64,000 nt of DNA from Selaginella moellendorffii (Eukaryota > Plantae > Lycopodiophyta). The notes below the pieces were generated by a model. The model saw nothing but the letters and a program-made list of their open reading frames with translations, did not search any database and was not told the DNA's origin. The stretch is from positions 1,330,493 through 1,394,492 of the forward strand of contig NW_003314277.1 of assembly GCF_000143415.4 (NCBI RefSeq), given 5' to 3'. Made by a program: the position numbers and the translations under genes. Position 1 is the first letter of the stretch; every line of letters begins with the position of its first letter. Positions 1 through 64,000 of the stretch are shown here, one piece after another.

Positions 1-25
1 GGCTTCACCCAATAGCCTGTGTTAG

Positions 26-330
26 TATTCTGACTCAGACTCAAACTTAGACTTGGTCTCGGTCTAAGTCTTAATTCCATCTCGGACTCCATCTTAGGTC
101 CATCTCGAACTCCATCTTGGGTCCATCTTGGACTCCATCTTGGGTTTATCTCAGACTCCATTTCAGGTCCATCTTAAACTCCATCTCGGGTCTATCTCGA
201 GTCTATTTCAAACTCCATCTCGGACTCCATCTTGGGTCCATCTCAGACTCCATCTTAGGTCCATTTTGGACTCTATTTTGGACTCTATCTCGAGTCCATC
301 TCGAACTCCATCTCAGGTCCATCTCAGGTC
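26..330. repeat. Degenerate tandem repeat of CTCGGA/CTCCAT-type 6-12-mer units
   Basis: Repeated ggactccatct/ggtccatct units; same family as 2990-3510. Confidence 0.85.
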
Positions 331-599
331 CTCTTGTGTCCCCTTTTCTAGAGACTCACTTACTGCTTGCTTTGTGCTCATTCCTTAGACTCCATCTCTT
401 CGTTGGGAGTTCCACTCCTACTCTCGACTGTCCAAGTTAGAGCTTTTAGTCCAAACGTGTTACTTCTGTTTGGCTTCTGCTTTGGCCACTACCACGTGGC
501 ACCCTTTCAACTCCACTTTTTGGGGCTTTGGGATTTGTGTCTTACAACTCCACCACTCATAGACAAAGTTTGATGTCCTCATCAAATGATAAACCATTT

Positions 600-2990
600 T
601 ATAAGGTAACACTAATATGTATTACCCTTTCCATCTTTGGCACTTATCCAATATTCGTCAATGGTTTGACACCGAAGGTTCACCATGCCTTATCCATCCT
701 TTAAAGAGCATAATCTTTTCAACTTAAAGACTCATTAGACCATTTATGGTGGTCCTTGCCTTTTTATTTGTTTAGTTCATGCTAAACACATTAAAGACAC
801 CATTTCTATTTCAATTTGACTACTCATTTAGGAGTATCCTCAACCTCTACCAACATAACTATCGCACTTTGGAACTTTTAATTTTAACTTCTTAAAGTCA
901 ATTTCTTAGGTGTCTCTAACACTTTGCCTTGCACGTGTTATGCAAACTCAACTTCCCCATCTTAGAAAATTCTTTATTTGAAGGCACCATCATCCTCTCT
1001 TTTATTTCGTGCCCCTCTAGGCACTAAGTTCCATTTTTCCATAATTTATGCTAAGGCTGTTCATAGCCCTATCATTTGATTACCTTGCCACTCCCTCCCT
1101 CGGAGCTTCCACTTTTGCCAAATTAGAGCAGTTGGGAATCCATCTTTAGAAACATATTGCTTTTCCCATAATCTGTTAACATCTAACACATTGGTGTTTC
1201 TAGCCTAACTATGCCATTTGGATTCCTTCCAATGAATTCTATGGCCCAAACTTGGCCACTAGTCTTTTGCTCCTATCCGTTGATTGTTGCACCAAATAAC
1301 ATAGGATCACTACCTCCATCCTTAATGTATTCTTTCGGTTCCATGGCAAAGGCTCCACTTTGCCAAGTCTAGCAAGTGCTCACCCTTAGTAGGTTTCTTT
1401 AACATTTTTTGCTATAGGCTCTATCCATAGCCACTTTCTCATAGGTCTTTTCTAAAGACTACTTTTTTGGACTCGCTACACTATCGCATTGTTCTTTTTA
1501 GGTATTTTTCCCACTTGGTCACTTTGACCAAGTCACACTTACCAACAGTTCAAATCACCACTTTGAACTAGGAATTTCATTCCTTAACCAAATAATGATT
1601 TTATCTTTATTTAGCCACAATATCACCTAGTGATCTTACCTTGGCACCTTAACAAATTTGCCAATAGGCATTTGGTCTTCCAAACCTTTAATTTGTTGAC
1701 CATGACGTTAAGGGCATCCCCTACACTTGGCGGTGCATCTAAGCTAGCCCTTTTGGCCAAGGGTTCATAGCAACTGAGACTAGGTGTCCCCATCTTATTC
1801 ACCATGTCCTTGGTGCAAATTGCACTAAAGTGTTCAAGCTAGATATGTCGAGCTTTTACACTAGGCAATCTAACCGTGTATCACGACTCCGGGGCATCCC
1901 CTGCTTGGCGGTGTGCCCAAGCCAGTCTCCTTATTGAGAGTTCATGACCACCGAAAAATGAGTGTCTTCATATTCTAAACTGTCACCACGCCCTAGTGAG
2001 TTGGGACTCAAACCCAAGCACTAAAGGGTTGATATTCGAACCCAACCTTTGTATATGCATTTACGGATGGCATCAGCTAAGATGCCTAGCGTGACTCCCC
2101 ACGCTGGTGCACCAATTTATACTTTAAGTGCGCTACAGATCACAACTTAGGAACTTATTTCTTCCGCACTGCTAAGTCCTCTCACTTAACAAGGTACCCC
2201 CGACATATCGGCCCGTTACGCTAAGGCCATGCCCATTCACCTTGGTCACACCGGTGGTCTAACGCCACCTGCATCATAGTCCCGTCTCTCAAAGACTGGG
2301 CCATCCGTCCATGAGTGATCATCCCAGATCTACTCCTTAGCATCCTTAAGATGCCCGCAGACATGGGGAATAGCCTTCCCCGACAACTCTTTTCCAGTCC
2401 CCACCAAGTCCTTTTTAGTCCATGGCCGTGTTCACCAACACTGCCACTGGATCAAGGCCCGCAGGCCCGTCCGCTAAGTCCCACTATCCTTTGGGACTTC
2501 CTTACCATGTGACTGTATCCTTGGTAACTGCATTAGAGGCCTGCTCCTCTTCCTTTCCACAGTCTGGGACTTTGGGCCAACATTTCGGAACACCGTGGCC
2601 TTACGCAAGCCTCATGGGTACTCTCCCCACCTCTCACCTTTTGGTGCTCTAGCCATGGGCTTAGAGCGAGGTTCCGTTGAGCCATACTAGGTATCCAAGT
2701 AGGTAGTGCCACCTACACTTGGACTGGGAGCATCAGCCAGTCGATCTCCCGGGGGAACTAGAGCCAGCTCTTGAACACTTCACCAAGCTACCCCGCTTGT
2801 CAGTCTGTGTTCACTCTAGTCTTGGACTTCACAGTGGGCAGTTCATCACCCAACACTGGGTCTGGCCTTCCTGGGCCAAACTGGCCTTTCTTGGCCAAAC
2901 TGGCTCCACTGCAGTCCTCCCCCTTACTATACTTTTGTAGCTCACCAAACCCCCCAAGGTCTGGGAGACGAACGCTTTGGGCTTTCACCC
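600..2990 (-). mobile_element. Decayed LTR-retrotransposon sequence (LTR/UTR-like)
   Basis: 1851-2193 is directly repeated at 3968-4286; ~2194-2510 is homologous to the LTR pieces at 6790-6974 and (inverted) 18276-18590; no intact ORFs. Confidence 0.55.
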
Positions 2991-3510
2991 TCTCAGACTC
3001 AAACTTGGACTCGGACTTGAACTCAGACTCGGACTCGAACTCGGACTCGGACTCGAACTCGGTCTCAGCCTCGGCCTTGGCCTCGGTCTCGGTCTCGGTC
3101 CCGTCTTGGTCTCGGTCTCAGTCCCGGTCTCGGTCTCGACTTCGGACTCCATCTCAGGTCCATCTCGGACTCCATCTCGGACTCCATTTCGGACTCCATC
3201 TCGGGTCCATCTTGGACTCCATCTCGGACTCCATCTCGGGTCCATCTCGGACTCCACCTCGGGTCCATCTCGGACTCCATCTCGGGTCCATCCCAGACTC
3301 CATCTCGGCGGACTCCACCTCGGGTCCATCTCGGACTCCATCTCAGGTCCATTTCGGGTCCATCTCGGACTCCATCTCGGGTCCGTTTCGGACTCATACT
3401 CGGATCCATCTCGGGTCCACCTCAGACTCCACCTCGGACTCCATCTCGGGGTCCTTCTCGGACTCCACTTCGGACTTCAACTCCGGTCCATCTCGGGTCC
3501 ATCTCGGACA
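2990..3510. repeat. Tandem repeat (CTCGGA, CTCGGT, CTCGGACTCCAT units)
   Basis: Visible directly; produces the low-complexity ORFs seen in several frames. Confidence 0.9.
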
Positions 3511-3631
3511 CTTCCACGTGTCATACGCATAGATGCCCAATATGTATGATTTTAAATTTAAGGGTAGGAATATACCTTGCTCAAGTATTTTTAAGTAGCC
3601 ACTAATCAATGGGAATCGAACCATAGCATTT

Positions 3632-3643
3632 GCTCCGATACCA
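3632..3643 (-). promoter_or_regulatory. tRNA-iMet primer-binding site next to an LTR edge (TGTAACAC at 3646)
   Basis: Minus strand TGGTATCGGAGC, one mismatch to canonical TGGTATCAGAGC, 2 nt from an LTR ...CA end. Confidence 0.7.
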
Positions 3644-4286
3644 CATGTAACACATTCTATCTCTCTCCCTTTAAGCTAACTAGAAAAGGGGCAATTGCTT
3701 GATGAAAGAACCCTTAGTAGCTATTTTATCCTCATTTATCCCCCAAGGTTCCAAGGATCCACGGTGACAGTATATCCAAATCTCATTTTATGATCATATG
3801 CGCTACACTTACCAAGTTGCACAAATTGTTATACACCTGCATAGATATGGTTTTTCGAAAGCTAAGGTTGAGATGAGGCTACATAATACCATTGAGCTCA
3901 TGGTTTATTGATGGTGATGGGAAAGGAAAAATGCGACAAGCTTAAAGAGCTTACTTTGTGAATGCCAAGCTTTTACACTAGGCAATCTAACCATGTATCA
4001 CGACTCCGGGGCATCCCCTGCTTGGTGGTGTGCCCAAGCCAGACCGAAAAATGAGTGTCTTCATATTCTAAACTGTCACCACGCCCTAGTGAGTTGGGAC
4101 TCGAACCCAAGCACTAGAGGGTTGATATTCGAACCCAACCTTTGTATATGCATTTACGGATGGCATCAGCTAAGATGCCTAGCGTGACTCCCCACGTTGG
4201 TGCACCAATTTATACTTTAAGTGCGCTACAGATCACAGCTTAGGAACCTATTTCTTCCGCACTACTAAGTCCTCTCACTTAACAAG

Positions 4287-6974
4287 TTTGTGATCATGCA
4301 TGGACTCCTCCATGCTTAGCCCCATGGGCCACAACATGGGGGTGGTTAACTTTTGAAGTTAGCACTTTCAACTAGGGTATTTGTTCCCTCTGATTTGTTA
4401 ATCTCGTTTAGTAAGTCATCCGACCACTGTAACATGGTTTATGCATAAATATGAAAGTCCTTAACCATCGACTTTCATTTAAACCCATCCCTTTGAACAT
4501 TTAGAAACACTCCCCAACTTTGATAATTTTGCCTTATGGCAAGCTTCAAAACTATGCTTTTGCTGCGCCACTCTGATTTTGCACGTTATATGAACCATTT
4601 ACACTTACTTTTCTAAGTACTAGGTAGCTACCTAGAATTGTCTTTGGGAACTTTGAAGGAACTCTAGCTCTTAACTTGCTAAGGCCTTTCCTTTTGCAAG
4701 GTTTTTAATTGTTATATAGTCTAATATGGATAATTCAATATTTTAGACTCTCTATGGCATCACGATTGCTAATAATAACTGGCTCGAGCACCCACTTGAT
4801 TATCCACTCTCAACTCGCATAACCACCTTTGGTTAAACCCTTCGCTTCTTATGATTCGGTTTTATCCCTTTATTACTTGTTTTTTGGCCTCACACATTTC
4901 CTTTGGTTATTCTCCTCTAGTCCAGAAGGATAGATTTGCACCTTCTACCATACCTTAGCAAGTATTCATAGGGATGAACCTACTTGGTAGCATAGGGAGT
5001 GGTTCCTCAATCTAGGTATGCTCACCTTGTAATCCCACACACTAGGATTAATGTTGCTACTTATGGGCTTTTATATGCTCATCACTAGCCTTACCAAAAT
5101 CCTATTTTAGCTTTGTCCAATTTGGGTAGATGGACTTCTCCCATCTCCGTAACCTTAGACGTTTGGATAGCACCTTTTATTCATTATTCGTTTGGGACTT
5201 AGTCCTTTGTGCCTTATTTAATGCCCTCACAACACCAAATACCACTTCTTGGTGTTTTAGAGTGTTTGGGTGCCCCAATGATGTCCATTTTTTACAATGA
5301 ACATTCCTTTTACGACATTGATTTACTATATCGCAACATAAGCAATTTATCCCCCATAAAGGTATATTTAACTTCCTTATCCTAATAAGAAGTCTTGGGT
5401 AATTACCTTCTACCATTTTGATTAATTATTTTGCACCTTTTGCTTAGTTGCTTCATAGTTGTTAAGTTCTACAACTCATTGTTAGTGCTTTCACATCTCC
5501 ATCATTATTTGAGTCACCACACTTCAGCTGCATGCCTTCTAACTTAGGTTATGCCATTCCCACTTCCATTAGAATTCCTTTAGGAAAAGGTTTTCATGAA
5601 CCCACTAACTTGACTTCAAGGTATCACACTTTGGCACATTCAGTATCTCTACACCATTGGCTCCATGACCCTACCTTTATGACACTTCTTACTTATTTTC
5701 TTTTGGGAACCTTTTTCCCACGAATTTAGTATGGCATATTCTGCCATCAATGAGATATCTATTGTTTTTATACTTGGATCTTATGATCCTCCTCATCCTT
5801 CGTAGGCGCAACACACCTCAGTCCAAATGCTTCTACCAATCCCTTAAGACCATTCTTTGACTCTACTTGAGTCATCCAACTTTTTGGACTTTGTTAATTT
5901 GATGACCCGTAAGGTCCTACTTTTGAGGTGCCAGCTCGTTGGAATACAACTTTTTATATCCATGTCGTACTCATAAGGACCATCTTTGTAAATGTTATTC
6001 TAACACTTGATTATTTTCTGTTCCCTATAGCCTACCTTTGCTCCTTAGGACTATCCATCCATATGATGAGAATACTGACTCATCCTCTGAGCATACCCCC
6101 AACTCCTTGGGTTTGTTCCAACTTTTATAAAAGGTAGCCTTGGCTACAATTTCAAGGACTTGTGTCCTCATCCGTATTTGACCTCTCACGGTCATTAATT
6201 CCAGCCTCAAATTCATGAGCACCAGCCTTAACTATATGAGGATAATCTTGTGACTCCTTTATTGTTTTGAAGTCTTTATCTTTCCTGTGATCCCACTATA
6301 GTTTTTTACCATAACTATATTAGCCAGTTTGTTAAGTTAAATGGTCATCTGGATCACATCCTCAACTCTCTGAGGAAAACCTTATACTATTCCCAAGATC
6401 CCAAAGTCGCTCCCTCATTGGCTCATTTTTTATCCAACACATTGCTAACAGGTTCACTTATGAACTAAAGTGAAGAGCCATGCCCTTTCGACACGCTACT
6501 CCTTGAGGATAAGCCTTCTAATGCTAAGACAAGTGATGATATACTTGACCACCAATAAAAGTCGGACTAAGGAACAGCTTCAATACCAAATTGCAAGCGA
6601 CTAATTTTTCCATTCTACTTTAGTCACTTAACCACACCTCTGATCACTTGGAGGAGTCTTAGTCACAACATTGATAAGTCCAATTTAGGACTTGGGGCTT
6701 GCTAGCCCCAAAATTGGCATCCATACCACTCAACCTTTGCACTTGGTCTAAGTGCTCCGTGTGTCCAATCCTATGACCGACACCCAAAGGTTTCACTAAT
6801 ATATCAGTCTGTTACACTAAGGCCATGCCTATACACCTTTGTCACATTGGTGATCCAACACCACCTATATCACAATCCCATCTCTCAAACATTGGGCTAT
6901 CTGTCTATAAGTGGTCATCCCAGATCCACTTCTTAGCATCCTTAGGATGCCCGCAAACATGGGGAATAGCCTTC
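4287..6974 (-). mobile_element. Decayed LTR retrotransposon: 5' LTR part (6592-6974), degenerate PBS (6577-6588) and eroded internal region
   Basis: Minus-strand PBS-like TGGTATTGAAGC next to LTR end ...CGCTTGCA; the LTR matches 18276-18787 in inverted orientation; internal region full of stops. Confidence 0.6.
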
Positions 6975-6998
6975 AAGCTCTATTTCGTTAAAGTGGGA
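6975..6998 (+). repeat. Left terminal inverted repeat
   Basis: aagctctatttcgttaaagtggga, the exact reverse complement of 18252-18275. Confidence 0.92.
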
Positions 6999-8107
6999 TT
7001 TATTCAGTAAAATGGGACTAGGTACAAATTTTCAAGTATTTGAAAATGACGTGAAATTATATGTTTTTTGTCCAGGGGCTAGACATATCTGGGGCATGGT
7101 GACTAGCGCGGTGACCTTATGTCCAGACTGAGTCCATCTAGTTGTATAATAAATCTCATTGTCAAGGTGAACAAGCCGAATCTGAAGCTAAAGAAGAGCG
7201 ATGGCATGCGCGCACACACTATTTGTTTGTTCATTGAGCGTGTGGTGAGCTTTCCAAGATGAACATCATTCCTATTAGCCAGACATATAACTTAATGGTG
7301 AGAACATTTAGATATTATTCAATGTTATCTTTTTCTAACGAATCTAATTGTGAAGGTGTAGCAAGAGGCATTGCTAGTCTGGAGAAGTCATTTAACTCAT
7401 TTGACCCTTAGTGTATTTTCATGAAACTAAATAACATTCATATTATTAAGGAATTTCTCTAGTACCTTTTTTTTACGACATAGAGGCTTGCATTTCTTTC
7501 AAAGGTGATTTAGTAAAAGGCCTGAGGGCACATGCCATTCTATTTCTCAGACCGGTATTAAGATATACTAGTGCAAAGGGAAAAAGGTATTTGGTGATCA
7601 AGTAAATGGCATGAGGGCACACGCCATTATAAGCCTAAGCGCTAGTGGACACCTCCTTTTTGGTACTCTCAGTGGTACTATCATCCTTCTCCGGGTCAGT
7701 TGTTTTGCTTTGGATTGTTGTCTCTGACGTTACTGGGGCGTTCTCGATAGTTGTTAATGTTGCCGTTTGTTCAGAAAAATGATCACCTGGAGTATAGTAC
7801 GGGGAGTTTGGAAGACTTATATATTCTACATCTTCACCTATCTCCTTCTCCGTCTCCTTTTCTACCTCACTTACAGATTTTGTGCTTGCCATGAGAACGC
7901 TCTTCACCCTAAAATATGGAGTTCGTTGTGTTATAAAAGGAAACCAACACACACACTGCAAGGGAATGATGGTACATAAAGCACGTAAGCCCACAATATG
8001 GGTTTATGTGCCATTAATATGGGCCACATGCCATATTATTAGATTTATGCACGTGTGATTGGTAAATGCATATGTCACATCATCTTTGTTTTACCTCACA
8101 CACTATA

Positions 8108-11100
8108 TCAAGCCTCCTCTGATTCAGATTCGGATTGTTCACCTTGAAATAAAATACATTAAAAACTTTGTAAAGGAATATTAATGAATCTCACCTTGAA
8201 CCCGAGTTATGAATGCTCTTGCTGCATCTTTTGCATGGTCTGGCAAGGTGATGGTGGCACTCTGCTTCCGCATCCAACCATGCACAACATTATCCACCGA
8301 TATGCTCATGCTGGGATCCCTTGGATTCAGCACCCATCTCTTTTCTAGGCAATCCTTCGTATATCCGGAACTTGGCTTGAACCACTCCACAGTTACATTG
8401 AAGGAGTTAGTTTCCGCGTCCTCCTCTGCATCAGTGATGCAGCGCCCCACCCATATCATTTGTTTTTTATTACTGGGTCTGACAAGCACGACCATTCCTT
8501 TGCAGACCTGTACTGGATTGAATGCTGAATCCGGCTTCTTGTTCCTCGGCCCACAATAGTGATCCTCAACATCGTTATCTGTCACTGCATTTCCAGAGGA
8601 CATTGTTCCGCTACTATCTGGTGCTCTGGGTTCTGGCCAAAAGGACTCTTCCAATTCTTCATATACAACCGGCCCATTTTGGATAGCAGATATAATCTTC
8701 TCCCAGTATTCGAGCAAAGGCTTGCACCTCTAAAAATAGGATTCTCCACCAAACACCAACCCCCTCTTCCAGAAGGCAATATGCTGTCTAATCCCGGCCA
8801 CTATACTTTCCTGGTCTTTGAGTCCATCCGGGTGCATCGGCCGTGGGGAACCCTGAGGAATCATAGGTTCCCCAGTTATGGGATCTCTCTTGAAGAGTTC
8901 AATGCCGTCCACTGGCAGCCACACTGTGTCCCATTCTCTCATCTTGTACCTCATCACTGGAGCACCGTCACACATGCTGAAATGAAACTGAAGAGGCTTG
9001 GAGTGGCCAATCAGCGTTTCGGATCCATCCCTGATGTAGCCTCTTACAAACCCCTTAAAGTCTGGAACCTCTGTCAGAAGTGCAGCTTCAACAGTGCCTT
9101 TGATGCAATTTTGGAATTCATCGTAGAGTTGTGGGAGGGTGAGGACATTGGATCGCCGGAGGGACTCTGCCAGGTGACTGAACATGGCATCGACGTCTTC
9201 ATGAGTGTGCCCAACCATGAGAAAGCCAAGTGTAACCGTTTCAAATATGCCTTTGGCAACAAGCATCGCCAAGTACGCGAAGACGTACATGTTTTTGTTC
9301 TCACTGCCAGCATTGTCTGTTTGGAGCAGAAGATGGGGTGGAAGGCCACATCGGCCGCAAGAACTTCCTTGAGATTCTGCTTCGTTTGGATGAGGCTGTG
9401 CATTCACCGGGCGACCAGCCTCGTCGGAATGGCATGAGGCCTCACGTGATAACCCTACAATCTGACGGCCAACATATTCACTGGGATGGCATGGGGCCCC
9501 ACGCGATACTGCAAGCCTTTGCTCCTCCTCCAGCTGAACCCTGTATGGGGTTCGATCGACAAGGGCCTTATGCAAGGGTTGGCCGTTCAGCTCAGTCTGC
9601 GCACTTTGCAGAGACCTTAAGTGTTTTGCTAGGGACGCAATCATCATGTTTGCACCCCCGCCACCCCATAGAGGTACAAAGAAGTTCCCATAGTTCTGGG
9701 CACCATGCCCATGAGCGATTATGCCAAACAGAGACACAGGTAGCTGCATGGATGAAGAGATTGCCTTGGGGGCAGGATTGAGTCGAGGTAAGCACGTCTT
9801 TTTCTGGTCCATTTTGTCGTGGATGATGAAGAGGTAAGAGTCAGGTCTCTCCATGGAGAGAATCCTGTTATGATAATATGCAGTCCTGCAGCTTCTCTGC
9901 TCGATGTTGTGGTCGAGCCGCCTTCTAACCAACGTCTCTCGCTCTTGAGCGCTGCAAGAATTCTTCGACAAAGCTATTTTGATAGCAGTGCACTCGTCAC
10001 ACTTTGAAAAGCTGGAGTACTTTCCTATACTCACATCCCTGAACCTGTTGCTCCACAATCTACTAAATCTAGATTGGCTCAGCTTCCTGTAGCCATTACT
10101 CTGGAGTTCCCGATTCACATCTTCCAATATGGCCCCCTTGGTATACATGGAAGGGAGAACTCGTTGGGTGTCTCGTGTTCCATCTTCCAAGAGGCGGGTT
10201 TTATGTGGTTGCTGCTCGCTACATGTCTCGACAAACCTCTTGAAGATTGCCTCTCCATATACAACATGACCCCTGGTTTTGTGCGTACCGTCGTTCCCAT
10301 GGACTGCCTGTTGAATCCTTTATTCCTCGAACTCAGTTTTGATTCTGTAGAATGTGGTTCGAGGGACTCCATAAATGATTCTCCATGCCTTCATGCAGAC
10401 CAAACCCCTCTGGAAGACCATGCCCCCCACCTGATGTTCTGAAGCATCAATAGATGACCGTAATGCCTCATACACAAAATTGCGAGCTGCCTTCCAGGAC
10501 AATGTCTTGTATCTTGCTCTCTCCTCTTCAATAGCATCCCAATCAGCATGTTGACAGCACCTCCTCTTGCAACAAGCAACTGTCGAGACCATTCGAACCT
10601 CCATCGCCATTTTCTGCCTTTTCGGTTCGTTGCTTAGATCCCTTTGGCTGCGCTTTAGGAAGGTGTACTTTCTTTTCCCATGAAGAGATGTTCTGTCATC
10701 AGTTGTAGTGGTGTTTGATTGTGAATCCTTCACATTCTCAAACACTAAGTGCCTCAATTTCCACCGCACAATGCTTCCAATAGTCAGACTGTTTTCTTCT
10801 GTGTCAACAACCTCTAAAATCGCAACTCCAATATCATCCCAGCCCAATTCTTGATTAGCAACCGCATCTCTTGGATCGACAACTGTGGCTAAGCCCTCAG
10901 CTACCACCTCCCCCTCGGGGTTGTTTAGAAACACTTTTGCCTGAATCCATGTAGCACAGTTCTTAAGATCCACGGAGGGAACATGCGTCGCACTTGCGCT
11001 GTCCCCAACATCTGCTTTCTTCTGAAGATTTTTCAAGGCAACAACAACATTTACCCCGACGACCATCTCTCCTCGTTCAATAGCGACCACATTCCCATCG

Positions 11101-11249
11101 AAGACAGTCTCTACTGATACAGCAGCATTGCCTTCCCCAAGCCTTTCACAGTGTATAACAAAGTTCCGATCCATAGACACAAGGGTCCCTTTTGCAACTC
11201 TCTTCCCACCATTCAAAATGTAAACCTTTTCCCCAACCCTGAAGGCCAT
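8108..11249 (-). pseudogene. Sola-like RNase H-fold (DDD) transposase, ~1,030 codons, with two in-frame premature stops
   Basis: ORFs 10320-11249, 8730-10190 and 8181-8717 share one frame, split only by TAA (10320-10322) and TAG (8730-8732). Motifs: CCKRRCC, SKCDEC..H, IIHDKMDQ, QTDNAGSENKN, GHTHEDVDAMFS. Probable short last exon ending TGA at 8108. Confidence 0.8.
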
Positions 11250-11616
11250 TCTGAAAGTGCAGAAAAGAAGTTAAGACCATACAAAAAATGATTGGAGAAT
11301 GGCCTAAATCATAACATACCAAACAACCTCAATAGCATGAGGCCACATGCCATTATTCAAACATGCTATTGACACCCACGTGAAATTTCGCATTCACAAA
11401 ATTGGCATGAGGCCTCATGCCATCTTGATATACACACAGCTGCAGGCAAGTAAAAACATACATGACAATACACTAGCCATGAAATTGCAAGGGCCCAAGA
11501 TGGCATGTGGCCTCATGCCATTTCTAAATGTGGTCCTAAGCCATTCCATGGTGAACATACCAGGAAGCACAAGTGCCGAATATCAAGAGGAAGCGGTAGC
11601 CACACCAAAGACAGTG

Positions 11617-11760
11617 CCGCTCGCAACACCGCAACTACTCGTAGCGCCGCTCGCAACACCGCAACTGCTCGTAGCGCCGCTCGCACAAACTGCCACTCGC
11701 ATAAACTGCTGCTCGCAATGGCGCTCGCAATGCCGCAACCGCTCGTAGACGCATAAACCA
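11617..11760. repeat. 30-bp tandem repeat (GCCGCTCGCAACACCGCAACTRCTCGTAGC) in the divergent-promoter region of the transposon
   Basis: Two near-perfect units followed by degenerate units. Confidence 0.8.
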
Positions 11761-12289
11761 CAGCCCACAACGCCGCTTACACAAGCAGCGCTCACTGCGC
11801 TCAGCGGAACCAAGAACACGGCGCACAAAAATGATAGACCTAGGAATGAGTTCGAGAATTCAAAAATAACACACGCTTGAACGTCACATCAAATCCTCTG
11901 ACAAACCAGATCTTATGATTCCTCTGACAAATTTCAAACTGAGTAGCTTCTAGACTTTGCTGTCGGAGGTTGAACTTTGTCACATCATGTCCTTGCCTCG
12001 ATCCAGCTGTGCCATGTCAGTGATTCGAACTTTGCCATGCCATGTCAGCGATCCGCGCCAAGATTATTCGCCGTGTAAAGGAATAATTACGCTGTGTGTG
12101 TACGTCCATTTATGGCAATATAAGGCCACACGCCATTCAAAGAATAATGCTCGACATAAGGCCACACGCCATTCAAAGAATAATGCTAGTCGAGCATTTT
12201 TTGGTGCATTTTTGGGTTCAAAATTGCATGAGCCCACACGCTATAAAGTTTACCTGTACCAAAAATAGAAACAGCTTTATTTACTTGGG

Positions 12290-12389
12290 NNNNNNNNNNN
12301 NNNNNNNNNNNNNNNNNNNNNNNNNNNNNNNNNNNNNNNNNNNNNNNNNNNNNNNNNNNNNNNNNNNNNNNNNNNNNNNNNNNNNNNNN
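12290..12389. other. Assembly gap (100 N)
   Basis: Run of N. Confidence 1.
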
Positions 12390-12581
12390 ATTCAGTACAC
12401 ATTGGCATGCACCGATTGGGCTCTCGAGTGCAGTCCGGTTACAGATGGCGTGTAGCCTCACGCCATCTTAGGATGCAGCCTCAAGACATCTGATGCAGTG
12501 GTGAATGGCGTGTGGCCTCACGTTATTTCCAGCTGCTAGCTTTTCATCTGTCAGCTCTAATTGTTGTGCATTTTTGAACAG

Positions 12582-15500
12582 GCGAGGAATTGCGTTCTTC
12601 TTCCAGCCACTGTCAATGTGGATGCAGAGAAGGGGGAGGAGCTCACCAGTTGGACTTTCGGGATGGAAGGCGAGGATCTGATGCTGTACAACACAGATGG
12701 TGGGAGAAAAGAATGCATGGGGATCCTCATCCAAGTGACAAACACTCCATGCAGTTCCATGCAAGAATATGGACTGGCACTTGTGGTAGAGACAGCGTCC
12801 GCCTTCAAGATCCACCTTGCACATCCTAGCGGCTTCCCGGAGGGGGGCAGCGGCTATGAGGAATTCCTAGAGGGAGCTAGGGAGAGGTTGTCCAGGAGGC
12901 CCACAATTTCAAAGACGCTGCGGGTCTATGAAGATCACATGGAATCCACGGACCTCACCTACGGCGATGTTCAAAAACTATATTCCAACATTGAGCCGTT
13001 GAGAGTGCCTCCAGTTTGCGAAGCGAAGGGGAAGGGGGTCGATCTGGAAACTACCCCGAAGCAGAAAAGGGTGGTCAAGCTCAAGCCGACGTCCGACTCT
13101 GCTGCTCCAAAAAAGAAGCTACTCGGTGATGCCATTGCCTCGGGTTCGAACACTACACCCACCAAAAAGAAGAGCCGCAAAGAGCAGAAAGAGCAAGAAG
13201 AGGCAGCAAAAATCGTCGCAGATAATAGTACTTGTTACTATTCCAACAAAGTATATACAATCGACGTGAGCCGTATCGAGATCCAAAGCAAATACAACCA
13301 CAGGCTAGTATCTGATGAGTGGGTGGAGAAACTGAAGCAGAAGATGCTGGCAAGTCCAGTAACACCCGACATCGCAGACGTGATCCCCTACTACCGAACA
13401 ATGAAGGGCGAGACGAGGTTTCCAGACTTGATCAATAGGAAGGTGTTGGACGATCAGAACATCCGGTTCTATGCCGTCTCCGGGCAGCATTCTAGCTTGG
13501 CGATGCAACAGATAGTTGTGGATATTATGGTGGGCGAGGAGGTGAAGAAAGTCTTCAAGACAAGAGTTGTCCGCCTGATAAAAGGCAACTCGCCCCTCCG
13601 ATCTATCATATACATCTCCCACGCGCAAAATGTCAAGCAAGAAACGTGCTACAAATCGGGTCTGCACGAGACATTGGCACGAACACGGAAGCTCTGGGTT
13701 CAACTGAAGAAGCCACAAAAACCAGGACAAGGACGTGCACTAGCAACTAGCGCCTGGCAGGTAAGCCTCGTTGCATGTGGCATAGCATGTGGCCTCACGC
13801 CATTTCCATTGCAGGAATTCTCGAGTCTTCTCTCGAAAACACTGGGGGTCAATGACACACTCAGCATCCATAACATTCTACTCGCGACAAAAGTTGTTTT
13901 TGACAAATGGGTAGATGTGCTAAGGAGGTACCATGACGGGGAGTTGCTAAACTCAATGGGTGTGGAGGACGGCCGGAAGCCCAATGATTTGAAGCTCAAC
14001 GCCTTGCGTTTCTCGCGGTCTCTAGACGACGACGACCTTCTGACAGTGGCTAATGCTCTTCTACGTGGTGAGGTAGTCTTCAACAAGACCAAAATGACTC
14101 CCGGCCATATTGTGACATACGAGGACTTGTGCACGACTCTGAGAGCTCGTGCGCTATTGAAGGATTGGATCTTCGAGCAAGTGGCCGTGGCGAGGGTGAG
14201 CATCGACACCACGCAAGAGATGATGGAAGAGCTGGACTTGTCAAATGAAGACATCGACGAGTACGTGAAGGGGGCCCCCAAGTTCATCGATCTGCTGCGG
14301 GATGCCACGAAAAGTAAAGCTGAGAAGTTGGATCAGTATCCAAATTTCATTAAGAGGGATGTCGACCGCCGGCTTCAGAAACAGCTCGACCCCGCAGCAG
14401 AGGCCTATCGAGAACCTTACCGGGTATACGTGAATTCGGATGAGGATCAAAGGTGGAGGAGCATCGTTTCCCGCGGAGATGAGCAGGTCAAGAACATCTT
14501 TTGTGTGATGGACTTCACAAACGAGGAGATCACTCATGCAGACGAAGTCAGCTCCATCATTGACTTAATGGTGGGACTTGCGGAGGTGGAATCTTCAGTC
14601 CACTATATGATCTACGACTCCGAATCCTATCACAAGTTCTGGAAGGCCTTGAACGAGGTGAAGGCTCGGTTGAAAGGCAAGGAGATGCGGGAGATCCATG
14701 GGATAATGGCTAAGAAGAAGATACCGACGAATGTCCGCATCTTCACAGTCGCCCTTGTTATTGGTCCTGCAGCAGAGTGGGACTGGAGTGACTTCCCAGC
14801 TTCGTTCAACAAAGCCGATCGAATTGATCTGAGGGAGGTCAATTTACCCGTGCCTGAGGAACTGAAGACGGCTATGGAGCTTTCGAATCCAAAGAAAGCT
14901 CCAGGTGCAGCATGGGAAATGCTCAGCTGGGTCTTCAACGCAATAGCGGGTGACTCCAAGGGCAAATGCGTTGTCGAGTACAACTGCGGCGGACTATTCT
15001 TTCGAGCCGCACTACTNNNNNNNNNNNNNNNNNNNNNNNNNNNNNNNNNNNNNNNNNNNNNNNNNNNNNNNNNNNNNNNNNNNNNNNNNNNNNNNNNNNN
15101 NNNNNNNNNNNNNNNNCATGTTGGGCCGAGCTCACAACCTGCACAAGGTAAGGTCACGTGAGGCCTCACGCCATTTTGATTATAGATCGTTGTGAATATT
15201 CAGACACGAGGACTGAAAAGCGCACTGGTGGCGCGTCGAAGAAGGACAAACAGACAAGCAATAGGAAAAAAGGAGGTACAAATTATATTTGCAATGGCGT
15301 GTGGTCTCATGCCATTCCTTGCAGGAGACACTTCTTCAAAGGCAAAACAGGCAAGCACCAGCCAAGCTCAAACTGACAGTGGTCATAAAAAGCGAAAGCA
15401 CGTTGGACAGTCGTCGGGATCAGAGGCGTTTGATTCGAAAAGGAAGAAGGGCAACGAAAAGATGATAGGTAATGCCTCGCGGTTATGGCGTGTGTGCTCA

Positions 15501-17844
15501 TGCCATTCATTGCAGATCAAGGGCTGAGTGAAAGGAGCCAGTCACCACCTTCTGACTCAGATTCCTATGGCGGACTCCCCTTCCCCAATCTCAATGGAGA
15601 GGTACAATGGATGAGGGATGCTTTTCAAGTCAGGGCCACGTTTTTCTCATCTCGTCATCTTCGAAGGGTGCAAGAACGTGCAGAAACCATGTTAAGACAG
15701 TCGGGTGAGGATACGGTCCTAGGTCACGCACTAAAACAGGCTATGGATGTCTTGTATTTTGAGATGGAGACTCGGCCAGATGATTTTTCCAAGATGGTCC
15801 TGGAAAAACAAGCAATCCAGCCTGAGCAGCCTATGGAAGAAATGCAAGAGGGGGATGAGGAGCCAGAGAAAGATAATGAGCAGGAAGAGCAGAAGGACGA
15901 AGAGGAGGACAAAGAAGAGGAGGACGAAGAAGAGGAGGACGAAGAAGAGGAGGACGAAGAGGACTTGGATGGTCCTCACAATGGTGACGATCACAATAAC
16001 GACGATGACGATGATGACGATGATGGCCAGCCTGAGGTGGCCAAAGAGCAGCGGAGGAAGGTCATACAAGACAAACCATCAGGTAAATAATAGTACATCC
16101 ATTCCTAACCTTTTACCATTTCTAACATTGTCCATGTAGGTTGCAGAAGAAATGGTAAGTAGAGATTATTCAGTTGAATTAAGATACAAACTCTAGCCTT
16201 TAGTGTCGAGGAAGGATAGTGCCAAGCAAGGGTCGAAACGTATGTCCAATCCTTCAGAATCAGCAGTGCGCCCAAGTGATATCGGTCCTAGTTCCTCAAT
16301 AGCAGTTGATGGTAAATACAGTATAGTCGATTCAATGTGCTAATGAGTTTGTTTTTAGTAGCACGGGAGGATACCATCTCAATCGAAGGGAGATATTTGG
16401 ACATGCATATGGATCCGCCAGTGGACTCTACTTGCCTGCAAGAGTCATCAGAGCTGGTGGAGGCTACTATCCATATCAACGCCAAGCAAGCTGACCACGC
16501 TCCACTTGATGCTGCCCATACCACTGAGTCAATCTTGTCCACGTATCCAACTGACGGTGACCAGGCGCCATTGGACCCGCATGAGGCCGCCCCAGCCGCC
16601 GAGCCGGTCGTATCCTCATTTCCAACGTGTGCCCAATCGTCTGACTACGCGCCGTTGGAACCTCCCTACACCGCCCCTGCTGCCTGTTCGGTCATGTCCA
16701 CTTTGCCAACGGAGGCACCAGCTGAAATGGCGTGTGATCACACGCCATCGGAACCACCCCATGCCACTGTTGAGCCAGTTGTACCAGAGTCTACAGCTGA
16801 AATGGCATGTGCCCACACGCCATCGGATGCGATTGACCCCACATTGCAGAGGAGAGTATTTCCGCCCTTCACGTTTCCTCGACCAAAACCCTCTGAACGA
16901 CCATCGGGAGCACCATTCGCTAATATTGTAGATGGTAAAATTGACTTGTACCATTTTTTATGCTAACGCATTTCATTTCAGAGTCACGGCGAAAGTACTG
17001 TATCGTTTTTGATCTGAACGGTGTCCTTTTCTCCCATGAGCGTGGCTCGTCCTCGAATGTCACTGCACCCTCCAAAGCCTGCGGTCGCAAGTTGGTCAAA
17101 AGAGACAGATTCACATTAATCACACAGGAGAAACTGCGGGATCTAATAATGACCATGCGACACTTAAAACAGAGGGCCGGGTTCAATTTGCAATTGGGAG
17201 TTTGGACATCCATGATGCGCCACAATGCATTAACGTTGCTACAGATGATGCACGATCAGACGCGAGTAATATTACCATTTGACTTTCTCCTAACGCAGGA
17301 GGATTGCTTGACTATGGTCCATGTGAGGGGTAGCAATCCCATCTTCGTCAAGGCAGAGGCTGTAGTGATGAACCAGACTGCTAGGTCAAGTGAAATCCTC
17401 ATCATCGATGACTCGCCGATTAAAACTGCAGCGAACACGCACACATATGCAGTGCACCCCATCTCTTGCAGTATGGAAACTAGGGAGAAGAAACCGTATG
17501 TTCTGGGGGACCTTGCAAAACGGCTTGAAGCGATGGTGATAGAGAACCGGCCAGTCCAGGAGGTGGCTGCAGAAATCAACCAAATGGCAGATGGAACGGT
17601 ATATCAGAAGCCATTTGATCGGACAGACACCAGTCATCATTTATGGCATGTATATTGTCTAGCCAAGCACTATCCGCATCTCCATAATCTGCTCAACCGG
17701 ATGGGTTCTTCGACCACTGAACATGAGCGTGGACGTATTAGAGAAGAGATGGCATTACTATTGGGTTTAAATCCTGATAGTGTGGAGAGTGATGAAATTC
17801 CAAGATTATTGTATAGGCGTTGGAGGCAAAAAATAACAGTCTGA
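12582..17844 (+). CDS. Transposon cargo gene, spliced, ~1,600 codons: ParB/Srx-like domain + degenerate MTase-like region + acidic linker + FCP1/NIF-type HAD phosphatase-like domain (5' end unresolved)
   Basis: GT-AG introns at 13761-13814, 15148-15203, 15276-15324, 15469-15515, 16083-16139, 16155-16203, 16312-16358 and 16935-16981 link the separate ORFs in one frame. Motifs FYAVSGQHS, CIVFDLNGVLF, VWTS, IIDDSP. Confidence 0.75.
15017..15116. other. Assembly gap (100 N)
   Basis: Run of N. Confidence 1.
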
Positions 17845-18251
17845 GATGGCATGTATTTATTTAAAAATGTAACTTATTATGGCATGGGGTTCCATGCCAT
17901 TGTATTAATATTAAAAGACAATTCTTTGAGAGGATTTGCATTATACTAGAAGTGTTACAGCATGTTATTGGAAGTCTACGAAGTTGTTTTATTAATAAGG
18001 GGAAAGTAAAGATTGAATGGGGACTTGGGCTCCACCTAGACTCGGAGCAACTGAGCCAATATTAAAAGGATGGAAAGAAATTGGACGACGATGACAAGGA
18101 GAAGAGAGAGGTGAAGCAGTGAGAAGTGATTGAGTAGACATTTCCTTGTTTAAAATAAAATGGCATATGCCTCAATGCAGTTGAATTTTGTTATATTTAT
18201 ATACTATATAAAGGTTTGGAAACCTTATTTTACAAGTGGGATAATGACAAT

Positions 18252-18275
18252 TCCCACTTTAACGAAATAGAGCTT
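18252..18275 (-). repeat. Right terminal inverted repeat
   Basis: tcccactttaacgaaatagagctt; an extra inverted AAGTGGGA copy at 18234-18241. Confidence 0.92.
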
Positions 18276-18787
18276 TGGTGAGGAAGTCCCAGAGGACTGT
18301 GGGACTTAGTGGTCGGGCCTGTGGGCCTCGATCCGGTGGCAGTGTTGGCAAACATGGCCAAAGGCAGAAAGGGACTTAGTGGGGACTGACAGAGGGATAT
18401 TGGGGAAGGCTATTTCCCTTGTCAGTGGGCATCCTAAGGATGCTAAGGAGTGGATCTAAGATGACCACTCACGGATGGTGTGCCTAGTCTTGGAGAGCCA
18501 AGACTGTGATGCAAGTGGTATTGGACTACCAGTGTGGCAAAGGTGATTGGGCATGGCCTTAGCATAACAAGCTGCCATGTCGGTGGTACCTTTGAGTGTC
18601 GGTCATGGGATCAGACACGTGGAGCACTTGGACCAAGTGCAAATGTTGAGTGGCATGGATGCCATTCTCGGGGCTATCAAGTCCCAAGTCCCGAATTGGA
18701 CTTATGGAGGTTGTGAATGAGACTCCTCCAAGTGGTCGGAGGTGTGGTTAAGTGACTAAAGTAGAATGGAAAATTTAGTCGCTTACA
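18276..18787 (+). mobile_element. LTR 3' portion ending ...CGCTTACA, abutting a Gypsy RT coding region
   Basis: Inverted homology to 6592-6974 and 2194-2510; CA terminus directly followed by RT codons (KCV..YLG). Confidence 0.75.
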
Positions 18788-21290
18788 AGTGCGTGTTGGG
18801 GTGTAAGGACACAACTTATCTTGGGTACTGTATTTCTCGTGTGGGTTTGCAAGTTGATCCTGACAAACTTGTAGCAATTCTAAAGTTCTGTACTCCGAAG
18901 TGTGTGAATGATGTGCAGCGCTTCCTAGGCAAGGTGCAGTATCTCAGTCGTTTTGTGGATCATTTTTCTGATCACACTGCACCGTTGCGAGCGTTGCTGA
19001 AGTCATCAACATCATTTTTCATATAGTCTTCAGATTGTGAGTGGGCATTTGTGAATCTCAAAGAGCTATTGACGACTCCTCCGGTTTTGGCATATCCTGA
19101 CTACACTCAACCTTTTATTTTGCGCGTAGATGCTTCTGATATTGGTCTTGGAGGTGTGTTAATGCAAGAAAGCCTGAGTGTGCCTGGTCAGCGTCATCCC
19201 ATTGCATATATAAGCTGTACGTTATAACCAGCAGAGGTGAACTACTCCATGACAGAGAAGGAGTGTTTAGTGGTAGTTTGGGGTTTCGAGAAACTTCATG
19301 CATATCTACATGGTTCTCAGACGTTACTTGAAGGTGACCATGCTACTGTTACTTCATTATTGAAGCGGAAGAACTTGGTTGGTCGTACTGCTCAGTGGGC
19401 TTTGAAGCTTCAGATATATGATTTTGATATTGTTCATCGCCAAGGGAATTCTATGGCTGATGTTGATGCCCTTTCTCAAGCTCCTCTTCTTTGTTTGCTC
19501 TCTTCTCATGTTTCTGATGAGTATGTTGTTCCAGTATCTGTGGATTTTCTAGATAAGGATTTTGTGCCGTTGGCGGTTGCTGTACTTGACGTTCAGTGTC
19601 CACAAGGTGCAAAGCACGATCTACCTTCTCTTGATGAGGTTCGCAAGGCTCAAAAGATTGAGCCGTGCATTTGAAGGCTTCGAGATGCGTTTGAGAATCC
19701 TGCACCACTTACTGATGACTTGCCTTTCGGCATTTACATTCTCAATATCGCCTTGAAGATGGCCTTGTTTATTTTGTGGGGACGGATCCTGATGATTATT
19801 TACGGCTGGTGGTGCCTTCTGTCTTTATTCCGCAATTTCTCCATGCCTACCATGATTCTCCTGTTCTAGGTGGGCAAATGGGACATCGTCGTGTGACCAA
19901 GAAGCTGCACAGGTCTTTCTATTGGCCGGAGATGCGACGTGATGTTATCCAATATGTGCGTAGCTGCGTTTGGTGCCAAGCTCGTAATACTCCCCCTTGT
20001 CCTGCGAAAAGACGATTGGAGTCAATTATAGTTTCCCGTCCGTTTGAGTTAGTGGCATTTGATCTTATGGGACCTTTTCCACGGTCGACTGCTGGCAATG
20101 AGTATGTTATTATTGCTTCTGACTACTTGCCTCGTTAGGTGGAAGTTGGTGCTCTTGCTAGTGCCTCTGCAATTGCTGTTGGATACTTCCTCCTCATTCG
20201 AGTGGTGTTCCAGCATTCTTGTCCAGAGCTAATTCTTTCGGATAATAGTCTTGCATTTATGGCTGAGGTATTTCATGTTTTGACGTCTCAGTTGGGGATA
20301 CACTACACTTTCACAAGTGCTTATCATCCACAATCAAACAGTTTGGTGGAACGGATCGTTCAGACATTCAAAGGGATGATTGCGAAGTATGTGAACTTTC
20401 AGCATTCGGATTAGGATGGTTATTTGCCGTCTCTTCGGTATGCCTATGTCACAGGGGTGCAAAGTTTTGTTAGTGTGGCGATGCTAAAAGCTGGGCCTTA
20501 CATCCTCCTCTCCAACATGTATGCTCTTGGCGAGCGCTTGGGTCTCCCATCAAAGTTCTTCCTTCTTCCATCCAATCAAAAATATAAACTTTTATATGGT
20601 CATGATCCAATATTACCAATAGAACTGGGTTTACCTTCGCGATTGCGACGAGCTCCCGATGCTAGGTCATGGGATCAATATTTGACGAGCATTCTTCCAC
20701 TTGTCCGAGCAGAGTCTGCCGAACACTTAGGACGCGTATAAGTGGGACAACAATGGCACTACAACTCCTATCATCGTCCACCTACAGAGTATAAAGTGGA
20801 TGATTTGGTGTTGGTCTGTTTTCCCCATCTTACAGTACGTGGTTTATCTAAGGGGCTCCTTGCGCAGTGGAAAGGACCGTATCGGGTGTTGCGGCAAGTT
20901 GGACCACAAGTTTATGAGGTTCGGCATGACGTTCAGCAGGCCAATCCTCCGGAGATTGTGCATGTGCAGCGGTTAAAACGCTTCATACAAAGGGATCAGG
21001 AGCAGTTAATACCATCTACAGATCCACCAATGCCTCCTCCTGACGTTCCTCCAGATCCCGGCCCATCTACAAGAAAACCCTGAAGGCCTTCTATTGTTCC
21101 GAGAGGAGGGGATGATGTGAGGGCCAAATGTACAGTTACAATGCCGTATATTAATATTAGCGTAGTGGGATTTTGGTAGCCGTTGGATTGGTTTCAATCC
21201 AGACCACTTGCTCTTGTATATAAGCTAGGGTTTTTAGGTTAATTGATATGCACATTCCTGTATTCCCTTTCCATATTCCAAGCACTCACA
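18788..21290 (+). mobile_element. Ty3/Gypsy pol relic (RT end, RNase H, integrase), PPT and partial 3' LTR
   Basis: DVQRFLGKVQY, VDASD, NYSMTEKECL, Zn-binding H/C, FDLMGPFP, AYHPQSNSLVER, WKGPYRV; several stops; PPT GAGAGGAGGGGA 21101-21112 followed by TGTGA at 21116. Confidence 0.92.
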
Positions 21291-21419
21291 AATATAAATA
21301 TTTTAAAAGGTATTATGAAGTAAGAAACTCTACTCTTAAAAACATCAAAAAATGAAAGACAAATTGTACAAATTATCTAATGGAAGGAAAACCAAAACTT
21401 CAATTTTGGATGGAAAGAT

Positions 21420-22300
21420 GTTATATGCTTGCTCCTTATGGTCCTGGAAGAACCTAAAGATGATCACATCTCTGCACTTTCTCACTCCAAGCTGGATGCT
21501 GCTGCTCCTTACATCTTTGAGCTCATGGTCAAAGATGTTGGATGTCTTGCCACCGCCTCCAAAGTCATCAAACTCAGAGAATTCATAGGTAAGTTTATCT
21601 CTGGTGTGTTCTGCCAGGTTTTATTTGGACTTGATCAGCCTGATTGAGAAGCAGACCCTGAGCATCAATGTCGGGAAGTTCATACCACCACTTGATTATC
21701 TTGATCTCCATGGAGTGAACCAGAGAATAAGGGACGATCTGATGCCAAAGTTGCAAACTCGAGATCGAATCCTCGGGCCAGGAATTGATTCCCAAGGACT
21801 GGACGGATGTGCTTCTGTCTCTGCAAGACGCTGCTGATAATAATCTCTCAGACATGGCCCTGCTCACTGTAAGTAAACGCAAAGTTCTTGATCTGGTTGC
21901 AGCTGAATTGACAACATGAAGGGAGCTGTACTGGGTGATGGCAGTCATGCAAAAACCGCATGAAGAAATCCAAGACGCAATTGGGACCAAACGCCTCCTA
22001 CATGCACGCAATCCTGAAAGAGGCATTAGCCAGCTACACGGTTCCTTGGAAAGCGTTCAGGACGAAAGTCTTCTGGGTTAGGCCAATGTTTTTGATCTCT
22101 TCCTATAGGCAGATGTTGATTCGGGAGATGATCCCATTCTCTGCTGGATGCAGGATGTGCCTGGGGCATCCAGTTGCTGTTCGTTTCATCCCCTTCGCAG
22201 TTTTGCAAGCCCAGCCTTCCACCGGATCAAAACTTGGTCGACCTGATAGAGAAACAAGCAAGCTGGCTTCATGGCTAACTTTGCAACTCCCCGGCTGAGC
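21420..22300 (+). pseudogene. Cytochrome P450 fragment (copy A)
   Basis: YMHAILKEAL (K-helix) and IPFSAGCRMCLG (heme motif); frameshifts; PERF segment inverted. Confidence 0.8.
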
Positions 22301-22444
22301 TGCAAATCTCTGTATGAATGAGGGTGAAAACTGTCAATTCACAAAATAAAAAGCATTATGCACTTACATGAACTCATTGAAAATCTGATGAAAACAAGTT
22401 TTCCTAGTCCCATCGAAGAACAAGTTTAAGTTGGCATCGAGGAA

Positions 22445-23812
22445 ACATTCAAACTTCTGTTGTAGCAAGACCTGTAGCACGGTTTCGACGTAAAGGCCGA
22501 GAAGCATCCCTTGAGGCATGTCCTCGGAGCTCAAAACCTCTTGGGCCGATATGCTCTGTTCCTGGTCCGCATGAAATGGTTCCAGTCCTCTTGGACGAGC
22601 TGCAAATCCGCAAGCTTGGAGCGAAGGCCCTGGCAGCAGTTGGCGTGAATGGTGCAAACTCTTTCCATGTCGCTGGCTGGTTCGCAAAACCCACTGAACA
22701 CCTCCGTTGGCATGAACCGGATCTTGGCTCCTATGGCCTGGAACTCTGCGTGGAGCTTGATCCTGTCGAAGACCTCCTGGTCGTGGATGTGGTAGTAGAA
22801 CTTAGCATGCCTGTCCCAGTACTTGAAGAGCTCGATCGTCCGGTTATTGGATCTCACGTGCATCAACCCCGTGTTGTCCTGGTTGTGAATGTCCGTCTCG
22901 TTGCCATTGAAAAAATCGCAAGCCAGATCCACGTCTGCTTCCGGAGAGAAATTCGAGAAGGGATTTCACAACCACAAGACGTCTGCATCCTGGAGACGAT
23001 TCCTGGAGAAGAAGTTAGCACAGGAAGTCAAAGAGAAAGAGGTGCAAATTTCTACCGAGAAGATGAAGTTAGAAGAATGTCTCTGCTGAAAAGTCCACGC
23101 CATTGCTCTCGAGGAGGATGCAGTGCGAATGAGCTTCCAGGCATTTCTTGTGCGCAGATGGATCCAACGTGAAGATCACCAGCGTCGGAAGAAGGCGGGT
23201 TGTATCATCACCAAATCCTTAAAATTATATGTATTTTATTATAACTTAGCCTTTTATATAAGAGTGCATAAAAGTCTATTAAAGTTTTATATTAAAATAT
23301 GCATTTAGAGCAACTTGTTTTCGATAGTGGGGAGCAAGTATTTTAAAACTCATTTAATAAACAAAGAGAATTAATAAAGAAATCAATGCTAGTATTTCTT
23401 TATCTCAGAAATAATTAAAGCTTTTAAATGTAGATAATAACTAAACCACCATACTAGCTTAGCCAGGAAGTAGGATAGCAGTTTTGAAAGCCTTATTCAA
23501 AGGAGTCACGATGACAGTCTTGTTAAAAGCAGCTTCCTTCAGCACAGTTTGAAGATTGTGAAACTTGTCTGCGGTCTGAAAAAATACAAAAAAAGGAAAG
23601 AAAGAAAACAGTAATCAGTCGAATAGAAGAGGATTTAACTTACCAAGCTGTTGATGCTATCAGCGGCAATCCAGGGTAACAGTAGCATCCAAAAGGCTGC
23701 ACTTGTAGGCCAGCTACCTGTTGTACCACTGTGGCTCCAGAGACAAGTCCAGTTGTAGACGCTGAAAATATAGAACAGAACAAGCAAGCCCGGTCTGCTA
23801 CGGCACCTCATC
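22445..23812 (-). pseudogene. Nucleotide-diphospho-sugar transferase (GT77-like) pseudogene (copy A)
   Basis: Homologous to 38513-39713, with deletions, a 3' frameshift and a ~245-bp AT-rich insertion at 23213-23460. Confidence 0.85.
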
Positions 23813-23977
23813 ACTGGAAAAAGAAAAAGAAAACACAAAACAGTTGTAACTTGGGGAAATCACAGCCATTGATCCGGTTGACTTGGCCCATTTTTTGCCA
23901 ACTTGGGTGGAGCTCATACGTATATCTGCACACCCCCTCCCCCTTCACCCAAGTCAAAGCCTGGGTTTCAGAGAGCT

Positions 23978-26300
23978 ATGGAGGACATAATGAGTTCGAT
24001 CAATGTGATTTCTGAGCTTGCGCCAAATGCCAAAGCGTATCCTCGCCTGTGCAGGCTACTGTTTCTGGTATGCAGTCGACATGCCCGGTACTGCCCCATG
24101 TGGATCAAATGCGGGGTCAAATCTCACCTCTCACCATGGATCAAATATGCGGCCTTGGAGCGCCTTACCCATCTATTAGCTAGGGTGAAGAAATTTCTCA
24201 GGCAATGCAGTCATAAAAAGCACTGGGAGTGGATCGCTGCATCCAGGTATGACAGGAGATGGGAAGTTGTGGAACTTCTGTCAGAGCTTCAGGAATGTGT
24301 GGACATAATCAACTCGGAGACAATTCGAACGTCAGAGGGTATTTGGGCCCGTGTTCTTGAGCGGCTGTCCGATATTGAGCAGGAGCAGGATCTGTATTAT
24401 GACCTCCACAGTTTGGCAAACGAAGATTGTGACGAATTGGTGAAGAATGCAAGTTCAGAGGAGCTTGTCGAGTACTTATCTCAAAGACAAAGCGGCTACT
24501 GTCCAAGGATAACCATGGAAGATTGGCCTACTGGTCCCTTGTCTGATTTGAGACTTCGTTGGCTTGGTCAGACTGCTATACTTGTTGAGCTCGATAATGA
24601 TGAGGATCTTGAGGTGACGAGGGGTCCTTTCCTAGGTCCAAGTTCCTCTATTGTGCAGATTTTTGGATGGTGCCACTGCCACAATACCGGGAAGCGTTAC
24701 ATACTTACTGAGAATCACTACCATCGCACGTTTGCGGAGAGTAGCCACCGTAACAGACAGGTACTCACCGTTTCTCGCCTTCTGGAAGTCACTTACCAAG
24801 TTGCACAGACTGTTCTACACTTGCATAGACATGGTTTTCGGCAAGTTGAGATTGACCTGAAGTTGTATAATACCGTTGAGTTCATAGTTTATTGGTGGCG
24901 ACAGAAAAGGGGAAATGCAACAAACTTGAAGAGTTTACTCTGTGAATCATTAAAACTGTTTGTGAAGCTGGTTAAAGCTAGTTATGGTAAACAGAATGAA
25001 GAGGCCCTGAAAAAAATCATGAACCAGAGTGACTATGACTTTCCAGACATGGATGTGATAATCGATATCTTGCAAGCCTTTCGAAGACAGCACGCAGGTG
25101 TGTATAAACATAACAGGCTATGAATTTGAGCTCATGCTAGCAGGACAGGTGCTGAGTGGAGAAGCAGTTTTCAACACTCTGAGCTCCCCGGTGTTGAAGG
25201 CATTTACAGAGGCCGACCCTGCCACAGAATTGAGCTTTACAGTTCTGATGTGCCCCCTACACAGTTTGAGAACCTGCCTAAGGTGGTAAAGAAGTCGGCT
25301 CTCTATCTTAGTAGTTCATACACATCTGACTTTTGACTTTCAGGTTGTTGCAGAACTCAGCGTTCTGCAGCACCCCCACATCGTGCGGTACTATGCATCT
25401 GAGGCAGGCGTTAAAGCAATAAACTATCCATGGATTGTGAATTGCATGCTCTTCATTTATGAGGAGGACGTACCTGGAATAACACTTGCAAGTCTGTCAT
25501 TCAACGAAGATGAAGTTCGAAGATACACTTATCAGATTTTATCTGGCTTGGAGTATCTTCATAGCAAAGGCACAAGACACGGGTTCATGCTTTAAGATTG
25601 ATGGTGAAAACTTCATACTGATCTGTAGATTCTTTGTCAGGGCGCTCACAGCTGCAAACATACTTGTGGATACTTCGCATGAAGTTGTTAAGCTCTCTCA
25701 TTATGGCATCGCTTTGCAATCGGTATGTGTCTAGTCTGTAAACTCTGAAACTGTTACGATTTCCTTACCAGATTGAGGTCGTTCCTGAGATGCCGGCTGA
25801 GGTTTGTGGATTGATAATTGTGGCCACATTGCTGAAACTTGTATCTCCAGTATTCTGATAGTCTTTCAGCGGATGTTTGGAGCCTGGGCTGTGTTGTACT
25901 TGAAATGATCAAGAATGTGGAGCCACAGAGTAAATACTCAAGCACGGTTTGTATGCTCCCTTTTATTTATTTTTTTAAAAAACATTTTAAGTGGTTGGTT
26001 TCATCACAGCTCTCACACTTCTTTGGACGGGAAGTAGTCAACGTCCAATCTGGTGAGGAGGAGACCCCTGAAATGCCTGGGGACAGCTTCCTAGTCGATT
26101 GCAATTACTTTTTGCATCGGTGCTTCGAAAGAGGAACAAATAGACCCGCAGCGGCGCAACTGCTTGATCATCCTTTCGTGCGCAGGGTAAGCTGGTCTTT
26201 ACATAAACAAAATAATATGTGAGTTATTATTTGCATGCTAGGCATTCTATGACGAGTTGGAACGGCCGCGGTGGAAGAAAAGTGGAGGAAGAGGAGATTG
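23978..26300 (+). CDS. MLKL-like N-terminal helical bundle + degenerate kinase-like domain + MAPKKK-like pseudokinase domain
   Basis: LARVKKFLRQCSHKKHWEW bundle; IVQIFGWC and QVAQTVLHLH; spliced exons with HPHIVRYY, QILSGLEYLH, AANILV, ADVWSLGCVVLEM, LLDHPFV. Boundaries approximate. Confidence 0.65.
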
Positions 26301-26666
26301 AAGACAGTCCGCCTTCGTAATAAAGGAGACTGCGTTCGTAATACAAGAACTGAATGCTCTGAGGTTCCCAGGCTCAGTGATAAGGCACTTTAGGATCTAA
26401 TTTTCTGAAGATCGATAACAGAGTTTGATTGTTGTGGAGCGTGGCTCATACAAGCCTTGCCTGTTGCACAATGTAATACCAAGCGAATTTTAGTTTTCAT
26501 TACGTAAGTCATCATCCATTCATTCATATGCTTCTGCGGTGCTCAAGAAGCACGAGTGACTTTAAACACTACATTTATAAGTGAGAGATACAGATTCCTT
26601 GATCACTGTTGTAATGGATTATAATATTTACATTGGTATGCATGGTTTCTGAATTGGGGCATTTTT

Positions 26667-26905
26667 ATGGCTTCGGCGGGAAATCTCTTGTGCGTCTTGG
26701 CCATGGCGGCCACCGCGGCTCTGGCTGTGGCGAGCTCCTGGGAGTTATGCGGTAAGCGCGTTGCATTCCCTCGTCCTTTCTAGCTGCTTGGCGAATTAGG
26801 GCATAACAATCCTTGCTCTCTTCCCGTCAAGATCAAGGACGTGGAGGTCCTGCCGGATCCCGTTGTGAGCGGCCAGGATGCGGCATTCGTTGTTCCAGCG
26901 ACAAG
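26667..26905 (+). pseudogene. ML-domain (MD-2/NPC2-like lipid-binding) gene 5' fragment
   Basis: Signal peptide MASAGNLLCVLAMAATAALAVASSWELC, then VKIKDVEVLPDPVVSGQDAAFVVPAT; cut off by the duplicated block starting ~27016. Confidence 0.7.
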
Positions 26906-27015
26906 TAGGTTTTTTCTGCGGAGTTTCTTTTCCAAGTGATTATTGCGTGATTCCATGTAACATCTCAACAAAAAGCTGTATTCCCACGAGTAGGTTTTCT
27001 CTGCGAAGGTACTTA

Positions 27016-28304
27016 GCTGTATTTTAATCCAGCGACTGTGAAGATGCTGAGTAACCTTAAGGTTAGAGACATGTTGTTTCTTTCTTCTTATTGTTCTTGT
27101 GATGAGTATTTTATTGTAGGTGCTGATGATTGCCTTGCTTCTCAAAGTGATCATGAGACGCCGGTTTTCAGTTTTACAGGTGAAAGTTCGTGCATTTTGC
27201 TCTTCATGTGTTCTAACTTGTGGAAGCAGTGGGAGGCACTTGCTTTGCTACTGATTGGTATCAGTGTGAATCAGCTGCATACGACGCCAACTGGGACAAC
27301 GGTCGTCGTTCCGCTTCAATCCATTGCATATGTATACACCTTGATTTTTGTAAGTCAGATTTTCTATGCATCCTGTGCTGTTTGCTCAATCTACGATCTC
27401 CGTTACAGGTCACTGTGCCATCCATGGCATCCGTGTTCAATGAACCGCGCCCTTAAGAGTCAGTTCGACACAAGTGTTCATCTTCAGGTGCGTGTGCTAC
27501 ACGTAGTTTTTGTAAATGTTTTTCTCTCTGTTTCTTTTTGCAGAACCTGTTTCTTTACAGTTATGGAGCGATGTTCACCTTTCTAGCGATTCTGGTTACT
27601 GCTGATTTTAGTGGTATGGCCTTTACTCTATCTGGTTTTTTTCTTTTTCTTAATCCATGTGCGCTTTGTCAGCTGGGAATGGGCTTAATCGGGCCACTCT
27701 CGGGCAACAATGTTTCTAATCTTCAACAACGCAGCGCAAGGAATACTCTCTTGCTTCTTTTTAAAATATGCTGGTAAGTCTTGAACTTTTGATGTGGCGC
27801 TTCTATAGGTGCGTTTTTCCAGATGCAATCTTGAAAAAGTACTCGTCTACTGTTGCAACAATCTTTACGGCTTTGGCTTCTGCCGCCTTATTCGGGCACA
27901 AACTGACAATCAACTTTGTCTTAGGAGTATCAATTGTTATAATTTCTATGCACCAGGTATTCTCGTAGCTCTATTGCAAATACTCTGCTAACGTAATACT
28001 GTAACAGTTCTTCTCGGCACTTAGCGAAACGAAGGACGAAAAGCTTGACAATCACATGGACACGTTTGTTGACAAGCATAACACTTACACGAGGTAACCT
28101 TTATATGTGACCTCCATTTGTGCGTTCTAAGTTTCACCCTTCTTTCCTTTAGGCCCAAGGATGACGCTTTTATCGATATGACTACTGGGCTGGTGAACAG
28201 GTATGAACATCAATAGTATTTGCTATGTATACTTACATCCGGTGCTAACAGGCAAACCTTAAAGTCGGTATGATGGATGACAGACAACCTTTGCTTCCTA
28301 CTTA
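27016..28304 (+). pseudogene. 5'-truncated copy of the nucleotide-sugar transporter gene
   Basis: Near-identical inverted copy of 39967-41255; lacks the first exons; small indels. Confidence 0.85.
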
Positions 28305-28559
28305 AGCTCGAGCGCAGTAATATAGCAGTGTTAGTAGTATATGGAGCAGCATACTGTACAAAACCGCGGCGATGGGTAAGGAGACGGTAGCGTTTCCATT
28401 CAAGCCAATTTTTGCTGAGGAAGGTGTGAGTGGCTGTCTCAGAGCGAATGCACACGAGCTAAATAAGATGGGGGGGGAAAGCATTTTCGTTACCAGGATC
28501 AATGGCTGTGATTTCCTCAAGTTACAACCGTTTTGTGTTTTCTTTTTCTTTTTCCAGTG

Positions 28560-29709
28560 ATGAGGTGCCGTAGCAGACCGGGCTTGCTTGTTCTGTTCTA
28601 TATTTTCGGCGTCTACAACTTGACTTGTCTCTGGAGCCACAGTAGCTGGCCTACGAGTATGCTACTGTTACCCTGGATTGCCGCTGATAGTGTCAACAGC
28701 TTGGTAAGTTAAATCCTCTTCTATTCACTGATTGCTGTTTTCTTTCTTTCCTTTTTTATAATTTTTTCAGACCGCGGACGAGTTTCGCAATCTTCAAACT
28801 GTGCTGAAGGAAGCTGCATTTAACAAGACTGTCATTGTGACTCCTTTGAATAAGGCTTGGGCATCAGAACTGCTATCCTACTTCCTGGCTAGCTTCCAAG
28901 ACGGTGACGATACGACTCGCCTTCTTCCGACGCTGCTGATCTTCACGTTGGATCCATCTGCGCACAAGAAATGCCTGGAAGCTCATCCGCACTGCATCCT
29001 CCTCGAGAGCAATGGCGTGGACCTTTCAGTAGAGAAGCCGTACATGACCCGGGACTACTTGAGAATGACAAGGAAGAAAATATCGTTCCTGAGCATTCTT
29101 CTACAGATGGGATAGAACTTCATCTTCTCGGTAAACCTTTGAACCACTTTCTCCTTGCCTTCCTGTACTAACTTCTTTTCCAGGAATCCTCTCCAGGATG
29201 CAGACAATTTCTCTCCGGAAGCAGACGTGGAGCTGGCTTGTGACTTTTTCAATGGCAACGAGACGGACATTCGCAACCAGGACAACACGGGGTTGATGCA
29301 CGTGAGATCCAATAACCGGACGATCGAGCTCTTCAAGTACTGGGACAGGCACGCCAAGTTCTACTACCACATCCACGACCAGGAAGTCTTCGACAGGATC
29401 AAGCTCCACGCCGAGTTCCGGGCCATAGGAGCCAAGATCCGGTTCATGCCAACGGAGGTGTTCAGTGGGTTTTGCGAGCCAGCCAGCGGCATGGAAAGAG
29501 TTTGCACCATTCATGCCAACTGCTGCCAGGGCCTCCGCTCCAAGCTTGCGGATTTGCAGCTCGTCCAAGAGGACTGGAACCATTTCATGCGGACCAGGAA
29601 CAGAGCAAATCGGCCCAAGAGGTTTCGAGCTCCGAGGACATGCCTCAAGGGATGCTTCTCGGCCTTCACGTCGAAACCGTGCTACAGGTCTTGCTACACA
29701 GACGTTTGA
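28560..29709 (+). pseudogene. GT77-like transferase pseudogene (copy B)
   Basis: TAG at 29113-29115; deletion of VLWLRNPFS after the DAD motif; exon-1 deletions relative to 38513-39713. Confidence 0.85.
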
Positions 29710-29849
29710 ATGTTTCCTGGATGCCAACTTAAACTTGTTCGATGGGACTAGGAAAACTTGTTTTCATCAGATTTTCAATGAGTTCATGTAAGTGCATAAT
29801 GCTTCCTATTTTGCGAATTGCCAGTTTTCACCCTCATTCATACAGTGAT

Positions 29850-30750
29850 TTGCAGCTCAGCCGGGGAGTTGCAAAGTTAGCTCTGAAGCCAGCTTGCTTG
29901 TTTCTCTATCAGGCCGACCGAGTTTTGATCCGGTGGAAGGCTGGGCTTGCAAAACTGCGAAGGGGATGAAACGAACAGCAACTGGATGCCCCGGGCACAT
30001 CCAGCAGAGAATGGGATCGTCTTCCGAAAGGCTCCAAGGTGCTCATGGACATCTGGCAATCGGAAGAGATCCAAAATACTGGCCTAACCCAGAAGACTTT
30101 CGTCCTACCGTGTAGCTGGCTAATGCCTCTTTCAGGACTGCGTGCATGTAAGGCAAGCCGGGGACATCTGAAGGCCTTAAGAGACGCTTGGTCCCAATTG
30201 CGTCTTGGATTTCTTCATGCGGTTTTTGCATGACCAAGGGGTTCTGAATTATTTCTGCCATCGCCCAGTACAGCTCCCGTCATGCTGTCAATTCAGCTGC
30301 AACCAGATCAAGAACTTTGTGTTTACTTACAGTGAGCAGGACCATGTCTGAGAGATTATTATCAGCAGCGTCTTGCAGAGACAGAAGCACATCCGTCCAG
30401 TCCTTGGGAATGAATTCCTGGCCCGAGGATTCAATCTCGAGTTTGCAACTTTGGCATCAGATCGTCCCTTATTCTCTGGTTCACTCCATGGAGATCAAGA
30501 CAATCAAGTGGCGGTATGAACTTCCCGACATTGATGCTCAGGGTCTGCTTCTCAATCAGGCTGATCAAGTCCAAATAGAACCTGGCAGAACGCACCAGAG
30601 ACAAACTTACCTATCAATTCTGTGAGTTTGATGACTTTGGAGGCGGTGGAAGATGTCCAACATCTTTGACTATGAGCTCCATTTCAGATTCTTGGTAACC
30701 AGTAGCAGCATCCAACCTGGAGTGCTTCCAGAACCGTAAGGAGTAAGCAT
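29850..30750 (-). pseudogene. Cytochrome P450 fragment (copy B)
   Basis: DVPGLPYMHAVLKEAL and IPFSAG..CPG on the minus strand; LPKGSKVLMDIW/IGRDPKYWPNPEDFRP on the plus strand. Confidence 0.8.
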
Positions 30751-30807
30751 AACATCTTTCCATCTGAAGTTGAAGTTGAAGTTTTGGTTTTTCTTCCACT
30801 AGATAAT

Positions 30808-32250
30808 TGAGGTGTATGAATAAGAGGCTGTGCCATGAGAGAGGAGTGATTTTGTAATGGTTATGAGTGTATGGAATATAGAAAGAGAATATATAACATG
30901 TGCATATCAATTAGCCCAATATGAACATATGAAATATAGAAAGGGAATATAAAAAATGTGCATATCAATTACCCCAAAACCCCTAATTTATATATAAGAG
31001 TAGATTGAAATCAATTTAACAACTATCAAAATCCCATTACATTAATATTAATATACAGCATCATAGCTATACATTTGGCCGTAATATTATCCCTTCTTTT
31101 CGAAATAATGGAAGACCATCAACGTTCCTTTATAGATGGGTTGGTGTTATAAATGTGACTTTGGGTATTAAAAAATATTTGTCAAACAATCTTTACAGAC
31201 ATTTTTTCCTTACTGGCATGACGGCAGAAGGTTGGTACTGTTGATTCTTTTTATTAGCCTCTTTTGTCCAAGTGTTAGTAAATTAGACTTAGCATCTGTA
31301 CTTGGCCGGATAAGCATAAGGACGGAATTTTTAAGTGTCTATTTGGCCAAACATACTTGGCCCAACTTTTTAATTTTATTTTACTCTATCTTGCACTAAC
31401 TTGGCAAGAACCCTTACTTATTGAGATTGGTCCTTCAATATCGCTGGATGATAGTTTATCGTGTTTGCCAAACACCCTCACTATCATGCCATCTATGTTA
31501 GTTTCATTTTGGTTTCAAATGTTATTTATGGAAAGTGTCTAGATTTGCTCATTTAGCATATTTACGGAATGTAAAGATCAGCCTAAACACAATGGTGTTT
31601 GATTTTATGGGACTTTTTCCATGATTGATGGCTTATATATGCAATGGGATTTCTTACATCAATACACTTCCAAAATCAATATCAAAAGCATCTATGTGCA
31701 AAATGAAAGGTCAAGTGATATGTCAAAACCAAAGAAGTCATTAATAACTTTTTTGAAATCCATGAATGCCCACTCACAATCCACAGATCAAATGAAAGAT
31801 AACATTGATGACTTTAGCAACACTCGCAATGGTGAAATGTGATAAAAAAGATGATTCACAAAATGACTAAAATATTGTATCTTGCCTAAGAAGCATTGTA
31901 TATCATTTACACACTTCAGAGTAAGGAACTTTAGAATAGCCACAAGTTTGTCATGATCAATTTGCAAACCCTCACGAGAAATACGGTATCTAAGATAAAT
32001 CGTGCCCTTGGACCTAAACACGCATTTCGACTGTTTCAACTTTAAATATAACCAATCCAACACTTTACAAATATTATGGATCAAGACATCATTAATGAAG
32101 GCAATAGTCATCTCTAATATATCGTAAAGAATTTTGTCCATAATCTGCTGGAAAGTCTAGAGCATTGTTTAAACCAAATAGCATCACCAAAAACTCGTAC
32201 AAACCAAACAATGTACCAAAAGCAATCTTAGGAATTGTCATGAATATAAC
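30808..32250 (-). mobile_element. Heavily mutated, internally deleted Gypsy relic of the same family as 18788-21290
   Basis: LTR 30808-31085 is inverted-homologous to 21116-21290; RT peptide LKLKQSKCVF..DKLVAILKF..FLGKIQY matches ORF 18766. Confidence 0.85.
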
Positions 32251-33454
32251 TTTGCCATAACTACCTTCAATTAACTTCACAAACAATTTTAATGATTGTG
32301 TCTCACCAGCACCTCGCGGCAAGCTTTTCAAGTTTGTCACATTCTCCCTCTCTTGTCACCATCAGTAAACCATGAACTTGACTATATTATGCAGCCTTAG
32401 GTCAACCTTAGCTTCCCAAAAACCATGTCTATGAAAGTGTAGAACAGTTTGTGCAACTTGGTAAGTGACTTCCAAAAGGTGAGACACGATGAGTGCCTCA
32501 GTATGATGACTGTGGTGGTCGTCACTCTCCATAACTATGTGACTGTTGCGATTCTTGGTAAGTATGTAACGCTTCCCGGTATCGTGGCAGTGGCACCACC
32601 CAAAAATCTGGACAATAGAGGAACTTGGACCTAGGAAAGAACCCTTTCGTCACCTTGAGATTCTCATCAAAGCATCCATTTCCCTTCTCTTCTGCAACTC
32701 ATCTGACGTCTTGCAACAATGGGAAACGATATGAGAAAGGTAAGCACAAAAAAAGAGGAGGAAAGCTATAAGCTTTCACCTCAGAATACCTCTTTAATTG
32801 AGCTCGACAAGTATAACAGCCTGACCCAGCCAACCAAGTCTCAAATCAGACCACTCCTCGATTGAACCACCAGGCCAATCTTCCATGTTTATTCTTGGAC
32901 AGTAGCCACTTTGTCTTTGAGATAAGTACTTGACAAGCTCCTCTGAACTTGCATTCTTCACCAATTCGGCACAATCTTCGTTTGCCAAACTGTGGAGGTC
33001 ATAATACAGATCCTGCTCCTGCTCAATATCGGACAGCTGCTCAAGAACACGGCTCATCCACATACCCTCTTTTAGAAGACGTTCGGATTGCGTCCGAGTT
33101 GATTATGTCCACACATTCCTGAAGCTCTGACAGAAGTTCCACAACTTCCCATCTCCTGTCATACCTGGATGTAGCGATCCACTCCCAGTGCTCTTTATGA
33201 CTGCATTGCCCAAGAAATTCCTTCACCCTATCCAATACATGGGCAAGGCGCCTCAATGCCGCAACTGGGAGTGTGCATAGTGGGAATCTGGCATTTTGTA
33301 TCTGCTTCCACATGGAGCAGTATAGGGCATGTTGATTGCATGCCAGAAACAGCAGCCTGCACAGACAAAGGATACGCTTTGGCACAAGCTTAGAAATCGC
33401 ATCGATCGACCTCAGTATGTCCTCCATAGCTCTCTGAAACCTAAATTTGACCAT
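32250..33454 (-). pseudogene. Truncated paralogue of the helical-bundle/kinase-like gene at 23978
   Basis: Shares RAMEDI, HWEWIA.SRYDRRWEVVELLSELQECVDIINS and LSDIEQEQDLYYDLHSLANEDC; frameshifted; cut by the Gypsy relic. Confidence 0.85.
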
Positions 33455-33589
33455 AGAGAACCTACGAAACTCCTTTTATACGTGGCCTATGCCCTTTTCC
33501 AAACTCTTTCATATAAGTTCCTAAACCATGAAATATTTTCAGAATATTCTAGTATCTGGCTTTGACTTGGTATATGTAGCACTGTTAGA

Positions 33590-35060
33590 GATGGATGCAG
33601 ATCAGCAAGTCCTTACTGTATGGTGAGTTTTGACGGGCAGCAGGTCAAGACCCAAGTACGACACAGGACTCTGAATCCGGAATGGAATGAGACCCTGGAT
33701 CTCAATGTTTAGGGGGATGCATTGCAGCGAAGCCATCTCTGTTCTGAATTACACGAATTGGCGTTCTCTGAGGAAAATCAAGATAAAGGGTAGTGACGTT
33801 CCGCATCGTTCAGCTGGGCCTTCCGATTCCGAGCAGCGAGAGTACCCGCTGAAGATCAGCTTGGGCTGCATCGAGATCATGGAGAGAGGTTCGTTGACAC
33901 TCAAGCTATGGTGGAATGGCCTGGTTGACCATCAAGAACATCCTTCATTTCGGGTTCGAATCCCTGCACCACAAATTCACAGCGTCGAGCATGAAGCTGA
34001 ACTCGATAAGATCATGACGAACATAGATCAGACTGCAAGTGCTGTCGGAGTCCATAAGGAACAGTGCTTGCTGTTGCGTTTGGTTTGCAAGGCTAGCGTT
34101 GAAATGGCAAGAGGGTATGCAGGCAGTAAGCTCTTCTTAAGGAGGCTAAGACAATTCATCAGGAAAGCGAACGGGCTGATTTGAGAGTGTTCCAAGCTTG
34201 AGGAGCATTGGGAGTGGCTTGCGGCTGTGAAATACAGCAGGAAATTGGAAGTCAAGGAGATCGTTGAGGAACTTCATTTCATGTGCGGGCTCATTGGCGG
34301 AAGTCGCATTCAGATTTTGCCGCCAAATTTGCATGTAGCATTGAAAGCCGCACTGAAACAACAGGCCTAATGTGGGAATTTTAGAGGTCACTATGCTGAA
34401 TACATACTATAGAGAGTAAATTCTTCAGAGCTGCCCGAATTGAATTTGGAGAATGTGAGTGTTCATTTCGGGGAAATGCTCGGTAGAGGAAACTTTGGTG
34501 TTGTTCGTAAAGGAACGTGGCATCAAAGGCTAGTTGCAGTCAAGGAGTTTGATCATCTACCACCAGAACTGCGCGCACTATCAAGTATACAGGCTGCTCC
34601 TCACATTGTTCAAACCATCAGCTACTACAAAAAGGTTAATGAAAGCTGTACCCACTTGGTCATGGAGGTAATGAGGATGGATCTAAAAGAGTATGCAAGC
34701 AAGAAAAAAGGGCTCATGCACTTGGAACTGGTTGAGATGCTGCTCCAGATTACCAAGGGCCTCGAGTTCTTGCATGGAAATGACATCGTGCATAGAGACC
34801 TCAAGCCAGAAAACGTTCTAATCGATTTCACTGATGAGGACGACTCCAGTAGGGACGAGTATTTTCATGGCCCCAGAAGAAAGGGTGAGAGCATGTACTC
34901 AAGATCAGTGGACCTTTACAGCCTTGGAAAGACATTCTCCCAGTTGGTCTTGTCATAGCCTGCCATCAGGAAGCCAAAAGCAGAGCTGGAGGCTCTGATA
35001 TGTCAATGTTGTCACAAGCCATCCCAAAGACCGGTTGTAAGTGATGAAGTCATTACGTGA
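33590..35060 (+). pseudogene. C2 domain + MLKL-like helical bundle + Ser/Thr kinase pseudogene
   Basis: SASPYCMVSFDGQQVKTQVRHRTLNPEWNETL (C2); VGVHKEQCLLL..HWEWLAA; GRGNFGVV, VAVK, HRDLKPEN; in-frame stops; DFG-APE segment missing. Confidence 0.75.
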
Positions 35061-37479
35061 CATTTTGCGCTTCAGTCTTGTAGGCGGAAAAACCTGCCAT
35101 ACACAAAGCATATATGGGCATTTTTAAATATGGCAACTGGATGTATTTTTTGTTTTTAATTGCTATAAGAGCAATTTAAACGTATAATATTTTTGTTGTG
35201 GGACATGCCATGTATTCATGGGGCATTGACATTTTAGACTGCCATGCAAGTTTGATACCACTTCATTTCAAATAATATAATATCACTACAAATTTAGTAA
35301 ATGTTTTTTTTTTCATTCTTGCTTTTTTTCACTTTGATTTGTGAGTTTTTTTTTAATTGTGACTTCTCTCTTCTTTCCTTTACACATATTCAACTATGTC
35401 ATTTGCCTCTCATTTCTCATGAAAGAGCACTTGTATTTCTCACATAATAGCACCCTTATTTCTCACACAAGAGCACACCTTTTGGCTATGTTCATTTTAG
35501 CAGCTTGGAGGTAGGCCTCCCATCCCTTAAGGCATGATATTCCACAGGCTATGGAATATTCTTGTAATATTCCTGTGGTTTGGAGCATAATACCACAATT
35601 GTGCACTAATTTAGGCTACATAGTGCTTAAAGTGTCACAATAAGGGCATTAGGCAAAGACACAAAAGCTTGTTTTGGCTGCTTGAGTGCTATGGTTTTAC
35701 AATAAACAATTGAATCATATAGTAGCTATAGAACATTAGTTCTATCAATTTCTCAATCTTAATCACACATATAGAGTTTTTGGCATTACAATGGTTTATT
35801 TTGCTACGACATTTTACAAAGTGATTGCATAAACTTTTCTTTCTAGGGCTTTTGCTTTTTGGTTTAAGCTTTGTAATCATTATAGTGAGTCTATTGTGGG
35901 GAGTGTAGATTATTATAACACAATATTTGTATGTAAGTAATTGATTTATGCCAATTCTTCTCTAATGCATGTGGTAATGTATGTGGTTTCTATTTTAGAT
36001 TCTTTTCATGGCTAAAGAACTGAGAGTTTTGTAATAATTTGAATGACATACACTTTGGTACACTGCTGTAGTGCGGTGATTTGCTAACTTTTTGGGTTCA
36101 AAATCTCATATTGTTTTGTTAATGTTAATACACTTTTAGGTAAATTGCCTATTAGTATGGCTTAAATTTTGAGAATGTGGTCCTTCATCTCATTTATTTT
36201 TCAAAGCATTGGGAATTGGGCTGTCATTTATGTTAGGTGAGGATAGTGAGATGATATACTTTACATGAGAGGATACCAATATATTTATATCATAATATAT
36301 ATACCTCCCCACATTTACACTTTTGTGGCCTTTTTTTATTATAGGAAAAAAATTCATGCTCTATTAAATCGGGAGCAAGGAATTCTTATACATGGCTTAG
36401 TGGCAATATTTACTTACACATAACATCAAAATTAGAGATTATGTCAACCTCTTTTCTTCCAACACAATGATTTTACATGTATGGGTGTTTCCATATAACC
36501 TTACTCTATTTCAAATCATAAAGCTAATAGTACAAGTAAAAGATGACCGCAAGAAGGTGAAGAGGGAGTGGCAAAGGAAGATCTCACTACCATAGAGATT
36601 TACCTTGCAAAGAAAAAATAAAATTTTAAAATTGCTTTTAAATCAAAATCAAAATCTACATAAATTAATGAAAAGAAATATTTTTATTTTTAACATTTTA
36701 TAATATACATATGAATACTCTAAGTATCTATAAACTTTTAGGAATATTCAATTACTCTAATGTTCTTAATAATCTCATTAAATTTAAAGAAAAAGATTTA
36801 ACTTAAAATATGTTTATTTAGATGAGTATCCCACTATTGCTATTTCTGTATGTGAAAGTTCAGTATTGAAGTTGATGCATGCAATACCAAAATCGGTGAG
36901 TTTCAGGACAAACTGCTCTCAAAAAATATCATTATTGATATTAAAATTTTGGAAGAATATATAAGTGACAAAATTTTCTTTTAGTTATTTAACCACACTT
37001 TCAACTACTTTTAAGTGTCTTAATTATAACTTTCACATATCTTCATAATAACTTAGGGTATTTACTAAGACTTTATATAACTTCAAAGCCATTTTGACTT
37101 ACTTCATTAGTTATTTAAAACCATCTATATCTGCAATATATTTTAACTTGAAAAAAGGTAATTACTAATATTTGCTAACTCATTGAAATACATTCTAAAT
37201 TAATCTTTTTTGCAACAGAATAAAAAAGAAAGGAAAGCTTCCACCAAGTAAACTTAAATACTTTATAAAAAATGAACACTATCTTAGTTTTTATTTGAGC
37301 TATAATTAATTTAATTATTATGTAAAAGGCCAAAATTAAAAAGTTGAATATAAATATTTTAAAAGGCTTTATGAAGTAAGAAACTTTACTCTTAAAAACA
37401 TCAAAAAATGAAAAACAAATTGTACAAATTATCTAATGGAAGGAAAACCAAAACTTCAGTTTTGAATGGAAAAATGTTA

Positions 37480-38365
37480 TATACTTGCTCTTTATGGTCC
37501 TGGAAGAACCTGAAGATGATCACATCTCTGCACTTTCTCACTCCAAGCTGGATGCTGCTGTTGCTTACTAAGAAAGCTCATGGTCAAAGATGTTGGACGT
37601 CTTGCCACCACCTCCAAAGTCATCAAACTCAGAGAATTCATAGGTAAGTTTATCTCTGGTGTGTTCTACCAGGTTTTATTTGGACTTGATCAGCCTGATT
37701 GAGAAGCAGACCCTGAGCATTAATGTCGGGAAGTTCATACCGCCACTTGATTGTCTTGATCTCCATGGAGTGAACCGGAGAATAAGGGACGATCTGATAC
37801 CAAAGTTGCAAACTCGAGATTGAATCCTCGGGCCAGGAAATGATTCCCAAGGACTGGACGGATGTGCTTCTGTCTCTGCAAGACGCTGCTGATAATAATC
37901 TCTCAGACACGGCCCTGCTCACTGTAAGTAAACGCAAAGTTCTTGATCTGGTTGCAGCTGAATTGACAACATGAAGGGAGCTGTACTGGGCGATGGCAGT
38001 CATGCAAAAACCGCATGAAGAAATCCAAGACGCAATTGGGACCAAGCGCCTCCCCCGGCTTGCCTTACATGCACGCAATCCTGAAAGAGGCATTAGCCAG
38101 CTACACGGTTCCTTGGAAAGCGTTTAGGACGAAAGTCTTCTGGGTTAGGCCAATGTTTTTTATCTCTTCCAATTGCCAGATGTTGATTCGGGAGATGATC
38201 CCATTCTCTGCTGGATGCAGGATGTGCCCGGGGCATCCAGTTGCTGTTCGTTTCATCCCCTTCGCAGTTTTGCAAGCCCAGCCTTCCACCGGATCAAAAC
38301 TCGGTGGGCCTGACAGAGAAACAAGCAAGCTGGCTTCAGAGCTAACTTTGCAACTCCCCGGCTGA
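37480..38365 (+). pseudogene. Cytochrome P450 fragment (copy C)
   Basis: GLPYMHAILKEAL and IPFSAGCRMCPG; near-identical to copy A. Confidence 0.8.
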
Positions 38366-38512
38366 GCTGCAAATCACTGTATGAATGAGGGTGAAAACTG
38401 GCAATTCGCAAAATAGGAAGCATTATGCACTTACATGAACTCATTGAAAATCTGATGAAAACAAGTTTTCCTAGTCCCATCGAACAAGTTTAAGTTGGCA
38501 TCCAGGAAACAT

Positions 38513-39713
38513 TCAAACGTCTGTGTAGCAAGACCTGTAGCACGGTTTCGACGTGAAGGCCGAGAAGCATCCCTTGAGGCATGTCCTCGGAGCTCGAAAC
38601 CTCCTGGGCCGATTTGCTCTGTTCCTGGTCCGCATGAAATGGTTCCAGTCCTCTTGGACGAGCTGCAAATCCGCAAGCTTGGAGCGGAGGCCCTGGCAGC
38701 AGTTGGCATGAATGGTGCAAACTCTTTCCATGCCGCTGGCTGGCTCGCAAAACCCACTGAACACCTCCGTTGGCATGAACCGGATCTTGGCTCCTATGGC
38801 CTGGAACTCTGCGTGGAGCTTGATCCTGTCGAAGACTTCCTGGTCGTGGATGTGGTAGTAGAACTTAGCGTGCCTGTCCCAGTACTTGAAGAGCTCGATC
38901 GTCCGGTTATTGGATCTCACGTGCATCAACCCCGTGTTGTCCAGGTTGTGAATGTCCGTCTCGTTGCCATTGAAAAAATCGCAAGCCAGCTCCATGTCTG
39001 CTTCCGGAGAGAAATTCGAGAAGGGATTTCGCAGCCACAAGACGTCTGCATCCTGGAGACGATTCCTGGAGAAGAAGTTAGTACAGGAAGGCAAGGAGAA
39101 AGTGGTCCAAAGTTTTACCGAGAAGATGAAGTTGTATCCCATCTGTAGAAGAATGCTCAGGAACGATATTTTCTTCCTTGTCATTTTCAAGTAGTCCCGG
39201 GTCATGTACGGCTTCTCTGCTGAAAAGTCCACGCCATTGCTCTCGAGGAGGATGCAGTGCGGATGAGCTTCCAGGCATTTCTTGTGCGCAGATGGATCCA
39301 ACGTGAAGATCAGCAGCGTCGGAAGAAGGCGGATCGTATCGTCACCGTCTTGGAAGCTAGCCAGGAAGTAGGATAGCAGTTTTGATGCCCAAGCCTTATT
39401 CAAAGGAGTCACGATGACAGTCTTGTTAAAAGCAGCTTCCTTCAGCACAGTTTGAAGATTGCGAAACTCGTCCGCGGTCTGAAAAAATAAAAAAAAGGAA
39501 AGAAAGAAAACAGCAATCAGTCGAATAGAAGAGGATTTAACTTACCAAGCTGTTGATGCTATCAGCGGCAATCCAGGGTAACAGTAGCATCCGAAAGGCC
39601 GCACTCGTAGGCCAGCTGCCTGTTGTACCACTGTGGCTCCAGAGAGAAGTCAAGTTGTAGACGCCGAAAATATAGAACAGAACAAGCAAGCCCGGTCTGC
39701 TACGGCACCTCAT
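38513..39713 (-). CDS. Nucleotide-diphospho-sugar transferase (GT77-like, DxD motif), apparently intact, 3 exons
   Basis: ATG at 39713, hydrophobic N-terminus, intron 39545-39479 and an in-frame ~66-nt intron; GYNFIFS|DADVLWLRNPF, HDQEVF, HANCC. Confidence 0.85.
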
Positions 39714-39966
39714 CACTGGAAAAAGAAAAAGAAAACACGAAACGGTTGTAACTTGAGGAAATCACAGCCATTGATCCGGGTAACGAAAATGCTTTCCCCC
39801 CCATCTTATTTAGCTCGTGTGCATTCGCTCTGAGACAGCCACTCAAACCTTCCTCAGCAAAAATTGGCTTGAATGGAAACGTTACCGTCTCCTTACCCAT
39901 CACCGCGGTTTTGTACAGTATGCTGCTCCATATACTACTAACACTGCTATATTACTGCGCTCGAGC

Positions 39967-41938
39967 TTAAGTAGGAAGCAAAGGTTGTCTGTCATCCAGT
40001 ATACCGACTTTAAGGTTTGCCTGTTAGCACCGGATGTAAGTATACATAGCAAATAATATTGAAGTTCATACCTGTTCACCAGCACCAGCAGTCATATTGA
40101 TAAACGCGTCATCCTTGGGCCTAAAGGAAAAAAGTTAGAATGCACAAATGGAGGTCAAATATAAAGGTTACCTCGTGTAAGTGTTATGCTTGTCAACGAA
40201 CGTGTCCATTTGATTGTCAAGCTTTTCGTCCTTCGTTTTGCTTAGTGCCGAGAAGAACTGTTACATTATTATGTTAGCAGAGTATTTGCAATAGAGCTAC
40301 GAGAATACCTGGTGCATAGAAATTATAACAATTGATACTCCTAAGACAAAGTTGATTGTCAGTTTGTGCCCGAATAAGGCGGCAGAAGCCAAAGCCGTAA
40401 AGATTGTTGCAACAGTAGAAGAGTACTTTTTCAAGATTGCATCTGGAAAAACGCACCTATAGAAACGCCACATCAAAAGTTCAAGACTTACCAGCATATT
40501 TTAAAAAGAAGCAAGAGAGTATTCCTTGCGCTGCGTTGTTGAAGATTAGAAACATTGTTGCCCGAGAGTGGCCCTTGAAAAGATTAAGCCCATTCCCAGC
40601 TGACGAAGCGCATATGGATTAAGAAAAAGAAAAAACAGATAGAAAGTAAAGGCCATACCACTAAAATCAGCAGTAACCAGAATCGCTAGAAAGTTGAACA
40701 TCGCTCCATAACTGTAAAGAAACAGGTTCTGCAAAAAGAAACAGAGAGAAAAACATTTACAAAAACTACGTGTAGCACACGCACCTGAAGATGAACACTT
40801 GTCTCGAACTGACTCTTAAGGGCGTATTCATTGAACACGGACGCCATGGATGGCACAGTGACCTGTAACGGAGATCGTAGATTTAGCAAACAGCACAGCA
40901 TGCATAGAAAATCTGACTTACAAAAATCAAGGTGTATACATATGCAATGGATTGAAGCGGAACGACGACCGTTGTCCCAGTTGGCGTCGTATGCAGCTGA
41001 TTCACACTGATACCAATCAGTAGCAAAGCAAGTGCCTCCCACTGCTTCCACAAGTTAGAACACATGAAGAGCAAAATGCACGAAGTTTCACCTGTAAAAC
41101 TGAAAACCGGCGTCTCATGATCACTTTGAGAAGCAAGGCAATCATCAGCACCTACAATAAAATACTCATCACAAGAACAATAAGAAGAAAGAAACAACAT
41201 GTCTCTAACCTTAAGGTTACTCAGCATCTTCACAGTCGCTGGATTAAAATAGAGCTGCAAGAAAAAATCAGAACATAGTAGGCACTTGACAGAAAAAAGA
41301 AACGAAGAAACCACGCGAAGTTACCTGCATTGCGAACTTGAGGTAGTTGTTAACTGCGTAGAGGGCTGCTGGAAGTGCAAGCAAACGATTTGCACGGGCA
41401 GCCTGGGAGCAAATGCATAGAGTGAGTTTCAATCAAAGAGGATAGAAGACGAATTAAAAACCTGGAAAATTACTCGAGGACTCAGGAGCGATCTCTCGCC
41501 AGCTCTTTGCTTGCGTGCCTGAAAGTACTCTTCAATACAGAGAAGAAGAGAACCCCGGGCGTTTCTCACCTGGAAAACGAGCATACAAATCGCGAAGACC
41601 ACCTTGGTCATTTCCGTGAGGAAATTCACGCTAATCGGGCTAAACAAAAACTTCCCATCTACTTTGGACATGTACACTAGGATCGGCTGCAAAGAACACC
41701 AGATCAAACGACATAGATCAAATTCTACCCCACAAAAGAATGATGGAGAATTTCTTACCTGTAGCGCAATGAGCATACAATCAAACGCTACAAGAAGAAT
41801 GCTGAGGCCCCGGAACCGCGACGCCTGGTCAGAGTGATGCCGGTCATACGCCTTTGAGATCGAGCGAACCGTAGGCGAGGCATTCCCCAGCTTGCCGCCG
41901 CAGCGATGACACTCGAGCATTCCGTTCTTCGTCATCAT
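39967..41938 (-). CDS. Nucleotide-sugar transporter (CMP-sialic acid transporter-like, UTR6/CSTLP type), multi-exon
   Basis: [65 protein letters not shown]; ends DRQPLLPT*. Confidence 0.9.
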
Positions 41939-42145
41939 CCGGAGCAGGATCTAGCAGATCCTAGCGCAATCCAGCATCGCGTCGAGCTACCCCGGCGAAA
42001 TTGAGCTCTCAGATCTGGAGCTCCTCGTTACCAAAAACCCTAGAACGCCTATTAATCTAGGGCATCAAATTTGCGACGAATATACTGTTCATAAATAAGA
42101 GCCAATCATATGCGGCCACGTGCCATTTAACATTGAGTTTGTTTG

Positions 42146-43801
42146 TCAGAGCTGTGCTCGATGCGCGCGTCTTAGTCTCCTGTGAAATCCAAAGAGCTCC
42201 GCCGAAGAAGAAGACGATGACGATCTTAGCTCGTCCTCCTGGAGCCTCTCCGCGACGATCCTATCGAGTTCTTCCTGCTGCCTTCGCGATTCTAAATCGA
42301 TGGGAGTGGCGCTGGAGCTGCGATCGCTGCTGCGCCGGGAAGGAGCTCTAAATGGTGCTGCCACCCTCCTAAAGTTTCCAATCGGCCGGCTTCTATCGAC
42401 CGAAACTTGGCGAGAATTTTGGTTGCTTCGCTGCGCTCGGGAAGTTCTTTCATCTTCTTCTTCCCTCTTGGCTTGTGATCTCTTGGCTGTCTCGTCCGGG
42501 AACAAGATCTGGATCGTGTTCCACAAGACGACGTTGATCGCTCCTTGCTCTCTGCATTAAAGCTTTTTTCTCTTTTCACAGAAAACAAAGGAGCTGCTTA
42601 CTTTATAGCTTGCCGACACTTTGGACAGCGCAAGCCACACTTGCTGACCGCGGACTGTAAGCAACTCCGGCAGAAACTGGAATTTGTGACAGAAGAGTGA
42701 TCGAATCTTTAGAGTTTCTGAAAGAAAACAATAGCTACCTGTGACCACAGGAAGTTGTCGATGGCTTAAAACATACATCCAAACAAACCTGTGAAAGCTC
42801 AAAGAAACTTAGCGTGTAGCATGAAGGAGGATGTAAGAACCACTTACGGCACAAGAGAGCTCGTCTCTAAGCTGGTCCAGACAAGCTGGTCTAGCCGCTC
42901 CACCTTGTTCCTTGTCTTTGTCGCCTTGGTCTAACATCAGAGAAAAAGTAGAAGAAAATTTAGAACCAGAACAGCAACCTGCGATGTTGTACCTGATTTA
43001 TCAGTGCCAATCTCGTTCTTGACACTTTCCTTCTCTTGTGAAGCTAAAGAAGACCAACAAGATCATTTTGTAAGCAAATAAAGCGTAAGAACTTACTTCC
43101 GGATCTTCCATCCTGTCCGACTCTGTCGATTTTCTTTTGCAAGTTGCCCACTCGAGCACCATCTGATAGAAATAAAAAAATTCTAACCAAACCAAGCCCA
43201 AGAACTTACTTCCATCCTCCCCGACTCTATCGATTTTCTTTTGCAAGTTCCTCACTAGAGCACCATCTGATACAAAAAAAAAAGAGTGTGTAGAACACGA
43301 AGGAAAAAAAAAACCGAGAAAAACTCGAAGTACCTCCACCATCATGTATCGTAAGTCTCTCTAAATTCACATCCGAGCTATCAATCGGTCGGCGAGGCTT
43401 CCTGTGCCTAGAAACATGCCAAAAGAAAAGAAAGGAGATCAACTAAAGAGAAGAAACGAAACTTACACTCGATTCAAACTGGCTGGAGTAGTTGCTTGTC
43501 CGGGGGTTCTCACATCCCTCTTTCGATCTCCTCTCTCGCCGCTGCTCTTGTCTGGCGTCGCCGCCGCCTCGCAATCCCACACCGCCAGCAGGGCCTCGTC
43601 GTCCCATCCCGCCATCGCCGCGGCATTTCTAAACCCTGGACTCAGATCCACAGCCTGCGAGACAGATCCTTTCTCTCCCTGCTGTTGCCGGATCGAGTAA
43701 CTTCCCTCGCGCACCTGGATTTCTTCTTCGTCAGACGAATCGATGATGACGATCACAGCGCCACCGCCGTCGCCGCCGCCTCCTTCCCCCAAAGAACCCA
43801 T
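42146..43801 (-). CDS. RING-finger (C3HC4-type) protein, probable E3 ligase, multi-exon
   Basis: AAAMAGWDDEALL N-terminal motif; LRDELSC, PSTTSCGH, KCGLRCPKCRQ and LWNTIQILFP in successive exons. Confidence 0.75.
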
Positions 43802-43840
43802 TTCACAAGTGATAGAATATACCCTAAAGAGATTCGCATA

Positions 43841-45775
<1,935 letters not shown>

Positions 45776-45865
45776 CGCTTAAACCCTAAAACCTATCACA
45801 GGATATTCCCGCCCAAGGAATATTCCTCTGGGATATAGCGCCTAGTTTCACAAGGCTGGGATTTG

Positions 45866-47795
45866 ATGGCCGCCATAGCCCAACTCTCGCTGAGTAGCGC
45901 CGCCCTATCCTCGCATTCCTCGCGCGATTTCGAGTTCTCCAAGAATGCACCTAGGAGGAAAGATTTTGGCAGCGGCAGGAGGGATTTCGCGGCGGATCAA
46001 TCGCGCCGCGCAGCGCCGCCGCCAATCGGCGCCGCCAAGAGGAAGTGGAAGGATCCATTCCTCTTCAACGAGGAGGATCCCGACCTGGTCTGGGGGAATT
46101 TGTTCACGGAGGGCGGGAGGCAGCCGGAGCAGGAGTACATCCCGCCGCTGGATCCCAAATCCAAGTCGGGGTTTCGCAAGGTTCCAAAGGGCTACACGGC
46201 GGAGATCCGGCCCCTGGCGGCCAAGGTGAGAGACGAGGTGCGCAAATGCCTGTGCCTGGTGGCGGGGGGAGTGTATGAAAATTTGCTCTTCTTCCCAGTG
46301 ATCGAGCTGCTCAAGGATAGATATCCAGGCGTGGAGATTGACGTGATCGCGAGCGAGAGAGGCAAGCAAGTGTACGAGATGAACAAGAATGTGTCGAGAG
46401 CTTGGGTGTTTGACATCGATCAGCAGTTCATCAAGCCTGCGCTCTACATGGAAATGCTCACGATGGTTAAGGTCTGTAGGAAATCTTTCACTATTTTCTC
46501 TGGGTGGCCTTGCGCTCTAGGTAGCCTTTTATCTTTTTGTCATGCATTTACGTGATCGTCTTTGTGACCTTTCGATACTTCTTTGTTCTAAAGTTTTGTT
46601 TACTACGTGACTTTGTGAAAGTTTCATGGTTTTTTGCTGCAAGTCTTCGATGTGTTCTTTGATTGAGTTTTGATATTTCAGGTTTGATGCTGTACGAAAT
46701 AATCGTTTGATCTTTGCAGAACGAGTACTACGATATGATCGTCTCTACGAAACTGGCAGGCATTGGCCACGCCTTGTTTATGTGGCTCACAGACTGCACT
46801 AAAAACATTGGTTACATATATCCCGACGTGAACGGCGCTGGAGCTGGACCATTCTTATACGCCGCAGTGGATGCTCCAAGGTTGAATCTAGCAGAAGGTG
46901 GTTATCATATGTAAGTTTTCAGAGTCACAGTTTTTACAGTTCTACGACCAAGGATTAGCCTAAAGTTTTTGATGCAGGTATCATGAACTTAATGAAGAGC
47001 TTGGGAAGCCCGCCAAAGGCATTCCCAGAATTTATCCTCCTCAATTGACCGTCGGAATATCTTCCAGGCTGAGAGGAGTCATTCTCAAGAAATGGACAGA
47101 GGCATCGCTCCGGAGAGGGGAGTTTATTGTCATCCACGGCATAGAGTCAGATTCTGCCGCAACTATGAAGTCGAGAGGGGATTCAGACTCCTTGCTGCCA
47201 TTGTCAAAGTGGAGCTTGATAGCAAAATCGTTGAGGTACGTCGTTCTCTATTATATCGCCAAGTTCTGATTTCCTGGGAGCTTTTAGCAGTAAAGTTCCT
47301 GTGTTCGTTATCCCGCACGAAAAGGAGAGGTCCAAAGTTCAAGAAGTGATCGGTCCCGATGCTCACATCATTTTCATCACCACTCCTGGCCAGGTTTTCC
47401 CAAATTTGCGTACTGTCTTTCTTGGTTTCCTAATATTGAAGGCCTTTCGCTTTTTTCTTCAGATTGCAGCACTTATAAATGATTCATTTGGAGTGATCAC
47501 AACCAACACTGCTGCTGTGCAACTAGCAATATCTGTTAAGAAGCCAACGTAAGTGATGGAACGTTGTGGTGCTTGCTAGACTTGCTAAAGACTGTAATTG
47601 TGCTGCAGTGTTGCACTGTTTTCTTCGGATGAGAAGGCTAAGCTGTTTGTTCCCAATCATGCAACTTCTTGTGACTGCATAGCTTCAGATACTGGTAAGC
47701 TTCTAGATGTGAGCATGGAAAAGGTTAAGAATGCTATAAACAAGATGGTTAGTATACGTGAAAGAAAAGAAGACCTTGTAAAAACTGTAATATAA
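45866..47795 (+). CDS. PnsB1: Photosynthetic NDH subcomplex B subunit 1 (NDF1/NDH48), chloroplast-targeted, multi-exon
   Basis: Transit-peptide-like N-terminus; GGVYENLLFFPVIELLKDRYPGV, YIYPDVNGAGAG, FIVIHGIESDSAATMKSRGDSDSLLP, IIFITTPGQ. Confidence 0.9.
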
Positions 47796-48053
47796 AGATC
47801 TCTACACCTATATAGTTTTACTTTAGTATATAAAATTTGGAGTTGGAAAATACATATATACATTGGCTACTTGTAAGATTGATTGTAGGCTGATTGTGCT
47901 CGCGGAGGGACTAGAGAGCAAGGAGACATCACTGAATCATTCAGAGTAACTTCGGGGGTGCTTCGACAGTGCAGGCATCGGTTTCGTTGCAACCGTAGTG
48001 CACGGTGCTGCCAAAGACGAGAAGAGCGATGATCTCTAAATTTTGTGAACCCT

Positions 48054-48972
48054 TTATTTACTAGAAAAGAAACGTCCCAGTCCCTTACTCTTACGGTCTG
48101 ATAATCCTGGGGACTGGACGCAAAGAGCCATCAGCTCTGTCCATAGGATCGTGGAAGAACTCCCAGGGGCCATAGCGATCAAAGGCCTCCAAAACGCTCT
48201 CCTGGATCCACCGTCATGTTCCAATACGTTCTCCTCGCCTGCCGCCATTCTCTCTGGGTGATGGCCAGTCCTCACCGGTCAGCTTAACCTTGTACACACA
48301 CACAAGGAGGAGAGATGACAAACTTTCACGGAGAAATTGCAAGCTTTAACGCACCTCGGGTGGGTCTTGAGCTCTCCCGCAAAGACATGCTTTGGATCGG
48401 TAGGGGGAATGGAGCTGCAACCCTTATTGCAGTGGCCGGGCAGTCCACACCTCTCGCACTCTCGCGTGTCCCAGCTCCAAGAGTCCCTCCCTGGCTTCGC
48501 TTCAAACACGTCTATCATAGCCCGTGTCCGGCAAGGGCTTGCCGTTCATCTTCTCAATGGCCTTGCGCTGCTAAAGGTAGGGGAAACATGGATCAGATCC
48601 GGCAGCGCTAACGTCCATCTCGTCGAATCCATGGCAAATTCTAGCGGCGGCAGCCGTGGCGCCTGCATTTCTGGAATGTAAGTGGATTTTGGGGGGATTT
48701 GTTGCTCCTTCTTTCTTTAGTCTTCTAGCCGATTGGGAAGTTTTTCTCGTCACGCATGATCTAATTAATTGCGAAAAGAAGAGCAAAACGGGCTATGAAT
48801 CTTGTGTATTTACCTTGGCGCTGGTGATATCTCCAAACCGGATGAATCCATCCAGGTCTCGTTGATCGGCATACCAGGGCAAGCCGCCCACAACGCAAGT
48901 GAAGCCGCCCATGAGTATGCTTTGCAATGCTTTGTCGCTAACCACAGTGAAAATATCGAACACGCTTTCCAT
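48054..48972 (-). pseudogene. Degenerate RRM + CCHC zinc-knuckle RNA-binding (RZ-1-like) pseudogene
   Basis: CVVGGLPWYADQRDLDGFIRFGDITSAK (RNP2-like), AIEKMNGK, ECERCGLPGHCNKGC; frameshifts and stops; second RRM-like relic (EAFDRYG, RKSKGLG). Confidence 0.5.
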
Positions 48973-50939
48973 GTTCGCATAGACTTTTGCTTTGGAACTC
49001 AAACAAACACAAAGAATTTTCAGAACAAGAAAAAGAGCTCTCCTACGCAGAGAGAATTGCCTGAGCAAGTTTCTTAGAAAAGATGGAGTTTTCGATAGAT
49101 ACCTGTGCTTTGTATTTGTCTCGGCAATTTTGTGGCTGCGACCAGGATCTAGGCTGCGAGGTCGGGCATCGAGGACGGCCTCTGAGCTAATTTGTGGGCC
49201 GCAAACTCCTTAAGCGTCAGCTGTCGCGTTTGTGCTTGCCAGGCGCTGCTCCACGGCTGCGTATTGCTGCTGGAGCATCACAAACTTGCCGTGTCTCCAT
49301 TCGATGCTGGCAGTCGGCTTGGATTATGCTGAAAAGATCTTTAGATCTTCGAAGAACAAAAAAGTTAGAAAAGAACCTCAGCGTCTGTTACACGTTGCAC
49401 ATCTCATTCCTTTGTCAAATCTGCTTCAGTTCTGCAATACCCACAGCTAGTAGCTTCGTCATGCAAGAAAAGCAGAATCAATATTTTCTTGTTAGGAAAT
49501 AAGAGCAACTCACCTTTGAAAATAGGTGCTCAGCAACGCCAAACTGTATTGATATATAAATCTCTCACAGAAACAATGTTGGACATAAAAGCATCCGACT
49601 GAGCAATAAACCTCTTGTGCATTTGATACATAACTCTCTCACAAAAACAATGTTTAATATAAAAAAAATTTAATTGAAGTTTATAACTCTGTAACCAATA
49701 GAGTTCAACTTTATATAACAATATCAATTTGCTTGTTCACATTTAAAAATAGATGTTTAGCACATAAGAGAACATTCTGGAACAAATATGAAAAATAAAA
49801 TCAAATAAACACCACCATAATTATTAATGCTACTAATATATTTCTTAGACATGATTAATGTTACTAATATAAATAAAAGATTCAATGTTACTTAGTTCAG
49901 TAGGAATAATTTAGAAAAGCCATATAGTCGTCATGAGAAGCCCACTATAAATGGAAATCATTTAGATAAATTTATAATTTTTTCTATCTTATTTGCATAA
50001 ATTGACATTTGTCTTTTATCATTCGGGTCATCACGAGTAACACATACAAGCTGATGATAGTGGGGACGCCACAAAACTTGACTGCAATTAATGTGAAAAG
50101 GATTATAAAAATTAATTTGAATTTGACTTTTAGGAGTAAGTTTTTATATTGTGTGACTTTCAAGCGCTGAAAAATTTACTCTCTGTAATATATATTCAGC
50201 ATAGTGTCTTTTAAAATTCCCACGTTGGGCTATTGTTTCAGTGTTGCTTTGTCGAGTTGGGTTGCTACATGCAATTCTGGTAGCAAAGTCTGAATGCAAC
50301 TTTCGTATATATATAAAAAATTTAAATACATTTCTAATTAATTTATTTAATTTATAAAGATATCTTTGGTGTAATGATTTATGAGTTTTGATGAAGAACT
50401 AGTTGGCTAAAAGGTGACTAATAATGTGTATTGTGTTGGTTTGTAGTATTCACAAATGATTAACATAAATATGTTTGATTTCTTATGGGTTTATTGATTT
50501 GTTATAACCAGCAATTTTCGGAATATTCTTCAGACCTTTTCTTCCCAAGAACCCTAAATTTCGGAATGTTTACTTCCTCTTCTAAAATTTGAATGGAGGT
50601 ATATGCAGAGAAAGATGCGTGGGCTCCGAGATTTGAATTTTGAATTACTGGCTAATCCCTGGGCGGGGAATATTCTCGGCTATTTGTCTAGGGTAAGAGC
50701 GGAGAGAGGAATGCTTGATGCGGCAAAGCGGTTGGAATCGGGTTTGGAGGTCCGTGAAATCTCGGCCTAGAGGTCGCGCGGCACTGGAATCGCGGCGGCG
50801 GAGCTCGGATCTCTCGCTCCAGGGGTTAGGGCACTAGAAGAAGCAGGCATGGCAGCTGAGGTCTTTGTGAGGAAAAAGACGCGGTGAGGAAGCTGGATCG
50901 AACGGCCGCCAGCATTTTTCGCCCGCTGCGCTGCGATCC

Positions 50940-53900
50940 ATGGCATCGGTAGATCCTAGTGAATCCAAGGCTGTCGTCGTCGGGCTTGAAAGGAAGGGTC
51001 TCAAAAGAAAGCTGGCTGAGACGTCTTTGGCTCAGGAGCCGCAAGATGGTCCTGGAACTAGACTCTTGTCCGACGCCGAGGTTTTGCTCGAGACGCTCAA
51101 TACGAGCACGACGTGGAGGGAGAACGATCGCTTCGCAGCTCGTCAGGCGGCCCATGCTCTAGCAGAGCTTGCAAAACACGGTAAGAACTCGATGTTCTTT
51201 CTCGTGTTTTTTCATCCAAGATTTTTTCCTGTTTGGTTTTCTTATCTCGCAGAGGATCACGTCGATCTTATAGTCGACAAAGGAGTGGTGCAAGCTCTCG
51301 TTCCATTTCTATCTGCGCCAGTCTTAGAAGAAGGAGAAGGACCGATTGCATACGAGCATGAGGTTGAGAAGGACGCGGCTTTTGCGTTGGGTCTTCTTGC
51401 AGTTCGGGTGCTCTTTCTTTAGCTTGTTTTTGATGCTCACCTATGTTCCTTACATTTTCTTTTGTGGACAGCCGGAGCACCAGCGGCTAATTGCCGATGC
51501 CGGTGCATTGCCTTCTCTGGTTTCTCTTCTAAAACGTCGAGTAACTGGCCAGAATGCACGGGTTGTGAATGGTCTCGTCCGGAGAGCCGCTGATGCCATC
51601 ACTAACCTTGCGCACGAAAATGGAAGCATAAAAACCAGAGTGAGGTAAGACTTTATCTCTTTCGTGTCAAGAAGCTTGATGTGCCGTCGCAGGGCGGAAG
51701 GTGGCATACCACCCTTGGTAGAGCTTTTAGAATCAAACGATCCGAAAGTGCAGCGGGCGGTGGCTGGTGCTTTGCGGACGCTGGCTTTCAAAAACGAAGC
51801 TAACAAAAACCAGGTAAAATACTGTTATAAGAATTCAGTCCATCTTAGTATCTGCTGTCGCAGATTGTCGAATACAATGCGTTACCAACTCTAATTTTTA
51901 TGCTGCGGTCTGAGGACGTAGGGATCCATTATGAAGCGGTCGGTTTCTACAAATTATTCCGTGTGAACTCAAGCCTTCGCTTCGCAGGTTGGCGTCATCG
52001 GGAACCTTGTTCACTCATCTTCAAATATTAAAAAGGAGGTGCTTGCCGCTGGAGCCTTGCAACCGGTAATTGGGCTTTTGAGGTATGCAAGGAAATCTGA
52101 GTACTTTAGTGCATCAACAGCTCTCGTGTGATCTTTTGAAGCAGTTCAAGGTGCCAAGAAAGCCAGCGTGAGGCCGCGCTACTACTAGGCCAATTTGCTA
52201 CAGCTGATCCTGACTGTAAAGTAAGTTGGGAGCTATTGCTGTATCGTTCGCTGATTGAAATGTTTATCAGGTGCACATAGTGCAACGGGGGGCTGTGCGA
52301 CCTTTGATAAGGATGCTCGAGGCTGCTGACCCCCAACTTAGGGAGATGGCTGGCTTCGCTCTTGGACGTCTTGCACAGGTGCTTTTCAACGCTTTGATCT
52401 GATTGTTGAGTTCATTACACTGATTCATTTCTACGATGATACAGAATACACACAATCAAGCAGGAATTGTGCATGATGGTGGTTTAAGACCGTTACTAGA
52501 TCTGCTTGATTCTAAGAACGGATCATTGCAGCACAATGCTGCTTTTGCGTTGTATGGTCTGGCAGATAACGAGGTGAGTTTTCTGTGTAAGATTATGATG
52601 TACCATGTTCTTTGCCTCTCTTGTGTTGTGCCAGGATAACGTTTCTGATATTGTGAAAGAAGGTGGTGTGCAAAGTCTACAAGACGGTGAGCTTATTGTA
52701 CAGGTAAGGATCGAAACTGTTCTTTCTTTTCCTTTTTTTTTTTTCTAAAGATTGATCCGTTGTAGGCATCAAAAGAATGTGTGGCGAAGACTCTCAAAAG
52801 ACTCGAAGAAAAGCTTCATGGAAGAGTATGTGCTGATTTTATACATTTTGTTTTCTCATCGTGGTTCTGATTTCCATAGGTGTTGAAGCATTTGTTGTAC
52901 CTGATGCGTCAGCCTGATAAACTAGTTCAAAAGAGAGTGGCCTTGACCTTAGCACATCTTTGCACTCCGGAAGACCAAAGATTAATCTTTCATGAAAATA
53001 ACGGTAACGTAATCACTGTTCGAATTGTGGCTCAGCTTTTCTATGCTGCAGGAATGAACATCCTTCTAGAGATGTTGGGGAGTTTTTCTAGTCCCAAGCA
53101 GCAACGCGACGGAGCTCTGGCACTGACTACCCTCGCCAAGAAGGCAACGGGGCTTTCTCCAGTCGATAGTGCCCCCGCGCCGGAAACTCCACAGGTGTGC
53201 GTTTAAGCTCTTGTAGGCTAACTATTGAGCATGGCTTTTGTCTCAGGTATATCTTGGTGGAAAATATGTGAACAATAGCACGTTATCGGACGTTACATTC
53301 CTCGTTGAAGGTTGGATAAACCTTCGATTTGCCTAGACTAACGCAACTGTATGTTTCAGGAAGGCGCTTTTATGCCCATAGGATAGCACTATTAGCATCG
53401 TCTGACGCTTTCAGAGCGATGTTTGATGGTGGCTACAAGGTATGCGCTTTTGCATTTCTCTCATTTCCTTGTAATAAACTTCCTATAGGAAAAGGAGGCC
53501 AAGGATATTGAAATTCCCAACATAAGCTGGAAGGTGTTTGAGATGATGATGAGGTACGTCAGCCTTTGAGCACAGGCATCCTCGTTACTACTCACATTTC
53601 CTCAGGTTCATTTACGAGGGACAGGCGGAAATTGGCTCCGACATCGCCCAGGATCTTCTTCGAGCTGCCGACCAGTACTTGTTGGAGAACCTGAAACAAA
53701 AGTGCGAGGAATCAATCGCCCAGGTAATGCTGCTGATTTCCAGAGGAGAAACTCAATGCAGCTTTGCTTTCTCAGGACTTGACCGTCGAGAACGTTGCCA
53801 ACGTTTTTGAGCTCGGCGAAGCCTTCCACGCCGTCTCGTTGCGCCACACATGCGTCCTCTTCATTCTAGAACAGCACAGTCAGCTCTGCACTCTCCCTGG

Positions 53901-54037
53901 GTACGTCACCAAGAAAAGAACTTCAGATCCTCGCTCACACGACGTGTCGCAGGTACCAAAACTTGATCCGAAGGATTACACCCGAGATCCTGGAGTACAT
54001 GCACCGCATTTTGAGGCCGAGGCCTACCACATCGTAA
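50940..54037 (+). CDS. ARIA: ARM-repeat/BTB protein (ARIA/ABAP1 family), many short exons
   Basis: HEVEKDAAFALGLLA, RRAADAITNLAHENGSIKTRVR, AGALRTLAFKNEANKNQ; BTB LSDVTFLVEGRRFYAHRIALLASSDAFRAMFDGG. Confidence 0.92.
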
Positions 54038-54171
54038 GAAAGTGAGCTTTCATCTCCTTTTTCTCCTTCGACAAGAATTCAAAGATGGAAATGGTGGTGA
54101 TGGAAATTCAGTGACAAACAACAACAACAACAAAGAGACAGGACTCTCGAAAGAAAGTGAGGAACAGAGAT

Positions 54172-55248
54172 TTACTCGGGAGTGGCGGTGGCGGTGGCGA
54201 TGGTGGTAGTGTTGGAAGACTGATTACTTGCGGCAGCTGGGTTAACTGGATCATCGGCCCAATGCTTGTCAAAATCCATGTCATCCAGTGTGTTGAAATG
54301 GAATGCTCCATCGAAGAAGAGGCTGTTGATAGCTGCTCCGCGAGAGCTGCCATCTCCTCCACTGTTGCCGGCGGTGGTGGTGGTGGTGGCGGCTCCGCCG
54401 GCGGCGCTGGAGGTGATCATCGCATTGACAAAGCTGTGATCAAAGTTTGGTGCTGTGGAGTTGGGAGTCATCTCCTGGTAACTCCCACCACCTGGGAATC
54501 CACAGTTGACGTTAAAGTCAGGATGAAAAGCCGGGTAGTGGGAGCCAAGCTGGTCGATCTCGAAGTTGGGGCTCCTGGAGCGGTGATTCTCGGGCTTGGA
54601 ATCCATGAGATTGTGTGGCTCTTGCGCACCGGTTGTAGTAGCGATGGATGATTTGCTCGAGTCGGACGTGGAATCGTCGGCAGCGTGGTGATCATGCTCA
54701 GTGTTTGTCACTGGCAACTTGTGATCCAGCGGGAGTGGAAACATGGTAGTGGGCATCCCAAAGTGATTGAAACCAGCCATGGTTTCCATGCTACCACCAC
54801 CACCACCACTCATTCCCATCGCCATACCAATTGGTACCTTGCATGGGGGATACAAGCTTCCTCCGGGCATGTTGAGATCCAAAAGTTGGCCACCGCCGCC
54901 ACCGCCGCCACCATTTGCAACTTGGGCAGGATTGTTGCCAAGGTCTGGATGCAAGATCCTCTGGAGTGCCATGGTGTGGTAGGCGTGATAGAAATACATG
55001 GCGTATTTGCTGATGATGGTCTTGAAATCCACTGCAGCACTGCCGCTTCCGGCTGAGGGTGATGCAGTGCCGCTGAAGCCGGCCTCCTGGACCTTGCCAT
55101 CGCAGATGACGATTACGCCCACCTCGGCATTGCAGAGGGTGGCGAGCTGCTCCGCTTTGCCTTTCAATCCCTTGAGCCTTTTCTTGAATGTCTCCCGGCG
55201 CGACTTGTCATTCTTGATGAATTCGATCGGGAGCTTGCGCCGTCCCAT
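54172..55248 (-). CDS. Type I (M-type) MADS-box transcription factor, intronless, 358 aa
   Basis: MGRRKLPIEFIKNDKSRRETFKKRLKGLKGKAEQLATLC; no K domain; low-complexity C-terminus. Confidence 0.9.
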   Translation of the reverse strand: MGRRKLPIEFIKNDKSRRETFKKRLKGLKGKAEQLATLCNAEVGVIVICDGKVQEAGFSGTASPSAGSGSAAVDFKTIISKYAMYFYHAYHTMALQRILHPDLGNNPAQVANGGGGGGGGQLLDLNMPGGSLYPPCKVPIGMAMGMSGGGGGSMETMAGFNHFGMPTTMFPLPLDHKLPVTNTEHDHHAADDSTSDSSKSSIATTTGAQEPHNLMDSKPENHRSRSPNFEIDQLGSHYPAFHPDFNVNCGFPGGGSYQEMTPNSTAPNFDHSFVNAMITSSAAGGAATTTTTAGNSGGDGSSRGAAINSLFFDGAFHFNTLDDMDFDKHWADDPVNPAAASNQSSNTTTIATATATPE

Positions 55249-55466
55249 TCATAATCTGTTCATGATCACTGAATAAGCTGCAGGAAAGGAGAAAAAAGAG
55301 GAGAGAAAACGAGAAAAAGAGAAAAAGAAAGGAAAAAGAAAAGATAATTTACAAAGCTTTTTCAATTTCTTGTAGTAAGAGAGTAACCATATTAGGACCA
55401 TGTTCTCTTAATTAGGCTGATGTTTATGGAATTGTTAATAAGTTTTTGTTTTTCCTTTAAAAAACA

Positions 55467-57224
55467 ATGCCTATTTCATCCTTTGCAATAGAAATTAATT
55501 TTAGAAATGACGCACAGACAAAGAAAGCATTTAGTAAGAATGTTGAAGGTAAAAAAGATATAATCTCCTGGACAATAATGCTAAAAGAATATATTCATGC
55601 TGGGGATCTTGAATATGCAAGATTAATCTTCGATAGCATGCCATTGAGGGATTTAATCTGCTGGAACATCATGTTAAATGCATATTCTCACAAGGAAAGC
55701 ACAAAGGAGACAGTTGAGATGTTCAATTCCATGCCTGCACACGATGTAATTTCGTGGACTACTATGGTATTTACATATGCTTCTTCTGGGCAAATTAGTT
55801 TAGCAAAAAAACTGTTTGATGCAATGCCAGAATGGGATGCTGTGTGTTGGGCTACAATGTTTTCTGCATTGGCACAATGCTTGAAATTTACCGAAGTTCA
55901 AAATATGATTCAAGATGTTCCTCTGCAAGATTTATTTGCAAGAAATGCAGTTCTTTTAGCACTTGCCCAAATGGGGCATTTTGTTTGTGCCGAACAAATG
56001 TTTCAGAAAATGGAAAAGCGGGACATTGTGTCATGGAACACAATGCTTAAGGTGTATTCCGGTGCTGGAGAGCTTCACAAAAGCAAGCGTGCTTTTGATA
56101 CCATGCCACAGCACAACTTGGTCTCGCTGAATTCCCTGCTCTCTCTATATTCTCTCCACGGGCATGTAGAACTTGCGAAAGAAGTCTTTAGCTCCTTACC
56201 GCAGCAAAGCTTGATGTCGTTTACAACCATGATAAATCTCTACGCCCATCTTGGAGACATTGACAATGCCAAGGTGTTGTTTGATCAGATGCCTGTTCAT
56301 GACTCTGTTGCATCAAATGCGATGCTGTGTGCTTATGTCCAAAACAACAATCTTCTTAAAGCCAGGCAAATTTTTAACAGCATGGCCTATAGAGATTTTG
56401 CATCATGGACAACCCTCATGTCGGCATACTCTCAAGATGGCAATGTTCTCGAAGCTAGGCATCTGATGTCTCACATCCCATACTTCAACACAGTGGTTTG
56501 CAATGTAATATTATCTTTTGATTTGTTAGAAAAATCAAAACATCTGTTTGATACCATGCCGCAGAGGGACATAGTGACGTGGACGACTATGATCAGCAGA
56601 TATGCCCAGGCTGGGCATATCAACGTTGCCAACTTTCTCTTTGAGACAATACCTCAACACAATCTAGTAACATGGAATGTTTTGCTAGAAGCTTACTACT
56701 TACAAGGCTCCGCTGTTCATATAGAAAAGCTGTTTTCTAGAATGCCTGCAAAGGATCTTGTGTCCTGGAATCTTGTCTTGACAGCGTATGCCTCATTTGG
56801 GCATCTGCGAGATGCTTTCGGCATTTTTGCCGGGATGCCCAGAAAGGATCTGGTATCCTGGACAGCCATGCTGGCAGCATATTCTAACAACGGCAGCCCG
56901 GAAGATGCCTTCTACGCATTTAACCTCTTGGTTCTCGAGGGGCATCTTCCGGACGAGGCATGCTTCACGTCCTACTTAGCCGCGTGCGTTAATCTTGGCG
57001 ACGTAAATCGTGCCAGATCTTGCCTCGCGTCTCTCACAAGTGATTACAGCCTAACACCTTTGAAGCTCCACTTCTCATGCATCATTGGAGTGCTATGCCG
57101 GACTTTCAATTTCGCAAAGTCCCTGGAGCTAATGGAAGCCATGCCTTTCGTGCCCGATGTTTTAGACTGGACGTGCTTGCTTGGAACATCAACTAGCTAC
57201 ACGAATAATCTGTTAAAAAGGTGA
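55467..57224 (+). CDS. PLS-class pentatricopeptide repeat protein, intronless, with truncated E region
   Basis: Repeated FD.MP..D.VSWT.M units; ends HFSCIIGVLCR..AMPFVPDVLDWTCLLG. Confidence 0.9.
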   Translation: MPISSFAIEINFRNDAQTKKAFSKNVEGKKDIISWTIMLKEYIHAGDLEYARLIFDSMPLRDLICWNIMLNAYSHKESTKETVEMFNSMPAHDVISWTTMVFTYASSGQISLAKKLFDAMPEWDAVCWATMFSALAQCLKFTEVQNMIQDVPLQDLFARNAVLLALAQMGHFVCAEQMFQKMEKRDIVSWNTMLKVYSGAGELHKSKRAFDTMPQHNLVSLNSLLSLYSLHGHVELAKEVFSSLPQQSLMSFTTMINLYAHLGDIDNAKVLFDQMPVHDSVASNAMLCAYVQNNNLLKARQIFNSMAYRDFASWTTLMSAYSQDGNVLEARHLMSHIPYFNTVVCNVILSFDLLEKSKHLFDTMPQRDIVTWTTMISRYAQAGHINVANFLFETIPQHNLVTWNVLLEAYYLQGSAVHIEKLFSRMPAKDLVSWNLVLTAYASFGHLRDAFGIFAGMPRKDLVSWTAMLAAYSNNGSPEDAFYAFNLLVLEGHLPDEACFTSYLAACVNLGDVNRARSCLASLTSDYSLTPLKLHFSCIIGVLCRTFNFAKSLELMEAMPFVPDVLDWTCLLGTSTSYTNNLLKR

Positions 57225-57409
57225 CAAAACAATGAGACAAAGATTTCTTACACTAAGCCTACCAAAGTTAGTATTAGTTTCCACGATTTAATTACACTGC
57301 TCTCAGCAAAACCGATCAAAAACTCTCCTTCTCATGTTAGCTCTCACACACTTTTCTCTCTCGCGTCTCGCTCTCCCTCTCTCACTATTTCTTCATCGTC
57401 ACTTCCCGT

Positions 57410-60407
57410 TTAACCAGTCCAAGCACCGCTGGAGCTTGCTACCGACACTGGCACCGCTTGCGATCGAGGAACTGGGCTGTGGAGTGGAGACTGGAGAGGA
57501 GGAGATTGTCCTACCAAAACGTTGGAATGCAATCCTTCACCTCCTGCTAGAATCAAACTTGAGCAATCGAGAGAAGTTCCAGAGGAATCGGACCAGAGAG
57601 ACATACTCTGAGGCTGCGAGAGTTGCGAAGGAGGTCCAAGCGGTCCTTGCTGCATCTGCAGCGGTTGTCCTTGCATCATAGCCTGGTAAAACAACATAAA
57701 TGAAACATTGCTCGTTTCCCTTCCATTACACAGTCAAATAGAATACCTGAGGATATTGGTGGATGTAAACGAGGGGAGGTTGTCCATAGATGACTTGCTG
57801 TGGATACTGCTGCAAAACACAAAACACGAGAGAACTAAGACCAAAGAAGACAAAGAGAAAAACTAAAGAAAAGGGCGCGTACGTTTGGATGAGGATAAGC
57901 GGGTGTAGGTTGCATCGTTGGAGGCATATAGCGTATTGCCTGTTGCTGTCCGTAGGGACTTGCACCAACCTGTAAGAAATCACAACTAAGAACTTCCTGT
58001 CAATCTTTGGGACAACTGGGATCACCTGTGCTTGTGTTTGTGGAGGCAACTTAATCGGAGGACCAGCAGGACCTGGAATGAAAGTCGCAGAAGGTTGAAT
58101 GTAAGGCGAAGTCGTGACACCAGTCGCAGCCATGGTGTTATTGTACTGCGTATATTGAGCCGGTTGTCCGGGCTGCTGCATGTACACGGGCATTCCTTGC
58201 ATCGGGGCAACCGGAACTCCCGCGGGCACGTAGATTGGACTCGGATTGATTGGAGAAGCCGGCCTTGCTGGGGGAAAGCTCGGCGTGAACACCTTTGCAT
58301 TCGGATTTAGCTTAAACTCCTGCTTCCGAAAGCGTCAAGAATGTGAAAACAATCACAAGCTACACACCTTTGCGTTCGGATTTAACAACGACTTCTTGTT
58401 GCCCGTAGCAGAATTGTTGGCAGCAGATGCTGGAGCAGCCGGTGTGGATGGCCTGTCTGCTTCGATTTCTGGCGAGGGAGACTCGGACGCTTTCGGTGCA
58501 GCTGGCTTGATCGGACTACGTGGCCGAGAAGATGAAACGGAGTTCGTGCCCGAGCTTGAGCTACTAAGGCCTACTGGAATAGGTAAGGCAGACGCAGGTG
58601 GTGGAGATATTGTTGGCAGACTCGGTTTTGCATCCCCAGGCCTCAAATCATCTGATAATTTTGCGGCAGCAGCTGTAAACGATCTTGTAAGTTTCGAGTT
58701 CAAACAATGGAAAAACAACGTACATGATGATTTTGGAAGACGACCATCGAAGTCCTTCACCTGCATAAACAGAACGTAAGATAAAAACTAAATGAGAGTG
58801 AGGCTTACAGTTCTCTCCTTAAAGTTCTCGCTGAAGTGTTTGAGCTCATTGACTTGATCCTTCTTTCCTTTCTTCGTAGTTTCCTTGAAGTCGCGGAAGT
58901 CCCTGTCCAAAGACGATTGTAACAAGAAAACTAGTGTCACAAAAAGATTGCAAACCTCAACACTTCTTCAGAAACGCTGGTATTTAGATTTAGTGCCTGA
59001 AGACCAGCATCACTAGCTGATGCAGATGACCGTGGTGACGATGTTGCTGGAACCTGCTGAGACGAATCCTGGAAACGAAATTCCATCAAAACACAAAATC
59101 CCGACTTAAAATACAAATGCACCTGCAGAGGCCGCTCCACTGCCGTAGGCGTACTGACATTGCTTTCAGTCGATCCAGAGACGCTACCAAAAGTTTCTTC
59201 ATTCCAGCTGTTTGCGGCCTTGTGGTGATCATCTTCTCCATCACCCTCGGTATGCGATCTCAAGACCGAAGAGAACCTACTTTCTTCATCAAGAGTATCC
59301 AGCTCGGCGTCCGAGACGCCACGATCCTGATAGTCTACACAGTTAGCAAAGTAGACAGTGTGATGAATTACAGACCTCAGCCAAGTGATTGTTCCTCGTT
59401 GAATCACCCTCGATTTCTCTCGCTAGCCTGGAGGCCTCTCTTTCTCGTTCCCTCGTTTGAGGACCCTTCTCCAGCTTTGTTGTATACAACTCCTCGTCAA
59501 ATGTGGTTTCAACTCCGAACAAGGCTTTGTTTGTTTCGAACTGATCCCAATTTCTGAGAAAACAAACAATGCCTTCAGTAAAATCGAAACTCGCCATTAA
59601 CTAACCTGTTCCAAGAGTTCTGGAAGGTAGTGTCCAGTCCCAGATTTCTCGGAGCTTCGCTGTCAGGCTTCCAAGGCTTCAATTCCCTCTCCGTATCGCG
59701 TCGGTTTTGGGAGATAAATGAATCAGTCAGAAGCTCGTTCTTATTTTCGCGAGAACGACCATTCGGAAGGTATTCCCCGGTGAGAGAAACATCCTGAATA
59801 AAAGGCAGAGATATCAGTCACAGATAAAATAGAGAAAAATGAATGCGAGGCACCTTAGCATCGATCTGCACTAGATCTTTTGCGTAAATGATAAGCGATT
59901 TCGTCGGTGGTTTCCGTGCAGCCTGCTTCACAGCGTCACCCTTTCCAGATTTCCCGCCGGCTTCCTTTGTGAGCCTGGCCATCTTAAGAACCACTCCTGG
60001 AAAAAAAGCGAAAACCCACAGAGCGTCAGCTACGATAGAATCGCGAAAGAAACAGAAAACAGCATACCGAAATCTTTATCCATATTCGCAGTGTGAAAAA
60101 TCCCCGAAAAGACCGAGCCATCCTTGAGCTGGACCTCGACGAACTGCCCAACTAAGCACATCGTGAGATAGAGGAGACGGCCATGGACGTCGTGAGCTCC
60201 ACCCCTCAGCTCCTCATCTTCGATAGCGGAAGAAGGCCTTCCAGTGCTGGGCGGACTCGAGCTGTTGCTACTGACATGATTCTGTAAGCCAGAAGAGGAG
60301 CGCACCGGAGGAGCTCCGGCACCAGACCTCCAATTCGGGGCATCCGATCGATGTGCCGGGCTGCGACGTCCGACCCCGTTGCTCCCAAACGATCGCGGGT
60401 GATTCAT
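57410..60407 (-). CDS. Ataxin-2-like PABP-interacting protein (CID3/CID4 type): LSm, LSmAD and PAM2 motifs
   Basis: [75 protein letters not shown]; probable ATG at 60407 after a 5'UTR intron. Confidence 0.9.
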
Positions 60408-61306
60408 CCCTCGCTGCAAACCCTGTGCCGCGCCGCGCACCGATTCAGCCCCAGCGCCCCTGGAAATCAAGCTGCATGCATATCGGAATACCGGGGAGAG
60501 CCAAAATCTAGCGCGCCAAGGCCTCAGATTCTAGAGAATGCTGGATCAATGCATCAAGCAAAGGCGCCGCATTTCCAAGCCGCGGAGAGAACTTACGCTG
60601 GAACCCCTAGCCCGCTGCTCACACGCTAGCGCGCTCGATCAGAGCTCTCGTACCATCGATCAGCTCAAACCCTAACCCTAAATTGGTGCACTGAGGGAGA
60701 GAGTAATGCTCGCGAGGCCGTCCGATGCTCTCAATCTAGCGGCGATTAAATGCGCAAACTCCTCTGTTATAAGCAAAGATCTTGCGCAATGAAGCTTACA
60801 ATTTTATTGTGTGATCTGCCAAATCTTTACAAATCCAAAGATCTAATTCACAATGAATCCAAAGTGTTAACTACATTGTCTTTTAACCAAATGAAATTGA
60901 AAAATAAAAAGGAGAAAAAATAAATCCAACCAAAAAATTGTCCCAGGCAAATTCTTGTCGACGACGTGATCCACGTTTGCAGTCATTAGATAAAATCGAA
61001 GAAGAAGAAGAAGATGCCGCTCTTCTCTATAGAATAAAGAGATGAGTAGTATACGTTGTTGGGTGTTGTTACCTGTACAACCAAGTCCTCGATAAAAGAT
61101 CTTCTCGGAGCGCTCTCTCATCGATCCAAGAACAAATCTGTCAAGAAAATCTTCCCCTGCCGGATCCTTCCCTGTTCCAACTCCTCCGCGACGATCGATC
61201 GAGTTTTCGATCGACCATCGCATCGGACACTGACACTCCCTCCTCGGAGCCAACCAAACTACGAAAACTCAAAATGGAAGAAAAAAATTTCTCGCCATAC
61301 CTTCGT

Positions 61307-63544
61307 CTATTGCTGCTGCTGCTGCTGCTGCTGCTCGGTTTTCGGCCAGGAAGCATAGAACTCGTCCGTGGAAGAGGACGACGTCGTCTCCACAGGACCG
61401 TCCTTCACCAGAGTTTGCACCCACGAGAGATCCGGCTCCGGTCCACCGTGAGTAGCAAACGAGGCCGACTTCCGGAACTTGCCCAAGTCCTGTCCTTGTA
61501 TCCCCCAGTCTGGCTTTCCAGTGGGAGACCCCCAGTCGGACCACGAAGCCGATGGTAGCGACGATCCAGACACCTCCTTCATACTCCAGCTCCCTCTATC
61601 CCGCTGTGCAAACGCGGAGGCTTTGCGTCCCGCTGCCAACACCTCCGCGGCCGTGGAGGTGCTTAGATCAGTCCCGTCTGAACATCTTCGAGCCATGGAG
61701 CACGGCGACCCCGCACTGAAGATCGATTGCACCGGGCTCTGGAACTGCGGACTAACGTGACTCTGGAGCTGTGACATCGTTGACAGCGGGGAGAGGAGCT
61801 GCTGGAGCTGGAGCTGAGAATGCAGCTGCTGGGAGAGAAGCGAGTGCTCCTGCGGCGTGAGCTGCGACTGGTGCACGGCTGACAAAGGCGACACCTCCGC
61901 CGAGAACAAGTCCTGTAAGCTGGTGGAGGGAATGCTCAGACCCAAGTTGCCAAACTTGTGCATGCGGGCACTGGAGCTCAGCAGTGAGCTCTGCCGAGAC
62001 ATCGAAGATAGCTCAGGTGCCAGATGCCCGTCGTAGTCGGCCCCCTCCACCGGGATGTCTCGGGCACTGAGAGCCGCTCTTAGCCGGCTAGCTTGGAGTC
62101 CGGCACCTCCGGGAAGATGAAGCGTCGGGACCGTGGGCTGCGACCAGGAACCTCCGCCGGACGGTGACAGTGGAGGAGTACTAAGTCCGCTCCCGGAAGC
62201 ATTCGATGGAGAGAAAGGTGGCACCATGATAACTGGAGACTGGGACGTTGAAGAGAGTGGCGGGCTGACGGAGCCGGCATCCAGTGGCGACGAGGCTCTC
62301 GGCGACGGCACTGCCGATCCCATCGAGACGAACAGCGGTCTCATCTCCTCCGAGGTGTGCGCAAAGAAGCACACTCTCCTGCTGCAGCTGGTACCATCTT
62401 TGCAAAGCCGCGTCCTATACTGCGCTGGATGGAGCCAGCACTCAAAAACTCCATGCGCGTACTCGCACGTATCGCCCCGTCGACACGCACCCTTCCGGAA
62501 ATCTGGGCATGGCACGCAGCTGTAGTGGAACCGTCGCGGATCTCTTCGTCGGGCGTTCTCGCCAGGATGAACAAACGGGCACTCTGTCCAGTCGTGCGAG
62601 TAGGCTCTGGAACACGGCCGGACTTTGAAGGAGAACATCCGGAACTCATCCGTGGTGTAGATGCTGTTCTTGATGTCCGGCAGTGACGGGTCGACTGGAT
62701 AGTCCTTCGTCTTCTCATCACTTGGATTCTCCGCAGACTTGGGTGACGAAGGGAACTGGGGCGAGAAAACTGGAGAGTACGAGTCCGGAGACGAGCAAAC
62801 CGAAGACATGGACGACATTGAAACGAAACCTTCTCTCGTATCTGCGAAGGAGTCGTCGTCCAGCTTTGATGAGGAGAAAGCGCCACCCCCGTTACTCTGA
62901 TGAGCTCCCTTGCAATCGGTATCAAGGCTGTGCCTCGCCGTACCAGTTGCGGACAGCATCTTCTCCAATTCAGACTTCGTAGACCGCAGCTTGAGTGGCA
63001 CCGCTATCACCTGTGCTGGCCGACGACCGTATGCATCCATCAAGCTACTGTTGGCACCACCCGAGAGCAACAGCTTCACAGCATCTACACCACGAGAAGA
63101 ACCACCAGCGGCAGCACAGTGAAGAGCAGTGACTTCGTCCTCGCCACAGAACTTATTGACATCAACCTTGCCTGACTTGAGAATGTAGCTCAGAACGTCG
63201 ATGCTCCCATACAAGGCCGCAATCATCAACGGGCTCCTCTTCTCGGTGGCCATCTTGGTGCTCCCAATTTTCCTCAAGTACCAGCTATCGGGCTCGTCTA
63301 AATCCATACCCCCCTCCTCCACAACCCTCCTGAAAGTTTCCAGATCATTGTTGGCAGCTAGCTCGAGTAGCGATGGAGTGGTCTCGCGTTCCTTGCAGCC
63401 CTTGTCCATGTCTGACCACAATAAGGGCGGCTTGAGAAGAGCTTCTGGGTGCTGCGACAGTGGCGAGCGGCCTAGGACGTCGTCAGCTAGCATCATTCTG
63501 TAATTCTTTGCGACCGGCTTCGAGTGCTCAGGGCCCCCACACAT
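61307..63544 (-). CDS. Ankyrin-repeat tandem CCCH zinc-finger protein (ANK-TZF, OXS2/C3H30-like), intronless
   Basis: MCGGP start; [80 protein letters not shown]. Confidence 0.93.
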
Positions 63545-64000
63545 CCTCTTTTTTTTTTCTTTCCTGTCAACGATGGCCACTAAGAAGAAAATGCGGTAAA
63601 AGAAGGGCCATACCTCGATCGACAGCAGTGGTATTCACAGCAATCGCGACGTCTCCACCGTCATAGACTCATCACCGCCACTCGACAGCTGCAAAGATCA
63701 CGAATACCGCAATTCCACGAATTGAGAATCCCGATCGTGTCGTACAGATGAGCAAGAGGCAAGGGAAAGGGATTTTCGTGCAGGCAATCTCTAGCGAGGA
63801 AAATGAGAGCGGAGCAAGCATCGCCGGGCGCTACATTCTCTCTGGATTCGTGGCAAGAGACTCTAGCTCACCAGAATGCCCCGCGCATCGATCAGCCGAT
63901 GTCGACGCCGACTGCCGCGCGCCAGCGCCAGCGCTTAGATCACGGATGGAGCAGCAGCACCACCACGCCTCGACCAAAGAAAAAAAACCTAACAATGCCC

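Follow-up and report, generated by a model that had tools for sequence, protein, structure and literature searches.

A predicted ParB-fold accessory protein without the GxxR arginine in a DUF7869 transposon of the lycophyte Selaginella moellendorffii

Transposon accessory proteins with ParB-like domains are known from brown, red, and green algae, where binding or modification of their own element is an untested proposal. In Ectocarpus, Sola1-1_Ec32 is described as carrying, opposite its transposase, a gene for a 1,104-aa protein with ParB-like and N4/N6 methyltransferase domains (PMC12477816). The red-algal Plavaka protein PAG3 is described as combining a ParB-like domain with a 2OG-oxygenase, beside inverted-repeat arrays (bioRxiv 10.1101/2025.02.11.637652), and ParB-HTH methylases are reported from chlorophytes (PMC4738411). 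Sola elements are described as rare in plants (PMC12973397, PMC9033089). A full-text literature search, with subscription journals mostly outside its scope, returned no land-plant ParB-plus-methylase transposon accessory gene and no mention of DUF7869. The locus reported here extends ParB-like transposon accessory proteins to land plants and supplies an apparently intact accessory gene, an apparently young element family, and a defined 22-bp candidate site. It lies within 64,000 nucleotides of S. moellendorffii DNA (the window), which is land-plant sequence with PPR, MADS-box, CCCH-ankyrin, and glycosyltransferase genes (as identified with Pfam) and decayed LTR-retrotransposon frames.

In the window element, the accessory gene and the DUF7869 transposase point away from each other (Table 1). 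Sola1-1_Ec32 is described as a Sola1-type element (PMC12477816), a type to which the window element putatively belongs; the two share AA...TT termini, transposase and accessory genes on opposite strands, and the order of a ParB-like domain followed by a methyltransferase domain. By the same description, the window element differs in its land-plant host, length (11.3 versus 21.5 kb), and terminal inverted repeats (27 versus 282 bp), as well as in its eroded methyltransferase motifs, extra NIF-like domain, and element-wide palindrome. PAG3 is likewise described as an accessory protein of ParB-like type whose element also carries inverted repeats, and it is proposed to bind its own transposon (bioRxiv 10.1101/2025.02.11.637652); however, that transposon belongs to a different superfamily, and PAG3 has a 2OG-oxygenase and tandem arrays beside the gene, whereas the window protein has a methyltransferase relic and a NIF-like domain, with sites dispersed in introns and exons. 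Phage fusions are described with the same order, ParB then beta-class methyltransferase (N6_N4_Mtase) (bioRxiv 10.1101/2025.10.10.680097), whereas both nucleotide motifs are eroded in the window gene. Examples of such fusions also occurred among frames of the genomes searched here, and the phage fusions are the likely ancestral source.

Table 1. Coordinates of the features discussed in the text, as positions in the window
Feature	Position	Strand	Remarks
Left terminal inverted repeat, 27 bp	6975-7001	+	96% complementary to 18249-18275; outer 2 bases uncertain
Right terminal inverted repeat	18249-18275	-	Pairs with 6975-7001
DUF7869 transposase, one 1,022-codon frame	8181-11249	-	Pfam DUF7869, E 7.5e-43; 53 relatives
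22-bp palindrome ATGGCRTG-N6-CAYGCCAT	7201-17900	.	18 sites when as many as 3 arm mismatches are allowed
Palindrome sites 1-9	7201, 7517, 7606, 9429, 9486, 11332, 11402, 11500, 12223		
Palindrome sites 10-18	12445, 12505, 13782, 15153, 15294, 15485, 16727, 16802, 17879		
Accessory gene of about 1,600 codons, splicing predicted	12582-17844	+	ORF to 15016, then spliced 15117-17844
ParB/sulfiredoxin-fold domain (predicted)	13242-13646	+	Model residues 9-143; structure searches, language-model atlas
Peptide TIDVSRIEIQSKYNHR	13257-13304	+	ORF 12561-15161
Peptide FYAVSGQHSSLAMQQI	13467-13514	+	ORF 12561-15161
SGQHS, P-motif (GxxR) with Ser for Arg	13479-13493	+	Ser codon TCT
Peptide TRVVRLIK	13560-13583	+	ORF 12561-15161
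Family-invariant Arg on the strand after the P-motif	13563-13565	+	13/13; candidate substitute phosphate contact
Peptide IIYISHAQN	13605-13631	+	ORF 12561-15161
Helical region where ParB has its DNA-binding domain	13665-14144	+	Contains 54-nt in-frame intron 13761-13814
Beta-class N6/N4 DNA methyltransferase, probable relic without PPY	14410-15016	+	P0076 sub-threshold match; family comparison
Last exon, NIF/FCP1-like HAD domain, DLNGV for DxDxT	16982-17844	+	Pfam NIF 22.7 bits, cutoff 21.8

A sequence-only reading of this DNA had proposed a ParB/sulfiredoxin-like domain from four peptides that follow the ParB N-terminal pattern. All four lie, in order, in one open frame and together span 13257-13631. 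The profile search suggested in that reading gave a divided answer. The lone sequence had no ParB, sulfiredoxin, or DndB family match in Pfam, PHROGs, or NCBIfam and nothing relevant among PDB sequences, against which the family profile returned low-complexity matches only. Home-made HMMs from bacterial genomes gave the lone protein a DGQHR score of 2.0 bits (0 of 300 shuffles as high), and for a mixed-set HMM 8 of 300 shuffles scored as high, each weak alone; a home-made ParB HMM and a methyltransferase HMM gave no match. Profile-profile comparison using the relatives, on the other hand, matched a mixed ParB/DGQHR set with a probability of 70% and an E value of 3.9e-5 (methyltransferase control, 1.1%) and the DndB/DGQHR family with a probability of 30%. 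Word-index homologue searches with the accessory protein gave 0 matches, as did a scan of metagenome and viral contigs for related loci. Matches found by tblastn against phages and plasmids (RNA ligase, primase) were judged to be chance.

Structure prediction, also suggested in that reading, gave a ParB/sulfiredoxin fold. A single-sequence AlphaFold model was unusable (pLDDT 31), and the model employed here was built from 28 input sequences; it includes 18 codons of read-through intron and has a mean pLDDT of 64. Across residues 11-160, ten-residue blocks have pLDDT values of 54-91, mostly >70, and residues 499-599 fall below 50. Foldseek against the PDB placed ParB/Noc proteins in all of the best 11 rows (E 5.1e-3 to 5e-2, none ≤0.001), and against viral models ten matches passed 0.001, with ParB/Spo0J or partitioning proteins making up six of the seven named. 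VIA-align superposed the model on Caulobacter ParB (PDB entry 7bm8; Z 10.5, rmsd 2.4, 98 aligned residues) and on 6sdk (Z 10.3, rmsd 2.4, 96 aligned residues), with best Z scores of up to 11; sulfiredoxin structures scored lower than ParB (Z 6-7.5). In a search independent of Foldseek, the top 8 rows among 48,161 PDB representatives all had this fold (PadC, pNOB8 ParB, KorB, SerK, two sulfiredoxins, SbnI, and Atu1540), and the next, unrelated row had a Z of 4.9. A language-model atlas pointed to unnamed eukaryotic clusters (0.96, 0.95), to fungal DUF3723 (0.95), and, as a lead only, to a ParB_N cluster (0.92, 132 of 256 features, the family on 35% of members). The proposed fold is thus borne out by the relatives' profile, the AlphaFold model, and the structure searches, and for the N-terminal domain it is as secure as modeling can make it.

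The protein resembles the ParB/Noc/KorB CTP clamps in its N-terminal fold (Z 9-11), a helical domain behind it, and a palindromic candidate site. It differs in lacking the GxxR arginine and in a long insertion before the P-motif; moreover, no ParA was seen in the element, and the gene is eukaryotic with predicted introns. The suggestion that a helical region occupies the place of the ParB HTH stands in part: the region is ParB-DNA-binding-domain-like at low resolution, aligning loosely on the corresponding half of ParB/Noc/KorB (rmsd about 5, i.e., 4.8-5.3 over 178-193 residues; 6t1f, Z 9.1, rmsd 5.3, 178 aligned residues) as far as model residues 307-311, but Pfam contains no HTH match for it. 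By defining residues, the domain is outside the ParB CTPase, DndB, and sulfiredoxin families, because those residues are absent; its mode of action is probably akin to that of the ParB-like accessory proteins in algae. It has SGQHS rather than DGQHR, with no Pfam DndB (PF14072) match at E values up to 1. Sulfiredoxins have a catalytic Cys in a GCHR motif; this Cys is absent, with Gln at that position in 13/13 aligned domains.

The Ser noted at the position of the GxxR/DGQHR arginine was read directly from its codon. To compare GQHS with GQHR in homologues, as that reading had recommended, relatives were collected with HMMER from 1.84 billion representatives. Among the 18 matches, P0055 and P0062 were dropped as repeat artefacts, and P0056, P0058, P0064, P0071, and P0072 cover the downstream region only, outside the motif count. 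The remaining eleven cover the motif, with GQHS in 10/11, GQHT in 1/11, and GQHR in 0/11; named relatives are from Riccia sorocarpa and S. moellendorffii. In a trimmed alignment of 13 domains (the query, these eleven, and P0076; identity 23-94%, median 30%), G, Q, and H of the P-motif occur in every domain and the last residue is S in 12 and T in 1. Other invariant residues are Arg 13563 (13/13), Asn 13629 (12/12), and Arg 13686 (12/12). Over 12399-13921, run X9 differs from the window by 4 letters, 3 of them at listed positions elsewhere, and its contig cannot encode Arg at the Ser codon because going from TCT to Arg needs at least two changes. Since the relatives lack GQHR and the X9 contig cannot carry Arg, Arg-to-Ser is, on the sequences compared, a clade trait and not decay of the window copy. 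Loss of this arginine, the defining residue for nucleotide binding by the ParB fold, has become fixed in the clade. A search seeded with this protein favors its own motif, however, and Arg-bearing cousins could fall below the search threshold, the relatives having been found with this query.

The sequence-only reading lacked the wider context, which is a eukaryotic, intron-containing transposon accessory gene together with a private palindrome. N gaps lie at 12290-12389, toward the 5' end of the gene, whose start is provisional, and at 15017-15116. Removal of seven predicted GT-AG introns, each 47-57 nt long, turns 15117-17844 into a run of 792 codons free of internal stops; the eighth predicted intron, at 13761-13814, is likewise GT-AG, and several relatives' frames stop at its donor position. 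Splicing is predicted, as contigs of five runs guessed to be RNA held no spliced joint. The predicted domain order is ParB-like, helical, methyltransferase relic, and NIF-like. The same ParB-MTase-NIF order is found in the Riccia relative P0076 (1,064 aa), which has GQHS, an N6_N4_Mtase match below the Pfam cutoff (E 5.8e-4), and a NIF match (E 1.9e-5). In the window copy, the methyltransferase-like part gave no direct match (Pfam, atlas for the C-terminal region, HMMs, and fold search), and no methyltransferase appeared among fold-search rows, where the model is too poor for that to show absence. Family-to-family comparison with methyltransferases gave an E value of 0.005 and a probability of 7%. 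The window frame and 5 aligned relatives all lack a (D/N/S)PP(Y/F) motif, the stretch within the second N gap being hidden. Taken from sequence, this segment is a probable eroded beta-class methyltransferase. NIF/FCP1 HAD phosphatases have the catalytic motif DxDxT/V, which the NIF-like domain lacks although its Pfam score is above the cutoff. Ahead of the ParB domain, 12582-13000 is a beta-rich N-terminal region with counterparts in P0057, P0059, P0068, and P0070. Four S. moellendorffii relatives (P0056 and P0081-P0083) are annotated as proteins of 379-451 aa that begin directly behind the ParB domain and comprise nothing but the helical and methyltransferase-like segments, representing either split annotation or true ParB-less forms.

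The element ends are supported by run X3, which has different flanks beyond 6977 and beyond 18275; run X7 joins 7018 to 18234 and looks like an internally deleted derivative. The window's two flanks share no 4-bp target-site duplication, and the window may join two copies across N gaps. In these flanks (6581-6974 and 18276-18798), one retrotransposon-like repeat is present twice, in opposite orientations (81%), and the two junctions fall about 130 bp from each other within it, as could arise from chimeric assembly, rearrangement, or target preference. Within the left end lies a 25-bp inverted pair (7162-7186 and 8123-8147), and at 8107-8115 runs X3 and X9 carry about 400 additional letters that are absent from the window and may represent a small nested element. 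The window transposase is broken by nonsense codons at 10320-10322 and 8730-8732; other runs have a sense codon at 10322 in 4/4 cases and at 8732 in the 3/3 that cover it. The DUF7869 protein has conserved Asp motifs and relatives in moss, liverworts, and Ectocarpus, and its alignment gave 0 matches in viral contigs; its motifs make it a putative Sola1-like transposase. Because three runs cover all 30 bins at about 99% identity and 42/63 differences of run X3 fit C-to-T decay of the window copy, we infer a young multi-copy family with copies about 99% alike, the run depth giving no copy number. Linkage of accessory gene and transposase is seen in the window's element only, the Riccia relatives lying hundreds of locus numbers from DUF7869 genes on the same contigs.

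The 22-bp palindrome is confined to the element. With up to 2 mismatches, 17 sites occur in 7000-18300 versus 0 in the rest of the window; at 3 mismatches the counts are 18 versus 0, at 4 they are 21 versus 5, and the expectation in 100 shuffles is 0.00. Ten of the 18 sites are non-coding, 4 are intronic (one apiece in introns 1-4 of the eight predicted), and 4 are coding; sites 12445 and 12505, counted as non-coding, may fall in 5' introns of the accessory gene. Introns thus hold 4/6 in-gene sites while comprising 7.9% of the gene (P 5e-4, in a comparison chosen after the fact). Contigs of four runs show one more palindrome copy just before 12399, at the first N gap; the copies bearing it are about 97% identical and have different upstream sequence. 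Matches to the palindrome in prokaryotic genomes were scattered and single and were judged to be chance.

Our leading explanation, held tentatively, is that the accessory protein is a sequence-specific, probably nucleotide-independent binder of its own element's palindromes, serving expression or movement of the element. Its computed basis is the modeled fold, the family-wide Ser/Thr, the TIR-bounded element with DUF7869 in opposite orientation, and the element-confined palindromes. The ParB-fold domain would help the protein dimerize and bind the palindrome without the CTP switch of a true ParB, the helical region would read the site, loss of the arginine would disable canonical CTP binding and sliding, and the methyltransferase and NIF parts would be non-catalytic modules. 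A static binder cannot spread and would therefore need sites along the whole element, which fits those in introns and tolerant coding stretches. Its job could be to mark the element as self and keep it expressed or movable, as VANC does for the VANDAL elements of Arabidopsis. As described, VANC is encoded by a transposon that itself carries the protein's private target motifs, and its function is demonstrated (PMC5735166); the window protein's function is proposed by analogy, and no homology is claimed.

A less probable but serious alternative is that the palindromes are transposase sites, for end pairing or self-activation, and that the ParB-fold protein is employed elsewhere, e.g., as a chromatin adaptor recruited by protein contact. 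As a control, we collected 80 DUF7869 loci from metagenomes, some of which are one locus in several samples. A private palindrome family of at least 4 copies occurs in 20/80 (shuffles give 2, in 14/14), with 0 ParB domain matches (best E value of the family HMM, 0.29); a Pfam scan of 120 of 148 selected long frames gave no ParB, no methyltransferase, and one NIF. Since ParB-less DUF7869 loci carry private palindromes, the transposase stays a candidate binder. At locus L016, the 26 copies are concentrated upstream of the transposase and toward the far end, a distribution that points the same way, and transposases are described as sequence-specific activators of cognate copies (bioRxiv 10.64898/2026.08.24.746577). 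However, most of the 80 loci are decayed or too short for an accessory gene, three groups (L016, L044/L045, and L080) retain NIF-like relics of one, and sites in the window also lie in four accessory-gene introns, far from the ends. These groups (L016/L018/L019:1299-12389, L044/L045, and L080) are decayed DUF7869 elements with their own 18-bp palindrome. Of the NIF/FCP1-like relics, those in L016 and L044/L045 are oriented away from the transposase, and a NIF-like domain may be an accessory that recurs across this group of transposons. In two further DUF7869 relatives, L001:641-1567 and L028:50-2918, an intact-looking transposase frame is accompanied by yet another private palindrome (7 and 10 copies), on contigs too short to show an accessory gene.

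In contrast to a nucleotide-independent binder of palindromes, the protein could be a nucleotide-gated clamp with a rewired pocket, in which Arg 13563 (with the box I Arg) replaces the P-motif Arg and the clamp loads at palindromes and slides; we regard this as unlikely. The near-invariance of G, Q, H, S/T, Arg 13563, and Asn 13629 at such low median identity suggests a constrained pocket, a nucleotide pocket may be retained through other Arg residues that are invariant in the domain, and the closest structures are the CTP-binding ParB, PadC, and KorB rather than sulfiredoxin. Set against this, Arg-to-Ala in this motif is reported to have abolished NTP binding in NTP-binding ParB-fold proteins, with every binder tested there losing it without this Arg (bioRxiv 10.1101/2025.10.10.680097), and B. 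subtilis ParB R80A is reported to form no foci (PMC12988329). From sequence comparison, canonical CTP switching is unlikely, and nucleotide handling by the Ser variant may be altered, as the sequence-only reading had suggested. A bolder proposal, to which we give lower odds still, is that land-plant transposons run a eukaryotic ParB/parS-like system, in which a clamp with a rewired, arginine-shifted pocket would load at private palindromes, some of them within its own introns, and spread along the 11-kb element, bringing with it a dead methyltransferase and a phosphatase-like domain to block host silencing. It is highly improbable that the gene was merely captured and does nothing for the element. 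In favor of such cargo, no catalytic motif is left in any of the three enzyme-like domains, and the transposase linkage is seen in this element only. Against it, the predicted gene runs without a break for about 1,600 codons outside the N gaps while the same copy's transposase has two stops, its introns hold the element's palindrome, and its domain order is retained in a liverwort.

The locus makes two questions directly testable, namely, which protein binds the palindrome and whether a ParB fold can act without an NTP switch or with a relocated one. If the protein and site pair does lift silencing, it would be a second plant system beside VANC.

Outside the element, the window contains a long inverted duplication at 22155-30000 (arms 22155-23882 and 28489-30000, 89-97%) near a kinase-like frame. 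Arrays of 11-12/23-bp units lie at 29-330 and 2990-3520, adjoining LTR-like direct repeats at 1845-2193 and 3962-4286.

What the first reader, a model, noticed from the sequence alone, without database searches (positions are those of the whole stretch)
13761..15515. Four consecutive ~50-nt introns each contain one copy of the palindrome
Predicted GT-AG introns 13761-13814 (54 nt), 15148-15203 (56), 15276-15324 (49) and 15469-15515 (47) each hold the motif (13782, 15153, 15294, 15485). A probable upstream intron (12501-12581) does too. Removing them joins four separate ORFs in frame. The four downstream introns lack the motif. Inference: introns may let the element place binding sites inside a coding gene, the hairpin may regulate splicing, or these introns arose by introner-like spread.
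Basis: partly seen in the sequence, partly recalled or inferred. Interest (0 to 1): 0.85.

Follow-up and report, generated by a model that had tools for sequence, protein, structure and literature searches.

The report
Plant transposon hides palindromes in introns
A plant jumping gene carries about twenty copies of its own 22-letter palindrome, one in each of four tiny predicted introns, and a second gene predicted to fold like the bacterial palindrome-binding protein ParB, which likely binds these sites to regulate the element; similar designs are known from algae.

Summary
The four predicted introns each carry one 22-bp palindrome (ATGGCRTGWGGCCWCAYGCCAT), and the four downstream introns carry none. 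But only 4 of 20 copies lie in these introns. All 18 close copies in the window lie inside one 11.3-kb DNA transposon (24-bp TIRs, DUF7869 transposase). The host gene is the element's divergent accessory gene: ParB/Noc-fold domain, helical domain, degenerate N6/N4-methyltransferase-like region and NIF domain. Introner spread is not supported: intron 1 is supported at the same site in distant homologues, the introns are unrelated outside the palindrome, and in relatives one transposase intron occurs both with and without that family's own palindrome. At least five related families each carry a different ~22-bp palindrome. Best reading: DNA binding sites for the element's ParB-fold protein, kept mainly in non-coding DNA, as for VANC/VANDAL and algal ParB-accessory transposons. 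New detail: in three introns the palindrome's CTCAY sits at the branch-point position (-16 to -18), so it likely has two jobs. No RNA read confirmed introns 1-4, and binding is untested.

The parts
6975..6998 (+). left terminal inverted repeat (24 bp, perfect match to the right one)
   Evidence: long contigs of runs X4 and X5 begin at 6977 and 6975
18252..18275 (-). right terminal inverted repeat
8181..11251 (-). DUF7869 transposase gene, one coding exon; this copy has two in-frame stops where other copies read open codons
   Evidence: Pfam PF25273 E 9e-43; translation; 92 homologues; other copies
11253..11560 (-). predicted 5'-UTR intron of the transposase (GTATGT..TTTCAG just before the ATG), holding palindromes 11332, 11402 and 11500
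   Evidence: sequence only; not seen in RNA
12582..17844 (+). accessory gene, predicted 9 exons: ParB/Srx-fold domain (13176-13760), helical domain, degenerate methyltransferase-like region (about 14400-15016), acidic and Pro-rich linkers, NIF/HAD domain (16945-17841)
   Evidence: NIF E 9e-5
12510..12581 (+). upstream intron; the acceptor is used in a diverged copy with a donor inside palindrome 12505. A canonical donor and one more palindrome copy lie further upstream, in contigs that run into the N run at 12290-12389
   Evidence: (joint 12509^12582, depth 4; loose ends)
13761..13814 (+). intron 1 (54 nt, phase 0, stop-free) with palindrome 13782-13803; branch-type CTCAC at -18
15148..15203 (+). 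intron 2 (56 nt) with palindrome 15153-15174 next to the donor
15276..15324 (+). intron 3 (49 nt) with palindrome 15294-15315; CTCAT at -16
15469..15515 (+). intron 4 (47 nt) with palindrome 15485-15506; CTCAT at -16
16083..16981 (+). four motif-free predicted introns (16083-16139, 16155-16203, 16312-16358, 16935-16981); three have CTAAY at -15/-16
7201..7627 (.). palindrome copies 7201, 7517 and 7606, downstream of the transposase
9429..9507 (.). palindrome copies 9429 and 9486 inside transposase coding sequence, in a length-variable segment
12115..12526 (.). palindrome copies 12115, 12151, 12223, 12445 and 12505 between the two divergent genes
16727..16823 (.). two palindrome copies read as protein (AEMACDHTPS, AEMACAHTPS) in a Pro-rich exon
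17879..17900 (.). palindrome copy just after the accessory gene's stop codon

Best explanation
The four predicted introns belong to the accessory gene of an 11.3-kb plant DNA transposon, and their palindromes are four of about twenty element-specific 22-bp sites that the element's own protein, predicted to have a ParB fold, likely binds as a dimer on double-stranded DNA. Shown: the element, its two divergent genes, the confinement of the motif to the element, its bias to non-coding DNA, and a different palindrome in each related family. Inferred: the protein loads at the sites, possibly spreads, and through its methyltransferase-like and NIF domains keeps its own family active or protected from host silencing. 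Introns would be the places inside a long coding gene where a site costs nothing. In 47-54-nt introns space is so tight that the palindrome's right arm (CTCAY) likely also serves as the branch point.
For: 18 of 18 matches at <=4 mismatches lie between the TIRs; none in the other ~52.7 kb. 16 of 20 sites are non-coding (p=5e-6) and 4 of 6 sites in the accessory gene are intronic (p=5e-4). The model of 13176-13760 (pLDDT 78) matches Noc 7ol9 (E 2.4e-4) and ParBs by Foldseek, and PadC (Z 10.3, rmsd 2.8, 99 aligned) and KorB (Z 9.5, rmsd 2.6, 94 aligned) by VIA. The C-terminal part of the Selaginella homologue P0094 matches N6_N4_Mtase models at TM 0.67-0.70. Related transposase loci carry their own palindromes: L001, L005, L021, L041 and the L008/L045 group; 42 of 80 loci have >=3 copies of the L008-type core, 328 observed against 2 in shuffles. 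L045 holds ParB-like (weak, E 0.24), helical (E 2e-9) and NIF remnants with palindrome arrays before the gene and before the NIF exon. Branch register: CTCAY at -18/-16/-16 in introns 1, 3, 4 against CTAAY at -15/-16/-16 in introns 5, 7, 8; post-hoc p about 0.013; T at motif position 14 in 4 of 4 intronic against 5 of 16 other copies, p=0.026. Precedents: passages of PMC12477816, bioRxiv 10.1101/2025.02.11.637652 and PMC5735166.
Against: No binding data. No helix-turn-helix or other DNA-reading domain was identified: the second model is poor beyond residue 190 and gave no fold match. The nucleotide motif reads SGQHSxxA, not the arginine-bearing GxxRxxA that I recall for bacterial ParB, so CTP clamping is not shown. 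The window's own methyltransferase-like region has no Pfam or NCBIfam hit and reads IFCVMDF where a DPPY-type motif (recalled) is expected. Accessory-gene remnants were seen in only 4 of 80 related loci, plus one weak hit, although 42 have palindromes; many loci are short or decayed, but the transposase is the gene that always accompanies the sites. No spliced read for introns 1-4. Sites are not spaced more evenly than chance (p=0.48). The related loci largely come from repeated samplings of what is probably one host and are not independent.
Confidence: 0.62

Rival explanations
1. The palindromes are internal binding sites for the DUF7869 transposase itself (end pairing or self-activation), and the ParB-fold protein does something else.
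For: Palindromes flank the transposase in most related loci where no accessory gene is visible (42 of 80 against 4 of 80). A search listing (bioRxiv 10.64898/2026.08.24.746577, start of abstract only) reports sequence-specific self-activation by a Mutator transposase.
Against: Sites lie throughout the interior and none within 200 bp of either end. The densest cluster is at the accessory gene's 5' end. A ParB-fold protein beside inverted-repeat arrays is the pattern reported in red-algal Plavaka elements with an unrelated transposase.
Confidence: 0.17
2. The palindrome works mainly as an RNA hairpin that hides the branch point or donor and so tunes splicing of the accessory gene.
For: Introns 3 and 4 fold into a hairpin over the predicted branch A (z -2.5, -1.7). 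CTCAY is in branch register in 3 of 4 introns. One donor is used inside a palindrome.
Against: Introns 1 and 2 fold no better than shuffles. 16 of 20 copies are outside these introns. A-C mismatches on the + strand are as common as G-U pairs in the intronic copies (3 and 3). In relatives the palindromes lie about 100 and 215 nt from the acceptor.
Confidence: 0.1
3. The palindrome is a site for a host transcription or chromatin factor that the element exploits.
For: The densest cluster is in the divergent promoter region.
Against: Absent from the host-like genes of the window. Each related family has a different sequence, which fits a co-evolving element protein better than a conserved host factor.
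Confidence: 0.06
4. The introns arose by introner-like insertion of a small palindromic mobile element.
For: Introns 1, 3 and 4 are 69-74% alike overall, against 46-66% for the other 25 pairs, and share a similar 3' tail.
Against: The 5' parts outside the palindrome are not alike (p 0.12, 0.14, 0.96), and motif-free intron 8 has a similar tail. Intron 1 is supported at the same site in homologues of 18-29% identity, and in L045 the matching intron has no palindrome. No GT..AG skip in three DNA-like runs. In relatives one intron exists with two palindromes (8 of 8 long forms) and with none (8 of 8 short forms).
Confidence: 0.04

Closest known systems
Sola1-1_Ec32 of Ectocarpus with its ParB + N4C/N6A methyltransferase accessory gene (PMC12477816; abstract, outline, passages, part of the reference list and supplement rows seen)
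   Same: [quoted passage not shown]
   Different: Brown alga, 21.5 kb, 282-bp imperfect TIRs, 4-bp TSD. Here a land plant, 11.3 kb, 24-bp TIRs, an added NIF domain and a degenerate methyltransferase motif. The word 'palindrom' does not occur in that paper's main text. I could not compare the transposases.
Plavaka PAG3 of Bostrychia (bioRxiv 10.1101/2025.02.11.637652; passages seen, supplements closed)
   Same: ParB-like accessory protein with inverted-repeat arrays in the same element, proposed as its binding sites.
   Different: EnSpm/Plavaka transposase; ParB fused to a 2OG oxygenase; tandem arrays adjacent to the gene. Here the sites are dispersed singly, including inside minimal introns.
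VANC/VANDAL anti-silencing system of Arabidopsis (PMC5735166; passages seen)
   Same: An element-encoded protein binds a family-specific motif concentrated in introns, intergenic and terminal non-coding regions; motifs differ between families.
   Different: Mutator-like transposase; 9-bp non-palindromic motif in tandem repeats; no ParB fold is mentioned in the passages read; binding and demethylation were shown there, not here.
Bacterial ParB-parS and Noc-NBS
   Same: ParB/Srx fold and multiple palindromic sites on the same DNA.
   Different: No ParA; altered nucleotide motif; no HTH identified; 22-bp rather than 16-bp sites (16-bp parS from abstracts); eukaryotic transposon.
Introner elements (recalled, no paper read)
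   Same: Short introns sharing a sequence.
   Different: The shared part is only the palindrome, which is mostly outside these introns; the position of intron 1 is old; no presence/absence variation seen.

Membership tests
DUF7869-transposase DNA transposons | PF25273 domain above its cut-off | tested here: met
   146.5 bits against cut-off 26
DUF7869-transposase DNA transposons | terminal inverted repeats | tested here: met
   24-bp perfect TIR
Sola1 superfamily | transposase groups with Repbase Sola1 proteins | not testable with these tools
   no Sola1 reference sequence held; the defining paper was not held
Sola1 superfamily | 4-bp target-site duplication | tested here: inconclusive
   the two flanks are opposite-facing copies of another repeat, cut at different points; no TSD is readable
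ParB-methyltransferase transposon accessory proteins (Ectocarpus type) | ParB/Srx-fold domain | tested here: met
   Foldseek Noc E 2.4e-4; VIA PadC Z 10.3, rmsd 2.8, 99 aligned
ParB-methyltransferase transposon accessory proteins (Ectocarpus type) | N6/N4 methyltransferase domain | tested here: inconclusive
   fold supported for homologue P0094 (TM 0.67-0.70); for the window's protein the model is low-confidence, with no family or fold hit; catalytic motif not recognisable
ParB-methyltransferase transposon accessory proteins (Ectocarpus type) | divergent to the transposase within one element | tested here: met
bacterial ParB CTPases | arginine-bearing GxxRxxA motif (recalled) | tested here: not met
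   the family reads SGQHSxxA
bacterial ParB CTPases | HTH domain that reads the palindrome | tested here: inconclusive
   the helical domain after the ParB fold is well predicted but has no clear match
VANC-type anti-silencing systems | family-specific motif enriched in non-coding DNA, including introns | tested here: met
VANC-type anti-silencing systems | protein binds the motif and derepresses the family | not testable with these tools
   needs ChIP or a transgene
Introner elements | whole-intron similarity between sites | tested here: not met
   5' parts unrelated
Introner elements | recent positions absent in homologues or other copies | tested here: not met
   intron 1 supported at the same site in distant homologues; no intron-less DNA form; introns 2-4 lie in a linker for which no homologue was found

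The most novel reading that the evidence does not exclude
Land-plant DUF7869 transposons run a parS-like system: each family has evolved its own 22-bp palindrome and a matching ParB-fold protein that loads and spreads over the element. In this family the sites in the protein's own introns double as branch points and hairpins, so one 22-bp word is read as DNA by the protein and as RNA by the spliceosome, which could couple site number to expression of the binder.
Probability: 0.3. Interest if true: 0.8.

Novelty: new variant of a known kind. Interest (0 to 1): 0.55.

Why it matters
[quoted passage not shown] This element gives a defined protein, a defined 22-bp site and at least four further family-specific palindromes, which makes the self-recognition idea directly testable with a built-in specificity matrix. 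If true, a bacterial chromosome-loading fold serves plant transposons as a sequence-specific epigenetic targeting device. The overlap with branch points would show how such sites fit into minimal introns.

Tried and rejected
No whole genome was held, so the motif could not be counted in host introns genome-wide; a heuristic scan for host introns in the window gave only 5 candidates. Word-based homologue searches with the accessory protein found nothing. The scan of metagenome contigs with the ParB alignment confirmed 0 of 103 pattern matches. No RNA holder on record was listed. RNA raw-read runs X10 and X11 laid only 6 and 3 reads, which says nothing for or against expression. Three of 18 phmmer hits (P0093, P0097, P0106) are repeat proteins and were dropped. 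The ~400-bp inverted repeat around the element was first taken for long TIRs and rejected: it is 81% alike, differs at many sites from the laid runs, has far higher depth, and continues as a retro-like repeat. A candidate ninth intron at 17266 was rejected as coding. Even spacing of sites was not significant. Rfam: no match in 6900-18400. Profile searches of PDB sequences and Pfam with the ParB alignment gave no ParB hit. Fold searches of the second model were uninformative. Paper searches: 'DUF7869' 0 papers; ParB+transposon+Selaginella+methylase 0; the others gave only the algal and VANC precedents. None of them searched for 'branch point', so the claim that this overlap is not in print is untested. 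PMC7466625, PMC5751038, PMC4738411, PMC8367383 and bioRxiv 2021.09.26.461848 were searched by term and added little. Complex prediction was not used, as no protein pair is claimed.
Full report
Observation. The motif is a perfect 22-bp palindrome, ATGGCRTGWGGCCWCAYGCCAT. The window has 22 matches at <=6 mismatches, 20 of them in 7201-17900; at <=4 mismatches there are 18, all in that span, against 0.01 expected. After the N run at 15017-15116, removing introns 2-8 gives 791 codons without a stop, and retaining any of introns 2-4 breaks that frame. Intron 1 is 54 nt and stop-free, so the frame argument does not apply to it. The frame across the N run is not shown.

Splicing evidence. Direct RNA support is nearly absent. 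No run on record as RNA holds the stretch. Of five RNA or possibly-RNA runs laid, two raw-read runs gave 6 and 3 reads. X1 contigs run unspliced into intron 1 and through intron 8; X1 may be DNA. The single splice seen is 12509^12582 (72 nt, GT..AG) in a depth-4 contig of a diverged copy; it confirms the upstream acceptor and puts the donor inside the palindrome. Contigs that run into the first N run show one more palindrome preceded by a canonical donor, so the real first intron is probably longer and holds three copies (inference). Homology supports intron 1. The 18 residues it would encode are absent from annotated homologues of Selaginella (WQ-EF, with two annotations differing by two residues at exactly this junction), Adiantum and Calypogeia. 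In addition, 9 of 17 homologue rows (8 clusters) end shortly after a V at this point, as unspliced gene calls would; one row (P0109) runs straight through and one (P0104) ends earlier.

The element. A 24-bp perfect TIR lies at 6975-6998 and 18252-18275. The longer inverted repeat outside it is another, older repeat, and no TSD is readable. The minus strand encodes a DUF7869 transposase with two stops in this copy that other copies lack. Three DNA-like runs cover the interior evenly in long contigs about 99% identical, with no GT..AG skips. One of them holds only 2.55 million letters in all, which suggests a young multicopy family, but the tool's depth is not a copy number. The host is a land plant; named relatives of the two genes are from Selaginella, a fern and liverworts. 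I did not determine it further.

The host gene of the introns. The model of 13176-13760 (pLDDT 78, 14 sequences) matches Noc, ParB, PadC, KorB and sulfiredoxin folds. The Atlas lists unnamed eukaryotic clusters, fungal DUF3723 and a ParB_N cluster as look-alikes of the same domain in a homologue. A helical domain follows, then a region whose Selaginella counterpart matches N6_N4_Mtase models but which is unconfirmed in the window's own protein, then linkers and a NIF domain. The Adiantum homologue P0125 has the ParB-like, helical and NIF parts in the same order.

Where the sites are. 16 of 20 are non-coding (p=5e-6); in the accessory gene 4 of 6 are intronic (p=5e-4). Three more lie in a predicted 5'-UTR intron of the transposase. 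Four are in coding DNA, in variable or low-complexity segments. The commonest variation at motif positions 6 and 17 (G/A and C/T) fits CpG decay (inference).

Relatives. Eighty loci with related transposases often carry their own palindromes, none matching this one (2 matches at 4 mismatches in 922,635 nt). L001, L005, L021, L041 and the L008/L045 group each have a distinct word of about 20-22 bp. The L008-type core occurs 328 times against 2 in shuffles, and 42 of 80 loci have at least three. In that group a predicted intron interrupts the transposase where the window's gene has none. I tried 55 of the 80 loci (near-duplicates and some others left out by hand); 19 could be anchored and 36 could not. 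Eight long forms (247-294 nt) each hold two palindromes, eight short forms (127-143 nt) hold none, and three intermediate forms hold 1, 0 and 0; that is 17 copies in 3886 intron nt against 0 in 18661 coding nt. These are decayed copies, probably from one host sampled repeatedly. They show that the palindrome is gained or lost within an existing intron. L045 has remnants of the accessory gene with arrays upstream and before the NIF exon, and its intron-1 counterpart has no palindrome. Against my reading, accessory-gene remnants were found in only 4 of 80 loci plus one weak hit.

Dual use. In introns 1, 3 and 4 the A of the palindrome's CTCAY is at -18, -16 and -16; in motif-free introns 5, 7 and 8 a CTAAY puts A at -15, -16 and -16. 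Intron 6 has no such word, and intron 2's palindrome is at -36. Chance of at least 3 of 4 in register is about 0.013, and the T needed for this word is in 4 of 4 intronic copies against 5 of 16 others (p=0.026); both tests are post hoc. The branch consensus (YTNAY) is recalled. Only introns 3 and 4 form above-background hairpins. Outside the palindrome the introns are not alike.

Mechanism. Most likely (0.62) the palindromes are DNA sites for the element's ParB-fold protein, used to mark or protect the family; binding, spreading and any modification are inferred. Rivals: transposase sites 0.17, mainly a splicing hairpin 0.10, host factor 0.06, introner 0.04.

What is known. A divergent ParB-methyltransferase gene is described for Ectocarpus Sola1-1_Ec32 (PMC12477816: abstract, outline, passages, reference part, supplement rows). 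ParB with adjacent inverted-repeat arrays is described for Bostrychia Plavaka (bioRxiv 10.1101/2025.02.11.637652: passages; supplements closed, and they may describe the arrays further). VANC21 binds family-specific motifs in introns and intergenic DNA of VANDAL21 (PMC5735166: passages). Earlier unchecked notes of this scan describe similar plant elements in other genomes; they led me to the Ectocarpus paper and are not counted as support. So the system is a variant of a known kind. What my searches did not find in print is its land-plant DUF7869 form with a family-by-family palindrome code; the overlap with branch points in minimal introns was not searched for in papers, only in the scan's notes (none). 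Interest 0.55.

Noticed in passing
window 8107-8115: This copy lacks about 416 nt present in other copies, with a 9-nt overlap at the break; the missing part appears to hold another palindrome.
   Followed up: partly
window 6581-6974, 18276-18798, 2191-2507: The element's two ends sit in opposite-facing copies of one high-depth retro-like repeat, cut 128 bp apart: a rearrangement, a target preference or a chimeric assembly across the N runs.
   Followed up: partly
window 18790-21000: Decayed Ty3/gypsy-like RT-RNaseH-integrase region to the right of the element, recognised by eye.
   Followed up: no
window 21062-24991, 27015-33441, 37347-41256: Three 82-99% identical copies of a 2-4 kb segment, one inverted; one includes a nucleotide-diphospho-sugar transferase ORF.
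   Followed up: no
window 26-330 and 2999-3522: Two arrays of 11-12/23-bp tandem units.
   Followed up: no
window 44133-44873, 54175-55248, 55461-57221, 61310-63634: Host-like genes: RNA cap methyltransferase, SRF/MADS-box ORF, PPR protein and ankyrin-CCCH protein; no close palindrome match among them.
   Followed up: partly
window 12084-12187: A 36-nt duplication creates copies 12115 and 12151; the laid DNA-like runs also show the form without it, so site number varies between copies.
   Followed up: partly
window 15148-15185: An in-frame alternative AG in intron 2 would put the palindrome's CTCAC at -18, but gives a 38-nt intron (read from the sequence).
   Followed up: no
L001 500-2000 and L021 7500-8600: In both, family-specific palindromes cluster upstream of an acceptor just before the transposase ATG, as in the window.
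   Followed up: partly
P0125 residues 250-440: Atlas look-alikes include fungal DUF3723 clusters (score 0.95), hinting that DUF3723 is ParB-like.
   Followed up: no
window 12399-12790: Runs X2, X3 and X10 hold transcripts or contigs of a diverged copy of the accessory gene's 5' end with a different upstream neighbour.
   Followed up: no
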